Part shown: positions 1 to 59,474 of the stretch, piece by piece | Layout of the letters: every line of letters begins with the position of its first letter | Numbering within the stretch: the stretch's first letter is position 1 | From: Candidatus Binatia bacterium | GTDB lineage: Bacteria > Desulfobacterota > Binatia > Bin18 | Reading direction: 5' to 3' | Assembly (NCBI GenBank): GCA_022824615.1 | Contig: JAJDZM010000225.1 | Span: 1 to 59,474 of the forward strand | Length of the DNA: 59,474 nucleotides | The notes under the pieces: model-generated | What the model saw: the letters and a program-made list of their open reading frames with translations, nothing else | The model's database searches: none | What the model was told of the DNA's origin: nothing | Made by a program: the position numbers and the translations under genes

Positions 1-2
1 GA

Positions 3-287
3 CCGATTGTTGACGCTACGCTTGGCGTTGTCGTGCTGACGCCAATCTGTCCGCATACGTTGACAAACCGTCCGGTGATTCTCCCGGACCAGGCCGAGAT
101 CAATGTTGTGATCCAGACTCCAGATGAGGACGTCACTCTGACCTTGGATGGCCAAGAGGGGCATCCGCTCAAGAGTGGGGACACCGTGTCTATCCAACGC
201 TCCCGCGTGACCGTCCCCCTCGTCATCTCCCCCAATCGGACCTTTTTTGATGTCCTGCGCAGCAAACTCCGCTGGGGGGAGAGATAG
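3..287 (+). CDS. nadK: NAD(+) kinase, C-terminal part (5'-truncated by window edge)
   Basis: Frame is open from position 3 (PIVDATLGVVVLTPICPHTLTNRP). Motifs TPICPH, LDGQ and FFDVLRSKLRW are typical of the NAD kinase C-terminus. Confidence 0.9.
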   Translation, partial: PIVDATLGVVVLTPICPHTLTNRPVILPDQAEINVVIQTPDEDVTLTLDGQEGHPLKSGDTVSIQRSRVTVPLVISPNRTFFDVLRSKLRWGER

Positions 288-376
288 CCCCGCTGTCCGA
301 CTAGGATATGCCTTGACCGGACTCGACGGGCTCCCATATATAAAATGCGGGCAGCCAAGAGAGAAGGAAAATCATC

Positions 377-1351
377 GTGAGATATTCTACTTGTGCTTTT
401 GTGACCGTGATCACACTGAGTTTCTTTTTTCAGCCGTCCCCCGTCGGGGCAAATCCCTGTCAGGAAGCGCAAGAATATCTGGGCCTCACCCTCCACCCAA
501 CCAAGCAAGAAGATGCGCCGGGCCTCCCCATTGCTGAGATTGCCCAACTCACTCCAGGTTCACGCGTTGGGTTGCGCAAGGGCGATATCCTTGAGCAGGT
601 GAATAGCTGGCCTATTCAGAACTGTAAGAGTTACCGTAACGCCGTCCGTGACGCTCAGAAAAAGCAGAAGGCCGTCCTGCTGTTGGTCGCCCGCAAGGGG
701 AAACGGCGTCCGATCTTTTTTGAGCCCGAAATCTGGCAACGGATAGAAGAGAAGAAAGAGGAGAAACAGGCGGTCGCCAGCCTGCAAACCATGTTGGCGG
801 CACCGTTGCCGGAAGGCGTGCAAACGAGAACGGAAGCCATAGGCGACCAGGCCCTCGCCACCCTGCGCGGACTGGAAACGCTGGCCGTGCTGTCCGGCCC
901 CCTTCCAGTCTACGAAAAGGGCGTACGAGAGGCCAGGAATCGTATCCGCAGCTTGAGCCGTCAGAGCCAAGGAGATGCAGAAAAGCGCGTGGTGGCCGGT
1001 GCCAGAGTCCTCTTTGGCTATTATGAGACGGCCCGTGCGATCCGTCAGTATAAGCATGACTACATCAGCAGTGATCGGAAAGACATCCGGCAGGGTCGGG
1101 CCATAAGCTTTACCTCCGAAGCCGTTCCTTATTTTTACGATTCGCCTGTCACCGCCTGGGTGGATAAATATCCGTTTCTCCGTTCGAGCATTAAAGACTC
1201 ACCGGATAAACTGGGTTTTGACTTTATTGAGCGGCCTGGCAGTTGGAACCCGGACCGCGCGGTTCAACTCCTGTGGCGGCAGGCCCGGAATGAAACAGAC
1301 AAATTTGCCCAATGGGTGAACGGGCAGGCGAACGTACGGCCGACACCCTAA
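377..1351 (+). CDS. Secreted PDZ-domain protein
   Basis: Hydrophobic N-terminal signal; PDZ-like GLRKGDILEQVNSWPI...VLLLVARKG; C-terminal region unrecognised. Confidence 0.65.
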   Translation: MRYSTCAFVTVITLSFFFQPSPVGANPCQEAQEYLGLTLHPTKQEDAPGLPIAEIAQLTPGSRVGLRKGDILEQVNSWPIQNCKSYRNAVRDAQKKQKAVLLLVARKGKRRPIFFEPEIWQRIEEKKEEKQAVASLQTMLAAPLPEGVQTRTEAIGDQALATLRGLETLAVLSGPLPVYEKGVREARNRIRSLSRQSQGDAEKRVVAGARVLFGYYETARAIRQYKHDYISSDRKDIRQGRAISFTSEAVPYFYDSPVTAWVDKYPFLRSSIKDSPDKLGFDFIERPGSWNPDRAVQLLWRQARNETDKFAQWVNGQANVRPTP

Positions 1352-1377
1352 GGTCTTGGGCCGCGAAAACAGAACCT

Positions 1378-1409
1378 GGGGTGCAGCCTCAGCTGCGCCC
1401 CTCTCTTCT
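1378..1409 (+). terminator. Probable intrinsic terminator hairpin
   Basis: GGGGTGCAGC-ctca-GCTGCGCCCC followed by a pyrimidine tract, just after the 377..1351 stop. Confidence 0.45.
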
Positions 1410-1576
1410 GCCAGTCAGCCGGAGGTCACCGGCGCAGGTGCCCTAGCTATTCGATATACGTCCGCAGATCTCCGCAGCTTGCCCTCTTGAAAAACACCAC
1501 CTACCCCAGATAAACATCTCATTCCGGTCATGGCCTATCGACCCAGCACAGCACGAATCACAGCAAGGAGGGAAGT

Positions 1577-2503
1577 ATGCCCCTAGGTCAGCAAGAACAA
1601 GCCTTTATTGATCAACTCGTGGCCGCCGGCGGTCGCGGCTTTAACGAAATGGAGGTTGCGGAAGCACGCCAGGCCATTGTTCCACTCTTCCAGGTTGAGA
1701 ATCCAGAGCCGGTTGCCAAGGTTGAAGATCGGACCATTCCGACCCCGAACGGCGCCCTGCCGGTCCGCATCTATACGCCCGAGGGAGACGGCCCGCTTCC
1801 CGTTCTGGTCTTTTTTCATGGGGGCGGCTGGGTGGTCGGCGACCTCGAAAGCCACGATGCAACCTGTCGCGTCCTGACCAACGCCGCCGGTTGCATGACG
1901 ATTGCCGTCGATTACCGCCTCGCTCCGGAGCACAAATTTCCCGCGGCGGCTGAGGATTGTTACGAAGCGACCAAATGGGCGGTGCTCAACGTGGCGTCCC
2001 TTGGCGGAGACCCGCAGCGGGTGGCGGTTGGCGGCGATAGCGCCGGCGGCAACCTGGCCGCAGCAGTGGCGCTCATGTCGGGAGACCGTGGCGCCCCTTC
2101 GCTCGCCTACCAGCTCTTGCTCTATCCGGTCACCAACCATTCCTTTGATACCGAGTCGTGTCGGCAGAACGGGGAAGGCTATCTGCTGACCAAGGACTCC
2201 ATGGTGTGGTTCTGGGACCACTATCTTGAAAACGATGAGGCGGGCAAGAATCCGTATGCCTCTCCGCTCCTGGCCAAATACGTGAACAGCCCGCCGCCGG
2301 GGCTGGTCATCACGGCCGAGTTTGATCCCCTGCGCGACGAGGGCGAAGCCTACGGCAAAAAGCTCCAGGACGCCGGCGCTGATATCACCATATCCCGCTA
2401 CAACGGAACGATTCACGGATTCTTCAGCTTCTTCCATCTTGACGCTCAGAAGAAAGCACTGGCAGAAGTGGCTGAGGGACTGAAAGCAGCGTTCGCTCAA
2501 TAA
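1577..2503 (+). CDS. Alpha/beta hydrolase, hormone-sensitive lipase (family IV) esterase
   Basis: HGGGW oxyanion loop, GDSAGG nucleophile elbow, DPLRDEG and HGF motifs; AGGAGG RBS. Confidence 0.92.
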
Positions 2504-2540
2504 ACGCGTATGGGGCCTATTTTTTTACCGTCGAATAGAG

Positions 2541-2573
2541 AGGGGCGGCCGCACCAGGCTGCCCCTTCTTTTT
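2541..2573 (+). terminator. Rho-independent terminator
   Basis: AGGGGCGGCC-gcacca-GGCTGCCCCT stem followed by TCTTTTT. Confidence 0.7.
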
Positions 2574-2698
2574 GCTCCACTGTCGGGGGGACCAATCCCT
2601 CCTTTTCACAATTCTTTCTTTTAATTTCGTCCGGCATTGACTGTCTCTTTGCAGGGCATTAGCCTGAAAAAAGGATACTCAACCCCACGGAGGTAGGT

Positions 2699-3406
2699 AT
2701 GGCTTCAACGATGACGTATTCCCAACCCGCGGCCTATGCATCTGAGGTGGCGCGTGCGGAGTTTATTCGCCGCACGTATACCCACCTCGCGTTGGCGATA
2801 TTGGCCTTTATCCTGGTTGAAAATCTCCTGTTACAGTCGTCGTTTGCACCCGCTCTGGTCCAGACCATGGTTGGGGGGTACGGCTGGTTCGTCGTGCTCG
2901 CCGCATTCATGGGCGTGTCCTGGCTGGCCGACCGCTGGGCGCAGTCTGATGCCTCGCCGCAGATGCAATACCTGGGACTGGGTCTGTATATCGTGGCCGA
3001 GGCGGTCATCTTTCTCCCCATGCTGTATATTGCGACGCACTATAGCTCGCCGGATGTGATTCCGACGGCCGGCCTGATGACCTTGCTGCTGTTTGGCGGG
3101 CTGACGTTCACGGCTTTCACCACCCGCAAAGACTTCTCTTTTCTGCGGGGCATTCTCGCCGTGGGCGGATTTGTCGCCCTGGGGGTGATCTTGGCCAGCA
3201 TGCTGTTTGGCTTTAGCCTGGGGTTGTTCTTCTCCACCATTATGGTTGCCTTTGCCGCCGGGTCCATTCTGTATACGACCTCGAACATTATTCACCACTA
3301 TCGGACCGACCAGCACGTTGCCGCCTCGCTGGCGCTGTTTGCCGGTGTGGCCCTGATGTTCTGGTATCTGTTGCAAATTCTGCTTTCCCTGGCGAATGAT
3401 GACTAG
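2699..3406 (+). CDS. Bax inhibitor-1/YccA family membrane protein
   Basis: About 7 hydrophobic segments; FIRRTY at the N-terminus, DFSFL, and C-terminal ASLALFAGVALMFWYLL. Confidence 0.85.
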   Translation: MASTMTYSQPAAYASEVARAEFIRRTYTHLALAILAFILVENLLLQSSFAPALVQTMVGGYGWFVVLAAFMGVSWLADRWAQSDASPQMQYLGLGLYIVAEAVIFLPMLYIATHYSSPDVIPTAGLMTLLLFGGLTFTAFTTRKDFSFLRGILAVGGFVALGVILASMLFGFSLGLFFSTIMVAFAAGSILYTTSNIIHHYRTDQHVAASLALFAGVALMFWYLLQILLSLANDD

Positions 3407-3432
3407 CGACCAGGGCATGTGGTTGCCCCGTG

Positions 3433-4374
3433 TCATGCGGTTGACTCATCCTCTCTATTCCGTCCCCGTTGCTGGCCCATCACAATCCCCGTCAGCAGGC
3501 CCACCGCTCCTATCCCCTGGAGCAGACCTACTGACTCGTCGAGAAATATCCAGGCCAGCAGGGCAGCTCCAAGCGGTTCGCCGAGAATCGCCAGTGCGAC
3601 CAGTGTTGGAGACATATAGGCCAGCGCCCAGTTCAGAATGGTATGACCCAATACCTGGGGAATAAGGGCAAGCAGGATCAGGACGAGATAGACCCGTGGG
3701 GTATAATCCAGCAGCGGCAGTTGGAGGACAAGACAGCCGGCGAGTAAGATAACCGCTGCACACCCATAGACCAGCCCGACATACACGCTCAGGCCGAGAC
3801 GCGGTCGGGCCAGGCGGCCACATAGCAGATAGGCAGAGATCATGACTGCACCGCATACGGCTAGGGCATCGCCGTACAGCGCGGACTCTCGGGCCGGACC
3901 TGCCTGCTGAAAATCGTTCCAGCCGATGCACAGGCTGCCGAGCAATGCCAAGCCTATCCCCAACCATTGACGCCGGACGAGACGTTCCCGCCAGATAAGA
4001 TAGCCGGCAATGGCGAGCAGGAGCGGATTGATCGTCACCAGTGCCACGGAACTCGCGACAGAGGTGTAGCGGAGCGAGGCAATCCAGGCAGCAAAGTGGA
4101 GAGCCAGACACAGACCGGCTACACTCACCACCCGCAGGTCAGGAAGCGAGAGTGAGCCGCCCGCAGTTCGGAGCCGGACGAGGCTCAGCGGGGTGAATAG
4201 CAGTGCGGCGAGACCCAGCCGAAAAGCAGCCACTACGAGCGGCGGGACGTCGGGGACAAGCTTTATCAGCGGCGCAGCCGTCGAGATGGCGAGAATGCCC
4301 ACCCCCAGAACAGCGAGCGTTCCACGCGGCCTGGCTCCACTCATCCGAGCTAAAGAGGAAACGTCTCCTTCCAT
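3433..4374 (-). CDS. DMT/EamA family transporter
   Basis: About 10 TM segments in two EamA-like halves (SLRYTSVASS, GHTILNWAL, GEPLGA). Confidence 0.88.
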   Translation of the reverse strand: MEGDVSSLARMSGARPRGTLAVLGVGILAISTAAPLIKLVPDVPPLVVAAFRLGLAALLFTPLSLVRLRTAGGSLSLPDLRVVSVAGLCLALHFAAWIASLRYTSVASSVALVTINPLLLAIAGYLIWRERLVRRQWLGIGLALLGSLCIGWNDFQQAGPARESALYGDALAVCGAVMISAYLLCGRLARPRLGLSVYVGLVYGCAAVILLAGCLVLQLPLLDYTPRVYLVLILLALIPQVLGHTILNWALAYMSPTLVALAILGEPLGAALLAWIFLDESVGLLQGIGAVGLLTGIVMGQQRGRNREDESTA

Positions 4375-4417
4375 AGCGACGAGATGCTGGAGACGTTTCC
4401 TCTTCGCGGAATGGGCT

Positions 4418-5239
4418 TTACAGTTGGAACTGCATCATGCCGAAGCCCACGACCATGGTTCCTTCTTCATACATGACGACTTCGCCTCGTGCGCCTTCGA
4501 CTGCCCCGGCCACCGCAATCCAGTTCCGGATTTCGTGCGTTCCGTTGCCGACCGCATCAATCTCCGCATCCGTAATATCGAACATGGCCGGGTCCTGTTG
4601 GCACAGGAGGTCGAGGAATTTTTTATCAAAGTGCGCGTCCACCTTGCCCATGTCCGGCGTGCCAACCGCATGCGACAATCCCCCCGTGCCGAGCAGAGCC
4701 ACGCGGCGGGAGCTGTCCCACGACCGGATGGCTTGCCCGACCATCCGCCCGAAATCATAACACCGCTTCAGGCTCGGCAGGGGCGGCAGGACGCAGTTCT
4801 GAATCAGCCACAGATAGGACATGTCCCACCGCGGCGTCAAAAAGTTCAGACAGGTCAGAAATCCATGGTCTAAGCCGACTTCACCAATTCGCGTCAAGTC
4901 GAAGCCTTGGCGGACCCCCTCGTCAAGGACCGCTTCGGCCAGCTCCGGTTCAAAATTGACCGAGATACTATTGCAGGGCATGCCGAGCCAGTTTTCGACC
5001 GGGCCGACGCTCGTCTCAGCCGTCACCACGCCGAACGACGGGTAGCGACGCGGGTCGAGCGCATTAAAATGTTCGTCTGAGATCACGACGATCGTATCGG
5101 CTCCGGCCGAGGTAAAGGTTTCTCGGAGGGTATCGAAGCCCGTATTGATCCTCCCCCAGGTGGCCTCATCCGCCATCTGGGGCGCGCTCATCATCAGGGG
5201 ACTGTGAACTGACGACATGGCTGCAACGATGTCCGCCAT
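4418..5239 (-). CDS. Class III extradiol ring-cleavage dioxygenase (LigB-like)
   Basis: SVHSP, DEH, LDHG, GTGGLSH and HEIRNWI motifs. Confidence 0.85.
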   Translation of the reverse strand: MADIVAAMSSVHSPLMMSAPQMADEATWGRINTGFDTLRETFTSAGADTIVVISDEHFNALDPRRYPSFGVVTAETSVGPVENWLGMPCNSISVNFEPELAEAVLDEGVRQGFDLTRIGEVGLDHGFLTCLNFLTPRWDMSYLWLIQNCVLPPLPSLKRCYDFGRMVGQAIRSWDSSRRVALLGTGGLSHAVGTPDMGKVDAHFDKKFLDLLCQQDPAMFDITDAEIDAVGNGTHEIRNWIAVAGAVEGARGEVVMYEEGTMVVGFGMMQFQL

Positions 5240-5261
5240 TGGATTCTCCTTTTTCCTTCCA

Positions 5262-5299
5262 TCCCCTCTCCCCTGGAGGGAGAGGGCTAGGGAGAGGGG
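5262..5299 (+). repeat. REP-like dispersed palindromic repeat, copy 1
   Basis: TCCCCTCTCCCCTGGAGGGAGAGGGCTAGGGAGAGGGG; near-identical copies at 53632, 55348 and 58800 (inverted). Confidence 0.8.
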
Positions 5300-5406
5300 G
5301 CCTCAAGTCTTTACCCCAGCCCCAATTCTTTCTTCGTTACTTTCAGGCATATCTTCTTCTTAGTCGGATGAGTCGGAGCGGCGCATAATGTGTTCTCAAC
5401 AAAACT

Positions 5407-5817
5407 CTACCACCAACTTTCATATTTGAACTTCTTCCCGTTTCTTTTGCCGGTGTGACGGACCCGTCCGTCTTGGTAAGCCGTGATCTTTCCCTTGTAT
5501 TTGTTGCCGCTCTCGTCTTTGTATTTATACCGTCGGAGTGTCGCCCCCGGTGGTGGCAGACCCAGCATATCCCGCACTAGGGTTTCGGTTCTCGTTGCTC
5601 CCGGCTCCAGACCCACCGCGTCCCGTAGCTCGGCCTCAGCGATGCCGGCAGCAAGTGCATTTTGATCGACGGGCGGTCTTTGATGGTATGTGCCATAGCC
5701 TGATAACATACGGGCCCAGTTGCCCTGGGGCGTCGGTCCACACCCCGCCAGGAGCAGTAGTGCTCCGATACCGACCAGTGCCCCCATCTGCCGCCTTACC
5801 GCTGAAAAAGTTTTCAT
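5407..5817 (-). CDS. Putative lipoprotein, unknown function
   Basis: Basic N-terminus, hydrophobic stretch and LAGC lipobox; Lys/Tyr-rich C-terminus; starts 8 nt after the aor stop. Confidence 0.6.
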   Translation of the reverse strand: MKTFSAVRRQMGALVGIGALLLLAGCGPTPQGNWARMLSGYGTYHQRPPVDQNALAAGIAEAELRDAVGLEPGATRTETLVRDMLGLPPPGATLRRYKYKDESGNKYKGKITAYQDGRVRHTGKRNGKKFKYESWW

Positions 5818-5825
5818 TGCCCGGT

Positions 5826-7685
5826 CTACTCCAACCCCAGCTCTTTCTTCTTTGCCTCGGAGATGATGCCGTCCTTATCCCAGCCTCGCAGTTCGTAATA
5901 CTCGGGCAGCATCTCACCCAGTCGGTTGACCTCGCCCTTGGCCGGGCCGGACGGGATGGGCTCTTCCAGAATCCGCTTGGGCAGGGTGTCGTCCTTGCCG
6001 GTGAAGCCCGCCCGTTCGTTCCACAGCCGCTCCAGGTTCCAGATCCGCTCCCCAATGTGGACCAGTTCTTCCAGCGTATACGGCACGCCCGTGGCGGCCG
6101 ACAGTTGGGGCAGCATCTCCTCCAGACCTACGCCGAAAGTGAGGAATTGGCACAGGCCGGTGGCATCAACGGTTGAGGTGGCGTCCTGGAAGATTTTAGT
6201 AATCTCCGCCTTCTCTTCTGTGGCGCGCGGGTCCATCTGACGCGGCAGGCCCAGAATTTCGGCCGCCACCGTATAGGCTTTCAAGTGACACGCCCCGCGG
6301 TTGGAAGTTGCATAGCCCAGGCCCATGCCCTGAATGGCGCGGGCCTCGTACGCGGCAAACTCCTGACCGCGGACGCCCATGAAGAACTCGGGTCGGCCCA
6401 GCGTCTCGGTCATGCGTTTGGAGCCTTCGGCCACGGCATCACCAAAGCCCTGCCGGTAGGCAGTCTTCTCGGCCATGGCGACGAGGGCTTCCGCGCTGCC
6501 GAACTCCAGCGGAATCTCGGTTTCGTCTTGGCTGACCACACCCTTCTCGAACAACTCCATGGCCGCGGCTACGCTGGCCCCAAAGCTGATGGAATCCATA
6601 CCCAGGTCGTTACACAGCCAGTTGGCCTTGATCAGCGCGTCCAGGTCGCCCACGCCACACTCCGAGCCCATGGCCCACGCCGCTTCGTACTCGGGGCCCT
6701 CGCCGGCGATTTTCCAGTTTTGCGGATTGGTGGTGACCGAGTATTTCGAGGAGGCCTCGCCCGGCAGAGTGCTGACTCGCCCACAGGCAATGGTACAGGA
6801 AAAACAGGCTTTATTGGCGACCAGGCGGGTTTCGGTCAGGGTTTCACCGCTGATGTTTTCGGCTTCATCAAAGACGGTCTGCTGATGGTTGCGGGTCGGT
6901 AGCGCGCCGTGCTCGTTAATCACGTTGACCAGCACTTCGGTGCCGTACATGGGCAGGCCCTCGGCGGTCACGGGCGACTGCCGCAGCTTTTCCTTCATGG
7001 CCCACTGGCCTTCCAGATATGCCTGCGGGTCTGCCAGAGAGACCCCGCCGGTGCCGCGCAGGGCAATGGCCTTGAGATTTTTGGAGCCCATCACCGCGCC
7101 CACGCCGGACCGGCCCGCGGCCCGGTGCAGGTCGTTCATGATACAGGCAAAGCGTACCAGGTTTTCTCCGGCCGGGCCGATGCTGGCAATGATGGTGTCG
7201 GGTACGCCGAGTTCGGTGCGGAGGGCCTCTTCGGTCTGCCAGACCGTCTTACCCCACAGGTGGGTCGCCTCGCGCAGTTCCACCCGGTCGTCATAGATCC
7301 ACAGATAGGACGGCTGCGCGGCCTTGCCCTCCAGGATGATCATGTCATAGCCGGCGAATTTCATCTCCGGCCCCCAGAAGCCGCCGGAATTCGAGGTGGT
7401 AATGGCGTTGGTCAGTGCGCCCTTGGTGACGACCATATAGCGTGAGCCACAGGAGGCGTTGGTGCCGGTCAGCGGCCCGGTGGCAAAGATCATCTTGTTT
7501 TCCGGGCTAAGCGGATCGACGCTGGGGTCCATCTCTTCGGAGAGATATTTGACGCCGAGCCCGCGACCGCCGACATAGTCTCTGGCCCATTCGGCGTTCA
7601 GCGGTTCCTTGGTGATGGTGCCGGTGGTCAGATTGACGCGCAGGACAGTCCCGGTCCAGCCGTGCATTGTGTTCGTCTCGCTCAT
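5826..7685 (-). CDS. aor: Tungsten-dependent aldehyde:ferredoxin oxidoreductase
   Basis: GGRGLG, SIGPAGE, AGRSGVGAVMGSKNLKA, CFSCTIAC, EYE, GMDSIS and RGACH motifs. Start moved to ATG 7685 (MSETNTM), which has an AGGAGG RBS. Confidence 0.92.
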   Translation of the reverse strand: MSETNTMHGWTGTVLRVNLTTGTITKEPLNAEWARDYVGGRGLGVKYLSEEMDPSVDPLSPENKMIFATGPLTGTNASCGSRYMVVTKGALTNAITTSNSGGFWGPEMKFAGYDMIILEGKAAQPSYLWIYDDRVELREATHLWGKTVWQTEEALRTELGVPDTIIASIGPAGENLVRFACIMNDLHRAAGRSGVGAVMGSKNLKAIALRGTGGVSLADPQAYLEGQWAMKEKLRQSPVTAEGLPMYGTEVLVNVINEHGALPTRNHQQTVFDEAENISGETLTETRLVANKACFSCTIACGRVSTLPGEASSKYSVTTNPQNWKIAGEGPEYEAAWAMGSECGVGDLDALIKANWLCNDLGMDSISFGASVAAAMELFEKGVVSQDETEIPLEFGSAEALVAMAEKTAYRQGFGDAVAEGSKRMTETLGRPEFFMGVRGQEFAAYEARAIQGMGLGYATSNRGACHLKAYTVAAEILGLPRQMDPRATEEKAEITKIFQDATSTVDATGLCQFLTFGVGLEEMLPQLSAATGVPYTLEELVHIGERIWNLERLWNERAGFTGKDDTLPKRILEEPIPSGPAKGEVNRLGEMLPEYYELRGWDKDGIISEAKKKELGLE

Positions 7686-7696
7686 GCGTTGCCTCC

Positions 7697-8173
7697 TTAC
7701 TCGTCCTGCATATGTTGAAAGCCCCGGTTGACTTTGTCCGCCCAACTGGCCAGCCAGTCCGGCTGATCCATATCCACATATTCGAGTGCGCCGGTCGGGC
7801 AGGACTTGACGCACGCCGGGTCACCGCCACACAGGTCACACTTGAAGGCTTTATGGCTATCCGGGTTATAGAACATGGTGCCGTAGGGGCAGGCCACCGT
7901 GCAGACTGCACAGCCGACACACACATCGTCCATCACGACCTTCGCGTCCGTGTTCGGGTCAATGCCGATCGCATTCACCGGACAGGCCGTCAGGCACCAG
8001 GCTTCATCGCACTGAAAGCAGGTATAGGGCGCGTAGACGGCCTGCTCGTCAAATATATGGACGCGGATAACGGAACGCGACGGCTGAAAGGTCCCGGTTT
8101 GAACAAAGGCACAAGCCAACTCGCACTGAATGCAGCTTGTGCATTTCTCGGTAATCACGCGGAGTTGTTTCAT
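7697..8173 (-). CDS. 4Fe-4S dicluster electron-transfer subunit (AorA/DmsB-like)
   Basis: Four Cys clusters (CTSCIQCELAC, CFQC...CP, CVGCAVCTVACP, CDLC...CP). Start at ATG 8173 with AGGAGG RBS. Confidence 0.9.
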   Translation of the reverse strand: MKQLRVITEKCTSCIQCELACAFVQTGTFQPSRSVIRVHIFDEQAVYAPYTCFQCDEAWCLTACPVNAIGIDPNTDAKVVMDDVCVGCAVCTVACPYGTMFYNPDSHKAFKCDLCGGDPACVKSCPTGALEYVDMDQPDWLASWADKVNRGFQHMQDE

Positions 8174-8240
8174 ACGGTGTTGTCCCTCCTGCACTTCCTC
8201 TAACAGATTCGTCCGAAGAATGCCACAAAAGTCGGTCGGT

Positions 8241-8261
8241 GGTAGTGCGTCAATTTGAAAT
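8241..8261 (+). repeat. Terminal inverted repeat (left)
   Basis: GGTAGTGCGTCAATTTGAAAT is the exact reverse complement of 10872..10892. Confidence 0.93.
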
Positions 8262-9072
8262 TCGTTTCTTGTACCGGCCTCGCGGCCCAGGCTCAGGGAA
8301 TGCCTGTTCAACCAACTCAACTATCCAGTCCACATCATGTAGAACGAGATCAATTCCTGCGGCCATCGCCGGCGTCATCCGCACCGACTGGTGTATCCGA
8401 CAAAAATTGTAGTACAGGAAATACAAGCAGATCATCGCCACATGATTCGCGGCCTTCTTGGAGAAGGCATTAGTCTTGCGCGTGAACCGGCGCATACACA
8501 TGCGCATCGTCAGGTTTTGCCGTTCGACATAAGCAGTTGAAATATGGTTGGGGTCAGGATTGCCCGACACCACCAGCGTGTCGCCAAAGCCTAAGTCCTG
8601 GGCATAATCTACGCCCCGTCCAAAGGCGTCGGAAATCGCCTCGGCATAGGCAGCATATCCGTCTGTCGTCAGTTGGCAGGGACCCGCCAGCCTCCCATTC
8701 AGATCGCGCAGAAAGGTGGTGGCGTATGTCAGACTCCGACCGCCCACCAAATAGGCAATGATGAGTTTGCTGTCGGCATCCAGGGCCGTCCATGTCCAGA
8801 TACTCCCGGCGTCGGAGGGAGCGGTTGGCATCTTGGCGACCTGCTTGGCCTTGGCGTACACATAGGACCATATCTCGTCGCACTGTATGCTCGGCCTCAA
8901 CATTGCGGAGATGCACATCATGGTAGGCAGCAGCAACTTTCCCCGCCTGTATGAGGAGGGTCTTTATGGTATTGAACGCCACACCAGTGATACGGTTGGT
9001 CGCCCGCATACTAGCCCCGTCCAATAGGGTCCGCAGCACCTGGACCCGCTTGTCATGAGGAATCCGGTTCAT
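8250..9072 (-). pseudogene. IS1-family transposase, frameshifted near 8887
   Basis: The N-terminal HTH part (MNRIPHDKRVQVLRTLLDGASMRATNRITG) is in ORF 8554..9072. The catalytic part (QCDEIW, WTWTALD, TTDGY, STAYVERQNLTMR, RRFTRKTNAFSK) is in ORF 8250..8936, a different frame. Confidence 0.85.
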
Positions 9073-9108
9073 TCGTCGAATCGTCTAACTGATTGTTTTT
9101 ATTGGACT

Positions 9109-9137
9109 ATTATGGATCAAAAGCAGTCAGATGTCAA
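9109..9137 (-). promoter_or_regulatory. Sigma70-type promoter for the transposase
   Basis: TTGACA-N17-CATAAT on the minus strand, about 37 nt upstream of ATG 9072. Confidence 0.65.
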
Positions 9138-9188
9138 CCGTTTTCCGGGGAAAGGTTCACTGCGGAGGGGGACCATCGGGCGAGAAAA

Positions 9189-9644
9189 TCAGGCAGCCAA
9201 CTTCCACTCTCCTTCCTTCTCTGCCATCAGCTCGAATGTCATCTCTCGCCTATGAGCCAGCTCATCTTCGAGATCGGCAATATGTTTCAACTGATCTTTG
9301 ATAAAGCTTTCCGAGCGCTCCATATACATAAATCTCAACCATGCCTCTGCTGCTCTTGACATGCTCGCTTTGCCTGTTTCCCATCGGTGAATGGTCTGCT
9401 CGCTGACATCGAGCAGGTGCGCCAGTGTGGATTGAGACATCAGCAACTCTCGACGCAGAAACCGAATCTCTTTTCCATTCAAGTCCTTTTTGTCGAGACA
9501 GAGATGCCTGCCAATGGCCCGATGGAGTGTATCAATGTCCCTGATGGCAATACTCGTTCCCCTCCTAGATTTCTTGCGTACAAATCCATTCACTAAATAC
9601 ACGTCATCGAGCCCGCATTCCACATAATGATATTTCTCATGCAT
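9189..9644 (-). CDS. XRE-HTH antitoxin-like regulator (MqsA/HigA-like)
   Basis: N-terminal YHYVECGLDDVYLVNG; HTH EIRFLRRELLMSQSTLAHLLDVSEQTIHRWETG; lies downstream of a DUF4258-like gene. Confidence 0.75.
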   Translation of the reverse strand: MHEKYHYVECGLDDVYLVNGFVRKKSRRGTSIAIRDIDTLHRAIGRHLCLDKKDLNGKEIRFLRRELLMSQSTLAHLLDVSEQTIHRWETGKASMSRAAEAWLRFMYMERSESFIKDQLKHIADLEDELAHRREMTFELMAEKEGEWKLAA

Positions 9645-9668
9645 AATCCTCCCTCCGTTGATATACTT

Positions 9669-10001
9669 CTACCAAGTGGTGATGCACTCCACATGGTCCA
9701 GGCAGACCGCCACCAGGACAGTCACGCGCCGCCCAGCAACCTTGCGACGCATCTTTATCCGCCAATCGCCATATTCATCCTGGTTGGCGCGTCCGATGGG
9801 TCTCCCATCACGCAAGACCTCCAAAACCGACCGCATATCGATCTCTCGTTCTAACATGCGCTCCTGAAAATGCGGTTCACCCATACGAACATTCAGACTA
9901 TCTGCCACAGATAACGTCCTCACACGCTCTGCCAGAACGTCTACTGAAGGCTCCTGCTTCTTCCGCCGCCTCTTGTGAATCGACACAACCTCCGCACCCA
10001 T
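9669..10001 (-). CDS. DUF4258-like putative toxin
   Basis: HFQERMLEREI...VLEVLRDG...C-terminal ITTW pattern; toxin-first arrangement with the HTH gene. Confidence 0.65.
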   Translation of the reverse strand: MGAEVVSIHKRRRKKQEPSVDVLAERVRTLSVADSLNVRMGEPHFQERMLEREIDMRSVLEVLRDGRPIGRANQDEYGDWRIKMRRKVAGRRVTVLVAVCLDHVECITTW

Positions 10002-10003
10002 TA

Positions 10004-10026
10004 CAACCTACCAATATGGTAGGTTG
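10004..10026. promoter_or_regulatory. Palindromic operator of the TA-like operon
   Basis: CAACCTACCA-ata-TGGTAGGTTG with perfect 10-bp arms. It overlaps the -10 of a minus-strand TTGACA(10040-10035)-N16-CATATT promoter and ends 2 nt before ATG 10001. Confidence 0.7.
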
Positions 10027-10067
10027 AGTTTCGCTGTCAAGGGGAGATTAGAGCGGACAAAACACGC

Positions 10068-10096
10068 TTGACATCTTCCCTTGTCCTTCTTACTCT
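10068..10096 (+). promoter_or_regulatory. Sigma70-type promoter for the plus-strand passenger ORF
   Basis: TTGACA-N17-TACTCT. Confidence 0.5.
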
Positions 10097-10240
10097 GCCA
10101 GTCGTCTTCATCATGTAAGTGACCCGCGTGTTGGGTCGCTTGCTGAATACAACAGAATCTAGTTGTATGGGAGTCATGACCCGTACACTCGAATAGGTGA
10201 AACCTCGCATTTACATTGAGGTGCATCTGGAGCCGAGGCA

Positions 10241-10639
10241 ATGACCGCAGAGGAGCGTGCTGTGCGCTTCCAGGCGGGCGTTAAATGCTGGAAAGGAATG
10301 TCGGAGGAAAATTGTCAGCGACGGATTGAAACAGCGGTACGACATTGGAGGGCAAAAAAGGCATACGAGCGTCGTAAAGCGGAACTGGATAAGCTGGAGC
10401 GTACTGCATCACGATTATCATTTATTGTGGTGTCGCACTCCCCATATCCCGACGTGTGCCAAACTGTTCAGGAGTGCAATGAGAAGGCAGAGGAAATGAT
10501 GGCCGATGTGCGCCAAGCGAAGAAGGAAAACTGGATACAATATCAACGCGCTATTGGGAAAGAGATTCCCAAAGAATCAACTATCGTGGAAGATTACTTT
10601 AGAGCCAAAGGCTGGATTAAAGAAGGAGCAAAGCAATGA
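10241..10639 (+). CDS. Hypothetical protein (IS passenger)
   Basis: 132-aa charged, helical-looking ORF with a GAGG RBS; no recognised motif. Confidence 0.5.
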   Translation: MTAEERAVRFQAGVKCWKGMSEENCQRRIETAVRHWRAKKAYERRKAELDKLERTASRLSFIVVSHSPYPDVCQTVQECNEKAEEMMADVRQAKKENWIQYQRAIGKEIPKESTIVEDYFRAKGWIKEGAKQ

Positions 10640-10644
10640 GTGAA

Positions 10645-10812
10645 TCACTTGCGCCCATGACGCTTCCGAGGTCCTTTCGCTGTATGAATCATCACCGTTT
10701 TCCGTGCAGAAGCAGGACTCTCTGACACCTGTCCCGTTGCGATCTTCGCAACCTGTACAGCGGCTGCTGTATCACTGGCTGGGCGTTTCTGACCTTGCGG
10801 CCCTGTTGGCAT
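10645..10812 (-). CDS. Small basic protein at the IS end (MPTGPQGQKRPA... type)
   Basis: 55 aa with a GAGG RBS; resembles the MPxGPxGxKRPxD...IATG small proteins I recall near the ends of this IS1 subgroup. Confidence 0.6.
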   Translation of the reverse strand: MPTGPQGQKRPASDTAAAVQVAKIATGQVSESPASARKTVMIHTAKGPRKRHGRK

Positions 10813-10871
10813 GGTTGCACCTCTCTGGCTTTGAAGTATGCATAGGAGGGAGAGGCAATGCAAGGGTGCAG

Positions 10872-10892
10872 ATTTCAAATTGACGCACTACC
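10872..10892 (-). repeat. Terminal inverted repeat (right)
   Basis: ATTTCAAATTGACGCACTACC, exact reverse complement of 8241..8261. Confidence 0.93.
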
Positions 10893-10953
10893 CAGGCGGT
10901 CTGGAACAATAACCAGCCTCACTTTTCCGTGGCGAAGGTCATTCCTGGGCTAC

Positions 10954-11685
10954 TTACCGAATAACCTGTAAACGCTTAACAAAGGCCGCGTGCTCAGGCG
11001 TCTCGACTCCTGTCTGGAGTTCGGCTAAGACTTGCTCTACATCCCCAGCCAGCAACGCTTCAACAGCGAGACGCAGGCCGGGGAAAATCCGGCTGTGGAG
11101 CAGGCCGGCGGTATCCGGCGTCAGCGGCCGGTATTCATCGTCTATCAGCATAAACCAGTCGAGTTGTTTCTCGTACACCCGCCAGACCAGATATTCTTGC
11201 ACGCCGTTGCGCCGGTAGGCCCGCAGCTTGTCATGCAGATCGTAGGCCGCGCTGCTGGCCGCAATTTCAACGATCAACTCCGGCGCTCCCTCAACGTAGT
11301 CGTCCTCGCTCAAACGAGAACGACCACCGGCTTGCGGCTCAATACGCAGCAGTGCGTCGGGTTGAGGTTCGTTGTCCAAGTCCAGACGAACCGTGGCATT
11401 ATCAGCTACCCGAACCCCCGAGGTGAAGGCGCAGTAGGTCCCAAGCCAAGTCAGAACGGCGACATGAGGTTCTCCGTGACCGGCAAAATGGACGGGTGAC
11501 GGCATGTAGACGACTCCCTCAATTAATTCGGCCTTTTTGATATCCAACCGAGCAGTATAGCGACGTTCAAACTCACGCCGGGTGAGTCGGTCGCCGTTTT
11601 CTAGCGGAAGTGGGCGCACTCCAGACAGAGGGTCAGATGTGCTTGTGGAAATAGCAGGGTTGCCCTGAACATTATGGACAGTCAT
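10954..11685 (-). CDS. Uma2 family endonuclease-like protein
   Basis: LENGDRL, AELIEGVVYM, PQPD, PELIVEIA and GVQEYLVW motifs. Confidence 0.9.
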   Translation of the reverse strand: MTVHNVQGNPAISTSTSDPLSGVRPLPLENGDRLTRREFERRYTARLDIKKAELIEGVVYMPSPVHFAGHGEPHVAVLTWLGTYCAFTSGVRVADNATVRLDLDNEPQPDALLRIEPQAGGRSRLSEDDYVEGAPELIVEIAASSAAYDLHDKLRAYRRNGVQEYLVWRVYEKQLDWFMLIDDEYRPLTPDTAGLLHSRIFPGLRLAVEALLAGDVEQVLAELQTGVETPEHAAFVKRLQVIR

Positions 11686-11834
11686 ATGGACATGCCTCCG
11701 AAACGTTCTATTGTCATCCTTGTATCATATCGGATGGACCGGGACGACATCGCTTTTTCGCCAGGAGCCGCCTTGCCGACCGCCTAGGGAAAGCGCTAGG
11801 CTACAGAGATCAACACCATACGGGAGGGCGTAGT

Positions 11835-12017
11835 ATGAAAGTGAACTGGGACGAGGAAGTCTGTACGCATTCGGCAAATTGTGTGAAGAGCCTGCCGCAA
11901 GTCTTCAAGGTCGAAGGCGGAGAATTCGTGATTGACCCCAGCGCGGCGCCAGAGGACGAGGTCCGGGCCGTTGTTGCCAAATGCCCGTCAGGGGCGCTGA
12001 GCGTGCAGGAAGATTAA
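11835..12017 (+). CDS. Small divergent 4Fe-4S protein (YjdI/Fer4_19-like)
   Basis: CTHSANCV...P.VF...CPSGAL; GGAGG RBS. Confidence 0.8.
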   Translation: MKVNWDEEVCTHSANCVKSLPQVFKVEGGEFVIDPSAAPEDEVRAVVAKCPSGALSVQED

Positions 12018-12051
12018 AGCGGGATAGGGCCGTTTTTCGGCGGCTGCTGGT

Positions 12052-12618
12052 ATGTCACAAACCTCAACGCCGCATATATTTCTCAACGGCCGTGTTTCCG
12101 TCCTGGTGGGTGACATTACCCAACAGCGGGTCGCTGCGGTGGTGAATGCGGCCAACGCAAGTCTGCTGGGTGGTGGGGGTGTGGACGGTGCTATTCATCG
12201 GGCGGGCGGGCCGGATATTCTCGCGGCCTGTCAGGAACTGCGGCGGACCCGTTATCCTGACGGACTGCCCACAGGCGAAGCCGTCCTCACCACAGCCGGC
12301 CGCCTGCCGGCCCGGCATGTGATTCATACGGTCGGGCCGGTCTATGGCGCTGCCGGAGAACAGGCGGAAGGTCTGCTCACTGTCTGTTATCGCAATTCTC
12401 TCTCGCTCGCCGTACAGCATAAGCTGACGACAGTGGCTTTCCCGGCCATCTCCACCGGTGTGTACGGCTATCCGCGTGAGGAGGCTGCGGCCGTTGCCTC
12501 GCGGGCCATTACCGACTTCTTGGCTACCGACTCTCCTATCACAGAAGTCCGTTTGGTGTTCTTCGCCCAGCAAGATGCAGACGTTTTCATCATGCACCAC
12601 ATATTTCCGGCTGCATAA
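12052..12618 (+). CDS. ymdB: Macrodomain O-acetyl-ADP-ribose deacetylase
   Basis: GDIT, VNAAN..LLGGGGVDGAIH, VIHTVGP and AFPAISTGVYGYP motifs. Confidence 0.9.
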   Translation: MSQTSTPHIFLNGRVSVLVGDITQQRVAAVVNAANASLLGGGGVDGAIHRAGGPDILAACQELRRTRYPDGLPTGEAVLTTAGRLPARHVIHTVGPVYGAAGEQAEGLLTVCYRNSLSLAVQHKLTTVAFPAISTGVYGYPREEAAAVASRAITDFLATDSPITEVRLVFFAQQDADVFIMHHIFPAA

Positions 12619-12702
12619 GAATCAGCCCACCCCGTTCTCCGCGCCCTCTCCCCTTCTCGTACCGAGTATGGTAGGGCTGGCTGCTCTGAAAGGGAGGGAC
12701 GT

Positions 12703-14049
12703 ATGTCGAGAGGGCAGACTGCTGCGAGCCTCATGCGCTGGTTCTGGGGAATACTTGTCTTGGGTTGCTGGCTGGGGGTGACTCCGGTTTCGGCTGAGGA
12801 CGACGAGCGCCGGACCTGGCGCACGCTGGACGAACTTTCCGCAGAAGAACTCGCCCGTTTCGACTTTTCAACGGACACGCCCCGTCACGCCGATATTCCG
12901 TATATGCCGGCGGAAGCCTATCCTTTCGAGCCACCCTATACGCCCGAAGAGGTTGGCTATCGGATCATGGAGTTCCCGCATATGCCCCGCTGGAACTGCG
13001 TTCAGATTGAAGACACGGGAACACTTACCCCGACCGGCTACCTCTTTGTCCAACAGATTATCGCCCTGGTGCATTATCGCGACCCGGAAGGACTGATGGG
13101 TCAGATTCTGGCCAAGCCAGGGGAAGTCTACTCGCGCTGGCTCACCCAGGATGTCGCTCCCCCGGAAAACTACGGTAATCAGATGCTCTTCAGTACGTTC
13201 CGGACCGATCAACACCTGACCAAAAAAGCGGACCTGTTTGGCTATTCCCTGAGCATGCGCCGGGTGCGTCGTTTTCCCCAGCCGCGGCGACAGGAAAAAT
13301 TTCCAAACGCGCCCATGGCCTATGACGATTTCTTGGGCCGTGACGCCTGGGAGTTCTCCTGGCGTATTGTGGGGACCGATGTGCTCTACAAAACCGCGCG
13401 CTTTCCAAAGACGCGCCAGTCGATCACGCTTCAGAGCGAGGACGGCACTTTTCAGGACGTACCGGCCAGCGCCATAAAACTGATGGGCGATGACTATCCG
13501 TTTTATACCGAAGATAACGGCGTCAAATGCTATCTGGTCGAGGCCATAGCCAAGTCGGATTGGTTGCCCGATTACTATGCGCCCCGGATTCTGTTCTGGG
13601 CGGACCAGCACTATTTCTATCCGTTGCGGACCGAAATCTACAGTAAGAACGGAGAGCCGGTTATGATAGAAGAGCGCGTGGCCAAGCTGATGAACCCACG
13701 CCTCAAGGAGCGCGGCTATCATAACCTGATCACGCTGTGGTGGGACCCGCAGCAGGACTTTTACTCATACGGCATCCACGACGCCATGCAGCTCCGGGAC
13801 TGGTCACAAGCGGATAAGGACGTGTTCTTTAACCCGGACTTCATGCGCCGCACCTGGTTTCCGGCACCGCTCAAGACGCAAGCCGGGATCAGTGTCCCCG
13901 AGGAGTTTTTCCTCCGACCCCAACTCCATCGCGGCAAGTTTCCCGAAGAGCGCAGCCTTGTCCTGCCAACCTACCTCGAAGAGAGAATTCAGGCCCAGGA
14001 GGACGCCGGCTATATTGTCTTTACCGGAGAGACGAACGGAGCGGAGTAG
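12703..14049 (+). CDS. Secreted DUF1329/LolA-like protein
   Basis: Signal peptide; SMRRVRRF..P, YDDFLG and CYLVEA..K patterns recall the DUF1329 family. Confidence 0.6.
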   Translation: MSRGQTAASLMRWFWGILVLGCWLGVTPVSAEDDERRTWRTLDELSAEELARFDFSTDTPRHADIPYMPAEAYPFEPPYTPEEVGYRIMEFPHMPRWNCVQIEDTGTLTPTGYLFVQQIIALVHYRDPEGLMGQILAKPGEVYSRWLTQDVAPPENYGNQMLFSTFRTDQHLTKKADLFGYSLSMRRVRRFPQPRRQEKFPNAPMAYDDFLGRDAWEFSWRIVGTDVLYKTARFPKTRQSITLQSEDGTFQDVPASAIKLMGDDYPFYTEDNGVKCYLVEAIAKSDWLPDYYAPRILFWADQHYFYPLRTEIYSKNGEPVMIEERVAKLMNPRLKERGYHNLITLWWDPQQDFYSYGIHDAMQLRDWSQADKDVFFNPDFMRRTWFPAPLKTQAGISVPEEFFLRPQLHRGKFPEERSLVLPTYLEERIQAQEDAGYIVFTGETNGAE

Positions 14050-14053
14050 GACC

Positions 14054-14083
14054 GGAAGGACGATCCTCTCGGACCGTCCTTCC
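14054..14083. terminator. Hairpin between convergent genes
   Basis: GGAAGGACG...CGTCCTTCC 9-bp arms between stops at 14049 and 14104. Confidence 0.55.
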
Positions 14084-14103
14084 TAAAGAAATCCTGTGGC
14101 CTT

Positions 14104-16404
14104 CTACGCTCCACCTGATCCGTTGGTCCCAGGTGAGCCGTTGGTTCCGTTGCCGCGCGTAGCCCAGAAAATCCGCTCGGGATTCATGGGCAGCTCGTAT
14201 AGCCGGGTACCGGTAGCACGGTAGATTGCATTGGCCAGGGCTGCGCCCGGTGGCACGATGGGCACTTCGCCTACGCCGCGCAGACCGTAGGGGCCTTCAG
14301 AGGCCGGGACTTCGGTCAGGACGGTTTCGATCATGGGCAGGTCCAGCGCCACCGGACAGCGATAGTCCAGCAGGCTGGCATTTTTCAGCTCGCCGTTATC
14401 AAAGATATATTCCTCATTCAGAGCCCAGCCGATGCCCTGCACAGCTCCCCCCTGGATCTGACCTTCAACCTGGGTTGGATTGATGGCCTTGCCCACATCC
14501 TGGAAGCAGGTATAGCGCAGGATGGTCACCTTGCCCGTCTCTGGGTCGATCTCAACATCCGCGACATGGGCGGCATAGGCGTGGGCCGGCTGCATCCGGG
14601 TGGTGCTGCCCTTGCCGATGATCGGGCCGCTGCCCCAGGCCACACTCTCGCGGGCCAGTTCGGACAGGCTGACTTCGTTCCGGGTATCATTCTTGGCCCG
14701 GAACCGTTTAGCCTGATACTCGACCTCATCGACCGACACCTTGAGCTTTTCCGCGGCCCGCTCTTTGAGTTGGGTCAATACATCCTGACTGGCCTGGTGG
14801 GCGGCGGCACTCATTGTGTAGGTAATTCGACTGCCGCCGCTCAGGTCGGCAAACGGCGCGCTGTCGGTATCACCCACTGTGATAGTGATATCTTGGGGAT
14901 CAAGCTGGAGTTCATCGGCCACCATCTGGGAAATCGTGGTACGGGTGCCGGTCAGGTCCACGGTCCCTACAAAAATCGAGGCGGTGGCGTCCGGGTTGAT
15001 CTTGACCTCAGCACTCGATGTGAAAGAGCCGCCGATCCAGTAACCCAGGGCCAGACCCCGGCCGCGGTGGGGGCCCTCCAGCGGCGTGGTCCAGCACGGA
15101 TGCGTCTCGATCTGTTTCAGCATCTCGGTCAGGCCGATACGGTTGAGCGGCATACCCAGGGGCAACGTATCGCCTTCTTCGGCGGCGTTTTTCTGACGGA
15201 ACGTCAGCGGGTCGACGCCGATCTCGTCCGCCAGGGCATCCATCAGCGCTTCAACTGCAAAGGCCGCTGGTGTGCCGCCAGGGGCGCGGTAGGCTTGAAC
15301 ACGGGGCTTGTTGGTCAGTACGTCAAACCCTTCGGCAACCATATTATCCAATTTATACGGGGCGAGACCAACCAGCAGGCCGCGGGCGACCGGTGAGCCG
15401 GGAAAGGCACCGGCATCGTAGCGCATGGTCGTCGTCAGCGCGGTAATCTTCCCGTCCTTGGTCGCGCCGGCCTTCACGGTGATGACCGCGGGTGCCCCTG
15501 GGCCGGTTGCGCGCAGCACTTCTTCCCGGGAGACCACGAGTTTGACCGGCCGGCTGGTCTTTTGGGCCAGTACAATAGCGGTGGGTTCAAACAGCGCCAG
15601 GGCTTTGCCGCCAAATCCGCCTCCGATCTCCATGGGTACGACCTTGAGTTGGCTGGCGGGGAGACCGAGCAGGGTCACGAGCTGGGTGCGGACGGTGAAA
15701 TGTCCCTGGGCCGAGGTCCACAAGGTGACCCGGCCGTTGGGCTCGACCCGCGCGGCGCAGGCCTGGGGTTCCAGATAGCCCTGGTGGACCATCTGGGTCG
15801 TATACGTTTTCTCAACAACCGCGTCGGCCACGGTGAACCCGGCCTCAACATCGCCCCGGGTATAGACCATATGGGTGGAAACATTACTCGGCTGGTCGGA
15901 CCTTTCCTGGGTTGCCTCTTCGAGTGTGTGCAGGTCTTCGTGCACGAGCGGGGCGTCAGGCTGCATGGCCTGGAGGACGTCTTCCACGACCGGCAGGGGT
16001 TCGTAGTCAACGTCAACCAGTCCGGCCGCTTCCTCGGCAATAAACGGGTCGGTGGCGGCCACCGCGGCCACGACCTGACCGTGATAGCGAACCTTGTCCG
16101 AGGCCATGACGATCTCGCGGATGGCGCTCATATCGATACTGACTTCTCCCACCAGGGGGGCGGTGGCGCCTTTTGGCAGAGAGGGCAGATCGTGCGCGGT
16201 AATGACGGCTTTCACGCCGGGCAGCGCTTTGGCCCGGCTGGTATCAATATGTTTGATGCGAGCGTGGGCATGCGGGCTACGGACGAGCTTCGCCCACAGC
16301 ATGCCGGGCAGGTCGAGGTCGGCCCCATAGGTCGCCTTGCCCGTGACCCGCTCCGGGGCGTCAACCTTGGCCAAAGACGTTCCAATCACACTATACTCAG
16401 CCAT
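14104..16404 (-). CDS. Xanthine dehydrogenase family molybdopterin-binding (large) subunit
   Basis: KVDAPERVTG, HQGYLEP, IGGGFGGK, AYRAPG, GGSR, GQIQGG and GVGE motifs. Confidence 0.92.
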   Translation of the reverse strand: MAEYSVIGTSLAKVDAPERVTGKATYGADLDLPGMLWAKLVRSPHAHARIKHIDTSRAKALPGVKAVITAHDLPSLPKGATAPLVGEVSIDMSAIREIVMASDKVRYHGQVVAAVAATDPFIAEEAAGLVDVDYEPLPVVEDVLQAMQPDAPLVHEDLHTLEEATQERSDQPSNVSTHMVYTRGDVEAGFTVADAVVEKTYTTQMVHQGYLEPQACAARVEPNGRVTLWTSAQGHFTVRTQLVTLLGLPASQLKVVPMEIGGGFGGKALALFEPTAIVLAQKTSRPVKLVVSREEVLRATGPGAPAVITVKAGATKDGKITALTTTMRYDAGAFPGSPVARGLLVGLAPYKLDNMVAEGFDVLTNKPRVQAYRAPGGTPAAFAVEALMDALADEIGVDPLTFRQKNAAEEGDTLPLGMPLNRIGLTEMLKQIETHPCWTTPLEGPHRGRGLALGYWIGGSFTSSAEVKINPDATASIFVGTVDLTGTRTTISQMVADELQLDPQDITITVGDTDSAPFADLSGGSRITYTMSAAAHQASQDVLTQLKERAAEKLKVSVDEVEYQAKRFRAKNDTRNEVSLSELARESVAWGSGPIIGKGSTTRMQPAHAYAAHVADVEIDPETGKVTILRYTCFQDVGKAINPTQVEGQIQGGAVQGIGWALNEEYIFDNGELKNASLLDYRCPVALDLPMIETVLTEVPASEGPYGLRGVGEVPIVPPGAALANAIYRATGTRLYELPMNPERIFWATRGNGTNGSPGTNGSGGA

Positions 16405-16415
16405 GCTGTCCCTCC

Positions 16416-16892
16416 TTAGGCGGTTTGTGAAAGCGCCTGTGACGCGGCCTGAATGGCGCGCACGATTTTGTCATAGCCCGTGCAGCGGCACAGGTTGCCG
16501 GAAATCGCCAGACGAATCTCGGGTTCGCTCGGGTTGGGGTTGCGCTCCAATAATGCCTTGGCCGACATGATAAAGCCCGGCGTACAAAACCCGCACTGCA
16601 ACGCCCCGTGTTCAATAAAGGCCTGCTGTACGGGGTGAAGGGTGCCCTCAGCCGCAACCCCTTCGACCGTGGTCACGTCCGCGCCCGCGGCTTCTACGGC
16701 GAACACCAGGCAGGCATTGACGACAGCGCCGTTCAAGACGACCGTACACGCCCCGCAGTTGCCATTGCCGCAGCCTTCCTTGGGCCCCATATGGCCCAGC
16801 TTGTAGCGTAGGGTGTCCAGCAGCGTTTCCCGGGTATCGACCAGCGCGGCGTGCGGCTCGCCGTTGACGTTCAGTTCAATCGCCTGCTTCAT
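16416..16892 (-). CDS. Xanthine dehydrogenase family 2Fe-2S (small) subunit
   Basis: KEGCGNGNCGACTV, QCGFCTPG and GNLCRCTGY motifs. Confidence 0.93.
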   Translation of the reverse strand: MKQAIELNVNGEPHAALVDTRETLLDTLRYKLGHMGPKEGCGNGNCGACTVVLNGAVVNACLVFAVEAAGADVTTVEGVAAEGTLHPVQQAFIEHGALQCGFCTPGFIMSAKALLERNPNPSEPEIRLAISGNLCRCTGYDKIVRAIQAASQALSQTA

Positions 16893-17764
16893 GATGCCTC
16901 TCCCTTGGCTCTCTCCAGTGCCTTGCCCAGCGTGCGCCGCGTCAGCACTTTGACCAATTCAATCCGATAGGCTGCCGAGCCACGCACATCGGAGATCGGA
17001 CTGGCAGCCTGGGAGGCCAACTCCCCGGCCTGGGCAATCGTTGTGTCGTCCAGAGACTGGCCCGCTAAAAACGCTTCGGCTTCTTTTGCTCGGACGGGAG
17101 TGGGCGCAACCGCAGCGAGCACGATACGGGCCTGCTCACAGGTACGAGTGTCCGGGCTGAGCTGGACAAACGAGCCCACCCCAGCCACCGCAATATCCAT
17201 CTCTTCGCGCGGGATAAAACGCAGATAGGCCGCCCCGGAATGGGGTGGGGGGGGTGGCAGGACAATCTCGACCAGGACTTCACCTTTTTCCAGTACGGTC
17301 TGGCCCGGTCCGACAAAGAAGTCTTCTGACGGAATCTCCCGCCGTCCGCCTGGTCCGGCAATCACCAGCGTCGCTCCATACGACACCGCCGGCGGAACGG
17401 CATCTGCGGATGGAGCAGCGTTGCAAAAGTTGCCGCCCAGCGTAGCGCGGTTCTGTATTTGATACGAGCCGATCAGGGCGCAGGCCTCGGCCAGGGCCGG
17501 GTAGTGGACACGCACCGGCTCGAACTCGGCGATCTGCGTACACGACACGGCCGCACCAATGTGGAGCCCGGCCTCGTAGGAGAGGACATTGAGCTCGGGA
17601 ATTTTTTTGACATCAACCACCAGAGCCGGGCTGTGGCGGTTCTCCTTCATCTGGGTAATGAGGTCGGTTCCGCCCGCCAGGGGCCGCGCCTCATCACTCG
17701 CCTCGGCCAGCAATGCCACGGCGTCTTGTAGATTCTGCGGAGCTGCGTACTCGAATGCGTCCAC
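16889..17764 (-). CDS. Xanthine dehydrogenase family FAD-binding (medium) subunit
   Basis: AGGTDL, QIQNRATLGGN and DVRGSAAYR motifs. Start moved to GTG 17764 (RBS AAGGAGG). Confidence 0.9.
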   Translation of the reverse strand: MDAFEYAAPQNLQDAVALLAEASDEARPLAGGTDLITQMKENRHSPALVVDVKKIPELNVLSYEAGLHIGAAVSCTQIAEFEPVRVHYPALAEACALIGSYQIQNRATLGGNFCNAAPSADAVPPAVSYGATLVIAGPGGRREIPSEDFFVGPGQTVLEKGEVLVEIVLPPPPPHSGAAYLRFIPREEMDIAVAGVGSFVQLSPDTRTCEQARIVLAAVAPTPVRAKEAEAFLAGQSLDDTTIAQAGELASQAASPISDVRGSAAYRIELVKVLTRRTLGKALERAKGEAS

Positions 17765-18073
17765 ACTCAGGCCCTCCTTCTCCTTGGACACCAGTACTCC
17801 TATCTCTTGAAGCAGGCGGAGATCAAGGGTAAAGGGCCAGCGGGAGGGGTTGCACAGAAAGGGGCGGCTTCGGAGTGGTCTTGGAGTCAGCACCAAAAAA
17901 ATCGATGAACGGAGGGACGCTGGCCCGGACACACTCGTGCACCGATGCAGAACGCCTGCTACTATCCGTGGGGATCGGCAGGACCGGTCCGGTTCGCCTT
18001 CACCGGATTTCTTCTGCCGGCGGCGGCGTCCGCCCCGGTTCGCTCGTATCGAAGACCATCCGCAGGAGCGGTC

Positions 18074-18829
18074 ATGCCGCCGGATCGAGCCATTGCGTTA
18101 TTCTACGAGCTGTTCAGTGGGCTGCCCCGGCAGGGACCGGGGACAGCGGCGAGCACGCGTCGAGCCCTCGGGCTGGTGCCGGACGTCGGGCCGCGGACCC
18201 GCGTGCTCGATGTCGGCTGCGGCACCGGTGCCCAGACCTTGGTTCTGGCGGACAGCTCGCCGTCACGCATCGTCGCCGTCGACAACCACCCCCCGTTCAT
18301 CGACGCGCTGAACCGCAAGGCGCACGAGTTGGGCATCGCCGATCGACTGGAAGCTCGCGTGGCGGACATGCGCCGACTCGACTTCGCCGCGGGTTCCTTC
18401 GACCTGCTCTGGTGCGAAGGCGCCATCTACAACATGGGTGTCGAAGCGGGCTTGCGCGCCTGGCGCCGGTTGCTCCGACGCAACGGGCATGTCGCGCTGA
18501 CAGAGGTGTCCTGGCGCAAGCCCGAACCGCCCGCCGCATGCGCAGCGTTCTGGAACCTGGAGTATCCGGCTATCCGCGACACCTCCGCGCTCCTGGAAGC
18601 CATCGAAGCGTGTGGCTATGAGACGGTCGGGCACTTTCCGCTCCCCGCGTCCGCATGGTGGGACGACTACTATCGACCACTGCAAGACAACGTGACCGCA
18701 TTCCGCAAGCGTCACCACGACGCGCCAGACGCACAGGCGTTGGCGGAACGGTGCCAGAGGGAAATAGATATCTGGCATGCCTACTCGGAGTTCTACGGCT
18801 ACGAGTTCTTTGTGCTCCGTGCCCGTTGA
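18074..18829 (+). CDS. Class I SAM-dependent methyltransferase
   Basis: LPRQGPG, VLDVGCGTG and FDLLWCEGAIY motifs; ATG 18074 has an AGGAG RBS. Confidence 0.88.
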   Translation: MPPDRAIALFYELFSGLPRQGPGTAASTRRALGLVPDVGPRTRVLDVGCGTGAQTLVLADSSPSRIVAVDNHPPFIDALNRKAHELGIADRLEARVADMRRLDFAAGSFDLLWCEGAIYNMGVEAGLRAWRRLLRRNGHVALTEVSWRKPEPPAACAAFWNLEYPAIRDTSALLEAIEACGYETVGHFPLPASAWWDDYYRPLQDNVTAFRKRHHDAPDAQALAERCQREIDIWHAYSEFYGYEFFVLRAR

Positions 18830-18901
18830 ATCGATCCCAACGCGCCCGGGTCGACCGCTACGCGGCGTGACGACAGCGCACAGCGCGGCCCGGGCGCTCG
18901 C

Positions 18902-20311
18902 TCATGAGCCGTCACCGCCGAGAAGTATTTGCACCTCGCGCGCGGTGCGGAGGCCACTCTCTATCGCGCCGTCGATAAACTCGTGCCAGCCGTTGGCGGT
19001 GATTGAGCCCCCGAAGAAGAGACGGCCTTCAGGCTGCTGCAGAGCCGGCAAGCGGCTGAGTTGTCCAACGCGGTACGCGGGCCATGCGCCGCGTGCAAAA
19101 GGATCTGCTGCCCAGTCGTAGCCGCGTGTGTCGATCACGTCGACGTCGCCGAACAGGCGGCGCACTTCGGCGGTGATTTGCGCTTTATCGTCCACATCGA
19201 TGGTCGATGCGCGGGCCACGGTGATAGAGAGAATCGTGCCGATGTCATCGCCGTAAGTGAGCGTTTGCACCCAGTTGAGCGGCTGCGCTTCGTCGCAGAA
19301 CGCAAATACGCGGCCCAGGTTCTCGCGCACGTGCACGAACAACTTCGCCCCTTTCGAGATCATGCCCTCGTTGATCCAGTTTTGCTTTGCGAGCGAGAGG
19401 GCGGGATCGAAATCAACGTCGGTATAGCAATTGAGTGGTAAGGTAATAACGGCAGCTTTGGCACTGACCGCGTTTCCGTCCCGGGTATGAAGACGAACCG
19501 CACCGATGTTGTGTTCGATGCGTTCAACCGCGGCGTTCAGGCGTACCTTGCAGCTGCTATCCTCAATGAGGCAGGTGATGAGACCAAGGGTGCCAGATTC
19601 TATGCGATAGTGGGTTTCGGCGTCGGCGAAGGCGTCGTAATTCCAGCCGCCGGCGGCGTAGAGCTTGAGCATGCCGGGCAGGCCAAATTGTGAGGTGACA
19701 GCACCGCCATATAAAGTCATGAAGGAATTGAGTTGGATACGCTGCGTGTCGGTGAGATCCAGTTCCGCAATGCGATCGGCGCACGAGAGTTCGTCGAGTT
19801 CCAGAACCTTCGGGTTATAGAGCGGCTCGTACGGCCGCGGGAACAGTTGCCACACGTCATGGCAGAATTTCTCGAAACCGTCGCGAATGTCCCTGAGGAA
19901 TTGATCCGGTGGAACAACGCTTGCCACGCCGTCGTTGCCCATCACGCGGGTCTCGTCAAGGCCGGTAAACGGATCTTCGATTACACCGAGACCGTAGCGG
20001 CGCATTTCCGCCCACACGTGCGGTTGCAGCCAGTGCACCCACGCGCCGCCAAGTTCGACCGGCCGACCCGCAAACTCCGCGGTGTACGTACGCCCGCCGA
20101 GTCGATCGCGCGCCTCGAGGAGAACCACGCGCAATCCTGCCTGACCAAGTTCGCGGGCCGCTGTCGCGCCGGCAAAGCCACCGCCAACGATGGCGACGTC
20201 GAAGTCCGTGTCCTTACGGTCCGCGGTGGTTGCGAGCGAACTGTCTGCTGCGTCAGGCGAGGTGGAGGCTTCAGGCCGCCGGTGTGGACCGGGTGTCCAC
20301 TTCGTGCTCAC
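18902..20311 (-). CDS. Flavin amine oxidase, close homolog of nicotine oxidoreductase NicA2
   Basis: GGGFAG and EARDRLGGRT FAD motifs. Segments GGAWVHWLQPHVWAEM.RYGL, GGWNYDAF..ETHYRI, NLGRVFAF.DE.QPLNWVQT and GTILSIT match NicA2 as I recall it. Confidence 0.85.
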   Translation of the reverse strand: MSTKWTPGPHRRPEASTSPDAADSSLATTADRKDTDFDVAIVGGGFAGATAARELGQAGLRVVLLEARDRLGGRTYTAEFAGRPVELGGAWVHWLQPHVWAEMRRYGLGVIEDPFTGLDETRVMGNDGVASVVPPDQFLRDIRDGFEKFCHDVWQLFPRPYEPLYNPKVLELDELSCADRIAELDLTDTQRIQLNSFMTLYGGAVTSQFGLPGMLKLYAAGGWNYDAFADAETHYRIESGTLGLITCLIEDSSCKVRLNAAVERIEHNIGAVRLHTRDGNAVSAKAAVITLPLNCYTDVDFDPALSLAKQNWINEGMISKGAKLFVHVRENLGRVFAFCDEAQPLNWVQTLTYGDDIGTILSITVARASTIDVDDKAQITAEVRRLFGDVDVIDTRGYDWAADPFARGAWPAYRVGQLSRLPALQQPEGRLFFGGSITANGWHEFIDGAIESGLRTAREVQILLGGDGS

Positions 20312-20369
20312 TGCTACTCCCGTTCGTCGATTATGTCCTCAACATGGAGCAGTTCCGTATTGCGGCAGG

Positions 20370-20891
20370 TCAGACTGGTCTATCCCCCACTCCGCCCTGA
20401 AAATCGCCTAGAGACAAGGTAAAGCGCTCCTGCATCCGAATATCATCCTCCGTCCCCATGTCTCGGGTCATGCAGCAATACTCCAGGGAAATATTGTTGG
20501 GATCTCTGAAGTAGATGGATTGAGCGGCATCGTGATGCACGATGTTCGAGACCTGCACCCCTTTGGCCAGGAGTTCCGCACGCTTCGCTTCCAGGGCTGC
20601 GACCGACCCGGCTTCAAAGGCAAAATGATAAAACGCGCTGGGCACCCCCAGTCCTTGATTGATACCCGCGTCGTACTCCGCAGGAATCCCCGGAACTCCT
20701 TGCGCTTCCATAAAGGCCAAGAGCTGGTCGCGGCCGATATGAAAGAACACATGCCGAATCTGCCCGCCTTCCTTGATCCTGAGCATATCACAGCGCACCG
20801 GCGTGAACCCCAGTACGTTTTCGTAGAAGTCGCACGTTTTGTCCAAGTCCAGGGTTGACAGTCCGATGTGGGAGAAACCCTTGTGTGACAT
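20370..20891 (-). CDS. VOC/glyoxalase family protein
   Basis: FSHIGL..., FYENVLG, HFAF and SIYFRDPNNISLE motifs; start at ATG 20891. Confidence 0.85.
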   Translation of the reverse strand: MSHKGFSHIGLSTLDLDKTCDFYENVLGFTPVRCDMLRIKEGGQIRHVFFHIGRDQLLAFMEAQGVPGIPAEYDAGINQGLGVPSAFYHFAFEAGSVAALEAKRAELLAKGVQVSNIVHHDAAQSIYFRDPNNISLEYCCMTRDMGTEDDIRMQERFTLSLGDFQGGVGDRPV

Positions 20892-20964
20892 ATCGAATCC
20901 TCCTTGTTGGATGGTCTTTCTATAGCTCAGCCGCACGTTCTTTACCAACACTACCCCAGTGAAA

Positions 20965-21310
20965 GCAGCTACGAGGCAAGGGGCCGGGCCGGATGGCGAC
21001 CGACGAAATCATGGCGCTCACTCGGGGGCCGCGCCCGTGAACGCCGTTCTGGTGGATAGCAAGGCCGATTGAAGACCTGGATGAGGCCCTCCCACCCGCG
21101 GTGTTTTGACGCGTCCCCTTGCCCTGGGAAGCCGCTTTTCTGGCCGGGAAGAGTTTTCTTGCCTATCGGAAACGAGGCGGCCGAAAGCGCTCCCCTTTAC
21201 CGGACTTCTATATTGGAGCCCACGCTGCGGTCGCAGGGATGCCTTTGCTCACCAGAGACGTGGCTCGCTTTCAGACAAGTTTTCCCACTGTCCAACTGAT
21301 CGCTCCCTAA
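20965..21310 (+). pseudogene. Decayed vapBC-type toxin-antitoxin locus (antitoxin tail plus broken PIN toxin)
   Basis: ...LRGKGPGRMATDEIMALTRG antitoxin-like tail overlaps GTG 21037 (VNAVLVDS). A deletion/frameshift and an in-frame TGA follow, then a PIN C-terminus WEAAFLAGK...PLPDFYIGAHA...LLTRD. Confidence 0.75.
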
Positions 21311-21413
21311 GTAAGAACGTGTGGACAATTCGGGTCGGGCCTGATTAAGTAACCCGGTTGTGGAGGGGAGGAGGCGTCCGAGTACGAAAACCTTGCGTAA
21401 GGAGGAAAGATTC

Positions 21414-22199
21414 TTGGCAAACTGGACTGAACAGAAGGCCCATATAGCTGAAGCTGAATTAACGCTCATTAAGGGCGGAGCAGGTAAACCCTTGTTAATG
21501 CTGCATGATGAGCTGGGATTCCCTGGTTGGGTGAAATGGAATGACGAGCTTGCGGCGGAGCACGCCTTTGTGATTCCGCTCCAGCCGGGTTTTGGCAAAA
21601 CCCCACGTCTGGGGTGGGTTCGGAGTTTCCGCGACCTGGCCGGCCTGTATAGCATGGCGGTTAGAGAAATGGGGCTCGACCCGGTGGACGTCATTGCATT
21701 CTCAGCCGGTGGATTCATTGCCGCTGAAATGGTCGCGGCCGATCCCAAGATTTTTGACCATTTGATTCTGGTGGGCCCGATGGGGCTCAAGCCCGAGAAG
21801 GGCGAAATCTGGGATATCTTCCCGGTGACGATTCGGACCCATTTGCGGCGAACAGTAGCGGACCCTGGTACTGCTGAGTTCGGAAACATTTACGGTGGCG
21901 AGATGACGCCGGAGCAATTCGAGGCGTTCGAAGATGCCCGAGCAGAAAGCGCGCGCATCGGCTGGGAGCCATATATGCATAATCCCAGCCTGCCCTATCT
22001 GTTGCGTGGCGTGAAAAACGTGCCCACCCTCCTGATCCGCGGCTCCGAAGACCAGATCGTGCCAGCGGGCTGCATTGCCACCTATACCAAAGCCATTGAC
22101 GGGGCCAAGGCGGTGGAAATGGCCAATGTCGGCCATCGTCCGGAAATCGAGAATTCCGTCGAATTTGTCAAAATCGTGCAAGACTTCCTGAAAGAGTAA
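21414..22199 (+). CDS. Alpha/beta fold hydrolase
   Basis: LLMLH, PGFG, AFSAGG elbow, GSEDQIVP and GHRPE motifs; TTG start after AAGGAGG. Confidence 0.85.
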   Translation: MANWTEQKAHIAEAELTLIKGGAGKPLLMLHDELGFPGWVKWNDELAAEHAFVIPLQPGFGKTPRLGWVRSFRDLAGLYSMAVREMGLDPVDVIAFSAGGFIAAEMVAADPKIFDHLILVGPMGLKPEKGEIWDIFPVTIRTHLRRTVADPGTAEFGNIYGGEMTPEQFEAFEDARAESARIGWEPYMHNPSLPYLLRGVKNVPTLLIRGSEDQIVPAGCIATYTKAIDGAKAVEMANVGHRPEIENSVEFVKIVQDFLKE

Positions 22200-22289
22200 C
22201 CGTGTCAACATCTGTCTATTTATTGGGGGACACGTTTACTCTTTGTGTCGTAATGGCGTAGGACGTGTTCGTCTGAAGGAGCAGGCCTT

Positions 22290-23624
22290 ATGCAAATTTC
22301 ATATTTCACCGAACGGCCCTATCGTGGTCTGAACGAGGACGAGATACTCAAGAATAAAGCCTACTTCGCTGTGCCCAACGCTCTGTTCGACCGTGAGCAG
22401 GCGGCGAACGATTACAATTATTATCTTGACGAATATTGCTATGCCGAAGAGCTGGGTTTCGATGCCGTTGCGCTCAACGAGCACCACGGCAACCCCTTCT
22501 GCATGGGCAGCGTCATGAATGTCGAAGCTTCCATTCTGGCCCGTATTACCAACAAGGTTCGCATTGTCCTGATCGGTAATCCGTTACCGGTGCTAAAGCA
22601 TCCGCTGCGGATGGCCGAAGAGCTGGCCGAGATTGATCTGATCTCGCGCGGGCGTCTCGTTACCGGCTGGGTGCGTGGGGCGGGCAGCGAGCAGTTCTTC
22701 AATAACGCCAACCCGGCCTATAACCGGGAGATGTTTAACGAGGCCCACGATTTTATCGTGCAGGCCTGGACCAAGCCCGGTCCGTGGCGCTACGAGGGCA
22801 AGCATTTTCACTACCGGCATGTGAACCCTTGGGCGTTGCCCTACCAGAAACCGCATCCCCCGATGTGGATTCCCGGTGTGTTGAGTCCGGAGACGGCCCG
22901 CTGGTGTGCGGAACACCGCTACCCCTATCTGGGTCTGGGCACGGCCTTGGGGCCAACCTGCGATCTGTGGGATTTCTATGCGGATGAAGCCGCTAAGCAC
23001 GGCTATCAGGCCGGTCCGGAAAACTTTGGCTATCTGATCCCGACCTTTCTAGCCGAGACGGAAGAGAAGGCCCAGGAAATCGGCAAGAATTTTGTGTTCG
23101 GTGGTGGCCAGAACGCCTTTTCCCGTCCCGAGCATACCCTGCCGCCAGGCTATAACTCCAAGGGGGCGATCCGCATGCTGGCCAAACATCCGGGCGGGAG
23201 CTGGCTGGGCGTCAGCCCCGAGAAGCTGCGCGCCCACTCGGACGGCGGTCGGCCCGACACCACCGACTTTGATACTGTCCGTCAGAAACTGCTCAAGGGC
23301 TACGGCAAGGCGCAGAAGAACCTCCAACTCCTCATCGGCACCCCGGAGTCCGTCCTGCCCAAAGCCAAGACTTTGCTGCGGGTGCTGCGACCGAGCATTT
23401 TTGTCTTCTTCAATATCCAGGGGCCGGTCGGTGACGAGGATCGCAAAACGAGCATGCGTCTGATTGCCCAGGAATTGACCCCGCAACTGCGGGAATACGC
23501 CAAGGAAATCGATCTGGTCGATCCGTTTGAACGGACCCCCGGCTCGGTGGCCTATCGCAACGGGGTGACGCGCGACCCGGTCGTGGACCGCGAACCGCTG
23601 GCTGCGTTGGGCATGGCCGGCTAG
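22290..23624 (+). CDS. Luciferase-like (LLM) flavin-dependent oxidoreductase
   Basis: AEELGFD..LNEHH, PLRMAEELAEIDLISRGRL and PYQKPHPP motifs. Confidence 0.9.
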   Translation: MQISYFTERPYRGLNEDEILKNKAYFAVPNALFDREQAANDYNYYLDEYCYAEELGFDAVALNEHHGNPFCMGSVMNVEASILARITNKVRIVLIGNPLPVLKHPLRMAEELAEIDLISRGRLVTGWVRGAGSEQFFNNANPAYNREMFNEAHDFIVQAWTKPGPWRYEGKHFHYRHVNPWALPYQKPHPPMWIPGVLSPETARWCAEHRYPYLGLGTALGPTCDLWDFYADEAAKHGYQAGPENFGYLIPTFLAETEEKAQEIGKNFVFGGGQNAFSRPEHTLPPGYNSKGAIRMLAKHPGGSWLGVSPEKLRAHSDGGRPDTTDFDTVRQKLLKGYGKAQKNLQLLIGTPESVLPKAKTLLRVLRPSIFVFFNIQGPVGDEDRKTSMRLIAQELTPQLREYAKEIDLVDPFERTPGSVAYRNGVTRDPVVDREPLAALGMAG

Positions 23625-23665
23625 GTCGCACATACGGGCCGGGTGTCGTTTGTGTTGACCGGCGG

Positions 23666-23693
23666 AAAGGGTGGTCGTGAGGCCGCCCTTTTT
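23666..23693 (+). terminator. Rho-independent terminator
   Basis: AAAGGGTGGTC-gtga-GGCCGCCCTTTTT. Confidence 0.7.
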
Positions 23694-23763
23694 GTTGTGC
23701 GCAGAACCGCGGTAGGATGTCCGCAGGAGAAACGTTACTTCCAGACTGAGGGGGACGCGCACG

Positions 23764-24795
23764 ATGAGTGATGCTCACGAACATGATACTGGCGCGGCCT
23801 TTCAGCAGCGCCAGTTGACACCCGACCGGAACCGTGAACGCGAGATTCAGGTCAAGGCGATCGAAGCCCTGCTTGCCGAGAAAAATTTTGTTTCCACCGC
23901 ACTGCTCGATACCGTTCTGGACTCGTATGAAAACGATATCGGACCGTTGAACGGCTGTCGGGTCGTTGCCCGGGCCTGGACGGACCCCGCCTATAAGGCC
24001 CGTCTGCTTGAGAATGGCACCGCCGCCATAGCCGAGCTGGGCTTTGGCGGCTTGCAGGGTGAGCATCTGGTTGTGGTGGAGAATACGCCCCGGACGCATA
24101 ATGTGATCGTCTGCGCGTTATGCTCGTGCTACCCCTGGCCGGTTCTGGGTCTGCCGCCGTTTTGGTATAAGAGCCAGTCGTATCGCTCCAGGGTCACCGG
24201 CCGGCCTCGTGAAGTGCTCCGGGAGTTTGGGCTTGAACTGGACGAAAACATCCAGATTCAGGTCTGGAACAGTACCTTTCAGACCCGCTATATGATCCTG
24301 CCGGAGCGGCCGTCCGGTACGGAGCAGATGACGCTCGATGAACTCGTATCCATTGTTACGCGGGATGCGATGATCGGGGTGGCGCGGGTCGAGCCTGAGA
24401 AAAAACAGCCGTCCGGCCTTTCTCAGAGACAGGTGTCTGATATGCAGGGCCCTGCCGCTCTGCCCCGACGGAGTGGCGAACTCCAGTTCCAGGACCCTTG
24501 GGAAGGCATTGCTTTTGCCCTGGCGGTCGCCCTATGCGAACAGGGTCTGTATGCCTGGTCCGAGTTTCAAGAGGGCTTGATTGCCGAGGTTGCCAGCGCG
24601 GACCGGCAGGCACCTGAGACGCGACCAACGTATTATGAAAGCTGGATGGCCGCCTTTGAAAAGCTGCTCGACGCTAAAAACATACTGGCGCAGACCGCAA
24701 TCAATCGCCATGTCCGGCAGATCAAACAGAGCCTCTCTCTGCGCCGCACCCGTCTACCGTTTGGCATCCGGCCCTGGCCGGATGATGAAGGTTAG
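23764..24795 (+). CDS. nthA: Nitrile hydratase alpha subunit fused to an NHase accessory/activator (P14K/NhlE-like) domain
   Basis: Residues ~1-210: [36 protein letters not shown] and VTRDAMIG. Residues ~225-320: [25 protein letters not shown]...[13 protein letters not shown]. The frame is continuous. Confidence 0.85.
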
Positions 24796-24874
24796 GGGTT
24801 GGGATTGGGAGATGGGGGTTGGGGACACGGCACGGTAAACCATCCTGGCGCCGGCTGGGCAAGCTGCCTCCGCT

Positions 24875-24892
24875 TCCCCTCCCAAGAGGGGA
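24875..24892. repeat. Second REP-like palindrome family, partial copy
   Basis: TCCCCTCCCAAGAGGGGA; its reverse complement matches 53721..53737 over 17 bp. Confidence 0.5.
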
Positions 24893-24919
24893 TGGACACC
24901 CCGGCGTGCACCGTCCTTA

Positions 24920-26158
24920 TCAGCCGTCTCCCGGTGGTGGACCGGCGATAATTTTTTGGCCTTCCAAGTCCGCTAGTTTCTCTGAATCCAGTCCCAGGAC
25001 TTCCTTGAGAACAAGATAGGTGTGCTCACCGGGATGGGGAGCGCTGGGCAGGTCGGAGGGTTCCAGGTCGCGGGCTTCGATCACCGGGCCGGGCACCCAG
25101 ATCGAACCGAGATCGGGGTCGTCAACATGGTGGAAGCAGGGCAGGCCCCGAGCGTGCTGTTCCGCTTCGATACTGTCCCGACACGGTTCGACCACCAGCC
25201 CGGCCTGGCCCAGAGTCTTGAGTACCTCTTCCTGCGACCGGGCCGCAATCCAGTCGGCAATCTGTTGTTTAATCGTATCGACCCGCTCATAGCGGGCATG
25301 GTCGCCGTGAATCTCGTGGCCCTGCTCATCGAGAGCGAGGTTGCGCAGGCCGGTGGCTTCGCGCAGCCGACGTAAAACCGAATCGCCAATCAGATTCAGG
25401 GTAACGAACTTACCGTCTCGAGCGCAGTAATGGCCATGAACGGCATCCAGTAGATTGTCGCCGATCGGTTCCCGGCCCTCGCCGGTTGTCTCAGCCTGGG
25501 CATACCAGCCCAGCTCTGCCAGGGTTTGAAACGCGACCTGTTCCAGCGCGATCTGATAGCAGTCGCCCCGCCCGGTTTCCGCCAGACGGCGCAGGGCGAC
25601 GTGGAAGGCGTTCAGGCCATGCAATCCGGTGAGCATATCGAAAAACGCCACTGGAATAGTGAGCGGTCTGCCGTGCGGCTCGCCGGTAGCATGCGCTAAC
25701 CCGGTTGCCCCTTGCATGGAGTAATCGTTGGCCGCCCGTCCGTCGTGCCCACCGTCGAACTGGATTTTAATGACGGACGGCCCGCAGTGCTCGACCAGAT
25801 GCGTGTAGTCGAGCCAGGGCGCCATGCGCGGGGGCCAGTTGCTGATCAGTACATGGGTTTCTCGAATGAGGTCGAGCACGAGCCGTCTGCCCGCCTCCTG
25901 ACGAAAGTCGATGGCCACCGCCTGCATACCGCGGTGCAGCATCTGCCAGGGGATGCTGACACCGGCCCGATTCAGGGGGCCACGCTCCCGGTCGGGCAGC
26001 CCGCGGCCATGATGCGCTCCCATAATGGGCTCGACCAGAATGACGCGCACGCCGAGTCGCATCAATTCGAGCAGCATCTTGTTCGGAGCGACAAACAGCC
26101 CAATGGCTACAACGGTAATCTCCTCGCCGTCTATGCTGTAGCGTAATTGGAAGGACAC
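24920..26158 (-). CDS. Family III CoA-transferase, divergent mesaconyl-CoA C1-C4 transferase (Mct)-like
   Basis: AVAIDFR, ISNWPPR, DGRAANDYSM, FDMLTG, TGRGD and APHPGEHT motifs; GGAGG RBS. Confidence 0.75.
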   Translation of the reverse strand: MSFQLRYSIDGEEITVVAIGLFVAPNKMLLELMRLGVRVILVEPIMGAHHGRGLPDRERGPLNRAGVSIPWQMLHRGMQAVAIDFRQEAGRRLVLDLIRETHVLISNWPPRMAPWLDYTHLVEHCGPSVIKIQFDGGHDGRAANDYSMQGATGLAHATGEPHGRPLTIPVAFFDMLTGLHGLNAFHVALRRLAETGRGDCYQIALEQVAFQTLAELGWYAQAETTGEGREPIGDNLLDAVHGHYCARDGKFVTLNLIGDSVLRRLREATGLRNLALDEQGHEIHGDHARYERVDTIKQQIADWIAARSQEEVLKTLGQAGLVVEPCRDSIEAEQHARGLPCFHHVDDPDLGSIWVPGPVIEARDLEPSDLPSAPHPGEHTYLVLKEVLGLDSEKLADLEGQKIIAGPPPGDG

Positions 26159-26210
26159 GCTTCACCTCCTCTATCACATCAATGATACCACAGCACCGCA
26201 CTGGCAGGCG

Positions 26211-26239
26211 ATTATTCTAGGGGGGTGTCTGGCTGTCAA
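26211..26239 (-). promoter_or_regulatory. Sigma70-type promoter for the CoA-transferase
   Basis: TTGACA-N17-AATAAT on the minus strand. Confidence 0.5.
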
Positions 26240-26332
26240 GCGTAATTTGCCAAGTGAGAGGGCCACGCTTGAACTCTTACCAATGCTCATATTAAATCGC
26301 GGGCTGCCAACGTCTCCGAGAGGTAGGGAAAT

Positions 26333-26542
26333 ATGGACGAAACAAGAACGCCCCAATTTAGCGATTTAGTTGAAAAGCAGTTAAGTTCCGATGAAAACTC
26401 GCGCGAGCTATGGAGACCCATAGCCGATGAGTTTAATAGGGGCGGGGGTGGACCTGATGCTGCCAAGGAATACCTTGACGCCGAGGCGCAACGGCTCCTG
26501 GAACGTGTAGAGAAATTACTTGGTCAAGTTGAAGGAGGGTGA
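26333..26542 (+). CDS. Small acidic helical protein, first gene of the SMC cassette
   Basis: 69 aa with RBS; stop overlaps the next start (GTGA). Confidence 0.7.
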   Translation: MDETRTPQFSDLVEKQLSSDENSRELWRPIADEFNRGGGGPDAAKEYLDAEAQRLLERVEKLLGQVEGG

Positions 26543-28629
26543 AGCCAGTGGCAAGCGGGTTCCGTATCCAGAAGATTGCAATTGAAGGATTCAAGGGATT
26601 CACGACACGCCAGGAGATTGGTCTTGACGAGTGTCATGCCTTTTTGCTGGGACAAAATGGCAATGGGAAGTCAAGCATAGTTGAAGCCATTCGCTGGGGA
26701 CTCTTTGGTTCTATAAGAAGGCGGAATGAAATCGTGGCGAATCGGGATTATTCAGGCCGCTGCCACGTTGAGATTACGCTCGTGCGTGAAGGGAAGGTCT
26801 GGCATCTTCGTCGCACTTTGATAAAGGGCAGCAGTGGTGGGAGTGATGCTGAGCTTACCGATGACCAAGGTGGGGAACATCCTATTCGGAACATTATGCC
26901 CCAATTGGACTCTGCGGAGGCGGGTGAAGGGATGCACATCATTTTTGCGCCTCAATCCACTCCGCTCCGTCGTCAGCCTGAAGACCTCAGTCCATTTGAA
27001 AGGACTGTTTTTAACCACCTGGGGCTTGCCCACCCCCGAGCCTTGTTGAGCCAACTGGACGGTTTCCTAGAGACACAGGAATTTGGGGAGACGAATCTAG
27101 CAGATAAGCTCACTGAGGCTCGCCGGAATATCGACGGAGACATTAGCCAGCTAGAGCACCAAAGAGACGATATCGTCGGTTCGCCACCCTGGGGGAGCAG
27201 TCCTGCACCCTCAATTGCAGAGTCCGAGAACAAAGTGCGAGAGATTATCAAAAAAACCACTGGCAACCCACCTGACGAGGCTTTTTCAGGGCTATCGCTA
27301 GGTGCCCTGATTGACGAAGCGGAAGATGTTCTGGAAAACAGACGATCCCAAGACCTAGGCGAACTTGAAAAAGAGATGGAAGAGATTGTCGAACGCCGGG
27401 AGCGTCTGGAAGAATTTCTAGGAATTCAAGAGGAAATCGAAACGCAGCAGTCCAGAGTCCGAGACAAACAATCGGAACTTGACGACACATTGGAGGATAT
27501 GAGCCTCGACGAACTCCAGAATAGAGTCAAAGAAAAACGGGCGGCGGTAGATGCTGAAGACTTGAGGCGTCAGATAGCCGAAACAGCGACTGACTGGCTA
27601 CATCGTAACGAGGAGAACTCGGTATCTTGTCCTGTTTGCGAAACAACACACTCCAGGAAAGATTTGGCGGTGCTCCTTCAACAGATCATTGATAAACCGT
27701 CCGACGCGACAACTTCAGAGCTAAACCAACTCGAAGCCAAACTCAAACAAGTCGAAGACCTTAAACGTGAGGTTCAGAGCTTCAAGGGCGATCTTGATAA
27801 GCTGGAGCAAGAGGCGGAGACGATCAAGGCACATATTGATTCAGACGATACGAAAGAACTCCCTGAAAGGATTAAGGAATGTTCAGACCATGAGGCTTCA
27901 ATCAAAGAACAGATTGACGGGAGCGAGGACCGACTTAATGAAATAGGACGCCGGCTTTCCAATCTGAGGGAGGAAGACAGATTCCATGACATCAGAAAGC
28001 GGCTTGCGAGTATTAAGCAATCCAGAAAGCGATTTGAGGGTGTCGAGAAAGCATATCAAGACCTTGTTGCATTCGGTGAATCAGTTCGGTCAATACGGCA
28101 AGCGGTTGAGATTTGTCTAAGAGAGCGACTTGAGAACGATATTCCTCAAGTATCTGATAATCTTTCAAAAGTCTTTGCATCCCTCACTCGCCATCCGTGG
28201 TATGATCGACTGGCCATTGTAAAAGACAAATTGCCAAAGCTGGAGTTACAGGTGGCGAGTAGTCACGACCCTTCTGGTCGCGGATATCCCACCGATGTAC
28301 TGAACGGACAGTCCGAGAGTGCGTTAGAACTTGTCCCGTACTTCGCGTTCAGCCAGACGGACGATGCGCCTACCGAGGTGTATTTAGTCCTGTTGGACGA
28401 TCCCACGCGAGCGTTTGACGAAGAGCATACCGAGATATTGGTCGAACGCTTAGCCGAGTTGGGGAATCATGTACAACTCGTAGTTGCATCGCAGGAGACA
28501 TCTCGCTTTCGCTCGCTATTGCCGAAGAATTTCCAACCGGCCGACTATGTTATCGTTGAACCTAACCAGTGGACGCATTCCGACGGCCCGCAACTAACGA
28601 TTGAGCGTGATGAGTCGTGCCAGACCTGA
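26539..28629 (+). CDS. Rad50/SbcC/SMC-like ABC ATPase with zinc hook
   Basis: IEGFKGF, Walker A GQNGNGKSS, long coiled coils, central CPVC hook, Walker B/D-loop VLLDDPTRAFD. Confidence 0.88.
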   Translation: MKPVASGFRIQKIAIEGFKGFTTRQEIGLDECHAFLLGQNGNGKSSIVEAIRWGLFGSIRRRNEIVANRDYSGRCHVEITLVREGKVWHLRRTLIKGSSGGSDAELTDDQGGEHPIRNIMPQLDSAEAGEGMHIIFAPQSTPLRRQPEDLSPFERTVFNHLGLAHPRALLSQLDGFLETQEFGETNLADKLTEARRNIDGDISQLEHQRDDIVGSPPWGSSPAPSIAESENKVREIIKKTTGNPPDEAFSGLSLGALIDEAEDVLENRRSQDLGELEKEMEEIVERRERLEEFLGIQEEIETQQSRVRDKQSELDDTLEDMSLDELQNRVKEKRAAVDAEDLRRQIAETATDWLHRNEENSVSCPVCETTHSRKDLAVLLQQIIDKPSDATTSELNQLEAKLKQVEDLKREVQSFKGDLDKLEQEAETIKAHIDSDDTKELPERIKECSDHEASIKEQIDGSEDRLNEIGRRLSNLREEDRFHDIRKRLASIKQSRKRFEGVEKAYQDLVAFGESVRSIRQAVEICLRERLENDIPQVSDNLSKVFASLTRHPWYDRLAIVKDKLPKLELQVASSHDPSGRGYPTDVLNGQSESALELVPYFAFSQTDDAPTEVYLVLLDDPTRAFDEEHTEILVERLAELGNHVQLVVASQETSRFRSLLPKNFQPADYVIVEPNQWTHSDGPQLTIERDESCQT

Positions 28630-29131
28630 TGCAAGCGAGTGTATCGAACGCATACGCTCAAGCATCTCCCCAGGTGAGTTTGGTTACAAAATCCAAGCTC
28701 TTGCCGCGCATATCTTATTACGTCTCGGCTATCGGATAGAGGCGGTCAACCGCGCAGGTCATCCAGATATCGTCGCTATCGGAGGAGGAAGGGAGTTCCG
28801 ATTTGAGGTGGAGGCCGAAGCATTCGGGCCGCGTCCTCGTCAGTTGACCGCCGCCGACTTCGCCTCGCTGATTGAAACTCCCAACATAGTCGGCTACTAC
28901 GCGCTGGCAATTAGTTGTCCTAAGCCTTACTGGGTACTGGTGCCAGCCTCGATACTTGCTTGCAGAACACGGCCTGCCCCAAACATTCTGCTGGAAGCCC
29001 TCAGTGATAAAGAATACTCGGCGGAATGGACACGCGAGTACGTCGGACTGCTTCAGGAGGCGTGCCGTCAAGTCAGACTGGCATCGTTCAGCGACCTATG
29101 CGAAATGGCGTTAGAAGGGCACGGGCTATGA
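28610..29131 (+). CDS. PD-(D/E)XK-like restriction endonuclease-fold protein
   Basis: LLRLGY...GHPDIVA...FEVEAE; overlaps both neighbours. Confidence 0.6.
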   Translation: MSRARPDASECIERIRSSISPGEFGYKIQALAAHILLRLGYRIEAVNRAGHPDIVAIGGGREFRFEVEAEAFGPRPRQLTAADFASLIETPNIVGYYALAISCPKPYWVLVPASILACRTRPAPNILLEALSDKEYSAEWTREYVGLLQEACRQVRLASFSDLCEMALEGHGL

Positions 29132-30090
29132 GATGTGAAGGTGGAGTTCTGAATAAACCAAAGAACCAACACTTATATGTTCCAAAATCCATCATAAAGA
29201 ATTTCGTTGATCCATTAGCCAGTCAGAAGAAGGTTTTCAGCGCTCGTAAAGATCGACCTAACAAGGTAAGAAATTGCTCGCCTAAAAAAGTATTCACTGA
29301 AGGCGATGTATTTACGTTACATAACGAGAGACCGGAGAATCGTTATAGAGTAGAGACCTATATCAGTAGAGTGGAGAATGGCTTTGCTGCCGTCTATCAT
29401 AAGAAGATACGTCCGGCTGTTAAAAGACAAGAATGTCCCGCTCTATCTGCGAACGACCTCGGAGCGGTCATTTTGTTCTTCGCCTTGCAAGCTAGGCGAT
29501 CCCTTGCAGGGAGAGGTGCGGCAGAAGACTACATACACTCTGACGAAGCCGTCAATGACTTGACCGATGATTTTATTAGATATGAGAGAAAAAGGTATAT
29601 TGGCTATGGCAACATAGTCTTGCCTGGCACATATAATAATGTTCGTAGCTGTATTGCTCTAGGTCTCAAAAGAGTTGACGTAAAAGAAATGTCCGCAAAG
29701 GCAATGCTTGCGCAGGAAGATAGAACTCACCCTAACTCATTGAGCCATGAGCTCTGTAGAAGGGGATTGACTATAGGAGTGATTAAAAATCCTACGCCCA
29801 AGAATAGCTTTGTCCTTGGGAATAATCCCATTATAGAGGCAGGCAGTGGAGGCTCTTCTAATCTGAAGACAAACCCGGAAGCGGAACGTATACTTCCCAT
29901 CGCGCCCGACGTAGGAATATCCTTGGTAGGCCCTACAGGATCAGTAAGTCTGATCTCACTTGAGGACATAAGCCACATCGAAGAATTAAACTTAGCTGTG
30001 ACCAAACAGAGTACCGAAATTGTCGCTAACAACAGAGAATTATTGGAAAGCTTGGGACGTAGTATGTGGTGGGAGCGAGTAGCAAAATAG
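29128..30090 (+). CDS. DUF4238-like protein
   Basis: N-terminal QHLYVPKSIIKNF, ETYISRVEN, FVLGNNP and LPIAPD patterns; ATGA overlap with the upstream stop; low GC. Confidence 0.7.
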   Translation: MRCEGGVLNKPKNQHLYVPKSIIKNFVDPLASQKKVFSARKDRPNKVRNCSPKKVFTEGDVFTLHNERPENRYRVETYISRVENGFAAVYHKKIRPAVKRQECPALSANDLGAVILFFALQARRSLAGRGAAEDYIHSDEAVNDLTDDFIRYERKRYIGYGNIVLPGTYNNVRSCIALGLKRVDVKEMSAKAMLAQEDRTHPNSLSHELCRRGLTIGVIKNPTPKNSFVLGNNPIIEAGSGGSSNLKTNPEAERILPIAPDVGISLVGPTGSVSLISLEDISHIEELNLAVTKQSTEIVANNRELLESLGRSMWWERVAK

Positions 30091-30149
30091 CGGCTGATAA
30101 AAACTTCCCTTTACCAATGAGAGCCCGGTCGAGCCAGACTGCGTGGGTC

Positions 30150-31187
30150 TTACCGACAGTGCGGAAGGACTTCCCTGGCAAAGCGTTCCATCGAGCGTTT
30201 GACAATGGCGTGATCGACCAGCCCGCCCTGGTTGAAATAGCCAATAAACTCGGTCATGGGAAATTCCTGCTTGAAGTGCCGAATGCGTTCGATGCAGTAA
30301 TCCGGGGCGCCAAAGGCGCCCATCTTGTTGTCCAACCCCTCGTAGTTAACCCGCTCCAATCGCTCCACTATCTGTTGAAAGGCTTCGTAGCTTTTGATGG
30401 TGGTCTTGCCGAGCGGACGGAGCCGTTCTCCTGCGGCACGAAAAAAATTCATCAGGCTCGGTTCGTATTCCTCCCGGGCTTTGGCCCGGCTGTCGGCAAC
30501 GTGGACGGGAAACATCAGCGCGACATCGGGCCGGACCCCAGGGTTCAGATTACGCTGATACTCCGCGATATAGTCGCGCAGTTTATCGGGTGGGTTAATC
30601 AACGGAGAAGCAAAGATCGACAGGCCGAGCTGCCCGGCTAAAGCAAAGGTGTCCGGGCTGTTTGCCGCCATGCGTATCGGAGGGTAGGGCTGCTGAATGG
30701 GACGCGGCACGACCGGCAGATCCTCGGCCTGGAAGTATTTACCCTGATAGGACAGACGGTCCGTTGTCCAGGCGGTGCGAATCACGTCGAGGGCTTCCGC
30801 AAAGCGCTCCCGACTCTCTTCCATAGGCACGTTATAACCTTGGTAATGCACCGGCGCGGTGCCGCGTCCGACGCCGAACTCCAGCCGTCCGCCGCTCAGA
30901 ATATCGGCGGTGGCCGCTTCTTCCGCCATTTTCATTGGGCTGTGCAGCGGCAGCAGGGTGACGGCGGTGCCCAGACGGATGCGCTCGGTATGCTGGGCCG
31001 CGGTTGCCAGCACCATCAGTGGCGAGGCCATAATCGAGGTGCTCGGCCCAAAGTGCAGTTCGCCCAGCCAGACGGTATCAAAGCCGACTTCGTCGCCCAG
31101 GCGAATCTGGGCCAGAATATCGTGGTAGCGCTGGCGCTCTGACTGCGTGGGCGCGCACGGCAACTGATCGAAAAACCCAAAGCGCAT
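30150..31187 (-). CDS. LLM class flavin-dependent oxidoreductase
   Basis: MRFGFF, GFDTVWLGELHF and AEEAATADILSGGRLEFGVGRG motifs. Confidence 0.9.
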   Translation of the reverse strand: MRFGFFDQLPCAPTQSERQRYHDILAQIRLGDEVGFDTVWLGELHFGPSTSIMASPLMVLATAAQHTERIRLGTAVTLLPLHSPMKMAEEAATADILSGGRLEFGVGRGTAPVHYQGYNVPMEESRERFAEALDVIRTAWTTDRLSYQGKYFQAEDLPVVPRPIQQPYPPIRMAANSPDTFALAGQLGLSIFASPLINPPDKLRDYIAEYQRNLNPGVRPDVALMFPVHVADSRAKAREEYEPSLMNFFRAAGERLRPLGKTTIKSYEAFQQIVERLERVNYEGLDNKMGAFGAPDYCIERIRHFKQEFPMTEFIGYFNQGGLVDHAIVKRSMERFAREVLPHCR

Positions 31188-31227
31188 GAATCCCTCCTTA
31201 TTTGCTTGGGCGTATCGTTCGCTCTTT

Positions 31228-31977
31228 TTAGCGGGCGGTATATCCTCCGTCGATAACCAATTCTGCGCCGGTCACATACGAGGACTCATCCGAAGCAAGA
31301 TAGAGCACGCCATACGCGACTTCTGCGGCTGTGCCGTCCCTGCCCAGAGGAGTGAGCCGCAAGAGCATCTCCCGTCGTTCCGGGGCCAGCGGGGCAGTCA
31401 TTGGAGTTTCGATACGACCGGGATGAACAGAGTTGACCCGAATCTTGTCCGGCGCATACTGGACCGCGGCGTTCTTCGTGAGAAGCCGGACCGCGCCCTT
31501 GCTGGCTTGATAGGCCGGGATATTAGGCAGGCCGATCAGGCCGGCAATAGACGAAATATTCACAATAGAGCCACCACCGGCCCGACGCATGGCCGGAACC
31601 GCGTGTTTCATGCCGAGAAAGACCCCGGTTTGATTCACGCCGATTACTTCATTCCAGGCTTCGAGGCTGGTTTCATCGAGCGGCGCCATGCGGACAATAC
31701 CGGCATTGTTGACTAAAATATCCAGCCTGCCGTAGGTCTGTTCGGCAGTCTCAACGGCCCGTTGCCAGTCTTGTTCGTGTGTAACATCAAGCGGGACAAA
31801 TGTGGCGCTTCCGCCCTGTTGAGTGATGTTCTCGACCGCAGATCGACCTTGATCTTCAAGGATATCGCCCAAGACGACCTGCGCTCCCTCACGTGCGAAT
31901 AAACATGCTTCGCTCTCGCCCATACCACGGGCAGCACCGGAGATAAGGGCAACTTTTCCAGAGAGTCGTCCCGCCAT
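31228..31977 (-). CDS. Short-chain dehydrogenase/reductase
   Basis: SGAARGMG, NNAG, YQASK and NSVHPG motifs. Confidence 0.93.
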   Translation of the reverse strand: MAGRLSGKVALISGAARGMGESEACLFAREGAQVVLGDILEDQGRSAVENITQQGGSATFVPLDVTHEQDWQRAVETAEQTYGRLDILVNNAGIVRMAPLDETSLEAWNEVIGVNQTGVFLGMKHAVPAMRRAGGGSIVNISSIAGLIGLPNIPAYQASKGAVRLLTKNAAVQYAPDKIRVNSVHPGRIETPMTAPLAPERREMLLRLTPLGRDGTAAEVAYGVLYLASDESSYVTGAELVIDGGYTAR

Positions 31978-31990
31978 CTATCGTTTTCCC

Positions 31991-32407
31991 TTAGGACGTA
32001 TGGGGCCGTGACTCGTGGTAGTGGATGACTTTCCAGGCCGCGTCTGTGCGCCGCAGGATAAAGGTGTCGCGTCCACCGGTCACAAAGGGTTCGGACAGTC
32101 GCCTGAGATCGGCCTCAAAGTGGAAATTGCAAAACGCGTAGGCCGTATCGCCGAACACGTCGATGGTGATGTCGCTCAGTTGCATGGCCCCAACGCGGAT
32201 GACCGACTCTGCGGCATGGCGAAAGTACGCCTCGACTTCGGCCCAGCCTCGGATCGGCTGGGCGCGCTCCTCGGGAATATAGAGGATATGTTCATAGTCG
32301 GGGTCCCAGATGCTTTTGAGCCCTTCCCAGTCCATGGCTTCCCAGCTTTTGGAATAACGCTCAAGAACAGCCTCGATCTGCTGTGTGTCCTGTTCCGTGG
32401 TCGGCAT
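31991..32407 (-). CDS. SnoaL/NTF2-like protein
   Basis: GDTAYA...RDTFILRR...WKVIHYHES; start at ATG 32407. Confidence 0.8.
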   Translation of the reverse strand: MPTTEQDTQQIEAVLERYSKSWEAMDWEGLKSIWDPDYEHILYIPEERAQPIRGWAEVEAYFRHAAESVIRVGAMQLSDITIDVFGDTAYAFCNFHFEADLRRLSEPFVTGGRDTFILRRTDAAWKVIHYHESRPHTS

Positions 32408-32417
32408 AGGTGGGTCC

Positions 32418-33218
32418 TCATCCGAGCTGGGTAACAAAGGTCTCCAGGGTCTGGTTGAACGCCAGCGGCTGCTCAATCTGGTACATATGGGCAACGTCGG
32501 TGACGATCTGCAAGTCCGCATTCGGCATGTGTTCGGCCAGAATCCGGTTGGCTTCAACCGGCGTGGCCTCATCTTCTTCGCCCACTACGATCAGCGTGGG
32601 CTGAGTAATCTCCGTGAGCCTGGGCGTAATATCCCAATTCCATACGCCGTCGGGGTGTTCGACCAAGGCGCAGGCCACGCGTCGCGGAAAGGCGACAGGA
32701 TCGAGCAGGTTGTTTTTGAGCAAACTACAGACCTCGGGCCGCTCGCGCCGCGTTCGCTGGGAAAAACAGCGCCGCACAAACTCGTCGGTCATCTCTTCGT
32801 ATTTGGTCCGCAGGTCTCTCAGCAGATCGGTCGAATCCACAAACCGGGTCAGATTCGTCGCGCTGCTGATAATCAGATTGCCGGCGACGAGGTCCGGGTT
32901 GTCCAGGCATATCTGCATGGCCCGCATGCCGCCCATGGAATTGCCAACCAGAATCGCACGGTCAAGGCCCAAAGCGGCCAGCACGGCGGCATCGTCGGCC
33001 GCCATCTCCTGAATGGAATACCCGCTCAGCGGCTTGCTCGAACGTCCGTGGCCCCGGGCTTCGATCACAATACAGCGATAGCGGTGGGCCAGGAGCGGGA
33101 CCTGATAGGTCCATATCCAGGCGTTGCAGGAATACCCGTGCAGAAAAACGAGCGGCCGACCCTGCCCATAATCGTCGTAATGCACGCGAATCCCGTGCTC
33201 CCTTTCAACGAATGGCAT
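32418..33218 (-). CDS. Alpha/beta fold hydrolase
   Basis: FLHG, RGHGRS, GNSMGG, GEEDEATP and AHM motifs. Confidence 0.9.
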   Translation of the reverse strand: MPFVEREHGIRVHYDDYGQGRPLVFLHGYSCNAWIWTYQVPLLAHRYRCIVIEARGHGRSSKPLSGYSIQEMAADDAAVLAALGLDRAILVGNSMGGMRAMQICLDNPDLVAGNLIISSATNLTRFVDSTDLLRDLRTKYEEMTDEFVRRCFSQRTRRERPEVCSLLKNNLLDPVAFPRRVACALVEHPDGVWNWDITPRLTEITQPTLIVVGEEDEATPVEANRILAEHMPNADLQIVTDVAHMYQIEQPLAFNQTLETFVTQLG

Positions 33219-33239
33219 GGACGCTCCTCTGCTCTTTGT

Positions 33240-33710
33240 CTACTGGCCGAGAAAGGGGGTTTTCACCCAGCCGTCGCCGTACGGGGTAAAGAAGAAGGGC
33301 GTCACGCTGAGGTGTTTGAATTTCCACTCGCCGTCCCGCTTCTCATAGCGCTCTTCGTAGCGACCGGTCAGCCAGGCGGCCTGGTTGCCCTCGGCCAGGG
33401 TGCAGGGCTGAAACAGGTACCACTGGCCCGTGGCGGTGTCTGCGTCTACCTCAATAATGGGGTTCATGACGTTGTGGACCGCAAAAGGAAAGATTTCAGC
33501 CGCACCCTGAAAGAAGGTGCGGATGGCCTCACGGCCTTCGTGCTTGCCAAATTTTCCGCCATCCCAGACCGCGTCCTCGGTAAACAGTTCGGCAATACCG
33601 TCCGCGTCGTACTGATTGTCGCAGAAGGCACAGTAGCGAGCTTTGAGCTTTTTGATGGCTTCAATGCTCTCCAGGGTTTGAATGCGTTGAGCAATATCGT
33701 CAGCGTTCAT
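33240..33710 (-). CDS. SnoaL-like (LinA/BaiE-like) NTF2 protein
   Basis: AIKKLKARYCAFCD, LFTEDAVW, H...NPII and GRYEERY..RDGEWKF motifs. Confidence 0.85.
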   Translation of the reverse strand: MNADDIAQRIQTLESIEAIKKLKARYCAFCDNQYDADGIAELFTEDAVWDGGKFGKHEGREAIRTFFQGAAEIFPFAVHNVMNPIIEVDADTATGQWYLFQPCTLAEGNQAAWLTGRYEERYEKRDGEWKFKHLSVTPFFFTPYGDGWVKTPFLGQ

Positions 33711-33734
33711 ATTTTCTCCCTCCTTGGTGAGATA

Positions 33735-36005
33735 TTATTGTCCTGTTGTTGAAGACCCGGAAGGTGTGGCCTGCCCCGTCTTGACCAGACGGCACGGTAG
33801 ACCGCGCAGCAGCCAAGTGCCCATCATGGGGTCGCACTGCGCCGGGTCATCATCGGTACACATATTGATATTCGTTTCCCACAGGCCGTACAGCTCCGGG
33901 GCCTGTCCCGGGCGCTCGGGATACCACCAGCGGTCGGCCTGGACGACGCGTGGATGGAGCGTTTTATTCAAACGGGCGACGTGTCGCACGCTACCGATTG
34001 GGGTCTCGATGGCGACCCACGTCCCGTCCTCAATACCGAGTTCCGCCGCGGCGTGCGGGTGAAGCTGGACCACCGGGTGGGGATATTTCTTGCGGAACCA
34101 CGGCATCTGGTGGCTGTTCTGGTGAAAGCCTTCGATGACCCGCCCTCCGGTTGTCAGCACCAGCGGATAGTCGGCGGACCAGCGTGTAAAGATTTCCGGT
34201 TCCTCGTAGACGGGCAGGGCCGGGTAGTCGAGTTCGGTCAGGATGGCCGAGCGTAACTCCACCCGCCCGGATGGGGTCCCAAAGCGCGGTTCATTGTCCT
34301 GGGCCGACCGGCCAGTGAATTTTCCGTAGCGCGGCGTGGCGGACATCCACGGCCCGCTCTGCTGAGCAAGGGTGTGAAAGCTGAGGCCGGCCGGTTGCAG
34401 GCAGGTGTCCCAGAACTCCTCAACGGTTTCCGGCCAGTCGGTCTCCTGACCCAGCCGCCGCCCGAGGTCTCTCCACAGCTCATAATCGTTCCGGTGACCC
34501 TGCTCGGGCTCAATGGCCGCGTGGCTCGCCGCGGCGTAATCGCCGGCGGTACCCATATAGCCCAGGCCGGTGGAGAAGGACGGCTTTTCGAGCCAGTGGC
34601 TGGCCGGCAGGACGTAGTCGGCCAACTGCGCGGTCGGAGACAGAAACAGGTCGTGGACCACCAACAGTTCCAGGTTGGCACTCCGTAGCGCCTGTTCGAC
34701 CCGCCTGGCATTGCCACTCCCACCCAGCGGATTATGGTGCTGGACAAACAGCCCCTTGACCGGATACGGCTCGCCCTGGGTAATCGCCTGCCACAGGCTG
34801 GGCTCATGGGCCGAAGCCGTCCAACTCAGCAGGTGGTGCTTGCCGTGCCAGGCCGGCGCCATGGCCGCATCAAGCTGCTTATACCCGTCGCCCAGCAGAC
34901 GAAAGCGATCGATCCCCAGTCGCTTGCGCCACTGTTCTTCGGGCAGGCGGTCCATCAGCATCACGTCCCCGTTTGCCACGACCTGCCGGGGAGGGCCGGA
35001 CAGGGAGTGGCCACCCTCGCGATCCAGATTGCCGCTAATGGCCACCAGACAAGCAATTGCCCGCGCAGCCTGGAGGCTCGCCGGGCCGAGCTGGCACACC
35101 CCGTTGCCGCTATTGATAATGCCCGGTCGGCTACGGGCAAACAGCCGCGCCGCTTTGACCAGGAGTTCTTTCGGGACCCAGGTGAGTTCGGCGGCCCGTT
35201 GCGGCGAGTAGGCAGCCACGTGCTGCTGCAAGGCGTCGAACCCAGTGGCGTACTGCTCGACAAACTCCCGGTCGTGCAGACCCTCTTCAATAAGAACCGA
35301 GAGCCAGCCCAAGGCTAAGGCGCCATCCGCTCCAGGGCGGAGCTGCAACCACAGATCGGCCTGCTTTGCTTCGGTGGTATAGTGGGGATCAACCACAATG
35401 AGTGTAGCCCCCTGGCGGTGGGCTTTGACGATCTGTTTCCACAGGAGGGGCACCGAAGCACTCGGCCGCATCCCCCACAGCACTATGCATTTCGTCAGGC
35501 CGGGGACGGGAGAGGTGTGCGCGGTCGGGCCATAGCCATAGGTCAGTGCCTCGGCCATGGTCGTTGGGCCGGAGCAGATTTTATCCTGTCCGGCGCTGTT
35601 GGGGCTGCCGAAAAGGTTCAGAAAGCGCTCGCCAAGGCCCCAGTCCGCGCCATGAAACGTGCCGAAGGTGACGGCAACACTCTCAGGGCCGTGCTGGTGC
35701 TTCAGGGTTTTGAGCCGTGCGGCAATATCGTCCAGGGCTTCGTCCCAGCTGACCTGCTGCCAGGCCCCCTCGCCCCGTTGCCCGGTGCGTTTGAGTGGCC
35801 AGTGGACGCGCCCCTCCTGGTAATGCAATTCAGCAGCCCGGCGACCCTTAATACAGACAAACCCCTGACTGATCGGATGCTCTGCGTCGCCGCTGATGTG
35901 GGTGATTCGTCCCTGCTCCACATGGGCGAGCACGCCACACTGCTGAGAACAGCTACAACATATAACGGGCCTGACGGCTGTCTGCTCTTGGGTGGAATGA
36001 GTCAT
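33735..36005 (-). CDS. Bis-MGD molybdopterin oxidoreductase (acetylene-hydratase-like clade)
   Basis: N-terminal CxxCxxxC...C 4Fe-4S motif, putative Cys ligand in DKICSGP, ADYVLPA, TPSGRVEL and RWWYPE; no Tat signal; start at ATG 36005. Confidence 0.85.
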   Translation of the reverse strand: MTHSTQEQTAVRPVICCSCSQQCGVLAHVEQGRITHISGDAEHPISQGFVCIKGRRAAELHYQEGRVHWPLKRTGQRGEGAWQQVSWDEALDDIAARLKTLKHQHGPESVAVTFGTFHGADWGLGERFLNLFGSPNSAGQDKICSGPTTMAEALTYGYGPTAHTSPVPGLTKCIVLWGMRPSASVPLLWKQIVKAHRQGATLIVVDPHYTTEAKQADLWLQLRPGADGALALGWLSVLIEEGLHDREFVEQYATGFDALQQHVAAYSPQRAAELTWVPKELLVKAARLFARSRPGIINSGNGVCQLGPASLQAARAIACLVAISGNLDREGGHSLSGPPRQVVANGDVMLMDRLPEEQWRKRLGIDRFRLLGDGYKQLDAAMAPAWHGKHHLLSWTASAHEPSLWQAITQGEPYPVKGLFVQHHNPLGGSGNARRVEQALRSANLELLVVHDLFLSPTAQLADYVLPASHWLEKPSFSTGLGYMGTAGDYAAASHAAIEPEQGHRNDYELWRDLGRRLGQETDWPETVEEFWDTCLQPAGLSFHTLAQQSGPWMSATPRYGKFTGRSAQDNEPRFGTPSGRVELRSAILTELDYPALPVYEEPEIFTRWSADYPLVLTTGGRVIEGFHQNSHQMPWFRKKYPHPVVQLHPHAAAELGIEDGTWVAIETPIGSVRHVARLNKTLHPRVVQADRWWYPERPGQAPELYGLWETNINMCTDDDPAQCDPMMGTWLLRGLPCRLVKTGQATPSGSSTTGQ

Positions 36006-36172
36006 GGCGCGCCTTTCACGCAAAGAATATGAAATCGCTCTAGTCCATCTCAGACCGAGTGTCAATGAAAAAATGGTTTCAGAAATTCGAGACCGTAAGT
36101 AAAGAGGATGTCTTGCCAACAAGAGGGAAAAGGGCGTAGAGAGGAAAACGGCTATAGAGAAGGGAGGCGTCG

Positions 36173-37270
36173 GTGAAATTCGGAATTTTCTCTACCGTGA
36201 CAAAGGCTGACGAGCGCAGTGTGCAGCGGCTCTTCCAAGAAAACCTGGAACAGGTCGTGTACGCCGAACAACTCGGCTATGACAGCTTCTGGTTTGCAGA
36301 ACACCACTTTTCTACCTACAGCATGATTGCCTCGCCCAACCTGATGGTGGCCTCGGCCGCTCAGCGGACCAGCCGCATCAAGCTTGGCCCGGCGGTGAAT
36401 GTCCTGCCGTTCCACCACCCGATTCGTCTGGCCGAAGAAGGGGCCATGCTGGATATGATGAGTGCGGGCCGTTTGCTGTGGGGCGTAGGCCGGGGCATCC
36501 AGCCCGGAGAATTTATCCCTTGGCAGGTGGACCATAACCAGAGCCGTGAGATTTTTGACGAAACCCATGAAGCCGTCATCCGTGCCTGGACGCAGCCCAC
36601 ATTTTCTTACCGCGGCCGGTTTATTGATATTCCTGAGACGACCCTGGAACTCCGACCGGTCCAAAAACCCCATCCTCCGGTCTGGACCGCGGGTCTGTCC
36701 GAACCGTCTGTCCGCTGGGCGGCGAAGCAGAACTATCCGTGTATGGAAGTGTATACCCTACTCCCGACCATGCAGCAGCATTGGGAGATATACAAGGAGG
36801 AAAATGCCCGGCATGGCCATCAGATTGATCACGTTGGTCTGGTGCCGACACGTCACGTATATCTGGCCGCTACGGATGAGCAGGCAAAAGCGGAAGTCTT
36901 ACCCACGCTCGCCACCCGTTGGCAGCAGCTCCTCAAGCTCGCAAAACCGGCTGAAATGGCCCAGTCGTCTTCCTACGCCTATCTCAAGGGAACATTTGAT
37001 GCCGCGGCCAGAGGCGACCTGACCGAACTCATGGACCTGGGTATGCTCCTAATCGGCAGCCCGGAAACCTGTGTTCGGCTGATTAAGCGCCATCAGGAGT
37101 TTTTGCCCGACCTCCAATACATGATTCTCTTTTTTGCCTACGGCAGCCTCAGTCAGGCGCAAATCCGGAACTCGATGCGGCTGTTTGCCGAGGAGGTCAT
37201 GCCGGAGTTTCCAGAGGCCGAAGCCCACATTCCGATGGTCAACGGACAGCGTGTACAGGAGAGGATATGA
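36173..37270 (+). CDS. LLM class flavin-dependent oxidoreductase
   Basis: MKFGIF, GYDSFWFAEHHF and PIRLAEEGAMLD motifs. Confidence 0.9.
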   Translation: MKFGIFSTVTKADERSVQRLFQENLEQVVYAEQLGYDSFWFAEHHFSTYSMIASPNLMVASAAQRTSRIKLGPAVNVLPFHHPIRLAEEGAMLDMMSAGRLLWGVGRGIQPGEFIPWQVDHNQSREIFDETHEAVIRAWTQPTFSYRGRFIDIPETTLELRPVQKPHPPVWTAGLSEPSVRWAAKQNYPCMEVYTLLPTMQQHWEIYKEENARHGHQIDHVGLVPTRHVYLAATDEQAKAEVLPTLATRWQQLLKLAKPAEMAQSSSYAYLKGTFDAAARGDLTELMDLGMLLIGSPETCVRLIKRHQEFLPDLQYMILFFAYGSLSQAQIRNSMRLFAEEVMPEFPEAEAHIPMVNGQRVQERI

Positions 37271-37947
37271 CCACCGCCGCTCAAGAAGCCTGGTTTGGGA
37301 AGCCGCTTGTGCCGGGCAAAAAGCCGATCAAGAAAAATCTGTTTGAGGAAGTCATGCACGCTACCGGAACCCTGGAACTCGTGCCAGTTTTTCCCTATCT
37401 CGACGATGGGGCGATCGTGCCGTGCCTGAGCGTCTCGATCGGTGGGCCGAACGCCAGAAAATTCCAGTTTTTTCACGAGAATGTCGTGCCTGAAGTGCTG
37501 CTCTGTCTCGCGGGCGAAGACAGCGCACTCCAGGCGGGCCAGATGATGGTGCTGCCCGATATGCACGGGGTGAATAATTTCTTGAAAGACCTGGCGAACG
37601 AACACGCCTACATGGTTGTCCTGATTACCATTCGCATGAACTCCCAGGACAATCAAAACGAGGGATTTGTGATCCGGTGCGAGCAGTGCAACGAGGTCGT
37701 CTATCGGCGCGAGACCAATATCAAGCGCGGACCGGAGCGTCCGTATTACCCGGAGTTCTATGCACTTGGTTTCTATGCCGATGCGGTTGATGAGTTCAAC
37801 GCCTCGGCTCGAGTGTGTCCTAAGTGCGGTCATGTGCAGGCACCCTTTCCTGCTGAGCAGGTTGGCTGGCGACGCTACGCTCAGCAGGTTGCGGTTGCCA
37901 ACCGTGCCCGGACAGCCAGCGAGCAGCGCGCCGCGCGCGACGGGTAG
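37267..37947 (+). CDS. 3-hydroxyanthranilate 3,4-dioxygenase-like cupin with rubredoxin-type Cys4 site (metal ligands retained)
   Basis: GGPNAR.FQFFHENVVPE (H-x5-E), a later His, and CEQC...FN....RVCPKCG. Confidence 0.6.
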   Translation: MTTAAQEAWFGKPLVPGKKPIKKNLFEEVMHATGTLELVPVFPYLDDGAIVPCLSVSIGGPNARKFQFFHENVVPEVLLCLAGEDSALQAGQMMVLPDMHGVNNFLKDLANEHAYMVVLITIRMNSQDNQNEGFVIRCEQCNEVVYRRETNIKRGPERPYYPEFYALGFYADAVDEFNASARVCPKCGHVQAPFPAEQVGWRRYAQQVAVANRARTASEQRAARDG

Positions 37948-37958
37948 GGGGAGCGGTT

Positions 37959-38525
37959 ATGGAACGCAGACGTATGGTGCAGCTCTTTGAGGCCGCCGAA
38001 CACCTCTGGGGATCGTTCGATGATTTCCCCGCTCTGTCGCCTGGTATCGATCCCATGCCGCATCTCAGTCGGAATACCATTTCGCAACCCTTCTTTCTGG
38101 TTAGCGACCAGGACCAGACCTTGATCAACCTGAGCGGAGAAGGAGAGGTCTGGTTCGGGGGGGAGCGGCCGGAGCAATTCCAGCTTGCGGTCGGGGACAG
38201 TGTCTATATTCCGGCCGGTATTCCCAGTCGAGTCATAACCCACACGCCGAGTGTACAGGTTCGCTTCAAGGCCGAGACAGCAGGCAGAGAAGCCGTCGTG
38301 TGGTACTGCTCCGACTGCCGGGCTGTCGTGCATTGGCGGTCTATTGATACCCAGGCTGAAATCCCCCAGACGGCCTATTGGCAAGCGGTTCAGCAGTTCA
38401 ACACTGACGCTGCGCTCCGCGTGTGCTCCGCCTGTCAGCAAGAACATCCTCGGGTTGAGCTGGGTGATATTGCCTGGCCGGCAGTCGCTCAAGCTATTCA
38501 AAGCAATACGGAAAAGACGGACTGA
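37959..38525 (+). CDS. 3-hydroxyanthranilate dioxygenase-like cupin with Cys4 site (catalytic His ligands apparently absent)
   Basis: [11 protein letters not shown] and WYCSDC...FN.D..LRVCSAC; no His at the cupin ligand positions. Confidence 0.6.
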
Positions 38526-38550
38526 AAACAGGAGCGTCCAGGAGAGCCAG

Positions 38551-40005
38551 ATGAGTCACACACAACTGCTTAATTTTGTGGACGGCGAGTGGTGTCATTC
38601 GAGCGCAACGGAGTCGCTGACCATTCCGAATCCGGCGACCGCACAGGAAATCGCCCTCCTGCCCGTCTCTCCAGCTCCTGACGTCGACGCCACAGTCCGG
38701 GCGGCAAGCCGTGCTTTTCCCGAGTGGCGGCGCACCCCGGCGGGTGAGCGGATACAGTATTTGTTCACATTCAAGACGCTGCTGGAGGAGCACCTCGACA
38801 ACCTCGCCCAGACCGTGACCAACGAATGCGGCAAGACCTATACCGAAGCGACCGGAGAAATGCGGCGCGGCATTGAGAATGTCGAGGTGGCCTGTGGCAT
38901 CCCCAGTCTGCTCCAAGGTTTGTATAGCGAGGATATTGCGCGCGGTATTGATGAGACCATGATCCGGCAGCCGGTCGGCGTGGTGGCGGCGATTACGCCG
39001 TTTAATTTTCCGGGCATGATTCCGCTGTGGTTTCTGCCCTATGCTATTGCGTGCGGGAACACGTTTATCCTCAAGCCGTCGGACAAAACGCCCCTCACCG
39101 CCCAAAAGATCTTTGCCCTGTTGGAGCAAACCGGCCTACCCAAAGGCGTGGCCAATCTGGTCAACGGCGCAAAAGAAACCGTAGACGCATTGGTTGACCA
39201 TCCTGAGGTGCGGGCCATCAGTCTGGTCGGTTCCACGCCGGTTGCCAGGGCGGTGTACGCCCGCGCCACCGCAAACGGCAAGCGCGCGCAATGCCAGGGC
39301 GGGGCGAAAAATCCGATTATCGTGCTGCCTGACGCCGATATTGAAGAGGTGGCCCAGGTCGCGGCTGAGTCGGCCTTTGGCTGTGCCGGTCAACGCTGTC
39401 TGGCGGCCTCGTTGGCCATCACGGTGGGTGACGCGGAACAACCATTTGTTGAGGCCATGGCCGACATCGCAACACGGCGAAACGTCGGTTACGGGCTGGA
39501 CGCCGGAGTGGAAATGGGGCCGGTGATCCGAGCCGAGAGTAAAGCGCGCATTGAACAGCTTATCCAAACCGGTCTCGACGACGGGGCACAGGCCCTCGTT
39601 GACGGCCGCCAGGCCCAGGTCGCCACATATGAACAGGGCTATTTTGTCAAGCCAACTATCCTCACTGAGGTGCAGCCGAGGAGCCAGATCGCGACCACTG
39701 AGATATTTGGACCAGTCCTGAGCGTGATGCCGGCAAAAGATGTTGACGACGCGCTCAGCTTGGTGAACGGCCAGCACTACGGCAATATGGCCTGTCTCTT
39801 TACCCGGAGTGGGGCGGCGGCCCGAAAATTTCGATACGAAGCTCAGGTGGGCAACCTGGGGATTAACGTCGGCGTTGCCGCGCCCATGGCTTTCTTTCCG
39901 TTTAGCGGCTGGAAAGACAGCTTTTTTGGTGATCTGCATGGCCAGGGGCGCGACGCCATTGATTTTTATACGGAAAAGAAGGTGGTCGTAGAGCGCTGGG
40001 GATGA
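38551..40005 (+). CDS. mmsA: CoA-acylating (methyl)malonate-semialdehyde dehydrogenase
   Basis: [11 protein letters not shown] (no catalytic Glu), [15 protein letters not shown] and [11 protein letters not shown] motifs; start at ATG 38551. Confidence 0.88.
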
Positions 40006-40106
40006 GCAGGAGAAGGTGATCGTGGAGTGCGTGCCTCTTGCAGCAGAACCCCGTGTCTTCTTCCCCATCCCTGAACATGATACGTCTTGTGCAATGACAT
40101 TGGAGA

Positions 40107-40571
40107 ATGACCATGTTTCCTCGTGCTGATCTTGCTCTCTACAATCGTGATGGACAGCTCATTGCTGTTGTCGAAGTGAAGAACAAGTTAGGAACATCAG
40201 CCCTTTGGGCCGCTCAGTTGCGCCGTAATATTCTTGCCCACGGAGGTCTTCAGAACGCGCCCTATTTCCTTCTTATGACACCGGATCGAATATACCTCTG
40301 GAAGGATGCTGGGACCGACCCTGTCTCTGTCTTTCCAACCTATGAAAGGGTAGCTCAAGACATCTTTTCATCCTATTTTGATAGATCGGCTATAGAGCCG
40401 AGTGAGGTAAGTAGTGCCGCGTTTGAGCTTATTGTGACAGCATGGCTAGGGAATCTTGTCAGGACGGCAGACAAGCCGGAGGATTTGACGAGTGAAGTCT
40501 CCTGGCTTGTTGAGTCCGGATTGCTCGGTGCACTTCAAGACGGGCGTCTTGAGTACGAAGTTGCCGCGTGA
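40107..40571 (+). CDS. Hypothetical protein with N-terminal PD-(D/E)XK-like motif
   Basis: ADLALYNRDGQLIAVVEVK; GTGA overlap with the next gene. Confidence 0.6.
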   Translation: MTMFPRADLALYNRDGQLIAVVEVKNKLGTSALWAAQLRRNILAHGGLQNAPYFLLMTPDRIYLWKDAGTDPVSVFPTYERVAQDIFSSYFDRSAIEPSEVSSAAFELIVTAWLGNLVRTADKPEDLTSEVSWLVESGLLGALQDGRLEYEVAA

Positions 40572-41185
40572 ATATCTACGTTGAAACGAATTTCGTTCTT
40601 GAATTGGCTTTGGAGCAGGAGCAACGTGAAAACTGTGAGCAGATCCTTTCTCTGTGCGAGAAGGGCAAGGCTCAACTCATCATTCCTGCCTACTCTTTTG
40701 CTGAGCCTTCCGAGACGCTTACGCGGCATCACGGGGAACGAGAGCGGTTGAAAATAGCTCTTGACCGGGAATTGCAGCAACTCGCGCGTACCGAATTATA
40801 TAGGAGTCGGCTGAGTGATCTACAGAGTTTGACAACTCTCCTCATAGACAGTGCGGACGATGAAGCAAAACGATTTGACGCCACTCGCTCTCGGCTTCTC
40901 AAAATTTCCGAAATCATCCCCCTCACCGCGCAGATTTTGGGCGAAGTGGCTCGTAATCAAAAGGTACACGACCTCTCTCCTCAGGACGCTCTGGTCTATA
41001 CGTCCGTCCTCCAACATCTCAAGCAAGGTGTTTCAGCCCAGGGGTGTTTCTTAAACAAAGATAGAGATTTTAATGATCCGGATATTGTTGAAGAACTGAG
41101 CACGTATAATTGTAAGTTGTTCCCTCGATTCGATAGCGGCTATCAATTTATCCTGCACGCGATTTCTCAAGCTTCGCCTCTCTGA
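40568..41185 (+). CDS. PIN domain protein
   Basis: IYVETNFV, SFAE, DALVY and NKDRDF acidic motifs. Confidence 0.75.
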   Translation: MNIYVETNFVLELALEQEQRENCEQILSLCEKGKAQLIIPAYSFAEPSETLTRHHGERERLKIALDRELQQLARTELYRSRLSDLQSLTTLLIDSADDEAKRFDATRSRLLKISEIIPLTAQILGEVARNQKVHDLSPQDALVYTSVLQHLKQGVSAQGCFLNKDRDFNDPDIVEELSTYNCKLFPRFDSGYQFILHAISQASPL

Positions 41186-41212
41186 CCCTGAAAGGAAGTC
41201 CAAGGAGGTCCC

Positions 41213-42976
41213 ATGTCAATCGACAGTCTGTCTGACGCTGGAACCGAAACACGAACCGTAGCCGCCCATCGACCGACCATCCGGGGTACCCGCCACATGG
41301 TCGTGGCCGGGCACTATTTGGCGGCGCACGCCGGCTTTCACATTCTTGAAGCCGGCGGCAACGCGGTTGACGCGGGTGTTGCTGCCGGTATCGCCCTGGG
41401 TGTCTTGCAGAGCGATCTGGTGAATGTGGCCGGGGTGGCTCCCATCATCCTGTATCTGGCCGACCGGCGTGAGGTGATAACGATCAGCGGTCTGGGTCAC
41501 TGGCCGCAGGCCGCCTCGGTGGAGATGTTTCAGAAAAAGCACGCCGGCCATATTCCGACGGGGATTCTCCGCACCGTTGTGCCCAGCGCGCCCGACGCCT
41601 GGATTACCGCGCTGGAGCAGTACGGAACCATGAGCTTTGGTGAGGTCGCGGCAGCCGCAATCCGTTTTGCGCGAGACGGGTTTCCCATCCATGCTTTTAC
41701 GGCGGGCATCATCAAGGCGAATGCCGACAAGTATCGACGCTGGCCCTCGAACGCGGCCATCTATCTACCTGGCGGTCAGGCTCCCCAGCCGGGCGACATC
41801 TTCAAACAAACCGACCTGGCCGGCACCTTGCAGTATATAGCCGACGAAGAGGCGCACGCCCGGAGCCAGGGACGAAAGGCCGGTCTCCAGGCGGCCCGGG
41901 CGGCTTTTTATCAAGGCGATATTGCCGCGGCGATTGTCAAGTTTCACGCGGAGAATGACGGGCTACTGACCGCCAAAGACCTGGCCGAATTTCGGGTCGC
42001 CGTAGAATCCCCAACGCGGACGGCATTCCAGGACCTTGAAGTCTACGCCTGTGGCCCGTGGTGTCAGGGGCCGGTCTTGCAGCAAGCGCTGAATCTCCTG
42101 GAAGGCTACGATCTTGCGGCCCAAGGCCACAATTCGCCCCAGTATATTCACACGGTGACCGAAGCGCTCAAACTGGCGTTTGCCGACCGGGACCGCTACT
42201 ACGGCGACCCGCGCTTCGTTGAGGTGCCCATCGAAGCACTGTTGTCCAAGGACTATGCCGAGCAGCGCCGTTCCCTGATTCGGGAGAATGAAGCCTGGCC
42301 CGAGATGCCACCGGCCGGCGACCCCCGGCGCTGCCGGGCGGCGGTTGACGCCGGGCTCGGTCCGGCGCCGAACGAAACGGCCCAGCCCGGCCTGGACACC
42401 TCGTATGTCTGCGTCATAGACCGGCATGGCAATGCTTTCTCCGCCACGCCGAGCGATACCTCATCTGATATGCCGGTCGTGCCTGGTACGGGTCTGTGTC
42501 CGTCCTCACGCGGTTCGCAGTCCTGGGCCGATCCGCATCATGCTTCCTGTGTCGCCCCTGGCAAACGACCTCGCCTGACCCCCAACCCGGCGTTAGTTCT
42601 GCGTGACGGACGCCCCTTTCTGGTACTGGGCTCTCCCGGTGGTGATGTCCAGCCCCAGGCCATGTTGCAGACCCTGCTCAACAGTGCGGTTTTTGGCATG
42701 GAGGCCCAGGAAGCGGTCGAAGCGCCACGCTTTGCCAGCTACAGCTTCCCGGATTCCTTTGAACCGCACGCCTACCATCCTGGTCGGCTGAATATCGAGA
42801 GCCGTATCGTTGAGGAGACCGGAGCGTCGTTGTCCGAGCGTGGGCACCAGGTGCACTGGTGGCCGGACTGGGTGTGGCGAGCCGGTGCCGTGTGCTGCAT
42901 TCACGTCGAGCCAACAACCGGTGTGCTGGCCGGTGGCGCCGACCCACGCCGTGCGTCGTATGCCGTAGGCTGGTAA
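41213..42976 (+). CDS. ggt: Gamma-glutamyltransferase family protein
   Basis: GGNAVDA, LAFADRDRYYGDP, DTS (nucleophile Thr), PGKRP, GSPGG and ADPRR motifs. Confidence 0.9.
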   Translation: MSIDSLSDAGTETRTVAAHRPTIRGTRHMVVAGHYLAAHAGFHILEAGGNAVDAGVAAGIALGVLQSDLVNVAGVAPIILYLADRREVITISGLGHWPQAASVEMFQKKHAGHIPTGILRTVVPSAPDAWITALEQYGTMSFGEVAAAAIRFARDGFPIHAFTAGIIKANADKYRRWPSNAAIYLPGGQAPQPGDIFKQTDLAGTLQYIADEEAHARSQGRKAGLQAARAAFYQGDIAAAIVKFHAENDGLLTAKDLAEFRVAVESPTRTAFQDLEVYACGPWCQGPVLQQALNLLEGYDLAAQGHNSPQYIHTVTEALKLAFADRDRYYGDPRFVEVPIEALLSKDYAEQRRSLIRENEAWPEMPPAGDPRRCRAAVDAGLGPAPNETAQPGLDTSYVCVIDRHGNAFSATPSDTSSDMPVVPGTGLCPSSRGSQSWADPHHASCVAPGKRPRLTPNPALVLRDGRPFLVLGSPGGDVQPQAMLQTLLNSAVFGMEAQEAVEAPRFASYSFPDSFEPHAYHPGRLNIESRIVEETGASLSERGHQVHWWPDWVWRAGAVCCIHVEPTTGVLAGGADPRRASYAVGW

Positions 42977-43006
42977 CAGGGGTCTTACTGTAAAGGAGGG
43001 AAGACA

Positions 43007-44473
43007 ATGGCATCCACCCAAGAATATCTGGTGAGCTGTGGCACGACAAAGACGCCCGCCCATCTACCGGTTGACCGAACCCGTATCCCGCCCGGACCGC
43101 CACCCTCTCTCGCTCCTTTGCCCGACGCGGCAGCCGCCTTTCGTACCGCGGTCACGCAGCCGGTTGGCATGCCGGCCCTGGAGAAGCTGGTCAAACCTGG
43201 AGCAAAAGTCACCATCGGCATTCAGGACGGCCGGGCCACGCACTACCATCCCGACGACCAGGATTTGCGCATTCTCGGGCTGCCCATCTTACTCGATCTA
43301 CTGAACCAGTACGGGGTCAAACCCGAAGACATCCAGATTAAAGTTGCCAACGCGCTCCACCGCATGTGGACCCGTAAGGAGATGACCCACATCCTGGGCC
43401 CGAAATTGCCCTACACGCTGGGGGGCCGCCTGGCCTGTATTGATGCGACCGACCCGGACCAGTTTGTCAATCTGGGTATGACCCGGCGGGGTATGGAAGT
43501 CATGGTTCATCGCTCGGTCGTTGAGTCCGATCTGTTCATCTTTATGTCCGTGCCGGGCGGATTCTTCCAGGGGGGCTGGAAGTCCATTCTGGTGGGGATG
43601 AGTAATTGGGAGTCCATCCGCTATCATCACCGCCCCTGGCCGTTTGCCTCGGGGCACTCGGTCCAGGACCCCAAAAACAGCTCCTTCCACAAGCTGCTGA
43701 ATGAGATGGGAGCTCTGGTGGACGCCGAGCTGGAGCATCGCAGCCACCCGCCCATCATGAAGATAGAGGGCGTCCTGACCACGAGTAGCCCGCAGCGTTT
43801 TGCGGCCATCGACGCCGGGCTGATCGCTCCGGTACGGGAGATGCACATCGATATGCTACTCTCCCAGCTTGTCACCGACGTGGAAGGGCAGACGGATGTG
43901 CTGCTGCTGGGGATGGCGGATGGGGACGGCTACTCACGGCTATCAGTCTTTAATCCCATTCACTGTCGCAACAAGGCCTTATCCGGGTTGTTCAACGCCT
44001 ATCACGAGAATCCCCTGGTCCGAAAAGGCGGGATTCTCATCGTCGCCAATCCCTTCGACCCCAAGTTCAGTTTGCTCAACCACCCCTCGTATCACACCCT
44101 CTACCACGAGGTGTTGCCAGCCGTGCAGGACCCGATCGAGGTATGGGATACATACTCTGAAGAGTACGCCTACCGCCCGGAGTTTGTTCACAAGTATCGC
44201 AACGGTTTTGCGTTCCACGGGGCACACCCGTGTATTCTATACGGGCAGGGCTTGTATGCGCTCAACCATCTGGGCGGTGTCCTGGCTGCGGGCGTGCCCA
44301 AAGAAAACGAAGCGGTCGCTCGGCGGATGGGCTTTGAGCCGTTCCCGACCATTGAGACCGCGCTCAGCGAGGCCGAGGCGCGACTCGGCAAAGACTGCAC
44401 GATCACCTATCACCAACACCTGGAGGAACACGGCTATTTCACGCGAGTGCATGTGAACGGTAATACCGCCTAG
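43007..44473 (+). CDS. Lactate racemase (LarA/DUF2088) domain protein
   Basis: PVGMPALEKLV...VTIGIQDGR, VANALHR and GGWKS motifs. Confidence 0.75.
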   Translation: MASTQEYLVSCGTTKTPAHLPVDRTRIPPGPPPSLAPLPDAAAAFRTAVTQPVGMPALEKLVKPGAKVTIGIQDGRATHYHPDDQDLRILGLPILLDLLNQYGVKPEDIQIKVANALHRMWTRKEMTHILGPKLPYTLGGRLACIDATDPDQFVNLGMTRRGMEVMVHRSVVESDLFIFMSVPGGFFQGGWKSILVGMSNWESIRYHHRPWPFASGHSVQDPKNSSFHKLLNEMGALVDAELEHRSHPPIMKIEGVLTTSSPQRFAAIDAGLIAPVREMHIDMLLSQLVTDVEGQTDVLLLGMADGDGYSRLSVFNPIHCRNKALSGLFNAYHENPLVRKGGILIVANPFDPKFSLLNHPSYHTLYHEVLPAVQDPIEVWDTYSEEYAYRPEFVHKYRNGFAFHGAHPCILYGQGLYALNHLGGVLAAGVPKENEAVARRMGFEPFPTIETALSEAEARLGKDCTITYHQHLEEHGYFTRVHVNGNTA

Positions 44474-44521
44474 TTCAGAAGCGTGCTGTGCTCTACGATG
44501 CTTTTGTCGGAGGTCGGCCCG

Positions 44522-45181
44522 ATGAATGAACCTCAGCCTCATAAGGACTATGCGACGCTTGAAGACCTGACGTATACGTCGGGCAAGGCGGAATTGGTGG
44601 ATGGAAGGATTGTATCGATGGCACCGCCTGGCGGCGCTCCGGGCTACGCTGGTGATGAGATATTCGTTTCCCTGCGTGCCTATGCGCGACGGGTTCAGAG
44701 AGGGATTGCGGTTGGAGATAACAAAGGCTTTCGCGTCAATCTGCCGCACCGCCAGTCCTTCAGCCCGGACGCGGCCTATTATACCGGTCCTAATCCCGGG
44801 ATGAATTTTTATGCCGGTGCTCCTGTATTTGCTGCCGAGATGAGAAGCGAGGGCAATTATGGAGCAGAGGCCGAGTTGGCACAAAAACGGGCAGACTATT
44901 TTGCGGCCGGGACGCAGGGCGTATGGGATGTCGATTTGCTCAGCGATGCGGTTGTCAGAGTCTATCGAGCAAGTGATCCTGACCACCCTACCGTCTATCG
45001 GCGCGGTGAGGAGGCTGAAGCCGAACCGGCAGTGCCCGGCTGGTCCATGCCGGTCGCTGAGTTGTTTTTCGACTGTTCAGTCCAGCTCTATCCCGTACAG
45101 CTTTGCGGCATTGTCGTACACAATTTTGTGCGTGATATGGGCCGGGACGTTGGCAAAGTCTCGTTCAATGACTTTACGTGA
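44522..45181 (+). CDS. Uma2 family protein with an extended C-terminus
   Basis: KAELVDG, FSPDAA, PVFAAE, KRADYFAAGT..VWDVD and EPAVPGW motifs; GGAGG RBS. Confidence 0.8.
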   Translation: MNEPQPHKDYATLEDLTYTSGKAELVDGRIVSMAPPGGAPGYAGDEIFVSLRAYARRVQRGIAVGDNKGFRVNLPHRQSFSPDAAYYTGPNPGMNFYAGAPVFAAEMRSEGNYGAEAELAQKRADYFAAGTQGVWDVDLLSDAVVRVYRASDPDHPTVYRRGEEAEAEPAVPGWSMPVAELFFDCSVQLYPVQLCGIVVHNFVRDMGRDVGKVSFNDFT

Positions 45182-46210
45182 ATGCGGCCAGGTGGTGTCC
45201 GTGTGCGGAAAATCGGACGCCCACATGCAGTTATCCTCGCCAAAGACCACGGCGTTTGCAGCCCCGATCGGGTCGTCCTGAAAGGTCGCCCAGACCTGGT
45301 GGCGGACGTATTCGCTCGGTTTCATGGGGAGCGGATGTTCCACCATCACCCCAAACTTCTCATAGGTATGGTCCAGGCGCTGGACATAATGGGCCAGCCA
45401 GCCGATGTCACTTTCCGCGGAAACAATTTGGAGTCCGGGAAAACGGGCCAATACCCCGCCAAAGATGAGACTGGTCAGAGATTTTTGAACCTCGTGAATG
45501 AGGTGCACGAACCGTATGGCCGTCTGGTTGACCCAGCCGCTGGAGCCACGGTCCATGACCACGCGGGTGTTATTGTCCCGGCTGGTTACGACGTGCAGGG
45601 AGAGCGGCATATGCAGTTCCTGTGCCGTGGTCCAGAACGGATCGTACACCGGATTATAATACGGCCGGTCTTCGGGCGGAGCACCCCAGATCATGCCGCC
45701 GCTGAGGCCCAATTTTGCCGCACGTTCGAGCTCTTTGACCGCGGCCGGAATATCCTCAAGCGAGATCAGTGCCACGGGATAGAGCCGTTTGGGATCGTGC
45801 GACCGAAACTCTGCCACCCAGTCGTTATAGACCCGAAAACATGCCTGTTGGAGTTCGGCGTCCGCAAGCTGGAACAGGGCCAGACCCAGGGTAGTGTAGA
45901 TCACCTCGGCCCGGACCCCATCGATATCCTGATCTTTAATACGCTCAACCGGATCCCAGCCGCTGGGCCGGGCCGCTTCATAACCGCGGGTGAGATGTTT
46001 TTTGAGCTCTTCGCCACTCCGGCCTGTCGAAAATCCACCCGCCACCGGGAAGGGCGTGATGCCGGGGGCCATGAAAAAATGTCCGGGTTTTTCTTTGTCC
46101 TCGACTACCCGCGGGGCGCGGTCCCGGAACTGTTTATCGAGTCGGCTAGTCCACAGATCGGGCGGCTCTGTCATATGCGAATCAGCAGAAATAACGCGCA
46201 GCGGTTCCAT
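45077..46210 (-). CDS. Amidohydrolase_2 family protein
   Basis: ISADSH, YNDW, PLSLH and WASDFPH motifs. Confidence 0.9.
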   Translation of the reverse strand: MEPLRVISADSHMTEPPDLWTSRLDKQFRDRAPRVVEDKEKPGHFFMAPGITPFPVAGGFSTGRSGEELKKHLTRGYEAARPSGWDPVERIKDQDIDGVRAEVIYTTLGLALFQLADAELQQACFRVYNDWVAEFRSHDPKRLYPVALISLEDIPAAVKELERAAKLGLSGGMIWGAPPEDRPYYNPVYDPFWTTAQELHMPLSLHVVTSRDNNTRVVMDRGSSGWVNQTAIRFVHLIHEVQKSLTSLIFGGVLARFPGLQIVSAESDIGWLAHYVQRLDHTYEKFGVMVEHPLPMKPSEYVRHQVWATFQDDPIGAANAVVFGEDNCMWASDFPHTDTTWPHSRKVIERDFANVPAHITHKIVYDNAAKLYGIELD

Positions 46211-46335
46211 TTCTCCCCCTGTGTCCGGTCATTCGTGGGCGGCAATCCCGTACACTGACCGAGCAACGCCTAGCATTTTCGCCTCTGACGTGTCAAACAA
46301 CACCATGTAAAATGCTGATAACGGGAGGGGCCCCT

Positions 46336-46917
46336 ATGAGTTGTTCGACGGTGATGCGTGGGAAGAGAAGAAGCGTTCTGACGGTGCTGACAGCGGCCAT
46401 CGTGCTGGGCTGGCCTCTGGGCCTGAGCGTTGCCGCAGAGCAGACCAGCCGGTTGCAGGACGAGGCGGATATTCGCAAACTGACTCTCTGTTATGCGCAC
46501 GGAACGGACGCCATCGGACGAGGTGAGGTTGCGGCAGGGAGGGCAATCTACCAGCCGTGCTTTACAAAAGACGCCACCTTCTCGGCGGCCTTTCCGAACG
46601 GACTAGAAGAGAAAAGGACCGGCTCAGACGCTTGGGCGGATTTTGTGGCGTCGGTCTTTCAGGGTGCTGGCTATACGAGTACGCAACATCTGATCGGAAC
46701 CATCAGTATTGAGGTGCAGGATAAGAGCGCCACCATGAGTACCTATCTGCACGCCACCCACGTTCTCCCGAACGGCAGTGTTGATATTGCGAATGGCACC
46801 TATGAAGACAGCGTGGTGAAGACCGCAGAGGGCTGGCGCATTCAAAGCCGCAGGCTCACCCTCATCACCTTTCTCAACCTTGCGCCGACGGCACCGCATC
46901 CGCGGAGTGAAGAGTAG
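46336..46917 (+). CDS. Secreted SnoaL/NTF2-like protein
   Basis: Signal peptide; TQHLIG and GTYED..VKTAEGWRI motifs; GGAGG RBS. Confidence 0.8.
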   Translation: MSCSTVMRGKRRSVLTVLTAAIVLGWPLGLSVAAEQTSRLQDEADIRKLTLCYAHGTDAIGRGEVAAGRAIYQPCFTKDATFSAAFPNGLEEKRTGSDAWADFVASVFQGAGYTSTQHLIGTISIEVQDKSATMSTYLHATHVLPNGSVDIANGTYEDSVVKTAEGWRIQSRRLTLITFLNLAPTAPHPRSEE

Positions 46918-46929
46918 AGATATCTTCGG

Positions 46930-48987
46930 TTAGAATAATCCCGGATGAAAGGTTCCGCTGGTATCTTCGGTCGTGCACAGGGCGGCGGACACGATATCTC
47001 CAGTGTCCGCGCAGCACACATCTGTCGGGCCACAGGTAAAGCCGTCAAACAAGATGCGAGCGGCTGCATCCTGCCCCTGAAACGACGGGTGGAAACAGTC
47101 ACAGCACGAAATCTGCTCGCTCGTAAACTTGTACACCCAAGACGCGTTGCTGAAGCTGAGGGAAGTGCCGGCCGCCTTCTTGGCTGTCCCGCCGACTGTC
47201 TCGCCGCCTACTGTCACCACGGGAGAAGTTTCGTCATCGGCCAAGGCAGCATACTCCGCGGAGACGCGCTCCATAATGTCACGATAGGCCTTGGCTGTTT
47301 CGTAGCCATCCCTCAGGCGACGTTCGTCTGAGCAGTCGATAGTGATAGACCCGCACAGGCCAGTCGGTCGTAGCTCGAGTAGAGCATCCGACTTCCACAG
47401 GGATTCGCAGGTTCCGCCAAGAATAGAGCAGTTCGTTTTAGCCTTGTGATTGCACAACTGGGTTACCCGCACGGGCGCGGCAATGCCGATTTTCAATTCC
47501 GGGACGGCAATCAAAACGTCAAGCCCTTTGCGAAACTCGCGTTCAAACGCCGCCTCTGTGGTTCGACAGTGGTTCATCGGATCCTGATCGTCCCCCCTGT
47601 CACAGTCTGCTTGAATACGCTCAATGGTGCCGCTGCAAATATCGTTATGGCCCATTTCGACCGTGACATAACGCGGAGCAGCCGGGGGATCTATCCCGAA
47701 AAGCGCTGCCGATTCCTGCGCCTGGGCGAAAAAATCCTTGAGCATCTCGGCACCGGATTCCGCGCTATTGGGGTCGGCATTCACAATCATAGCGTCCTGA
47801 CGACATTCGATCCGTTCCGCCTGGCTAAAAACCCCGTCCTCACCGGCGCTGCAAAGCGCACTGCCATGAGTAATGCTGGTTGCCCAGTTGAAGTTCTCCT
47901 GGTCTAGATTAGTACACTCCCCGGCCCCCCCGGCGTTCACTGCTTTGCTGATGCTGTCCCCGATGGCGTCGATGGAGGCAATCCGGGGCGCGAGATTATC
48001 GAGCCGCGCAATCGTGAAGTTCTGGAGAGACTGTTGCCAGGCGACAATGAGGTCCGTTCCGGCCTCGGGGAAATTTTTCAGACGGGCGTGTTTGCCAACG
48101 TCCTCCAGGAATTCTGTATGAAAGGTCGAGACCCTGACCACGGCGCTGCCGAACTCCACTCCATCGGCCCGTGCGCTGACCGTATGCTGGCCATCGCTGA
48201 GCCGATTCCAGTTGAAGAGCAAGCCAAAGCCGTTGTCGGTGTCCCCGCAGAGGGTCTCCCCCTCCGGGGTATACTCAGTGTCCGGGCGGGTGGTCTTATA
48301 GCCGGCTCGCCAGGTCTCTTCCGTGGCGGTGCCGGGATTAAAGACAATGTCAATCTGCTCGGCCTCACACACCCAGCCGGAAATCACTCCTATACCGCTC
48401 TGAAACGAGCCCGGCTGCGGGTTCCCAAGCCTCATACGCGGTGGCGCAACGATCGTCCCACCGCTACTCCTGATGTCCCCCTGAATCACGAAGTTTTGGA
48501 GAGACTGTTGCCAGGCGAGGGTGATATCCTGGCCTTCAGTCGGAAAATCTTCAACGACAAACTCTCCGCTTACGTTTTCCTTGAATTCTTCCCCGAGGGT
48601 GGTGACTGTGAAGATCGCGCGACCAAACTCCTCCCCGTCAGCCCGGGCACTGACCGTATGCTGGCCATCGCCGAGCCGATTCCAGTTGAACAAGAGCCCA
48701 AAGCCGTTGTCGGTGTCCCCGCAGAGCACTTCTCCCTCCGGCGTATACGCCGTGTCTGGGCGGGTGGTCTTATAGCCGGCTCGCCAGGTCTCTTCCTTAG
48801 CGGTGCCGGGATTAAAGACAATATCAATCTGCTCGGCCTCGCACACCCAGCCGGAAATTACCCCCACACCACTCTGAAACGAGCCCGGCTGCGGGTTCTC
48901 AAAAGATGACTGCGCCCAGAGTGATTGGGGTAACAGGAAGACCCCGATCAGGGTGACAAAAAGTGCAATAAGGAGTGTGGCTTTCAT
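46930..48987 (-). CDS. Secreted SGNH/GDSL hydrolase with two tandem N-terminal repeat domains
   Basis: Signal peptide MKATLLIALF; two NPQPGSFQSG...WQQSLQNF domains; GDSIS, GHND and DCFHP catalytic blocks; Cys-rich. Confidence 0.8.
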   Translation of the reverse strand: MKATLLIALFVTLIGVFLLPQSLWAQSSFENPQPGSFQSGVGVISGWVCEAEQIDIVFNPGTAKEETWRAGYKTTRPDTAYTPEGEVLCGDTDNGFGLLFNWNRLGDGQHTVSARADGEEFGRAIFTVTTLGEEFKENVSGEFVVEDFPTEGQDITLAWQQSLQNFVIQGDIRSSGGTIVAPPRMRLGNPQPGSFQSGIGVISGWVCEAEQIDIVFNPGTATEETWRAGYKTTRPDTEYTPEGETLCGDTDNGFGLLFNWNRLSDGQHTVSARADGVEFGSAVVRVSTFHTEFLEDVGKHARLKNFPEAGTDLIVAWQQSLQNFTIARLDNLAPRIASIDAIGDSISKAVNAGGAGECTNLDQENFNWATSITHGSALCSAGEDGVFSQAERIECRQDAMIVNADPNSAESGAEMLKDFFAQAQESAALFGIDPPAAPRYVTVEMGHNDICSGTIERIQADCDRGDDQDPMNHCRTTEAAFEREFRKGLDVLIAVPELKIGIAAPVRVTQLCNHKAKTNCSILGGTCESLWKSDALLELRPTGLCGSITIDCSDERRLRDGYETAKAYRDIMERVSAEYAALADDETSPVVTVGGETVGGTAKKAAGTSLSFSNASWVYKFTSEQISCCDCFHPSFQGQDAAARILFDGFTCGPTDVCCADTGDIVSAALCTTEDTSGTFHPGLF
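48016..48897. repeat. Intragenic direct repeat: two ~408-bp copies with 474-bp period
   Basis: 48016..48423 versus 48490..48897; for example GCCGGCTCGCCAGGTCTCTTCC occurs at 48301 and 48775. Confidence 0.9.
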
Positions 48988-49106
48988 GACTATGCCTCGT
49001 AACATTCCTCCGACAGGTTGACAAATCCTTGGCAGGGGTATCCCATGGCCGGTCATAGTAAGAAAAGCTTTTCAGATGGGTAATCGTTCCAGAAGAAGGA
49101 GGGAGA

Positions 49107-50819
49107 ATGCAGTACGATCTGATTATTAAAAATGGGACCGTCGTTGATGGCTCGGGTATGCCCCGATTCCGTGCCGATGTGGGCATCGTGGATGGGAAAA
49201 TCGCCTCGATTGGTCGCATTCGCGACAGCGCGCAAGAGACGATCGACGCCGAGGGCCACGTCGTCACCCCCGGCTTTATTGATGGCCATACCCATATGGA
49301 CGCCCAAGTCTCCTGGGACCCGCTCGGAACGTGTTCCTGCTGGCATGGCATTACCAGCGTGGTGATGGGCAACTGCGGATTTTCGCTCGCGCCGTGCAAG
49401 GAGAGCGAAAAGGACATGGTCATGCGCAATCTGGAGCGGGCCGAAGACATTGCGCCCGAGGCCATGAATGCCGGCATCAAATGGACCTGGGAGACCTTTC
49501 CCGAGTATCTAGATTCGGTTGAGCGGCTGCCCAAAGGCATCAACTATGCCGCCTATATGGGGCATTCCGCCCTGCGTACCCACGTGATGGGCGAGCGTGC
49601 CTTTACCGACCCGGCCACCGAGCAGGATTTGGAGCAGATGAAACAGGCGGTGCGCGAAGCGATTCAGGCCGGCGCGATAGGGTTCACCACCTCGCGTACC
49701 CGCAACCACCAGACGCCGCAGCGCCAGCCCGTGGCTAGTCGGCTGGCCACCTGGGATGAGGTCCGGCAGTTGGTTGGCACGATGGGCGAAATGGGGGCCG
49801 GCATCTTTGAAATCGCCGGAGAAGACACCGGCCAGAACCCGGAGCGCATCCGTGAATACATGGACCGTCTCAAGGCTCTGGCGGTCGATACCGGAGTCCC
49901 GGTGACCTACGGCATGTTCAGCATGCGCCGGGCGCCGGACTGCTGGCAGCCCTATCTCGATTTAACCGAGGAAACCGCAGCCGCGGGCGGCCGCATGTTT
50001 CTTCAGGTACACAGCCGCGCGCTGAATGCGGTCCTGTCCTTTCAGACCAATACGCCGTTCGACCGGCTGCCGAGCTGGCGTGCGCTCAAGAAGATGAAGT
50101 CACTCGAAGAGAAGGAAGCAGCCCTGCGGAATCCTGACTACCGGCGCAAACTGGTTGAAGAGGCTCACACCCAAGAGGACGACGGCAACCGGGGGGTCGG
50201 TCCCGAAGCGCGGGCGGCGAATTTCAAATGGCTGTTCTTGATGGACAAGCCCAATCCGCCCCACCGCTCCATTGAGGAGATCGCCGCGGAGCGGAACCAG
50301 GACCCGGTCGAGACCTTTATTGATCTGGCCCTGGAGAAAAACCTCAAGCAGTTCTTCCTGCAACCGCTGGCCAATGAGAACCAGGAGCATGTGCTGGAGA
50401 TGATGCGGCACCCGCGTTCCGTCATCACTTTCTCTGACTCCGGCGCGCACGTGTCCCAGATTATGGATTCGTCCTTACAGACCCATCTGCTGAGCCATTG
50501 GGTGCGCGAGCAGCAAGCCATCACCCTCGAAGATGCGGTCCGGCAACTCACCTTTGTGCCGGCCTCTCAGTGGGGGTTGCACGGGCGCGGCCTGCTGCGC
50601 GAGGGGATGACCGCGGACGTCGTGGTCTTCGACCCGGAAACGGTTGGGCCGATGATGCCGGAGTTGACCTACGATCTGCCCGCAGGCGCGCGGCGGCTCA
50701 AACAGAAAGCCGCGGGTTTTCTGGCTTCGGTCGTCAACGGCCAGGTGGTCCTGCGTGAAAACGAACCTACCGGTGCGCTGCCCGGCCAGTTGTTGCGCGG
50801 GCCGCTAGCTCAACGTTAA
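49107..50819 (+). CDS. N-acyl-D-amino-acid deacylase family amidohydrolase
   Basis: VVDGSG, PGFIDGHTHMD, VMGNCG and SDSGAH motifs. Confidence 0.9.
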   Translation: MQYDLIIKNGTVVDGSGMPRFRADVGIVDGKIASIGRIRDSAQETIDAEGHVVTPGFIDGHTHMDAQVSWDPLGTCSCWHGITSVVMGNCGFSLAPCKESEKDMVMRNLERAEDIAPEAMNAGIKWTWETFPEYLDSVERLPKGINYAAYMGHSALRTHVMGERAFTDPATEQDLEQMKQAVREAIQAGAIGFTTSRTRNHQTPQRQPVASRLATWDEVRQLVGTMGEMGAGIFEIAGEDTGQNPERIREYMDRLKALAVDTGVPVTYGMFSMRRAPDCWQPYLDLTEETAAAGGRMFLQVHSRALNAVLSFQTNTPFDRLPSWRALKKMKSLEEKEAALRNPDYRRKLVEEAHTQEDDGNRGVGPEARAANFKWLFLMDKPNPPHRSIEEIAAERNQDPVETFIDLALEKNLKQFFLQPLANENQEHVLEMMRHPRSVITFSDSGAHVSQIMDSSLQTHLLSHWVREQQAITLEDAVRQLTFVPASQWGLHGRGLLREGMTADVVVFDPETVGPMMPELTYDLPAGARRLKQKAAGFLASVVNGQVVLRENEPTGALPGQLLRGPLAQR

Positions 50820-50880
50820 GCGTCGGATTTTTGACTTTCCACACGGGCGGATGTGAGCGATCATGTCTGCCCGTCTGTGT

Positions 50881-51594
50881 TTATCCCGGCAGCGCCCGGC
50901 ACTCCTGACCGCTATAGAGCTGTGGGTCAAGCCCAACGGTTTCTCCAGCCACCTGTCCGGCGGCGTAGCCCTCAGGATCAACTTTCAGCGAGCGTGGTGT
51001 ACCGGACAGCTTGCGCAGGCGAGTCCCCTGGCCGGCCAGATAGGTATAGACCTCGTCGCGATAGTTTTTCCGTACCGCGGGCAAGGTAGTCTTGGCAGCG
51101 GCCGGCTCTCGTTCGGCAATCAGGGCTTTGATCTTGTCGGTGATAGACTGGGCGCAGCCATAGGCAAAGGAGTCCAGAAAACGTCGCCCCTTGCCGTAAT
51201 GCTCCTTGCGCAAACGCTGGACAGTGTGAATCAGATAGCTCAGCATCTCTTTGGCAACAACGACATTATGCGAACGACCGATAATAAACGACCGGCCCAC
51301 GGACAGGGTCGAACAGCAGAAATACAGTTTGCAGGTTGCGAGCCAGAGCAGCCGTTCCCACGGGAGCAGGCGGCTCGTTTTCCAGCCCTCGACTCGCATG
51401 TCCTGTTCGCTCTGTACGCCCTGGGCCTCAACCTCTGTCAACGAGAGATTATAGGAGGCCAGGAGCTGATGAACCTTGGCCGCTGCCAGGGCCGCTTCGT
51501 GTTCGGTCGCGGCTTCATCGCGGCTGAGTTGGAGCAGTTTCTGGATTTTATGGATGAGGGAATCCGGAGCAACGGAATCGATAGCGGTATTCAT
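50881..51594 (-). CDS. DUF2786 domain protein
   Basis: KIQKLLQLS...EHEAALAAAKVHQLLASYNL and C-terminal GYAAG; start uncertain (51594 or 51648). Confidence 0.75.
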   Translation of the reverse strand: MNTAIDSVAPDSLIHKIQKLLQLSRDEAATEHEAALAAAKVHQLLASYNLSLTEVEAQGVQSEQDMRVEGWKTSRLLPWERLLWLATCKLYFCCSTLSVGRSFIIGRSHNVVVAKEMLSYLIHTVQRLRKEHYGKGRRFLDSFAYGCAQSITDKIKALIAEREPAAAKTTLPAVRKNYRDEVYTYLAGQGTRLRKLSGTPRSLKVDPEGYAAGQVAGETVGLDPQLYSGQECRALPG

Positions 51595-51659
51595 TCCTAC
51601 CCATTCTACTGGGCACTCTGAGAAAACACTAGGGCGTATGATCGCCACCGGTGCTGCAC

Positions 51660-52454
51660 TCAGCTCCCGAGCTGACCGATACCCCAGCGGATGCCGCGCC
51701 TGAGCAGTTCATAATACACCGCTGACTCCCACGAACAGCGCTCAACAGAGCAGACCGGCATAAAGGGCTGCATGTCGTATTTCCCTCGACAGTGACCGAG
51801 CGTCAGATAGAGGACTTCCCCCTGACCGCAGGGGTGCAGATAGAGCTGGGGTCGCGGGTCGTCATTACCCAGGTCCTCGCGAACATAGCCCTCCGATTTG
51901 GCGCTATAGCGTGACTCCAGCAGCGTGTGGATTTCACCGTAAAATTCGCAGTAATACGGCTCGTCCGTGACCTCGAAGGGTTGAATGTCGCGGACGAGCG
52001 GGTGGCTGGGGTCGGCGACCGTGACGTGAATGGGCTGAATGGGTGGATGCGACACAAAGTGGTTGCCCAGCATGTCAGACAAGGCCGGTGCTTTCCGTGG
52101 CGTATCAACCTTGCCGGGAATCACAACCCCGTCGGTCTCCAGACTTTCTCCGACAAACTCCAGCAGCGCACTCGTACCGTGCAGGGCAAACCAGCGCCCG
52201 CCGCTGTTGAGAAACTGCTGGAGACCCTCCTGTTGCTCCGAGGTCGGACACACATCGCAGGTATAGGTGACGAGAAGTCTGGATTGCCGGATGGCGTCAT
52301 GATCGCGGTAATCTTCGGCGACCCGGACAACCACGTCCTCGTGTTCGGCCAGAAGCTTGAGCAGTTCAAGTCGAGCAAAATTGGTGTCGTGATATCTGGC
52401 GTTACAGATGAGATAGACATCAATACGAGCATCCCCATTACTATTTTCTGCCAT
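51660..52454 (-). CDS. ThuA-like (class I glutamine amidotransferase-like) domain protein
   Basis: GGRWFALHG, F.SHPP, DEPY and YLTLGH motifs; start at ATG 52454. Confidence 0.82.
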   Translation of the reverse strand: MAENSNGDARIDVYLICNARYHDTNFARLELLKLLAEHEDVVVRVAEDYRDHDAIRQSRLLVTYTCDVCPTSEQQEGLQQFLNSGGRWFALHGTSALLEFVGESLETDGVVIPGKVDTPRKAPALSDMLGNHFVSHPPIQPIHVTVADPSHPLVRDIQPFEVTDEPYYCEFYGEIHTLLESRYSAKSEGYVREDLGNDDPRPQLYLHPCGQGEVLYLTLGHCRGKYDMQPFMPVCSVERCSWESAVYYELLRRGIRWGIGQLGS

Positions 52455-52628
52455 AGCGCTCTCCTCCGGCTGGTATAACCTTAGCTCCATTATCCAGTTC
52501 GTGGACCAGAAAGATATCCTGGAGCGCTATGCCGGGAAAGAGACCGTCCCCATACATCTTTGCACCTGAGCCTGGGAGTGCTATGCCGTCAGTATTGAAA
52601 CGCATTTTCAGTATGCAGGAGGGGCATT

Positions 52629-53627
52629 ATGGAAAACGGACATACCATTTGTGTCGGAACTGTTGGCGCCGGGGTGTGGTATAGCTCGGACAGTGGCACC
52701 CGTTGGCGGCGGAGTCGCATGAAGCTGCCGTTCCACGCCGAACCTGGGGAAATCCAGATTCGCTCGCTGGTGGTGTCTCCGCACAACCCCAACGTGGTGT
52801 ATGCCGGCTCCGAGGTCGGGCTGTATCGCAGCGAGGACAAAGGGGCGGTTTGGGACCTGATAGAATCACCCGCAGACGGCAAACAAATCTGGTCCATTGC
52901 CGTGCATCCTGACAACCCGGACATCGTTCTTATTGGGACCAAACCGCCGTGTGTCTTTCGCACCAAGGACGATGGTCAGAACTGGGAGGAACTCCCCCTT
53001 AACGCCGCCGAGCGTTGCCTCGCCGGCGCGCCCAAGGTCACCAATCTCCTTTTTGATCCGCGTGACTCCGGCACGGTCTGGGCCAGTGTCGAGATCGACG
53101 GCGTCTATCGGAGTCTCGATGGCGGCGACACCTGGGAGCATCTGCCCGCCCTGGGCGACAGCGAGCTGAACCAGGATATCCACGGTCTGACCATCAGTCC
53201 CGACCCGCACCGAAAAATCATTGCCACCACCCCGGATGGCATCTGGACCAGCACGGACGAAGGCCAGAGCTGGGCGCTGCACGCGTTCCCACGTTTCTCC
53301 GAGCGAGGCATTTCATACTGTCGTGGCGTGGCGCTGAAAGCCGACGACCCCAACGTCATGTTTGTGGGCAATGGCGATTTCATCCCAGGCAAGGTCGGGG
53401 CTATCCAGCGTTCGACCGACGGTGGGCAAACCTGGCAGTCCGCCCCGTTACCCGTGGTGCCAAACTCGACCATGTACTGGTTTGCCACGCATCCGGCGGA
53501 CCCCGACTTTATCGTGGCCAACAGCCTGCACGGCTATGTCTACACCAGTCAGGACGGCGGAGCGTCGTGGACCAAATCGGAACGAGAGTTCGGTGAGGTC
53601 CGGGCCTTGGCCTGGGTGCCAAACTAA
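52629..53627 (+). CDS. BNR/Asp-box repeat beta-propeller protein
   Basis: Repeated S.D.G.(T/S)W boxes (SSDSGTRW, SLDGGDTW, STDGGQTW, SQDGGASW). Confidence 0.85.
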   Translation: MENGHTICVGTVGAGVWYSSDSGTRWRRSRMKLPFHAEPGEIQIRSLVVSPHNPNVVYAGSEVGLYRSEDKGAVWDLIESPADGKQIWSIAVHPDNPDIVLIGTKPPCVFRTKDDGQNWEELPLNAAERCLAGAPKVTNLLFDPRDSGTVWASVEIDGVYRSLDGGDTWEHLPALGDSELNQDIHGLTISPDPHRKIIATTPDGIWTSTDEGQSWALHAFPRFSERGISYCRGVALKADDPNVMFVGNGDFIPGKVGAIQRSTDGGQTWQSAPLPVVPNSTMYWFATHPADPDFIVANSLHGYVYTSQDGGASWTKSEREFGEVRALAWVPN

Positions 53628-53631
53628 CAAG

Positions 53632-53669
53632 TCCCCTCTCCCCTGGTGGGAGAGGGCCAGGGTGAGGGG
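53632..53669 (+). repeat. REP-like repeat, copy 2
   Basis: TCCCCTCTCCCCTGGTGGGAGAGGGCCAGGGTGAGGGG. Confidence 0.8.
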
Positions 53670-53720
53670 GATAGTCTCGCGGGTGCAGCCCATGCACCTC
53701 TGCCGCCAGCGCGCCCCCCA

Positions 53721-53757
53721 TCCCCTCTTGGGAGGGGTGGCCGAAGGCCGGGGTGGG
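53721..53757 (+). repeat. Second REP-like palindrome family copy
   Basis: TCCCCTCTTGGGAGGGGTGGCCGAAGGCCGGGGTGGG. Confidence 0.55.
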
Positions 53758-53763
53758 TTGCCC

Positions 53764-55263
53764 TTACCCGACTCCATATTTTTTCATCCAGTTGGTAAAC
53801 GTCTGGTAGTTCGGCAGGCCGACCAGTTTGCAGGCCGCGGACTTATTGCTCCGAGCCTCGCTGTACGCCCGGCTCAGATAATGTCGTGCTACCTCGGCCA
53901 GCAGGTCGGGCAGATCGAATCCATCGCCCAGGCTGCGGTTCAGTACCGACTCGGAAGCAGGGAGCTCTTTTCTGACCGGAAAGAGCGCCGCCTGAATGTC
54001 CTGCGCGTTAATGACTTGTGTCACGGCCCAGATGGCAGCCCGAGATAGGGTGTTGGACAGCTCACGGACATTTCCCGGCCAGGGGTGTTGGAGGAGAAGA
54101 TTTCTTGCCTCAACAGACAATTGTTTGTGAACCCACCCGGGCTGCCGCGCACAGTCGGTATTGATTTTCTCCAACACGTGATCAATCAGTAGGCCCACGT
54201 CCCCGGTTCGCTCGCGCAGAGCCGGCAGGCGTAGCACGCCGACTGCCAGCCGGTGGAACAGGTCTTCTCGGAAGCGTTGTCCGGCAACTTCATCCCGAAG
54301 GTTGCGATTGGTGGCGGCAATGACTCGAATGTCTATCTTCCTGGGCTTGGTCGAACCGATCCGTTGGACCGTGCCTTCCTGAAGACAGCGCAGCAGCTTG
54401 ACCTGGGCGGCCAGCGGAAGCTCGCCGATTTCATCCAGAAACAGGGTACCGGTATGCGCGGCTTCCAAATAACCGGCTTTGGCCTCGGCTCCGGTGAAGG
54501 CTCCTTTGGTAGTGCCGAAAAACTCGGCTTCGACCAACTCACCCGGAATCGCTCCGCAGTTGACCTCGATGAACGGCCGTCCGGCCCTGTGGCTGGACGC
54601 ATGAATCGCTCGCGCGAACAGTTCTTTGCCGGTGCCAGACTCGCCCTGAATCAACACCGGCACATCGTGCACGGCCAGTCGTCTGGCTCGGGCAATCTCT
54701 GTTTTCACTGCCTGACAGCGATGGATGATTGCCCCAAATTCCGGGGCTTCCGCCGGTAGCCCTTGCGTGAGGCGGACAATCTGGTCAGCATTGATCTGCG
54801 GCAGGTATTCAGCCGCAAGGTCGAATGGAAACGAGACGGTCCGGACACCGTCCTGCACGGACGACTCTATGAGTTCCGCAGGATGGGTGGTTTTGGCCAG
54901 CACGATCCACACCGCAGCCATAGCCGGGGTGCCCGGACTGAGATGATACACGAACCGGGCAGAGCCGTTTGCCTTGTCGCGCAGACTATTGAGCACCGCT
55001 ACAGCGGCTTCATAGATTTCGTCGAATCGGGTAGGGCTGCTCAGAGAGACTGTGTGAAGGGTAGCCTTGATCCTGCACCGCTCGTTCAGCCATGTGCGGT
55101 AAGTCTGTGACTGATGAGGCGCATGGTCGGTCAGGAGATGGACAGTATCAAACTCCCGTGCCTGCACAGCCTGTCCGATGGGGCCGAGTTCACCGTCCAA
55201 TTCGTTACCGGAAGCCCGCAAATCCGTATTGCCCAGCCAGGCGACAAGAACACATTGAGACAT
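53764..55263 (-). CDS. Sigma-54-dependent enhancer-binding protein with RtcR/CARF-like N-terminal domain
   Basis: GESGTGKE, GAFTGA, LFLDEIG, FREDL and WPGNVREL motifs plus C-terminal HTH. N-terminus VAWLGNTD...HLSPGTPAM resembles the RtcR sensor domain. Confidence 0.88.
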   Translation of the reverse strand: MSQCVLVAWLGNTDLRASGNELDGELGPIGQAVQAREFDTVHLLTDHAPHQSQTYRTWLNERCRIKATLHTVSLSSPTRFDEIYEAAVAVLNSLRDKANGSARFVYHLSPGTPAMAAVWIVLAKTTHPAELIESSVQDGVRTVSFPFDLAAEYLPQINADQIVRLTQGLPAEAPEFGAIIHRCQAVKTEIARARRLAVHDVPVLIQGESGTGKELFARAIHASSHRAGRPFIEVNCGAIPGELVEAEFFGTTKGAFTGAEAKAGYLEAAHTGTLFLDEIGELPLAAQVKLLRCLQEGTVQRIGSTKPRKIDIRVIAATNRNLRDEVAGQRFREDLFHRLAVGVLRLPALRERTGDVGLLIDHVLEKINTDCARQPGWVHKQLSVEARNLLLQHPWPGNVRELSNTLSRAAIWAVTQVINAQDIQAALFPVRKELPASESVLNRSLGDGFDLPDLLAEVARHYLSRAYSEARSNKSAACKLVGLPNYQTFTNWMKKYGVG

Positions 55264-55274
55264 GGCCTGTTCAT

Positions 55275-55288
55275 ACAAGATTTCTTGT
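55275..55288. promoter_or_regulatory. Candidate enhancer/operator palindrome
   Basis: ACAAGA-tt-TCTTGT, about 200 bp upstream of the sigma-54 promoter and next to the activator start. Confidence 0.3.
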
Positions 55289-55347
55289 TCCATGCAAAGT
55301 TTTGTGTGACCCAATTCCCTCCTTTTCCCGGAGAGAGGCATGTTTTT

Positions 55348-55384
55348 TCCCTCTCCCCTGGAGGGAGAGGGCTAGGGTGAGGGG
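55348..55384 (+). repeat. REP-like repeat, copy 3
   Basis: TCCCTCTCCCCTGGAGGGAGAGGGCTAGGGTGAGGGG. Confidence 0.8.
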
Positions 55385-55482
55385 GAAATGCAAACTGAAT
55401 CACTGCCCAAAAATGGAGTTCAATAGCCAAGCGTCGTTAATTTCCGTACAGTGGGGCCGTTCAATGCAAGGCGGTACCATCG

Positions 55483-55498
55483 TGGCACGGGAGTTGCA
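55483..55498 (+). promoter_or_regulatory. Sigma-54 (-24/-12) promoter
   Basis: TGGCAC-GGGAG-TTGCA with exact GG-N10-GC spacing, 47 nt upstream of ATG 55546 and facing away from a GAFTGA activator. Confidence 0.85.
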
Positions 55499-55545
55499 CT
55501 ATCCTCTAAGCAGAAAGCTGAACAACGGAACCGGAGAACAAGAAC

Positions 55546-57306
55546 ATGCTGCGTGAGTACCGGCTGACCAACTTCAAAGCCTTCGGCGAAACCGTCACCA
55601 TCCCCATTCGCCCCCTCACGCTTATCTTTGGTGCAAACTCGTCCGGCAAAAGCTCGATCTTCCAGTCGTTGTTGCTCCTGAAGCAGACACTTGAAGAAGC
55701 CAAAAACCCGAAGACTGCTCTACTCCCCAAAGGTAGCTTGGTTGATTTGGGGACGTATTCTGACTTCGTTCATGGTCATGACACCACTCTAAATTTCGAG
55801 GTTGACGCGCTGTTCGATGACGTGGAGAACTCAAATCTACATATTGAGTTTCGTTATGATAAAAAGCTCAAGAACCCGGGTCGGGTCATAACTTTGAGAG
55901 GAGATAGTTACCAGAATCGAAATGATGCGCGACCTGCAATTTCATGGTCACTGAAGTTATTTGAACGGAATGACAAGGGAGCTTTTAAGTCTATCATTGA
56001 ACCGGCCAAAGAGGAGACGGACAAAGAGCAAGCTGAATACACTAGGAGCGTTATCAGGAGATCGGTGCCGGATAGAGTGAAAGCTGAAGATGCGCTGGCT
56101 AAACTGGATAAAGAATATGCTCAGGAGGTTGAGGCCCTGTGGGCGAAAGAGTCAGAGTTGGTAGGAGCCGATAGTAAAAGTTTTGGTATGTTTCAGGTTG
56201 ACTTTGGGCCGGATTCTGCGCGCTGTTGGTGGGATAAAATTAAAAAATCCCTTGAAGCAGAATTTATTGGGAAGGCGTATGCCGTGGACTTTGATGAAGA
56301 GTCGTATAACCCTGAAGATTTCTTTCGGGATTTTTTAGCTGACTATCCACTAGATCAGATTGTTCAATCCTTGAGAACAGGTGTTGTCTTCGATCTTCGC
56401 CGTACTAATTTTTCACCAACCGATATTAAGGGACTCTCAGAATTTCTAGGAGTCCCAGGAGAGGATAACATTTTTCGAGCAGAATCGTACGGTTGGACGA
56501 CATGGCAAACAGAGGAGTACCCATTTAGGAAAGAGGGTGAGTCCTATAGGCAGTCTCTTGGAGCTTATGTCCTCCCTCCAATGTTCCTTCCCGTCTGTTC
56601 AAAATTTAGTGATACCCTCAAAAATCTCCTGTACCTGGGGCCTTTGCGGAGTCAGCCGGAACGCTATTACACATTCAGTGGCGACACGACTGACTATGTT
56701 GGCCAATCAGGCGAATACCTGTCTTCTCTCCTTTTCGAGGATCAGGAATTAGTAGAACAAATTAACAGCGACCTGGAACGGCTTGGCGTAAAATACCAAG
56801 TAAAACTTGACAAACTGCAATACGAAGACAAGAGCCCAAGCAACGTATTTTCCCTTCGCTTAGTTGATACGGAAACCAAGACAGATGCTAGCCTGCGGGA
56901 TGTCGGCTTCGGCATCAGTCAAGTCCTGCCTATCGTCGTGCAAAGTCGACTTTCCGAAAAGAAGACGCTGTTAATTGAACAACCGGAAATCCATCTTCAC
57001 CCCGCTCATCAGGCCGAACTCGGAGACTTGTTTATCAGGTCTGCTAAGGAACGGGGCAACACCCTTCTTTTGGAGACGCATAGCGAACATCTGCTACTGA
57101 GAATCATGCGACGGATGCGTGAGACGAGTACGGGCAAACTCTCCGAAGGTGCCATTGCAGTCCGACCGGAGGACGTAATGGTGCTCTTTGTAGAGTCAGA
57201 CGGCTCGCAGAGCGTCGTTCGCGAGATGCCGCTCGACGAGCGTGGCGAGCTTGTGAAGGCGTGGCCGGGCGGATTTTTCGAGGAAGGCTTGCGAGAAATC
57301 TTCTGA
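55546..57306 (+). CDS. ABC/AAA_21-type ATPase with DUF3696-like C-terminus
   Basis: NFKAF, GANSSGKSS, YLGPLR, DVGFGISQVLP, IEQPEIHLHP, ETHSEH and WPGGFFE motifs. Confidence 0.88.
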   Translation: MLREYRLTNFKAFGETVTIPIRPLTLIFGANSSGKSSIFQSLLLLKQTLEEAKNPKTALLPKGSLVDLGTYSDFVHGHDTTLNFEVDALFDDVENSNLHIEFRYDKKLKNPGRVITLRGDSYQNRNDARPAISWSLKLFERNDKGAFKSIIEPAKEETDKEQAEYTRSVIRRSVPDRVKAEDALAKLDKEYAQEVEALWAKESELVGADSKSFGMFQVDFGPDSARCWWDKIKKSLEAEFIGKAYAVDFDEESYNPEDFFRDFLADYPLDQIVQSLRTGVVFDLRRTNFSPTDIKGLSEFLGVPGEDNIFRAESYGWTTWQTEEYPFRKEGESYRQSLGAYVLPPMFLPVCSKFSDTLKNLLYLGPLRSQPERYYTFSGDTTDYVGQSGEYLSSLLFEDQELVEQINSDLERLGVKYQVKLDKLQYEDKSPSNVFSLRLVDTETKTDASLRDVGFGISQVLPIVVQSRLSEKKTLLIEQPEIHLHPAHQAELGDLFIRSAKERGNTLLLETHSEHLLLRIMRRMRETSTGKLSEGAIAVRPEDVMVLFVESDGSQSVVREMPLDERGELVKAWPGGFFEEGLREIF

Positions 57307-58244
57307 TGTCCCTGCTGGCCGACTACGCGCTCACGCCGGATGTTTTCGACCTGACTTCGTACTCGAACGAGGACGCCTGCCGCGCATACATCGAGCTTAT
57401 TCGAGAACCGCTCCTCACCGAAGGGCTCGTTCGAGACCTTCGGAAGGGGGAGTGGAGGCGGCTTTTCAATGACGACCGTCGTCCCTGGCATCAACGAGGC
57501 AAAGAACTCGTTAAGAAGCTATTCACCCAACAGCGACTGATCGAATTTGGGCCTGCCTTGAGCAACAGACCCGTCGAAGACCAAGATTGGTGCGTCGAGG
57601 CGCTTGCTACTCACCAACTGTTCCGATTTACGGGTGGAATAATCTCGACCGAAGCGGTCAAGAACGCATATCCTGATGAGCCGCTTGTTGCCAGAATTGA
57701 CCGACTTGGGAGCGCGCAGTGGTGGGCGTCACGAAGTCCGTCTGTCCGTCCGTATCGCACGACCGAGGACTACAAGGAACATCTTGACTTGGTTCTGCGC
57801 CACTCCAACTCGCTCCTGTTCATTGATCCTTACCTTGATCCCACGAAACGACAATATCAGAGGTTTCACGAACTCCTTGTCCACGCGGGCAACCGCACCC
57901 CATCGCCGCTAATTGAAATTCACCGAGTGTGGTACGAAGGATCAGGGCCGGGCCAAAGGGATGTTCGAGAAAGTCTGGTGTCGAATTTTCGAGAGAGACT
58001 CGAAAGTCCTCTGTGTTCTGCTGGTCTTCAAATCGAAGTCTTTGTTTGGGACGACTTCCACGATCGCTACCTGATTAGCAATCTGATGGGGATATCACTA
58101 CCCAACGGCTTTGATACCACGGCGAAGCCGAACGACCGTACTACCTGGAATCGCCTTGGACGCGACGACCGGGACGACGTCCAGCGCGAGTTCGACAAGG
58201 CCAGCAAGCGACACACACTACATAGGCAGTTCACGATTCCGTAG
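57306..58244 (+). CDS. Protein with C-terminal PLD-like (MIT_C-type) domain, putative effector
   Basis: FIDPYL...FHDRYLI...LPNGFD; TGATG stop/start overlap with the ATPase. Confidence 0.6.
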   Translation: MSLLADYALTPDVFDLTSYSNEDACRAYIELIREPLLTEGLVRDLRKGEWRRLFNDDRRPWHQRGKELVKKLFTQQRLIEFGPALSNRPVEDQDWCVEALATHQLFRFTGGIISTEAVKNAYPDEPLVARIDRLGSAQWWASRSPSVRPYRTTEDYKEHLDLVLRHSNSLLFIDPYLDPTKRQYQRFHELLVHAGNRTPSPLIEIHRVWYEGSGPGQRDVRESLVSNFRERLESPLCSAGLQIEVFVWDDFHDRYLISNLMGISLPNGFDTTAKPNDRTTWNRLGRDDRDDVQREFDKASKRHTLHRQFTIP

Positions 58245-58278
58245 TGCCAAGTTGCTGATAGAGAAACGGAGCGAACAC

Positions 58279-58740
58279 TCACAACAGCCGAAACTGCCGC
58301 AATACATCTGCTACCCGTTCGTCGCTCTTGCCCAGGGAGCGGAAGGCTTCGAGCAGGGAGTGCAGGCTCTCGCGGTCACGGGCTAACTCTTCTTCCATGG
58401 CCTGCACCTTGCTCTCGAACGGTCGGACCATCGTCCGGCGGTCCCACAGGGCAAAGCCAATCGTCACCGCCACGAGGGCGGTAAAGGCTCCGAGAATCCC
58501 GAGCATGAGTTGAGACAGGCGGTCAAACTGCGCATTCATATCTTGTCGAAGTTGAGCAATGGTGGCAGTGTTGGCGTCGATTTTTGCCACCAAGTGGCTT
58601 TGCCCTGCTTCCAGCTTTGTCAAGCGTTCAATGATCTCCCGGTCGGAGAGGGGCGGGGCGGTCTCAAGGGCTTCCACCTTGATTGGACCTAGCAGGGCCA
58701 GGAACATAAGGAGGGCTGCCGTTTCGCCAAATCTCAGCAT
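58279..58740 (-). CDS. Hypothetical membrane protein with coiled coils
   Basis: Signal-like N-terminus, EIIERLTKLEAGQ coiled coil, one TM segment, WDRRT motif. Confidence 0.7.
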   Translation of the reverse strand: MLRFGETAALLMFLALLGPIKVEALETAPPLSDREIIERLTKLEAGQSHLVAKIDANTATIAQLRQDMNAQFDRLSQLMLGILGAFTALVAVTIGFALWDRRTMVRPFESKVQAMEEELARDRESLHSLLEAFRSLGKSDERVADVLRQFRLL

Positions 58741-58799
58741 AATATTTATGAAACGGGACTGAGGGGGAGAAGTCAACCGGCGATCGTGCCTCCACTCTC

Positions 58800-58836
58800 C
58801 CCCTCACCCCATCCCTCTCCCTCCAGGGGAGAGGGA
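58800..58836 (-). repeat. REP-like repeat, copy 4 (inverted)
   Basis: Reverse complement reads TCCCTCTCCCCTGGAGGGAGAGGGATGGGGTGAGGGG. Confidence 0.8.
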
Positions 58837-58923
58837 GCGGTATACCAACCGGCGGCTCGCCCAAGCTTGTATAGGGACCGAGAAGCGCATATGAAGTGAC
58901 GGGTACAAAAAACGGAGGAAGAC

Positions 58924-59474
58924 ATGCAGGCAGCGAGCGATGTGACAACGAGCGATTATGGGACCGCTGAATCGGCCATGCAGGCGTATCTGCGCGAAGG
59001 GGAGAAACGGGCCTATGCGCTCGATAATCGTGGCCCGATTCGTTTTCACGCCGATGGCAGGGTCCACACCGACATTCTTGATGCCTATTGGAAATATGGC
59101 TTCTATGTCTTCGAAGGGGTGCTCAAGCAAGAGGAACTGAACGATATCGAAGCCGACCTGTTCGACATCATGGAACGTCTCCCGACCGAGCGGGGCTCTG
59201 CGGTCGATGCTCAGGGGCGTCCGGCCTTGGGGGCTGATTGTGAGGCGCGGACGCTGTTCTGGTCCAAACCGCTCGGCGACCCTTTTGGCGGGACCGATCT
59301 CGCCAACGGTCGCCATCCGGTCAAAATGCTGGAGCCCACCCCGGCTACCGGTCTGCCCCAGGAAGTAGTCTATCTCATCATCGGCTCGCTTCAATTTTCC
59401 GAAGCCAGCCTCCGCACCTATGCCCATCCGCAGCTCCTGGCCGTGGCGGCAGCCGTCAACGGTGAGGATTTTGT
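58924..59474 (+). CDS. Phytanoyl-CoA dioxygenase family protein (3'-truncated by window edge; absent from the ORF track)
   Basis: GGAGG RBS; open frame MQAASDV...NRGPIRF...YWKYGFYVFEGVL...YAHPQLLAVAAAVNGEDF running off the end. Confidence 0.72.
   Translation, partial: MQAASDVTTSDYGTAESAMQAYLREGEKRAYALDNRGPIRFHADGRVHTDILDAYWKYGFYVFEGVLKQEELNDIEADLFDIMERLPTERGSAVDAQGRPALGADCEARTLFWSKPLGDPFGGTDLANGRHPVKMLEPTPATGLPQEVVYLIIGSLQFSEASLRTYAHPQLLAVAAAVNGEDF

Follow-up and report, generated by a model that had tools for sequence, protein, structure and literature searches.

How flavoenzymes come to switch between O2 reactivity and O2 avoidance is a mechanistic puzzle for which the nicotine-degrading enzyme NicA2 represents the model case, and NicA2's poor O2 reactivity restricts its use as a drug. 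A Candidatus Binatia locus, analyzed within a stretch of 59,474 nucleotides (the window), encodes a NicA2-like protein and raises the question of which acceptor reoxidizes its flavin. A preliminary description of this DNA had proposed a close NicA2 homologue that naturally carries oxidase-type substitutions and acts as a cytoplasmic oxidase for nicotine-like alkaloids.

The oxidoreductase gene and its surroundings

The gene (Table 1) is preceded by a GGGAG Shine-Dalgarno sequence, starts with GTG and ends at a stop codon. PF01593 (Amino_oxidase) matched its product with 168.1 bits at a cut-off of 19.8, covering residues 46–460, and the GxGxxG dinucleotide-binding motif near the N-terminus is present as VGGGFAG. 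In a phmmer search against PDB, the top seven matches were chains of Pseudomonas putida S16 NicA2 (2e-182 to 1.2e-180, ~605–610 bits), followed by NctB (6cr0, 415 bits) and Pnao (7e7h/7u6l, 288 bits). The likeness to NicA2 claimed beforehand was thus upheld among solved structures (E ~1e-181), and the alignment suggested at that time yielded 56% identity and a numbering offset of 17 (NicA2 = query + 17; NicA2 numbers are used for residue positions below unless stated otherwise). All motifs named were recovered, namely ETHY (E249/T250), ILSIT (T381), GAW (W427), VELGGAW, TDVDFDP and GWHEFIDG, the latter standing where NicA2 has GWHANIDG; Leu at position 104 and Asp at position 317 were likewise confirmed. 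Pnao was rejected as nearest relative based on its score (288 versus 607 bits for NicA2), and a Pnao-type second amine oxidoreductase was not found in the 89.6%-complete genome. The lysine beside flavin N5 (K340 in NicA2; role as given in PMC12224317) is retained. Judging by a core dN/dS of 0.147, calculated from 55 pairs of 11 orthologues, the gene is functional; its frame is intact in all 10 carrier genomes of the genus and in the orthologous locus L014.

Table 1. Features of the locus, with positions in the window and the basis of each assignment.
Feature	Position	Strand	Basis or remark
FAD-dependent amine oxidoreductase gene, flavin amine oxidase family	18902..20311	-	469 aa, 56% identity to NicA2
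Vestigial Tat leader, residues 1-35	20207..20311	-	Length and position match sister Tat signals; aligned N-termini
Leu87 codon (NicA2 F104; same as laboratory-selected F104L)	20051..20053	-	Leu in 26/26 Binatia-type sequences
Asp300 codon (NicA2 G317; same as G317D of variant v321)	19412..19414	-	Acidic residue common in Tat-bearing relatives
Lys323 codon (NicA2 K340, conserved lysine next to flavin N5)	19343..19345	-	Kept in 26/26 orthologues
Phe325 codon (NicA2 Y342)	19337..19339	-	Phe in 26/26 Binatia-type sequences, Tyr in 35/35 Tat-bearing relatives
Leu351 codon (NicA2 H368)	19259..19261	-	Binatia-type: Leu 25/26, Phe 1/26; His in 35/35 Tat-bearing relatives
Glu444-Phe445 codons (NicA2 A461-N462)	18977..18982	-	Usual Glu-aromatic pair of the family rather than a special change
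Accessory cassette, ~3.5 kb (methyltransferase, oxidoreductase, VOC and ~400 bp upstream non-coding)	17828..21295		Blastn borders, gene content
VOC gene (glyoxalase/dioxygenase superfamily), 173 aa	20370..20891	-	PF00903; ATG at 20891, AGGAGG Shine-Dalgarno
Gene for a class I SAM methyltransferase (orientation convergent to the oxidoreductase gene)	17945..18829	+	Pfam methyltransferase domains
Three-subunit xanthine-dehydrogenase-family molybdo-enzyme, outside the cassette	14104..17932	-	Pfam
Molybdo-enzyme FAD subunit	16889..17932	-	Pfam
Molybdo-enzyme 2Fe-2S subunit	16416..16892	-	Pfam
Molybdo-enzyme MoCo subunit	14104..16404	-	Pfam

The gene resides in an accessory cassette that separates the molybdo-hydroxylase operon from a divergent operon containing an alpha/beta-hydrolase. 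In blastn comparisons with genomes devoid of the oxidoreductase, homology ends at 17827–17841 and restarts at 21296–21316, and in locus L042 the flanks are only 17 bp apart. The cassette is carried by 10 of the 28 genomes of one sponge-associated Candidatus Binatia genus; oxidoreductase and VOC gene are cleanly missing at all five examined loci of hydroxylase-bearing, oxidoreductase-less genomes. Convincing flanking repeats or mobile-element scars were not detected at the borders, the sole flanking pair being a 17-nt, 82% inverted match inside the neighbouring genes. The promoter scan returned no promoter-like site, the terminator scan two terminator-like sites, both intragenic and fewer than in shuffled sequence, and the Rfam scan of 17800–21500 no match.

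Upstream of the oxidoreductase gene, on the same strand and separated by 58 bp, lies the VOC gene, a second, cassette-specific copy whose ~70% identical paralogue is located elsewhere (e.g., G000:C86). Copies sharing 95–97% identity adjoin the oxidoreductase in eight of the nine other carriers, the copy in G184 being truncated, so that oxidoreductase and VOC paralogue travel together as a small cassette within the genus. The VOC protein falls into a conserved family of very large size whose names are uninformative, and its only PDB match is a weak one to a glyoxalase (1.8e-8). Kinship with the VOC genes that lie close to the L013 homologue was considered and rejected, as these are unrelated. 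The methyltransferase represents a variable passenger of the cassette, occurring in two of the nine loci L001–L009 (L003 and L007).

The three-subunit molybdo-hydroxylase mentioned in the preliminary description is indeed present, whereas the pathway that it was supposed to share with the oxidoreductase is suggested by position only. An orthologue of at least 90% identity occurs in 23 of the 28 genus genomes, 13 of which do not possess the oxidoreductase; since the hydroxylase is found with or without the cassette, adjacency is no proof of a pathway link. The molybdo-enzyme scores under every NCBIfam equivalog cut-off; its PDB matches are led by 4-hydroxybenzoyl-CoA reductase alpha, CoxL and Pno (7dqx), and on plasmids the best relative is an XDH-family protein of generic type from Sinorhizobium (46% identity).

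Contigs originating from two RNA libraries (X19, X20) of one study and 94–96% alike cover 19240–20086, and one RNA-library contig spans 20218–20924, bridging the junction between VOC and oxidoreductase genes. The segment 17878–19239 is essentially uncovered in the X19 and X20 contigs, which is uninformative about expression. Altogether, these contigs provide a weak hint of expression; contaminating DNA may be their source.

Export leader, cytochrome partner and phylogenetic placement

Within the N-terminal leader of the Binatia protein, the RR pair is kept at residues 11–12 of its own sequence and is followed by an acidic, polar stretch in place of the hydrophobic h-region. The best 12-residue hydropathy window of Binatia leaders ranges from -0.05 to 0.32 compared with 1.35–2.03 in 14 of 15 tabulated Tat-bearing relatives (the fifteenth, P0034, reaches 0.70 with a leader clipped by the regular expression); the values for the Binatia protein itself and for NicA2 are -0.05 and 2.03, respectively. 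Moreover, Binatia leaders contain three to four acidic residues after RR, versus none or one in Tat-bearing relatives, and RR has changed to RG in the orthologues L004 and L008. Leader dN/dS amounts to 0.59, as against 0.147 for the core, pointing to relaxed selection. These sequences show that the Binatia lineage has lost the export signal. The absence of a Tat-type hydrophobic signal had already been stated beforehand, and the cytoplasmic location put forward along with it is supported by the decayed leader. Since TatC is encoded by the host genome, the organism has a Tat pathway.

A cytochrome partner was not found either. In agreement with the earlier observation that no cytochrome c gene adjoins the oxidoreductase, no ORF featuring CxxCH was found between positions 8000 and 31000 of the window; furthermore, tblastn searches with six CycN-like queries gave no match in the whole 89.6%-complete genome, and a CycN-like match was absent from all 11 Binatia-type loci. 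Directly downstream of the homologue, a CycN-like ORF is present in nine of ten non-Binatia loci, corresponding to approximately six of seven distinct loci once the duplicate pairs L012/L017, L013/L015 and L020/L023 are each counted singly.

The relevance of both features is illustrated by the FAOs of Akram et al. 2025 (PMC12224317). In the data given there, all FAOs tested that lack both signal peptide and adjacent CytC reach kox(O2) values of 1.8e3 to 5.6e4 M-1 s-1, and the value for NicA2 is 27 M-1 s-1. There are exceptions, however: the FAO of Erythrobacter sp. 1414, possessing a signal and no adjacent CytC, is slow with O2 (kox(O2) 470 M-1 s-1). According to the authors of PMC12224317, oxidase or dehydrogenase function is not reliably predictable from sequence, which counts against reading the Binatia protein as an oxidase.

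Based on the phylogenetic tree, the Binatia trio is nested in a 10-row clade (SH-aLRT 100), the other seven members of which all feature Tat motifs, and also falls inside a 20-row clade (SH-aLRT 99) with 17 Tat-bearing members. Its tree neighbours are Tat-bearing homologues of uncultured Gammaproteobacteria. By visual inspection, RR followed by a hydrophobic stretch is present in all 39 N-terminally complete matches among P0004–P0044, a count from which P0011 and P0012 were left out as they start inside the Rossmann fold. Membership in the NicA2 group was not retained: the protein belongs to the well-supported 20-row subclade, comprising uncharacterized enzymes outside NicA2/Nox, although the tree backbone between subclades is weak (SH-aLRT 86–88). 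The oxidoreductase is accordingly nested, without signal and without adjacent cytochrome c, among dehydrogenases having both, a situation like that of NctB; its probable ancestor is a dehydrogenase of the NicA2/NctB clade that was exported via Tat and coupled to cytochrome c. Most likely, it adds another case to the dehydrogenase-to-oxidase switches of a kind already described.

Residues at O2-related positions and in the substrate pocket

Several residues differ from NicA2 at positions tied to O2 reactivity. PMC10611581 gives F104, A107, D130, H368 and N462 as hot spots and F104L, A107T, D130S, T319I, L449V and N462S as the changes of the engineered variant v320. In printed alignments, the engineered crystal variant 8dq7 shows L104, T107, I146, D317, R368, V449 and S462 in place of the wild-type NicA2 residues. 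Compared with v320/v321 (PDB 8dq7/8dq8), the Binatia protein has Leu104 in common with both and Asp317 with v321, and position 368 is changed as in v321; it differs in showing A107, D130, L368 and F462, where the variants feature T107, S130 (v320), R368 and S462. The claim that engineered-variant states occur naturally in this protein thus applies to 104L and 317D, which are identical, whereas Phe462 differs from the engineered residue (S or V).

The designation of these changes as oxidase-type had to be restricted in a similar way. Leu104 matches the laboratory selection, whereas the states at 317 and 462 represent the majority state of Tat-bearing relatives. Among nine Tat-bearing sisters, position 317 is occupied by D (3), E (3), S (2) or A (1), Glu461 is invariant, and all nine have F or H at 462. 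Residues 317 and 462 show no association with Tat loss, and the odd ones out in the family are NicA2's own Gly317, Ala461 and Asn462. Several Tat-bearing relatives with acidic 317 and Glu461-aromatic 462 even have a CycN-like gene immediately downstream. As the states at 317, 461 and 462 are usual in Tat-exported, cytochrome-c-linked relatives, they predict nothing, and the decayed leader is the better evidence for an oxidase. Two of the three residues first flagged as oxidase-type therefore correspond to the ancestral family state, which is cautionary even if the enzyme should prove ordinary.

More informative are positions 104, 342 and 368. F or Y occupies position 104 in eight of the nine Tat-bearing sisters, and all three genuine Tat-less lineages carry an aliphatic residue there. 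Only six of 184 highly conserved columns are changed in the Binatia lineage, 342 and 368 among them. Fig. 4 of PMC10611581 places Y342 at the putative O2 tunnel, the residue also serving there as 19F-NMR probe site, and the H368 hot spot of the same publication was changed by directed evolution (H368R). By our alignment, the H368 column furthermore equals Glu328Tyr of Zhang et al. 2025, taking Node numbers as NicA2 numbers minus 40 as deduced from four concordant columns (68/108, 90/130, 300/340, 328/368). Being lineage-fixed at published O2-tunnel positions, F104L, Y342F and H368L probably help the reaction with O2. At A107 and D130, which belong to the five published hot spots, the protein retains the wild-type state, and this counts against an oxidase; Ser130 occurs in 32 of 49 natural Tat-less relatives, and the Binatia protein does not possess it. 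The enrichment of changes at hot positions was evaluated post hoc and gave P 0.005 only with Y342, added after its substitution had been noticed, and P ~0.095 by hand estimate without it. An independent-pairs test of Tat loss versus residue state (p 0.5 to 1) was powerless with only three real losses, as three of the six losses called by regular expression (P0049, P0053, P0054) resemble lipoprotein signals that are incomplete at the N-terminus.

Regarding the substrate, the nicotine-pocket residues listed in PMC11481913 are Y214, L217, Y218, T381, W427, A461 and N462. Four of these seven (L217, Y218, T381, W427) are identical in the Binatia protein, Y214F is conservative, and A461E and N462F differ; W108, E249, T250 and W364 are also kept. 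The Node A ancestor of Zhang et al. shares 79% identity with NicA2 and is described as reacting poorly with nicotine, and an enzyme of 56% identity may therefore not accept it either. Nicotine may or may not be accepted as a substrate. It is unlikely to be the physiological one in a sponge-associated bacterium: the sequencing runs in which near-identical DNA occurs carry the label of sponge or marine metagenomes, a setting in which nicotine from tobacco is not to be expected. Literature addressing Binatia together with nicotine was not found.

Electron acceptor and known counterparts

With the export signal lost and no CycN gene found in the 89.6%-complete genome, the reduced flavin would have to be reoxidized by a cytoplasmic acceptor. 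Taken together, the sequence evidence makes it reasonably probable that the protein is a cytoplasmic, O2-using FAD amine oxidase for a nicotine-like cyclic amine, derived from a Tat-exported cytochrome-c dehydrogenase. By analogy with the chemistry of the family, the enzyme would take a hydride from the C-N bond of such an amine, probably N-methylated, and the resulting iminium would hydrolyze spontaneously. O2 is the most probable acceptor of the reduced flavin, yielding H2O2, and reoxidation is probably aided by the three substitutions lining the proposed O2 tunnel of NicA2.

Alternatively, a cytoplasmic amine dehydrogenase in which a non-oxygen acceptor such as ETF or a quinone has replaced the cytochrome c partner could account for the same losses. 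The 6-hydroxypseudooxynicotine dehydrogenase of Agrobacterium uses ETF. In the Binatia genome, ETF alpha and beta genes are located on C15 and C274, but neither cassette nor window contains an ETF or other carrier gene. D130 and A107 are in the dehydrogenase-type state and the Erythrobacter enzyme is slow with O2 in spite of having no adjacent CytC, whereas the FAOs tested that lack signal and CytC all show at least 1.8e3 M-1 s-1 with O2 (PMC12224317) and the lineage-specific changes sit at O2-tunnel positions; a non-oxygen acceptor is accordingly regarded as unlikely. The idea of a decaying relic whose function vanished along with export and cytochrome partner draws on the accessory nature of the gene, the relaxed selection on the leader and the truncated VOC copy in G184. 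It is very hard to reconcile with the constrained core, the intact frames and the retention of catalytic lysine and FAD motif, and is given hardly any credence.

Closest to the original proposal is a dedicated nicotine oxidase owing its O2 reactivity to residues 104, 317 and 462 and sharing a nicotine-type pathway with the adjacent molybdo-hydroxylase. Leu104 and Asp317 equal engineered states and the pocket is largely NicA2-like; in addition, the natural enzyme Ncox has Tyr at the 462 position according to bioRxiv 10.64898/2026.08.27.747611, so that neither nicotine oxidation nor a fast O2 reaction conflicts with an aromatic residue at this place. Nevertheless, the states at 317 and 462 are shared with cytochrome-c-linked relatives, the protein falls outside the NicA2 subclade, the habitat offers no expected source of tobacco nicotine, the hydroxylase occurs in 13 genomes without the oxidoreductase, which itself lies within an inserted cassette, and no Pnao-like paralogue accompanies it in the 89.6%-complete genome. 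This variant is therefore considered quite improbable, and an O2-using oxidase for a nicotine-like cyclic amine remains the preferred reading.

Among known systems, NicA2 and Nox of Pseudomonas sp. HZN6 belong to the same fold family (~607 bits, 56–57% identity). With NicA2, the Binatia protein shares the K340-equivalent lysine as well as W108, L217, Y218, E249, T250, W364, T381 and W427; it differs in L104, F214, D317, F342, L368, F449, E461 and F462, in subclade and phylum, and in having a decayed leader and no CycN found in its genome where NicA2 features a Tat signal and the operon partner CycN. NctB, the (S)-6-hydroxynicotine oxidase of Shinella sp. HZN7, is described as an oxidase without signal or cytochrome c that arose inside the cytochrome-c dehydrogenase clade. 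Similar to the Binatia protein, NctB is aliphatic at 104 and shows neither His nor Glu at 368, and both are 46% identical (44–47% for NctB/NdpB). As NctB belongs to a separate clade, its Tat loss is independent of that in the Binatia lineage. NctB-type enzymes show E214, K250 and A364, with K340 replaced by Glu, where the Binatia protein has the NicA2-type residues F214, T250, W364 and K340. Membership in NctB/NdpB was rejected on these grounds (F/T/W/K versus E/K/A/(E or C) at 214/250/364/340, signature residues derived from our own alignment) and on its position outside that clade. Ncox of Peribacillus frigoritolerans NIC8, a natural O2-using enzyme as described, resembles the Binatia protein in its aromatic residue at the N462 position and differs in belonging to a Gram-positive clade and in having Phe for T381; identities to NicA2 are 56% for the Binatia enzyme, 43% for NctB and 36% for Ncox. 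The FAOs of Akram et al. lack the same two signposts, Tat and CytC, and are proven oxidases according to that report, the main text of which names no Binatia enzyme; distinct from them, the Binatia Tat leader is still recognizable as a vestige and the nearest characterized relative is NicA2.

A more far-reaching reading, which is put forward tentatively and is rather doubtful as a whole, regards this lineage as the third case in which a cytochrome-c amine dehydrogenase became an oxidase independently in nature, the closest one to NicA2, proceeding via 104, 342 and 368 and still taking nicotine or related alkaloids. If so, O2 reactivity would have been reached via tunnel positions also found by laboratory evolution and ancestral reconstruction. 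An oxidase accepting pyridyl-pyrrolidine or piperidine alkaloids would give biocatalysts for O2-driven nicotine degradation a template from nature and be a sign that sponge symbionts catabolize such compounds. The Binatia lineage represents a natural experiment close to NicA2, combining an unchanged fold and a pocket that is similar for the most part with a decayed signal and no cytochrome partner found; Leu104 together with 342 and 368, all at positions implicated in O2 access, provides a short list of residues for testing. Furthermore, it extends NicA2-like enzymes beyond Pseudomonadaceae, contrary to the statement in the abstract of PMC12272882.

Relationship to NicA2 and insertion of the oxidoreductase gene

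The oxidoreductase belongs to the flavin amine oxidoreductase (FAO) family (PF01593 domain, 168 bits) and keeps the catalytic lysine. Among all PDB chains, its top seven matches were NicA2 of Pseudomonas putida S16 and variants thereof (E 2e-182 to 1.2e-180), followed by NctB (415 bits) and, far lower, Pnao (288 bits), which confirms the close NicA2 homology stated in the preliminary description. All motifs named there were found, as were Leu104, Asp317 and Glu-Phe at 461-462, where NicA2 has Ala-Asn (NicA2 position = query position + 17). Identity amounted to 56% with NicA2 and 57% with Nox of strain HZN6. Searching 5.8 billion proteins yielded two clusters with 91-94% identity and, next, a set at 73-78%, and NicA2's own cluster was placed at 59%; the nearest genomes were nine Candidatus Binatia MAGs (91-93%). 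In a maximum-likelihood tree of 61 rows (quick search, SH-aLRT support only), the Binatia trio formed a long branch (0.34) nested in a 10-row clade (support 100), the remaining seven members of which carry Tat motifs, and also within a 20-row clade (support 99). NicA2 and Nox were located in a separate subclade, with a weak backbone (86-88) between subclades. On this placement, the protein is a close NicA2 relative outside the NicA2 group proper.

Positions of the oxidoreductase, its cassette and further features of the window
Feature	Position	Strand	Details
Oxidoreductase ORF	18902-20311	-	GTG start, GGGAG just before; 469 residues
Three-subunit molybdo-hydroxylase	14104-17932		generic xanthine-dehydrogenase-family; below every NCBIfam equivalog cut-off
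Inserted cassette	17828-21295		~3.5 kb; homology breakpoints against oxidoreductase-less genomes
AFOR pair	5826-8936	-	tungsten-type aldehyde:ferredoxin oxidoreductase (AFOR_N/AFOR_C, 662 aa) and 4Fe-4S ferredoxin-like gene
Nitrile hydratase ORF	23764-24795	+	343 aa; alpha subunit (TIGR01323, 277 bits) and C-terminal accessory-protein part (TIGR03889, 67 bits)
Low-GC segment	26539-30090	+	GC 0.49-0.51 against ~0.6; LmuB-like SMC ATPase (PADLOC 1.2e-25), 176-aa ORF, DUF4238 protein
PIN-domain pair	40107-41185	+	PIN_12-domain protein (205 aa), preceded by overlapping ORF (154 aa, no family match)
ATPase pair	55546-58244	+	ATPase with strong PADLOC matches to NsnB (2e-58), PDC-M55A, HEC-03B and AriA, followed by overlapping ORF (327 aa, no family match)

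Sampling of 201 genomes from the class (88 genera) revealed the oxidoreductase only in the window's own genus, in which 10 of 28 genomes carry it. The large subunit of the hydroxylase has an orthologue with at least 90% identity in 23 of the 28, including 13 without the oxidoreductase. Five genomes without the oxidoreductase lack the VOC gene as well, and their alpha/beta-hydrolase operon directly abuts the hydroxylase operon. Since DNA homology to oxidoreductase-less genomes breaks at 17827-17841 and restarts at 21296-21316, the stretch between is an inserted cassette; no flanking repeats were found at its borders. The VOC gene of the cassette is an additional copy (95-97% identity between carrier genomes), with a paralogue of about 70% identity elsewhere in most genomes, and a methyltransferase is a variable passenger (2/9 loci). 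In one genome (G184, contig C2, 264929-265273) a truncated cassette copy of the VOC gene covers residues 59-173 at 86% identity, next to an intact oxidoreductase.

A molybdo-hydroxylase does neighbour the oxidoreductase, as described previously, but a pathway shared by the two is not supported, given the occurrence of the hydroxylase in genomes lacking the oxidoreductase. The genus distribution and the insertion structure thus indicate that the adjacency is positional and does not speak for a common pathway.

Export leader, cytochrome partner and residues linked to O2 reactivity

By eye, an RR pair followed by a hydrophobic stretch was recognized in 39/39 N-terminally complete homologues from the search (P0004-P0044; P0011 and P0012, starting within the Rossmann fold, were excluded from this Tat count). 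The leader of the Binatia-type proteins, i.e., the window's protein and its orthologues, has the same length and retains RR, followed by a Glu/Asp/Ser/Pro-rich stretch with 3-4 acidic residues compared with 0-1 in Tat-bearing relatives; its best 12-residue hydropathy window reaches -0.05 to 0.32 compared with 1.35-2.03. The reported lack of a Tat-type hydrophobic signal therefore holds. Across 11 orthologues, dN/dS was 0.59 for the leader and 0.147 for the remaining protein, which is under purifying selection, and RR was changed to RG in two of them. TatC was found in the genome.

A small CycN-like cytochrome c ORF, resembling NicA2's partner, lies directly downstream of the homologue in 9/10 non-Binatia loci (exception: L010), corresponding to about 6/7 distinct loci once three duplicate pairs are collapsed. 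CycN-like matches were obtained for 0/11 Binatia-type loci, and the window's own flank, scanned for CxxCH ORFs only, contained none. Likewise, tblastn of the whole 89.6%-complete genome with six CycN-like queries gave no match, in agreement with the absence of an adjacent cytochrome c gene noted before. The leader vestige, the Tat-bearing relatives and their CycN-like downstream genes therefore indicate an exported, cytochrome-linked ancestor. As judged from leader composition and gene content, Tat function and the cytochrome partner have been lost, and the enzyme of this lineage is predicted to be cytoplasmic, without a CycN-type partner.

Hot spots of O2 reactivity published for NicA2 are F104, A107, D130, H368 and N462, and the engineered variant v320 carries F104L, A107T, D130S, T319I, L449V and N462S (PMC10611581). 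According to PDB alignments, the crystal variant 8dq7 has L104, T107, I146, D317, R368, V449 and S462. Positions 104, 317 and 462, named in the preliminary description as altered in engineered variants, are thus all changed in 8dq7, but Phe462 of the query differs from its Ser462. Moreover, residues 317 and 462 were correctly read there, but they carry no predictive weight as oxidase-type states: in the family alignment, Glu461 with F/H/Y at 462 and likewise acidic or polar 317 represent the majority state among Tat-bearing relatives, NicA2 is the outlier at 317 and 461-462, and Tat-signal loss is tracked by neither 317 nor 462.

An unbiased scan for columns that are conserved to 85% or more across 35 Tat-bearing relatives and fixed otherwise in the Binatia lineage returned 6 of 184 columns: S95A, V128I, Y342F, H368L, N391D and V467I. 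Y342 is depicted at the putative O2 tunnel and was used as an NMR probe there (PMC10611581), and H368 is one of the published hot spots. In our alignment, ancestral-node numbers of PMC12272882 equal NicA2 numbers minus 40 (columns 68/108, 90/130, 300/340 and 328/368 agree); therefore Glu328Tyr, which in ancestral nodes brought the active-site lysine out of a non-productive conformation (PMC12272882), falls on the 368 column. Binatia-type sequences have Leu104 and F342 in 26/26 and Leu368 in 25/26 cases. Among 118 homologues, position 104 is F/Y in 57/69 Tat-bearing proteins and M/L/I in 44/49 without the motif, and it is aliphatic in all three genuine Tat-less lineages. Against an oxidase reading, D130 and A107 are in the NicA2 wild-type state. 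Enrichment of the scan changes at implicated positions gave P 0.005 counting Y342, which was included post hoc, and P ~0.095 (hand estimate) without it; a paired test of residue state against Tat loss was powerless.

Proposed reaction and substrate

A lifestyle as cytoplasmic amine oxidase with O2-dependent flavin reoxidation is probable for this protein: the reduced flavin would be reoxidised by O2, and residues 104, 342 and 368 may contribute to this reaction. The proposed acceptor leans on published kinetics, in which all tested FAOs lacking both signal and CytC show kox(O2) of 1.8e3 to 5.6e4 M-1 s-1 and NicA2 27 M-1 s-1 (PMC12224317); the same authors consider oxidase prediction from sequence alone unreliable. 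ETF genes elsewhere in the genome are compatible with a cytoplasmic dehydrogenase passing electrons to ETF or quinone, which appears rather improbable. A decaying relic is contradicted by the dN/dS values and hardly credible. The natural cytoplasmic oxidase for nicotine-like alkaloids proposed earlier retains the predicted loss of Tat function and cytochrome partner and the fixed Leu104 in its favour, without residues 317 and 462; its strict reading as a nicotine-pathway enzyme is quite unlikely. The genome encodes only two other PF01593 proteins, and no Pnao-type partner was found because one is polyamine-oxidase-like and the other HemY-like.

Compared with the nicotine pocket (Y214, L217, Y218, T381, W427, A461, N462; PMC11481913), the query is identical at 4/7 positions; the replacement at 214 is conservative, and residues 461-462 differ. 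The query retains W108, E249, T250 and W364, which are replaced in 6-hydroxynicotine enzymes. The natural nicotine oxidase Ncox has Tyr at the 462 position (bioRxiv 10.64898/2026.08.27.747611), whereas Node A, a reconstructed enzyme sharing 79% identity with NicA2, reacted poorly with nicotine (PMC12272882). Neighbours of relatives include methylamine dehydrogenase genes (L013) and PQQ dehydrogenases (L011). We infer that the substrate is a cyclic amine resembling nicotine and probably N-methylated; nicotine is a possible substrate in vitro and an unlikely natural one.

The segment L013:7973-16460, near a Tat-bearing homologue and cytochrome c, encodes methylamine dehydrogenase heavy and light chains, an MFS transporter, two VOC proteins, an aminotransferase and an aldehyde dehydrogenase, a set that fits N-methylated amine catabolism.

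Repeated rise of oxidases within cytochrome-c amine dehydrogenase clades has been described (PMC12224317, PMC12272882), and the window's lineage is probably a new instance of this pattern. New are its closeness to NicA2 (56%, compared with 43% for NctB and 36% for Ncox), the still recognisable vestigial Tat leader, the very few lineage-specific changes overlapping published O2-tunnel positions, and the two-gene cassette in one Binatia genus. This cassette runs counter to a statement in PMC12272882 according to which Pseudomonadaceae are the only known carriers of NicA2-like genes and cytochrome c invariably accompanies them. A literature search combining 'Binatia' and 'nicotine' returned no paper; supplementary files of the key papers may hold such sequences.

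Occurrence, related loci and further genes of the window

Of the sampled window words, 97% were found in one DNA run labelled sponge metagenome, from which the window's sequence may originate. Contigs 90-96% alike were detected in a second sponge DNA run of the same study (X2), in two libraries (X19, X20) that a different study prepared as sponge metatranscriptomes, and in a marine metatranscriptome (X21), for which none of the pieces listed lies within the oxidoreductase gene. X19 contigs cover 19240-20086, and one (20218-20924) bridges the VOC/oxidoreductase junction; this is a weak hint of transcription because DNA can occur in such libraries. Binatota were described as sponge-associated aerobic methylotrophs (PMC8262859, PMC9999580).

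A Tat-bearing sister (P0008 type, ~71-75% identical to the query) at L010:2856-4277 has Leu104 and keeps Y342 and H368; no cytochrome c ORF occurs anywhere on its 10.4-kb contig, and its surroundings include two RidA genes and a xanthine-dehydrogenase-family enzyme with fused FeS and MoCo parts. This sister is a periplasmic oxidase candidate and may represent an intermediate state. At L012:3542-6616 and L017:4034-5544, a 403-aa homologue (P0011 type) starting in the Rossmann fold, without GxGxxG, precedes a CycN-like gene, representing a gene that is split or truncated, or else an assembly error common to both records; L012 also has a second amine oxidoreductase upstream, just 36% identical to the query.

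Within the window, the nitrile hydratase ORF belongs to a conserved alpha/beta-hydrolase and luciferase-like monooxygenase operon; no beta-subunit gene lies beside it, and NHase beta C-terminal domains occur on contigs C55 and C217. The AFOR pair adjoins an IS1-type transposase fragment and is conserved in related Binatia loci. The low-GC segment separates a CoA-transferase from a luciferase-like monooxygenase (spacing of about 860 bp between the two in L001) and may be a Lamassu-like defence insertion; a related SMC gene occurs in L044. Furthermore, the ATPase pair is a candidate two-gene defence system, and the PIN-domain pair resembles a toxin-antitoxin module.

Follow-up and report, generated by a model that had tools for sequence, protein, structure and literature searches.

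The fused gene and its surroundings

The window, a stretch of 59,474 nucleotides from a Candidatus Binatia bacterium, carries a single open reading frame in which a nitrile hydratase (NHase) alpha domain is continued by an accessory domain of the activator type. Its features and those of the neighbouring genes are as follows.

21360..22199, plus strand: alpha/beta hydrolase (Pfam), upstream of the monooxygenase gene; syntenic in the close Binatia genus only
22290..23624, plus strand: luciferase-like monooxygenase (LLM; Pfam PF00296), upstream of the fused gene
23661..23696, plus strand: 16-bp hairpin with a U-run behind it, in the stretch separating the LLM gene from the fused gene (RNA fold)
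23764..24795, plus strand: whole fused gene, a single ORF of 343 aa plus stop
23839..24384, plus strand: NHase alpha domain, residues 26-207 (Pfam PF02979, NHase_alpha; E 1.3e-82)
24112..24132, plus strand: metal-binding claw C117-A-L-C120-S121-C122-Y123 (CALCSCY, read from the sequence)
24265..24291, plus strand: WNSTFQTRY, residues 168-176, with the clade markers Asn169 and Thr174
24391..24459, plus strand: linker, residues 210-232, variable and of low model confidence, including the 12-residue stretch 210-221
24442..24726, plus strand: accessory domain (activator, P14K/NhlE-type), residues 227-321, with the fold of a beta N-terminal domain (TIGR03889 and PF21006)
24568..24570, plus strand: codon of Gln269, at the position of an invariant beta arginine (R52 in literature numbering; alignment)
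24727..24792, plus strand: C-terminal tail, residues 322-343 (..F..W-P-D-D-E), found in the fused clade only (alignment)
24920..26158, minus strand: family III CoA-transferase (Pfam PF02515), convergent with the fused gene

The start codon is preceded at about 8 nt by a GGGGGA Shine-Dalgarno-like run. Both domains that the initial annotation had read in this frame, the alpha domain and the P14K/NhlE-like accessory domain, score above curated cut-offs. The protein reached 276.1 bits against PF02979 (cut-off 27.2) and 276.7 bits against the NCBIfam model for nitrile hydratase subunit alpha (TIGR01323, curated cut-off 249.85). Residues 242-313 matched the nitrile hydratase accessory protein model TIGR03889 with 67.2 bits (cut-off 46), and residues 227-321 matched NHase_beta_N (PF21006) with E 1.5e-8 and 35.2 bits (cut-off 21.5). 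Unlike the free-standing small proteins of TIGR03889, this accessory domain is covalently joined to alpha in one frame. Scores remained under the cut-offs for the thiocyanate hydrolase gamma subunit (TIGR03887, 174.1 bits against 291.45) and the NHase beta subunit (TIGR03888, 27.6 bits against 152.2), and there was no match to the beta C-terminal domain (PF02211). The score against the NHLP leader peptides of RiPPs (TIGR03793) was 50.5 bits, just under the cut-off of 50.9; a RiPP leader precursor was ruled out by the full-length alpha domain with its intact claw, such precursors being short and free of metal ligands.

Cobalt-type NHases share the motif V-C-T-L-C-S-C-Y. The earlier readings of CALCSCY from residue 117 and of WNSTFQTRY from residue 168 were borne out: all three cysteines and the serine of the claw (C117, C120, S121, C122) are present, the tyrosine after the last cysteine is kept and alanine stands at residue 118 in place of the threonine of the Co-type. 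The canonical W-D-S motif, which follows the second beta-hairpin, is not kept, with N169 in place of Asp. The C-terminal tail has no counterpart in aligned beta or free accessory proteins.

The predicted structure of the fusion was moderately confident (mean pLDDT 70.8, pTM 0.63), with pLDDT below 50 for residues 121-136 (the metal loop), 216-241 and 330-343. The modelled alpha domain resembled the solved Co-NHase alpha chain 4ob1_A (Z 22.7, rmsd 3.0 over 196 residues) and 2dpp_A (Z 21.6), and the best structural matches of the modelled accessory domain were beta N-terminal domains (2dd4_B, Z 6.9; 4fm4_B, Z 6.4; 3qxe_B, Z 6.2), the next unrelated structure following at Z 4.8. A sequence search of the PDB with the fusion protein returned alpha-type chains only, with no solved activator structure among the matches, and the best ESM Atlas score, 0.83, fell short of the 0.9 required of anything beyond a lead. 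Prediction of a homodimer from two copies of the fusion scored 0.00 in both runs, with controls not folded, and has no bearing on dimerisation.

The LLM gene lies directly upstream of the fusion in all 21 close Binatia loci (82-100% identity), and the family III CoA-transferase lies downstream in 19 of the 21. At the fused loci examined in other genera, the LLM and the alpha/beta hydrolase are absent. The genome encodes seven further LLM paralogs (38-72% identity), and a PDB search indicated no specific function for the LLM; an obligatory partnership with the fusion was ruled out by synteny limited to the close genus and by the many paralogs. The hairpin at 23661..23696 may, at best tentatively, act as an intrinsic terminator: the fold of 23625-23763 has a z of -2.18, and a simple promoter and terminator scan around the gene found nothing beyond shuffled expectation and did not call the hairpin. 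The neighbourhoods of fused loci vary but are catabolic. No amidase or other partner was conserved across the clade at the loci examined; Amidohydro_3 genes occur in 8 of 11 annotated fused loci outside the close Binatia genus and recur in a further set of loci, which fits an amide-making enzyme.

Conservation and origin of the fusion

The initial annotation had called for a check of the junction in reads and for a search for the same fusion in other genomes, and had named a sequencing artefact or a one-off loss of a stop codon, with homologs always encoded by two genes, as what would overturn it. Contigs from the likely source run and from three other studies (2, 1 and 1 contigs) span the junction at about 24400-24440 without indels; one of them comes from an RNA library, where DNA carry-over is possible. 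Both domains are present in 120/120 listed protein clusters at 60-92% identity, a full-length, single-frame copy was found in 41 of the 55 genomes of the Candidatus Binatia family (58-100% identity), and the same frame recurs across many independent assemblies. A further scan with generic NHase peptides added one fused locus (L094) among 78 new loci listed. The independent contigs across the junction and the single-frame copies in many genomes rule out a sequencing artefact, and a one-off stop-codon loss is likewise ruled out, since the fusion defines a conserved clade.

Purifying selection acts on every part of the fused gene: median dN/dS is 0.10 in the alpha domain, 0.16 in the tail, 0.17 in the accessory domain and 0.27 in the linker. 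In the alpha-domain tree the fused proteins formed one clade (39/39 rows, SH-aLRT 99), placed in an unresolved group (SH-aLRT 86) together with alphas of canonical beta-alpha-activator operons, including the one encoded elsewhere in the same genome (locus C55). The fused accessory domains also formed one clade (19/19 rows, support 95) in a FastTree tree built on 120 columns only. Both trees support a single origin of the fusion. The fused alpha domain shares 57% identity with the alpha of C55 and 51-57% with the resident alphas in general, and the fused accessory domain is 51% identical to the activator of the C55 locus. The C-terminal domain derives from the small activator encoded beside alpha in beta-alpha-activator operons.

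The clade has several fixed residues of its own, located close to the active site or within the N-terminal arm (N169, F133, T174, R16, L18, N23 and R26); this pattern points to a specific function or interface under constraint and not to decay. Residue 169 is Asn in 83/83 fused members and Asp in 49/49 canonical alphas. Residue 118, by comparison, is variable among the 83 aligned fused members (Ala in 27, Val in 27, Thr in 25 and Met in 4). The position of beta R52 is occupied by arginine in 100% of 111 betas and in 36% of 126 free accessory proteins; in the fused members it varies between Gln and Arg, with Gln in 64 of 83.

Beta subunits at fused loci and elsewhere in the genome

The earlier statement that the window holds no beta gene was upheld by whole-genome scans, in which NHase_beta_C (PF02211) had no match on the window's contig and PF21006 matched there only the accessory domain itself (24442-24726). 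The beta C-terminal domain was also missing near fused loci in each set searched: 0/21 in close Binatia, 0/1 at the locus from the second scan, 0/15 in metagenomes and 0/14 in other genera, some contigs recurring between these sets. Where alpha is a separate, unbroken gene, in contrast, beta adjoins it in 56 of 57 loci.

The initial annotation had asked where nthB is located. Beta genes do lie elsewhere in the genome, at C55 and, as a split beta, at a locus designated C217, but none is spare for the fusion. The window's genome contains three alphas and two beta C-terminal domains, and the same 3:2 ratio was found in 5/5 closed carrier chromosomes; five further carriers gave alpha/beta C-domain counts of 3/2, 2/1, 3/2, 3/2 and 2/1. 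At least one complete NHase is encoded in each of the 11 carrier genomes tested for beta, and none of these lacks beta. No orphan beta was found in any of the 11, each beta already having its own adjacent alpha.

Three NHase types are thus combined in the window's genome: the fusion, the canonical beta-alpha-activator locus C55, where the stop codon of alpha and the start of the activator gene overlap (7988-7991), and the split-beta locus C217, whose type is without an activator of its own. Genomes of the genus g144 have the fusion and the C55 type only, and G250 (84% complete) has the fusion and the C217 type only. G226 (97% complete) encodes C55-type and C217-type alphas with no full-length fused match. 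Canonical NHases can do without the fusion: two genomes that lack it, G120 and G227 (both 100% complete), keep the C55-type alpha and activator, and C55 has an activator of its own. In a phylum-wide sample, any alpha match was found in only 4/201 genomes, and the sample therefore says nothing on co-occurrence.

Function of the fused protein and comparison with known systems

We put at roughly 45% the probability that the fusion is an autonomous, self-maturing, single-chain member of the Co-type NHase family that works independently of beta. The alpha domain would bind non-corrin Co(III) and carry the usual Cys-sulfinate and Cys-sulfenate modifications. The activator domain, tethered in cis, would cover the face of alpha that is normally taken by the beta N-terminal domain or by the free activator, and would promote cobalt insertion and cysteine oxidation in the same chain; maturation would proceed within one polypeptide, so that no subunit swapping is needed, and the activator domain would remain as a permanent structural partner of alpha. 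Such a protein could hydrate nitriles or closely related C-N compounds without a dedicated beta and pass the product to whichever hydrolases are encoded nearby. As to origin, the gene probably goes back to a single joining of alpha and activator genes that lay side by side and overlapped in a duplicated beta-alpha-activator operon, and it was afterwards separated from beta.

The long retention of the gene, manifested in family-wide copies and low dN/dS, speaks for an autonomous enzyme. Against it stands the absence of both beta arginines, which in NHases form salt bridges with the oxidised cysteines of the active site, as described in section 13 of PMC7193024. The textbook active site is incomplete in the fusion, given that the beta C-terminal domain is absent and Gln occupies the R52 position. 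The complete NHase encoded in all 11 carrier genomes tested and the want of a conserved partner gene also count against it. The initial annotation had offered a single-chain enzyme in which the activator replaces beta; the enzyme part of this proposal is favoured, but the C-terminal domain cannot simply replace beta, since it brings no beta C-domain and has Gln for a catalytic Arg that is invariant in 111/111 betas. It is possible, if doubtful, that the fusion represents a minimal NHase in the full sense, one chain inserting cobalt, oxidising its own cysteines and hydrating its substrate without beta, with the activator domain and tail standing in for beta and for its two missing arginines.

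Rather unlikely, in our view, is a hybrid enzyme in which the fused chain takes a beta in trans, from C55 or from the split-beta locus C217, and the activator stays attached but moves aside; the result would be an isoenzyme with the build of the haloarchaeal NHase. In canonical NHases the N-terminal arm of alpha wraps around beta, and the fused alpha, 57% identical to that of C55, has a conserved N-terminal arm. A beta partner is at hand in every carrier genome tested, and a covalent activator is compatible with beta binding, because in haloarchaea an alpha-activator fusion has beta directly upstream (3/3 loci) and an engineered beta-alpha-P14K chain was active (PMC4709657, section 6). Such pairing is countered by the lack of beta near the examined fused loci, set against its presence beside nearly all canonical alphas, by the fact that each beta is already paired with its adjacent alpha, and by inconsistent co-occurrence with either beta type, as seen in g144 and G250. 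Clade substitutions, above all the invariant D169N, further suggest a changed environment.

Even less probable is a covalent metallochaperone, that is, a tethered alpha-activator that takes up cobalt and passes it on to canonical NHases, or matures them otherwise, and is no enzyme itself. In architecture the fusion resembles alpha-e2, the intermediate through which Co-type NHases mature (PMC7193024, section 13); it has neither of the catalytic arginines of beta, and the split-beta locus of the C217 type has no activator of its own. The C55 locus does have one, however, and a passage in PMC11573777 describes maturation with no activator for three-subunit NHases of the S. canus type. The distribution of the genes also speaks against a helper, with G226 lacking a full-length fused match beside its C55-type and C217-type alphas and with G120 and G227 keeping their C55-type NHase without the fusion. 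Moreover, the fused alpha is a diverged paralog of the resident alphas and is therefore not swappable as self, and strong selection on alpha together with variable neighbourhoods fits an enzyme better than a helper. Of the two readings offered in the initial annotation, the evidence leans to the enzyme over the chaperone, without settling the matter. A change of chemistry, in which an altered second sphere redirects the scaffold to, e.g., thiocyanate or a cyanamide-like substrate, or to binding without turnover, would accord with the Asn at the otherwise universal Asp, with the variable R52 position and residue 118 and with the diverse gene contexts, but is very improbable in view of the TIGR01323 equivalog being passed with thiocyanate hydrolase far below its cut-off, of metal ligands that are all intact and of the lack of any conserved neighbour indicating another activity.

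The closest relatives of the proposed autonomous enzyme are the canonical Co-type beta-alpha-activator operons such as C55, of which P. putida P14K and R. rhodochrous NhlBAE are studied examples. They have the same metal claw, the nearest alpha and activator sequences and a homologous accessory domain, and differ in consisting of three separate genes, with beta giving the two catalytic arginines, against one gene with Gln at R52 in the fusion. Activity of an alpha subunit alone has reportedly been seen for ToyJ of the toyocamycin NHase, in work attributed to Nelp et al. in 2014. A passage in PMC11672702 states that an alpha subunit can take up metal, become oxidised and show activity in the absence of beta. 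This is a precedent for an active alpha without beta, although that alpha usually acts together with two subunits derived from beta and carries no activator domain.

In the alpha-e2 (NhlAE) intermediate of self-subunit swapping, where cobalt insertion and cysteine oxidation take place, alpha is likewise bound to activator without beta (PMC7193024, section 13). That complex is transient, non-covalent and 1:2, and its alpha is passed on to beta, whereas the fusion is covalent and 1:1 and has no dedicated beta recipient. The engineered single-chain beta-alpha-P14K NHase of Xia et al. 2016, active as reported in part of PMC4709657, similarly has the activator covalently on the C-terminus of alpha, but it is artificial and contains beta within the chain. 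The eukaryotic beta-alpha NHases (Monosiga and others) are natural NHases joined by gene fusion; there the two catalytic subunits are fused, and the relevant part of PMC7193024 calls their activator undiscovered.

The initial annotation knew of beta-alpha fusions only. A natural alpha-activator fusion has, however, been published for an archaeal NHase, that of A07HB70 (Guo, Cheng and Zhou 2024, Protein Expr Purif 214:106390, as a passage of PMC11573777 cites it), so beta-alpha is not the sole known kind. Proteins of Natronomonas, WP_256029551.1 among them, seem to belong to this type as well. These haloarchaeal proteins also join alpha and activator in one chain of about 350 aa and in the same domain order, but belong to a separate lineage (P0122 falls outside the fused clade on the alpha tree), keep the canonical motifs CTLCSCY and WDSSSEIRY and adjoin a full-length beta, while the window's clade has no such beta and carries N169. 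No title or abstract describing a beta-less alpha-activator clade was found in the literature searched, subscription journals being mostly outside its scope. The aeroplysinin-1 NHase of the sponge Aplysina cavernicola was set aside as a related system, being Mn-dependent and yielding peptides without homology to known NHases, as a passage in PMC3766881 describes.

The maturation of Co NHases and the actual role of the activator are still unsettled, self-subunit swapping, metallochaperone and redox functions being treated as competing or coexisting ideas in passages of PMC7193024 and PMC11672702. The fused clade offers a stable, covalent 1:1 unit of alpha and activator that selection has kept without beta, and could give the first structure of an alpha-activator interface as well as a test, in a natural enzyme, of the need for beta and its two arginines. 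If the minimal NHase proved true, the activator domain would be a structural and catalytic partner, and beta would be expendable in natural enzymes as well as in vitro. An active fusion would be a single-gene, self-maturing NHase of use in biocatalysis, where current enzymes need three genes in balanced expression. The fusion is also a third type of NHase in a symbiont lineage that is uncultured.

As a separate observation, the fusion is nearly a core gene of its Binatia family, and the strain of the window is found mainly in sponge metagenomes.

The fused gene and its relatives

The fusion gene and its parts are as follows (nucleotide positions in the window, residues in the protein):

23764..24795, + strand: fused alpha-accessory gene, single open frame, 343 aa
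residues 26-207: nitrile hydratase (NHase) alpha domain, Pfam NHase_alpha, E 1.3e-82
from residue 117: metal motif CALCSCY
from residue 168: motif WNSTFQTRY
residues 210-221: linker between the alpha and accessory domains, [12 protein letters not shown]
residues 227-321: accessory domain, Pfam NHase_beta_N match

Both domains scored above the curated NCBIfam cut-offs, the alpha domain with 276.7 bits against TIGR01323 (nitrile hydratase subunit alpha; cut-off 249.85 bits) and residues 242-313 with 67.2 bits against TIGR03889 (nitrile hydratase accessory protein; cut-off 46 bits). Together with the Pfam matches, this agrees with the initial annotation, which had described one open reading frame joining alpha to its activator; the two motifs also read as it had given them, at residues 117 and 168, and the metal ligands are intact.

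The junction (about 24400-24440) holds in independent data: contigs of the probable source run and of three further studies span it without indels. One such contig comes from an RNA library, and all of them show presence, not a level of expression. The RNA-library contig (run X20, record 19) carries an extra G at window position 24794, at the stop codon, which would alter the C-terminal end there; relatives have 343 or 344 aa. The fusion also recurs in other genomes. Both Pfam domains were present in 120/120 protein clusters listed (60-92% identity to the query, 326-427 aa), and a full-length, stop-free, single-frame match (58-100% identity) was found in 41 of the 55 genomes of the organism's family, with a match of some kind in nine of its ten genera. 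In six more family genomes the fused gene is in pieces, split at contig ends or by a broken frame. Broken-frame, two-piece copies were observed in three genomes (L035, 8001-9087; G219:C1:729394-730322; G240:C140:11310-12322) and may be pseudogenes or assembly errors. For 21 copies at genus level, compared in 210 pairs, the median dN/dS of the alpha domain was 0.096, that of the linker 0.27, that of the accessory domain 0.17 and that of the C-terminal tail 0.16; every part of the fusion is under purifying selection.

In the alpha-domain tree (94 rows, 187 columns, quick IQ-TREE), 39 fused sequences formed one clade (SH-aLRT 99) within an unresolved group (SH-aLRT 86) that also holds alphas of beta-alpha-activator operons, including that of C55, the canonical NHase locus of the same genome. 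The fused accessory domains likewise formed one clade (19/19 rows, support 95) in a weak FastTree reconstruction of only 120 columns. Identity of the fusion to the C55 proteins is 57% for alpha and 51% for the activator, and since the alpha stop in C55 overlaps the activator start, a small change there would suffice to fuse both genes. Asn169 occurs in 83/83 fused members, as against Asp in 49/49 canonical alphas; Phe133 (83/83), Thr174 (79/83) and, in the N-terminal arm, the fixed residues R16, L18, N23 and R26 complete the signature. Among the 83 members, the position that follows the first Cys of the metal claw is variable (A 27, V 27, T 25, M 4), the Ala of the window being one of several tolerated residues. 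The fused proteins are a distinct clade, and both trees support a single origin.

Absence of a dedicated beta subunit

The window contains no beta gene, in keeping with the initial annotation. Profile scans of the whole genome gave no beta C-domain match on the window's contig, and the sole beta N-domain match there was the fusion's own accessory domain. With the window's protein, 79 loci were fetched with flanks of up to 8 kb. Alpha and accessory domains shared one frame in 21 of them, and L035 holds the same gene with its frame broken; no beta C-domain was detected in these 22 loci within flanks of up to 8 kb, and beta adjoined a separate, unbroken alpha in 56 of 57 loci, the lone exception lying at a contig end. 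Nor was a beta C-domain found at the sole new fused locus from a second scan, at 15/15 fused metagenome loci or at 14/14 loci from the family's other genera, several contigs being common to more than one of these locus sets.

An orphan beta is excluded by whole-genome counts. In all five closed Binatia chromosomes three alphas stand against two beta C-domains, each beta adjoining a non-fused alpha; alpha/beta counts are 3/2, 2/1, 3/2, 3/2 and 2/1 in five further carrier genomes and 3/2 in the window's own genome (89.6% complete). The betas could be located in each genome, paired with other alphas at other loci and with none left unpaired. At least one complete NHase is present elsewhere in 11/11 carrier genomes counted, and no carrier genome without any beta was found among these 11.

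The view of the initial annotation that known fusions are beta-alpha was not sustained, since a natural alpha-activator fusion, the archaeal NHase of A07HB70, is in print (Guo et al. 2024, as cited in PMC11573777). Proteins of 351 aa in a haloarchaeal cluster (Natronomonas) bear the annotation 'nitrile hydratase alpha subunit/nitrile hydratase accessory protein'. The haloarchaeal fusion carries the canonical CTLCSCY and WDSSSEIRY in contrast to CALCSCY and WNSTFQTRY in the window, falls outside the fused clade on the alpha tree, and is immediately preceded by a complete beta gene at 3/3 loci, whereas the fused clade has no beta at any locus examined. Hence, an alpha-activator fusion is not in itself new, being known from a separate lineage that retains beta. 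A large, conserved, beta-less alpha-activator clade with its own signature was not found in the literature searched, which covered few subscription journals.

The C-terminal domain and the proposed function

In the structure predicted from an 83-sequence alignment (mean pLDDT 70.8, pTM 0.63), confidence was low at residues 121-136 (metal loop), 216-241 (linker) and 330-343 (tail). The modelled alpha domain aligned to solved Co-NHase alpha chains (4ob1_A, Z 22.7) and the modelled C-terminal domain to N-terminal domains of solved beta subunits (Z 6.2-6.9; unrelated rows Z <=4.8). When the whole protein was searched by sequence against the PDB, the sole matches were alpha chains of NHases and thiocyanate hydrolase gamma, which is alpha-like. 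Aligning 83 fused sequences with 126 free accessory proteins and 111 betas showed the core F242, W246, Y290-Y291 and W294 to be common to all three groups. The invariant beta arginine position is Gln in the fusion (Q in 64/83 fused members) and R in 100% of betas and 36% of free activators. This position corresponds to R52, which is named in PMC7193024, together with R157 of the beta C-domain, as salt-bridging the oxidised cysteines. It follows that the C-terminal domain is activator-like and no beta in disguise, and that the fusion lacks the textbook second sphere.

We assign a probability of roughly 45% to the fusion being an autonomous single-chain hydratase. Cobalt would be bound by the alpha domain via its intact claw, and the tethered activator-derived domain would promote cysteine oxidation and metal insertion within the same chain and remain on the face that the N-domain of beta would cover; nitriles or closely similar compounds would then be hydrated with no beta dedicated to the protein. 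The data show the domain identities, the intact ligands, the single origin, the absence of beta and the selection on each part, whereas the metal, the oxidation, the docking and the activity are inferred. The precedent for activity of alpha alone is presumably ToyJ. The alpha concerned is described as active and fully modified by itself (PMC11672702). A rather unlikely possibility is that a beta encoded at another locus serves the fusion as partner in trans, which would accord with the canonical NHase co-occurring in every carrier genome counted (11/11), with the beta beside the haloarchaeal fusion and with the reported activity of an engineered beta-alpha-P14K chain (PMC4709657). A role as covalent chaperone is improbable, because C55 already has its own activator, three genomes (G120, G227 and G226) retain canonical NHases without the fusion, and the fusion's alpha domain is a diverged paralog. 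Least probable of all is that the chemistry itself has changed in the fusion. What the initial annotation observed, an alpha-activator fusion without its own beta, holds in every element, and its interpretation finds partial support: of its two functional alternatives we tentatively prefer the autonomous hydratase to the chaperone, with the qualification that the C-terminal domain cannot simply stand in for beta.

Neighbourhoods, host and other NHase loci

The gene order in the window's genus is alpha/beta hydrolase, luciferase-like monooxygenase (LLM; 22290-23624, + strand), fusion and convergent CoA-transferase, with LLM present in 21/21 and CoA-transferase in 19/21 close loci. The LLM protein is 96-100% identical in 18 of the 21 close Binatia loci (L015-L035) and 82-84% in the other three; the two domains of the fusion are 74-97% identical in those loci, LLM being thus more tightly conserved than its neighbour. 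Its family has seven more matches (38-72% identity) in the window's genome. A 16-bp hairpin with a U-run (23661-23696) lies just 3' of the LLM stop; a simple terminator scan gave no call, and the hairpin may end transcription, so that the fusion gene could be transcribed alone.

Outside the genus the neighbours differ; among them are a xanthine-dehydrogenase-family enzyme accompanied by a circularly permuted ATP-grasp protein, proteins of the Amidohydro_3 or Amidohydro_2 families, a glyoxalase-fold protein, and GST, MFS transporters or FKBP. Neighbourhoods within and outside the genus revealed no partner gene conserved across the whole fused clade; the contexts look catabolic, with recurrent amidohydrolases. 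Catabolic redox genes abound in the wider window at 4418-17932, and a low-GC stretch at 26174-30090 (0.49-0.51 versus about 0.58-0.62 in the surroundings) could be an island inserted there, perhaps one for defence:

4418..5239: LigB-type dioxygenase
5826..7814: aldehyde:ferredoxin oxidoreductase
8250..8936: IS1-like transposase fragment
14104..17932: xanthine-dehydrogenase-family enzyme; the same family adjoins the fusion in another genus, g144 (L094, L227, L233)
26539..28629: SMC/RecF-like ATPase, in the low-GC stretch
within 26174..30090: 176-aa ORF without Pfam match
29026..30090: DUF4238 protein, in the low-GC stretch

The host is a Candidatus Binatia MAG whose DNA occurs mainly in sponge metagenomes, as do window positions 23300-25100 and close relatives (runs X1-X20). 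An aeroplysinin-1-specific NHase activity of sponge or symbiont origin has been described in Aplysina cavernicola, Mn-dependent and with peptides reported as lacking a known-NHase match (PMC3766881); a link between this activity and the fusion is not shown.

At C55 (6616-11168) the beta-alpha-activator operon precedes paralogs of two genes of the window, LLM (45% identity) and the alpha/beta hydrolase (35% identity), so that two NHase loci of one genome lie beside the same gene-family pair. A third NHase locus, C217:32698-34776 (L002, L005, L009), has a split beta and no activator gene at the locus:

32698..33021: beta N-domain gene
33046..33831: short-chain dehydrogenase, between the beta halves
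33841..34143: beta C-domain gene
34147..34776: alpha gene, after the beta C-domain gene

In the related locus L036 the beta halves adjoin each other and lack the intervening dehydrogenase. Such kinds of NHase loci were also present in several MAG records titled Enterobacteriaceae or Klebsiella (L033, L036, L038, L062, L197, L202, L205). Kinship with Binatia is direct for L033, by Binatia synteny, and for L038, L197 and L202, whose contigs recur as family genomes G259, G250 and G238; the labels of these records look wrong.

Follow-up and report, generated by a model that had tools for sequence, protein, structure and literature searches.

The window analysed here is a stretch of 59,474 nt from a Candidatus Binatia bacterium (contig JAJDZM010000225.1), in which four tightly packed genes, g1 to g4, lie in a small strain-variable island:

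24920-26158, minus strand: CoA-transferase gene, flank of the island on the g1 side
26197-30149, approximate limits from contig breaks and a drop in GC3, no strand: strain-variable island with g1-g4
26333-26542, plus strand: g1, small protein of 69 aa
26539-28629, plus strand: g2, SMC/Rad50-like coiled-coil ABC ATPase of 696 aa with a predicted zinc hook
28610-29131, plus strand: g3, predicted nuclease-fold protein of 173 aa from ATG (longest ORF from TTG at 28601)
29128-30090, plus strand: g4, DUF4238 protein of 320 aa from ATG (longest ORF from 29026)
30150-31187, minus strand: luciferase-like monooxygenase gene, flank of the island on the g4 side

An earlier note made from the sequence had described four overlapping or coupled genes of reduced GC, and we indeed recovered both features. 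The stop of g1 overlaps the start of g2 (GTGA, 26539-26542), g2 and g3 share 20 nt (28610-28629), and g3 and g4 meet at an ATGA (29128-31). GC falls to 29/60 at 27781-27840 and to 21/60 at 29581-29640; over whole genes it is 0.505, 0.503, 0.554 and 0.438 for g1 to g4 compared with flanking-gene values of 0.617 and 0.595, and the corresponding GC3 values are 0.44, 0.51, 0.55 and 0.42 compared with 0.705 and 0.711. The flank contigs from three other runs diverge at the island ends (26192-26199 and 30149-30150). In run X4, one 4008-nt contig covers 26196-30182 (293 differences, 11 gaps) and carries the four genes together at ~93% identity. Direct repeats flanking the island were searched for and none were found. 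The small island is horizontally acquired, low in GC and accessory. The window's own flanking genes are metabolic.

To define the conserved unit, we used the g3 profile, which retrieved 31 related loci spread over seven or more phyla, with MAGs of Chloroflexota, Binatia, Latescibacterota, Pseudomonadota, Acidobacteriota and Rhodothermota among them. The order g1-g2-g3 recurs in 30 of the 31, each with a g1 homologue immediately 5' of the ATPase gene, the g3 gene invariably follows an SMC-like gene, and no other gene family is common to more than 4 loci; g1-g3 form a conserved module. A distant sister group ('K-type'), in which g2 is ~22% identical and the nuclease motif is the canonical ExK, has the g3-like gene immediately after the ATPase gene at 11/11 loci and an ORF of ~61-73 aa directly before the ATPase at all 8 loci with upstream sequence. 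The g1 profile detects one of these eight small ORFs (1.2e-7); at L075 the C-terminal part alone is kept, within a longer called ORF; and the others were assessed by eye.

Conservation of a three- or four-gene order had been put forward as a check, and it was the three-gene unit g1-g2-g3 that emerged; the four-gene unit did not, as DUF4238 occurs at 0/31 related loci. In the syntenic locus L001, moreover, positions 29140-30148 of the window correspond to 148 bp, a discrete ~1-kb indel, and g4 has the lowest GC of the island. Of the two roles first offered for DUF4238, the separate add-on therefore stands and the second effector falls. That all four genes make up one system, with DUF4238 as second effector, would suit the ATGA junction of g3 with g4 and the joint presence of the four genes on the X4 contig, but this is extremely improbable in view of the missing linkage, the clean indel, the deviating GC and the action of the DUF4238 family as a single gene, as reported in PMC9122126. 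g4 appears to be a neighbouring, separate single-gene defence candidate outside the trio.

The first member of the trio, g1, has no family match in Pfam, PADLOC or NCBIfam and no usable match in the Atlas. Residues L26, W27, A31, R36 and L48 are invariant in its alignment (A3, 28 sequences), and two conserved stretches around a Gly/Pro-rich loop (RGGGGPD) suggest what we take to be two helices. We propose that g1 is an accessory or adaptor subunit.

g2 matches Pfam SMC_N (1.9e-15) and has a Walker A (GQNGNGKSS, 38-46) and a Walker B (LLDDP at 618). The unusual motifs claimed for it are all in place: CPVC at 364-367, LNGQSE at 588 in the signature position and VASQE at 649 at the H-loop. C364, C367 and V587-L-N-G-Q591 are invariant across 27 aligned homologues, and Q652 is nearly so, the single exception seen being His in L006; given this invariance, the motifs are characteristic of the family rather than accidental. 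[quoted passage not shown] Rad50 is the best sequence match of g2 and also its top Foldseek match (7zr1_C, 7e-16); Lamassu LmuB chains rank 13 and 15, and by structure search LmuB could not be told apart from Rad50, cohesin or MukB. Identity with a housekeeping SbcC is contradicted by the genome itself, in which a canonical SbcD (178.7 bits, above cut-off) is encoded together with a 1111-aa SbcC on another contig. The reported absence of an Mre11/SbcD-type gene holds among the 18 neighbouring ORFs scanned.

No Pfam family matches g3, and none of the 252 homologues in its family has a Pfam family or name. Its AlphaFold2 model (pLDDT 90.0, pTM 0.87) predicts a PD-(D/E)xK nuclease fold of the Hjc type with a helical C-terminal part. 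Hjc is found by VIA-align (1ob8_A, Z 9.5, rmsd 3.0, 108 residues aligned) and by Foldseek (2wcw_C, 3.9e-3), and appears on 41% of the members of the nearest Atlas cluster. The core fold resembles those of archaeal Hjc, RecU, I-Ssp6803I and NhoI (Z 9.5-8.5, rmsd 2.8-3.1, 108-115 residues aligned), with the Asp and Glu of motifs II and III conserved, whereas identity to these small nucleases is 10-24% and residues 125-173 form an additional helical part. The PD...EVE pattern read in place of ExK is present (GHPD at 50, FEVEAE at 65), but it is best described as a change specific to this clade: in the 101 full-length sequences of the superfamily, the position of the catalytic Lys is occupied by K 53 times and by E 40 times. 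D53 is retained by 98/101, E66 by 91/101 and Q29 by 96/101. Two residues ahead of the motif Glu, 24 of the 40 E-type sequences have Arg (R or K in 26/40), compared with R or K in only 4/53 of the K-type ones. Q29, D53, E66 and E68, with R64, are putative catalytic residues. g3 would be a nuclease and is proposed as the effector of the trio, although the Glu that this clade has instead of the catalytic Lys leaves its activity uncertain.

Comparison with L001 gave dN/dS values of 0.21 for g1, 0.39 for g2 (first 510 codons) and 0.17 for g3, with 0.08-0.09 for the flanking genes; the trio genes are real and under selection. Synonymous divergence is similar in the trio (dS 0.36-0.45) and the flanks (0.50-0.51), suggesting co-inheritance with the chromosome. 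L001 has its ATPase divided between two reading frames, and there are truncations or insertions in L002, L003 and L013, which points to frequent decay.

The genes had been read as a Lamassu-analogous system whose novelty a missing PADLOC hit would support. The outcome is not blank, as an LmuB model (2023 release) does match g2, yet the match is unspecific (88.8 bits on the best LmuB model, compared with 346-503 bits for true LmuB) and amounts to no specific call; the model also matches in 11/14 control genomes, and housekeeping SbcC and other coiled-coil ATPases attain scores of that level. In the true Lamassu loci that we fetched, the order is LmuA-LmuC-LmuB and all three are recognised (122, 42.8 and 503 bits), whereas in the trio only g2 is. 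Neither g1 nor g3 matches any LmuC or LmuA model or profile, with hhalign probabilities of 0.3% for g1 against 8 LmuC sequences and 0.2% for g3 against LmuA, and the g2 profile detects none of the true short LmuBs at E<=1. g3 stands alone in every match listed (150, all <=197 aa), which leaves no room for a C-terminal domain of LmuA type and usual size. We built a tree of 42 ATPase-head rows by rapid search, with no bootstrapping, and rooted it on SbcC. One 30-row group in it (SH-aLRT 88) unites the g2 clade (100) with the K-type clade (96) and the LmuB group (85); it is an unresolved polytomy with long branches that leaves out both SbcC sequences and the separate DndD + PbeC clade (97). After Walker B, g2 and LmuB have 'hhhhD[D/Q]P[S/T]' in common where SbcC has 'DEGFG'. 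Judged by head tree and Walker-B motif, g2 appears nearest to LmuB and apart from SbcC and DndD/PbeC.

Like Lamassu (LmuA-LmuC-LmuB; DdmABC), above all its 'long' type (PMC12663957), the trio has three components around a short Rad50-like ATPase with weakened catalytic motifs, a small-protein gene directly before the ATPase and an effector with a nuclease fold. Its order, however, is small protein, ATPase, nuclease; g1 (69 aa) and g3 (173 aa) are far shorter than LmuC (158-192 aa) and LmuA (222-334 aa) at the fetched loci; and the H-loop has Gln where the LmuBs examined have His. The likeness and the different gene order were thus rightly seen, while effector role and defence are putative and the unit comprises three genes rather than four. 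The link to Lamassu is weak, and the trio is probably a Lamassu-related defence system, so far unnamed. It is unlikely to be a Lamassu subtype or 'ABC-3C'-type predicted system already catalogued, missed by the 2023 PADLOC models and covered by newer DefenseFinder models or earlier comparative-genomic catalogues. Such coverage would agree with the placement of g2 near LmuB and with PMC12663957, in which iterative search raised Lamassu detection by 12%, 1,320 families of LmuB homologues are given, and long LmuB is characterised by the single CxxC and hhhhDD also found in g2. It is opposed by the Lamassu gene order and recognition pattern, the low hhalign probabilities and the unfused g3; in addition, a search of the full texts of papers found no description of the trio.

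We also modelled g2 with g3, as had been suggested. The model docks the nuclease at the coiled-coil base of g2 (ipSAE 0.69; three runs with 0.00, 0.69 and 0.72), compared with 0.00 for the best of 3 controls; the 0.69 mark is reached by 58/80 solved complexes and 2/110 mismatched pairs. Partner pLDDT was 77 or higher, and contact agreement between the runs was 0% or more. The predicted interface comprises g2 181-203 and 503-517 and g3 73-76, 103-104, 115 and 118-131. Conservation is 0.606 there in g2 and 0.529 in the rest, a difference that is not significant (permutation p ~0.07, sliding-window control 0.12), and is not higher in g3 (0.705 versus 0.721). The modelling supports binding of g3 at this part of g2. 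The coiled-coil base is where Mre11 binds Rad50.

The g3 profile is present in 1/301 genomes sampled from the phylum and has no match in the 100% complete genome G110 of the same genus, and the ATPase tree is at odds with taxonomy. On the strength of this rarity, the low cassette GC3, the contig breaks at the island ends and the tree, the trio is an accessory trait with patchy spread across phyla. By raw count, defence genes (RM, GmrSD, PDC-S39 or RmrA-like) lie within two ORFs at 7/30 close loci (L005, L011, L012, L014, L016, L019 and L027); one further close locus has a weak PycC-like match nearby, and 22/30 have solely metabolic or unknown neighbours in that range. Clear defence neighbours occur at 5/11 K-type loci, again a raw count: OLD-type nucleases (L058, L077), HerA (L074), BrxL (L078), and an RM pair with a TIR protein (L070). 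Together with DUF4238 here, these close and K-type loci make the surroundings defence-rich. TnpB and toxin-antitoxin genes lie near some related loci. Plasmids, phages and viral contigs are where many defence systems also travel, and no match to the trio was found in our collections of them.

It is very improbable that the trio serves a mobile element, through maintenance, addiction or inter-element competition, rather than host defence. A strain-variable island with sharp ends and the occasional TnpB and toxin-antitoxin genes would fit such a role, but the flanks of this locus show no integrase, transposase or repeats, the plasmid, phage and viral-contig collections gave no matches, and the dS values near those of the flanks suggest inheritance with the chromosome.

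Among known machines, SbcCD/Mre11-Rad50 resembles the trio in its zinc-hook coiled-coil ABC ATPase, closest to g2 in both sequence and fold, and in a nuclease partner predicted at the coiled-coil base. It differs in having the Mre11/SbcD phosphoesterase where the trio has a PD-(D/E)xK protein, in the length of SbcC (1048-1111 aa versus 696 aa) and in its LSGGE, DE and H where g2 has LNGQSE, DD and Q; the trio is an accessory gene set in a genome with its own canonical SbcCD. These likenesses, the Holliday-junction resolvases as best matches of g3 and the metabolic neighbours at most close loci could speak for an accessory DNA-repair or recombination machine, an SbcCD analogue with an Hjc-like nuclease in place of the Mre11-type phosphoesterase, cleaving hairpins, cruciforms or junctions at stalled forks. 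We consider this rather unlikely for a gene set that is found once in 301 sampled genomes, is foreign in base composition, has a tree contradicting taxonomy, stands beside a resident SbcCD, departs from SbcC in signature, Walker B and H-loop, and has a sister group among RM, OLD, TIR, HerA and BrxL genes. The 'CxC' ABC ATPases DndD and PbeC of the Dnd and Pbe defence systems are similar to g2 in length, metal hook and coiled coil, but g2 scores 51.9 bits on PbeC models (true PbeC 569 bits, true DndD 736 bits), its hook is CxxC, and the trio has no DndE partner.

Taken together, we favour, with fair though far from full confidence, the reading that g1-g3 are a self-contained, horizontally spread three-component anti-phage or anti-plasmid defence system of Lamassu/SbcCD type. 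In this proposed system, g2 would dimerise via its CxxC zinc hook and heads and act as a slow switch that senses DNA ends or aberrant replication structures; it has DD for DE in Walker B, a degenerate signature and Gln for the H-loop His. g3 would be held on the coiled-coil base, the site where Mre11/SbcD holds Rad50/SbcC, and upon sensing would be released or switched on, probably by dimerising like Hjc-type nucleases, and cut DNA. g1 would be the third subunit, stabilising or regulating the assembly. Binding, trigger, DNA-end sensing, nuclease activity and defence role are all inferred parts of this scheme.

As for g4, a tblastn search of 50,697 phage records gave no match at 1e-3, and the protein is distant from phage-borne DUF4238 members. 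It matches PF14022 almost completely (3e-19, 70 bits versus a cut-off of 27, profile positions 1-278 of 281) and, as an independent gene, resembles the DUF4238 single-gene defence ('Rst_DUF4238'; Rousset et al. 2022). PMC9122126 reports single-gene protection against phage T7 by this family, so the DUF4238 part is not new; within this lineage, g4 is probably a defence gene in its own right, from an established family, that inserted immediately after g3.

The locus holds four co-oriented genes, the first three of which (g1-g3, the trio) probably form a three-component, Lamassu-related defence module.

g1, 26333-26542, same strand as g2-g4: small protein of 69 aa, no Pfam match
g2, 26539-28629, same strand as g1, g3 and g4: Rad50-like ATPase of 696 aa, Pfam SMC_N
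g3, 28610-29131, same strand as g1, g2 and g4: nuclease-fold protein of 173 aa, no Pfam match
g4, 29128-30090, same strand as g1-g3: protein of 320 aa, Pfam DUF4238

Re-reading of the window confirmed the gene junctions reported in the earlier note (GTGA, a 20-nt overlap and ATGA), and the local GC counts of 29/60 and 21/60 were exact on recount. The motifs listed there were also located, namely CPVC at residue 364, LNGQSE at 588 and VASQE at 649 of g2, and GHPD...FEVEAE in g3. GC3 is 0.44, 0.51, 0.55 and 0.42 in g1, g2, g3 and g4, respectively, and 0.705 and 0.711 in the flanking CoA-transferase and luciferase-like genes. Contigs of the flanks in three other sequencing runs diverge at 26192-26199 and 30149-30150, and in another run the four genes recur together on one contig at ~93% identity; no joints were seen in the contigs of other runs. 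Direct repeats bordering the island were looked for and none was found, and a promoter/terminator scan did not rise above shuffled sequence (5 versus 3.6; 5 versus 4.6).

The g3 family comprises 252 homologues, none of which has a Pfam domain or a name. Scanning one genome per species with the g3 profile yielded 31 loci, a lower bound because the scan works through two peptide patterns. These close loci fall into Dehalococcoidia (19), other Chloroflexota (3), Binatia (2) and Latescibacterota (2), with one each in Gammaproteobacteria, Paracoccaceae, Vicinamibacterales and Rhodothermaceae and one degenerate copy (L031). By tblastn, the g1-g2-g3 order is kept in 30/31 loci and g4 is present in none; of the gene order proposed earlier, the three-gene version was thus upheld and the four-gene version was not. 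Clustering of the 474 ORFs of these loci indeed revealed only the g1, g2 and g3 families as widely common, the next family occurring in 4 loci. Moreover, the Binatia MAG locus L001 is syntenic with the window and lies between the same genes; its homology covers 24929-29139 and 30149-31199 of the window, and 148 bp replace 29140-30148, which contains the DUF4238 gene. The DUF4238 protein had been suggested to be either a second effector or a separate add-on, and its absence from the 31 loci together with this indel argues for the add-on and against the effector. A four-gene system including DUF4238 is therefore highly improbable.

g4 itself matches PF14022 at 70 bits (gathering cut-off 27) over profile positions 1-278 of 281, and it has no match in phage records. 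In published work, DUF4238 is a single-gene defence giving strong T7 resistance, its phage-protective activity being known only for an E. coli P2-hotspot member (PMC9122126), and a 2024 preprint lists this defence as Rst_DUF4238. This single-gene precedent, the 0/31 count and the indel relative to L001 together indicate that g4 belongs to a known kind of gene and stands apart from the trio, although in this lineage it lies directly behind g3. It is genomically independent of the trio, and this part of the locus is ordinary. A second, short DUF4238 match (37.9 bits, a 119-aa open frame) lies on the 1.9-kb contig C306 of the same genome (L083).

The AF2 model of g2 (pLDDT 79.4) runs from the N-terminal half of the head through long helices to a hairpin (361-372) and back along a long helix to the C-terminal half of the head, and it places the single CPVC at the coiled-coil apex, in the hairpin joining the two long helices. 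Rad50 is the best PDB match of g2 both by sequence (5.3e-9) and by fold (7zr1_C, 7e-16), with cohesin, MukB, JetC and Lamassu LmuB (ranks 13 and 15) close behind in fold; Foldseek with the whole g2 model did not tell LmuB apart from Rad50, cohesin or MukB. Walker A reads GQNGNGKSS and Walker B reads LLDD. Across the g2 family (27 sequences), VLNGQ is invariant and the H-loop His is replaced by Gln, except in L006, which has H. These degenerate motifs are comparable to those of E-to-Q mutants and of LmuB (PMC10586767), an analogy which suggests that g2 may bind ATP and hydrolyse it slowly. Wadjet/JetC, Gabija/OLD, Septu PtuA and PARIS AriA were considered as identities for g2 and rejected, as only the N-terminal P-loop region matches, at 22-29 bits. 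As for g1, 30 loci have a homologue, L26, W27, A31, R36 and L48 being invariant, and its dN/dS against L001 is 0.21; g1 is a real gene, and an Atlas search returned no usable match to it.

The AF2 model of g3 (pLDDT 90.0) adopts a restriction-endonuclease-like alpha-beta-beta-beta-alpha-beta core. It aligns with the Hjc chain 1ob8_A over 108 residues (Z 9.5, rmsd 3.0), and all six chains at Z>=8 are nucleases with a restriction-endonuclease-like fold; in the nearest Atlas cluster, 41% of the members carry an Hjc annotation. A profile search of 1.84 billion representatives gave 160 g3 relatives, and all 150 matches listed are at most 197 aa long, which indicates that g3 is not a domain of a larger protein. 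Among 101 full-length members of the g3 superfamily, D53 is conserved in 98, E66 in 91, Q29 in 96 and G25 in 98; at the position of the motif Lys, 53 members have K and 40 have E, g3 itself having E68. An Arg or Lys two residues before the motif Glu, at position 64, occurs in 26/40 members of the E group and 4/53 of the K group, counts that are not independent because the sequences are related; the pairing hints at a possible charge swap between E68 and R/K64. An ExE active site can be active, as in BamHI.

When g2, g1 and g3 were folded together with their own alignments and g3 was taken as the scored partner, the complex score was 0.69 (runs 0.00, 0.69 and 0.72), and the best of 3 controls scored 0.00. 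Such a score is reached by 58/80 solved complexes and 2/110 mismatched pairs, a calibration that is only rough because own alignments and three chains were used. The partner pLDDT was at least 77 and the contact agreement between runs at least 0%. The model supports, but does not show, that g3 binds g2. In the predicted interface, residues 73-76, 103-104, 115 and 118-131 of g3 face residues 181-203 and 503-517 of g2, the latter forming the coiled coil just above the heads; in neither protein are these predicted interface residues significantly more conserved than the rest. In the favoured, probable reading as a defence module, a slow Rad50-like sensor, g2, would hold the small Hjc-like nuclease g3 at its coiled-coil base and, upon meeting DNA ends or abnormal replication structures, would free or activate it, with g1 as a putative third subunit.

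g2 is like SbcC in being a Rad50/SbcC-type ATPase with a CxxC zinc hook. However, the Mre11/SbcD calcineurin-like phosphoesterase was not found among the neighbouring ORFs of the trio, in agreement with the earlier note, and the sole SbcD over the cut-off lies on contig C32 of the same genome, where it adjoins a 1111-aa SbcC and thus forms a canonical SbcCD away from the trio. The SbcC sequences of E. coli and of this genome carry LSGGE, LDE and SH/TH, whereas g2 carries LNGQSE, LLDD and VASQE. It is unlikely that the trio is an accessory repair machine, even though its ATPase is of the SbcC type, because canonical SbcCD is encoded elsewhere in the genome, the trio is rare and its genomic context speaks against such a role. 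The Dnd and Pbe systems differ as well: g2 reaches at most 51.9 bits on their models, compared with 736 for the DndD of the same genome and 569 for a PbeC, and no DndE was found next to g2. A complete-looking DndC-DndD-DndE cluster (666/736/135 bits, PADLOC) lies on contig C135 (L056, 831-4646), and the genome therefore also carries a phosphorothioation module.

We further compared g1-g4 with the PADLOC models, using 301 genomes and 14 well-known control genomes as an LmuB control. The best match of g2 is the LmuB model PDLC03859 (88.8 bits, 1.2e-25), and g1, g3 and g4 have none (g3 none at E<=1). The earlier note took a missing match as support for novelty; g2 does match LmuB, at the level of the SbcC of its own genome (84 bits). 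True LmuBs score 346-503 bits, and PDLC03859 is matched at E<=1e-10 in 174/301 genomes and 11/14 controls; a PADLOC LmuB match below ~100 bits is no evidence for Lamassu. Conversely, none of 8 true or near LmuBs was found with the g2 profile at E<=1. The long-LmuB model PDLC03865 gave nothing at 1e-40 in 201 genomes or the controls, and the Lamassu comparison is one with the short type. Aligned by hhalign with 8 LmuA sequences (short-type, from one phylum), the g3 family reached a probability of 0.2%, and LmuA combines an effector domain with a LmuA C-terminal domain, whereas the g3 relatives listed, of up to 197 aa, are unfused. A small conserved gene does stand in the LmuC position, directly before g2, and g1 gave a probability of 0.3% against 8 LmuC sequences and no LmuC model match; LmuC is described as too diverse for sequence methods (PMC12663957).

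Gene order also separates the two. Lamassu is arranged LmuA-LmuC-LmuB and the trio small protein-ATPase-nuclease, a difference that the earlier note had pointed out and that was borne out in 30/31 close loci and in 11/11 loci of a distant sister group with an ExK motif (K-type). Of 12 loci found with the LmuB model, 8 (L033-L035, L037, L038 and L041-L043) have three co-oriented ORFs whose sizes correspond, in order, to LmuA, LmuC and LmuB; L033, the only one checked with the PADLOC models, scored 122, 42.8 and 503 bits for LmuA, LmuC and LmuB. By these tests, the trio falls outside the Lamassu subtypes sampled.

Lamassu is nevertheless the nearest known kind. A quick IQ-TREE of ATPase heads (42 rows) was rooted on SbcC, because L057, the SbcC of this genome, stands beside SbcD; a 30-row group, an unresolved polytomy with long branches, unites the LmuB sequences (85) with the clades of g2 (100) and of the sister group (96) at SH-aLRT 88 and leaves both SbcC sequences and DndD plus PbeC outside. 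After Walker B, LmuB and g2 share D-[D/Q]-P-[S/T], where SbcC has DEGFG. PMC12663957 gives a single CxxC and hhhhDD as traits of long LmuB and predicts LmuA and LmuC near the heads in long-Lamassu complexes, as for SbcD. The general traits of LmuB described there are present in g2, a short coiled-coil ABC ATPase with Walker A, LLDD and a single CPVC. The ABC ATPase classification of Krishnan et al. (2020) reportedly defines 'ABC-3C' systems that cover Lamassu. No description of the trio was found in full-text searches of article text. Given the shared head group on the one hand and the differences in partners and gene order on the other, we think it rather unlikely that the trio is an already catalogued Lamassu subtype.

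The K-type group bears further on function. In L039, a 180-aa g3 relative with a canonical D...EVK follows an SMC-like gene whose full-length identity to g2 is 22%. Together with L040 and nine metagenome loci, found by a scan with the single protein P0157, the set comprises 11 loci, all with the ATPase directly before the g3-like gene. A ~61-73-aa ORF directly precedes the ATPase in 8/8 loci with upstream sequence; its central motif is like that of g1 (one by the g1 profile, 1.2e-7, the others by reading), and in L075 only the C-terminal part of the small protein is kept, inside a longer ORF call. Ambiguous defence neighbours were found in 2/11 K-type loci and clear ones in 5, as follows.

L058 and L077: OLD-family nucleases
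L070: a restriction-modification (RM) pair and a TIR protein
L074: HerA
L078: BrxL

The sister group strengthens the defence case. Within two ORFs of the close loci (n=30), RM, GmrSD-type, PDC-S39 or RmrA-like genes occur in 7 by raw count, one further locus has a weak defence match and three have PIN-domain ORFs; the neighbours of the remaining loci are metabolic or unknown. For Lamassu, a share of 25-27% defence genes among the neighbours has been reported. In L058 (genome G013), the K-type trio is bracketed by an OLD/AriA-like ATPase-nuclease (Old model, 178 bits), with a WYL-like ORF upstream, and by a 446-aa KaiC/RecA-like ATPase downstream (4152-6167 and 9606-10946); these genes may belong to a larger island or be additional partners of the variant. 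A CxxC hook and an hhhhDDP Walker B, together with a small ORF directly upstream, were seen in other SMC-like genes too, namely in L047 (2805-5498, genome G264), where a 76-aa ORF and a 616-aa ATPase precede a 160-aa ORF without a family, and in L045 (2520-5436, genome G026), whose small ORF matches the PADLOC 'mad1' model at 49.6 bits. More three-gene families of SMC-like type may exist.

As a trait, the trio is accessory and has spread horizontally. Among genomes sampled from the phylum, the g3 profile matches 1/301, that of the window itself, and gives no match in G110, a 100% complete genome of the same genus; phyla are intermixed in the ATPase tree. Against L001, dS is 0.36-0.45 in the cassette and 0.50-0.51 in the flanks, and this closeness indicates inheritance with the chromosome within this lineage. 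It is very unlikely that the trio, for all its horizontal spread, serves a mobile element; a search with g3 of 72,556 plasmid records, 50,697 phage records and viral contigs gave no match. Damaged-looking copies, for which assembly error is possible, were found in four loci: the ATPase is split into two frames near 6466-6472 in L001 (4919-7020), lacks its first ~233 residues in L002 and is interrupted by ~860 bp in L013 (5497-6361), and ~830 bp are inserted between the ATPase and nuclease genes in L003 (6167-7001).

SMC/Rad50-like sensors such as Lamassu and Wadjet, which recognise foreign DNA from its shape rather than its sequence, have come to notice recently. As a Lamassu-related module, the trio would add a compact sensor of ~940 residues with a permuted operon, whose partner proteins show no sequence relationship to LmuA or LmuC. 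It is known chiefly from uncultured Chloroflexota, Binatia and further environmental lineages, whose defence systems have been little charted, and the predicted docking of the 173-aa nuclease on the coiled-coil base is easily tested by mutation and structure work. It also bears on the proposal, put forward in PMC12663957, that Lamassu arose from SbcCD. It is possible, though less likely, that the trio and the ExK-type sister group are no Lamassu subtype and instead form a distinct, old family of Rad50-like immune sensors built from three components. Such a family would combine a very small subunit of two helices, a zinc-hook ATPase whose catalytic site is crippled and a minimal nuclease of the Hjc type at the coiled-coil base, and would be either an offshoot of SbcCD in which a PD-(D/E)xK nuclease replaced Mre11 or a surviving intermediate between SbcCD and Lamassu. 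If so, no smaller SMC-type defence machine would be known, and the way in which SMC-type sensors hold and release a nuclease could be tested on it directly.

The 18 surrounding ORFs scanned in the window are metabolic, except for a PIN-domain ORF ~10 kb downstream. At 40107-41185, a ~1-kb stretch of lower GC (0.504), a 154-aa ORF without a Pfam family is followed by a PIN_12 ORF (205 aa) with a 4-nt overlap, which looks like a toxin-antitoxin-like pair. Two stretches whose GC lies below the ~0.58 of the window, at 9001-11000 (0.50-0.51) and 55001-57000 (0.46-0.50), are candidates for further acquired islands. Finally, in a single 343-aa ORF at 23764-24795, a nitrile hydratase alpha domain (276 bits) occurs together with an N-terminal portion of the beta subunit; either the two are fused here or the ORF call runs over two genes.
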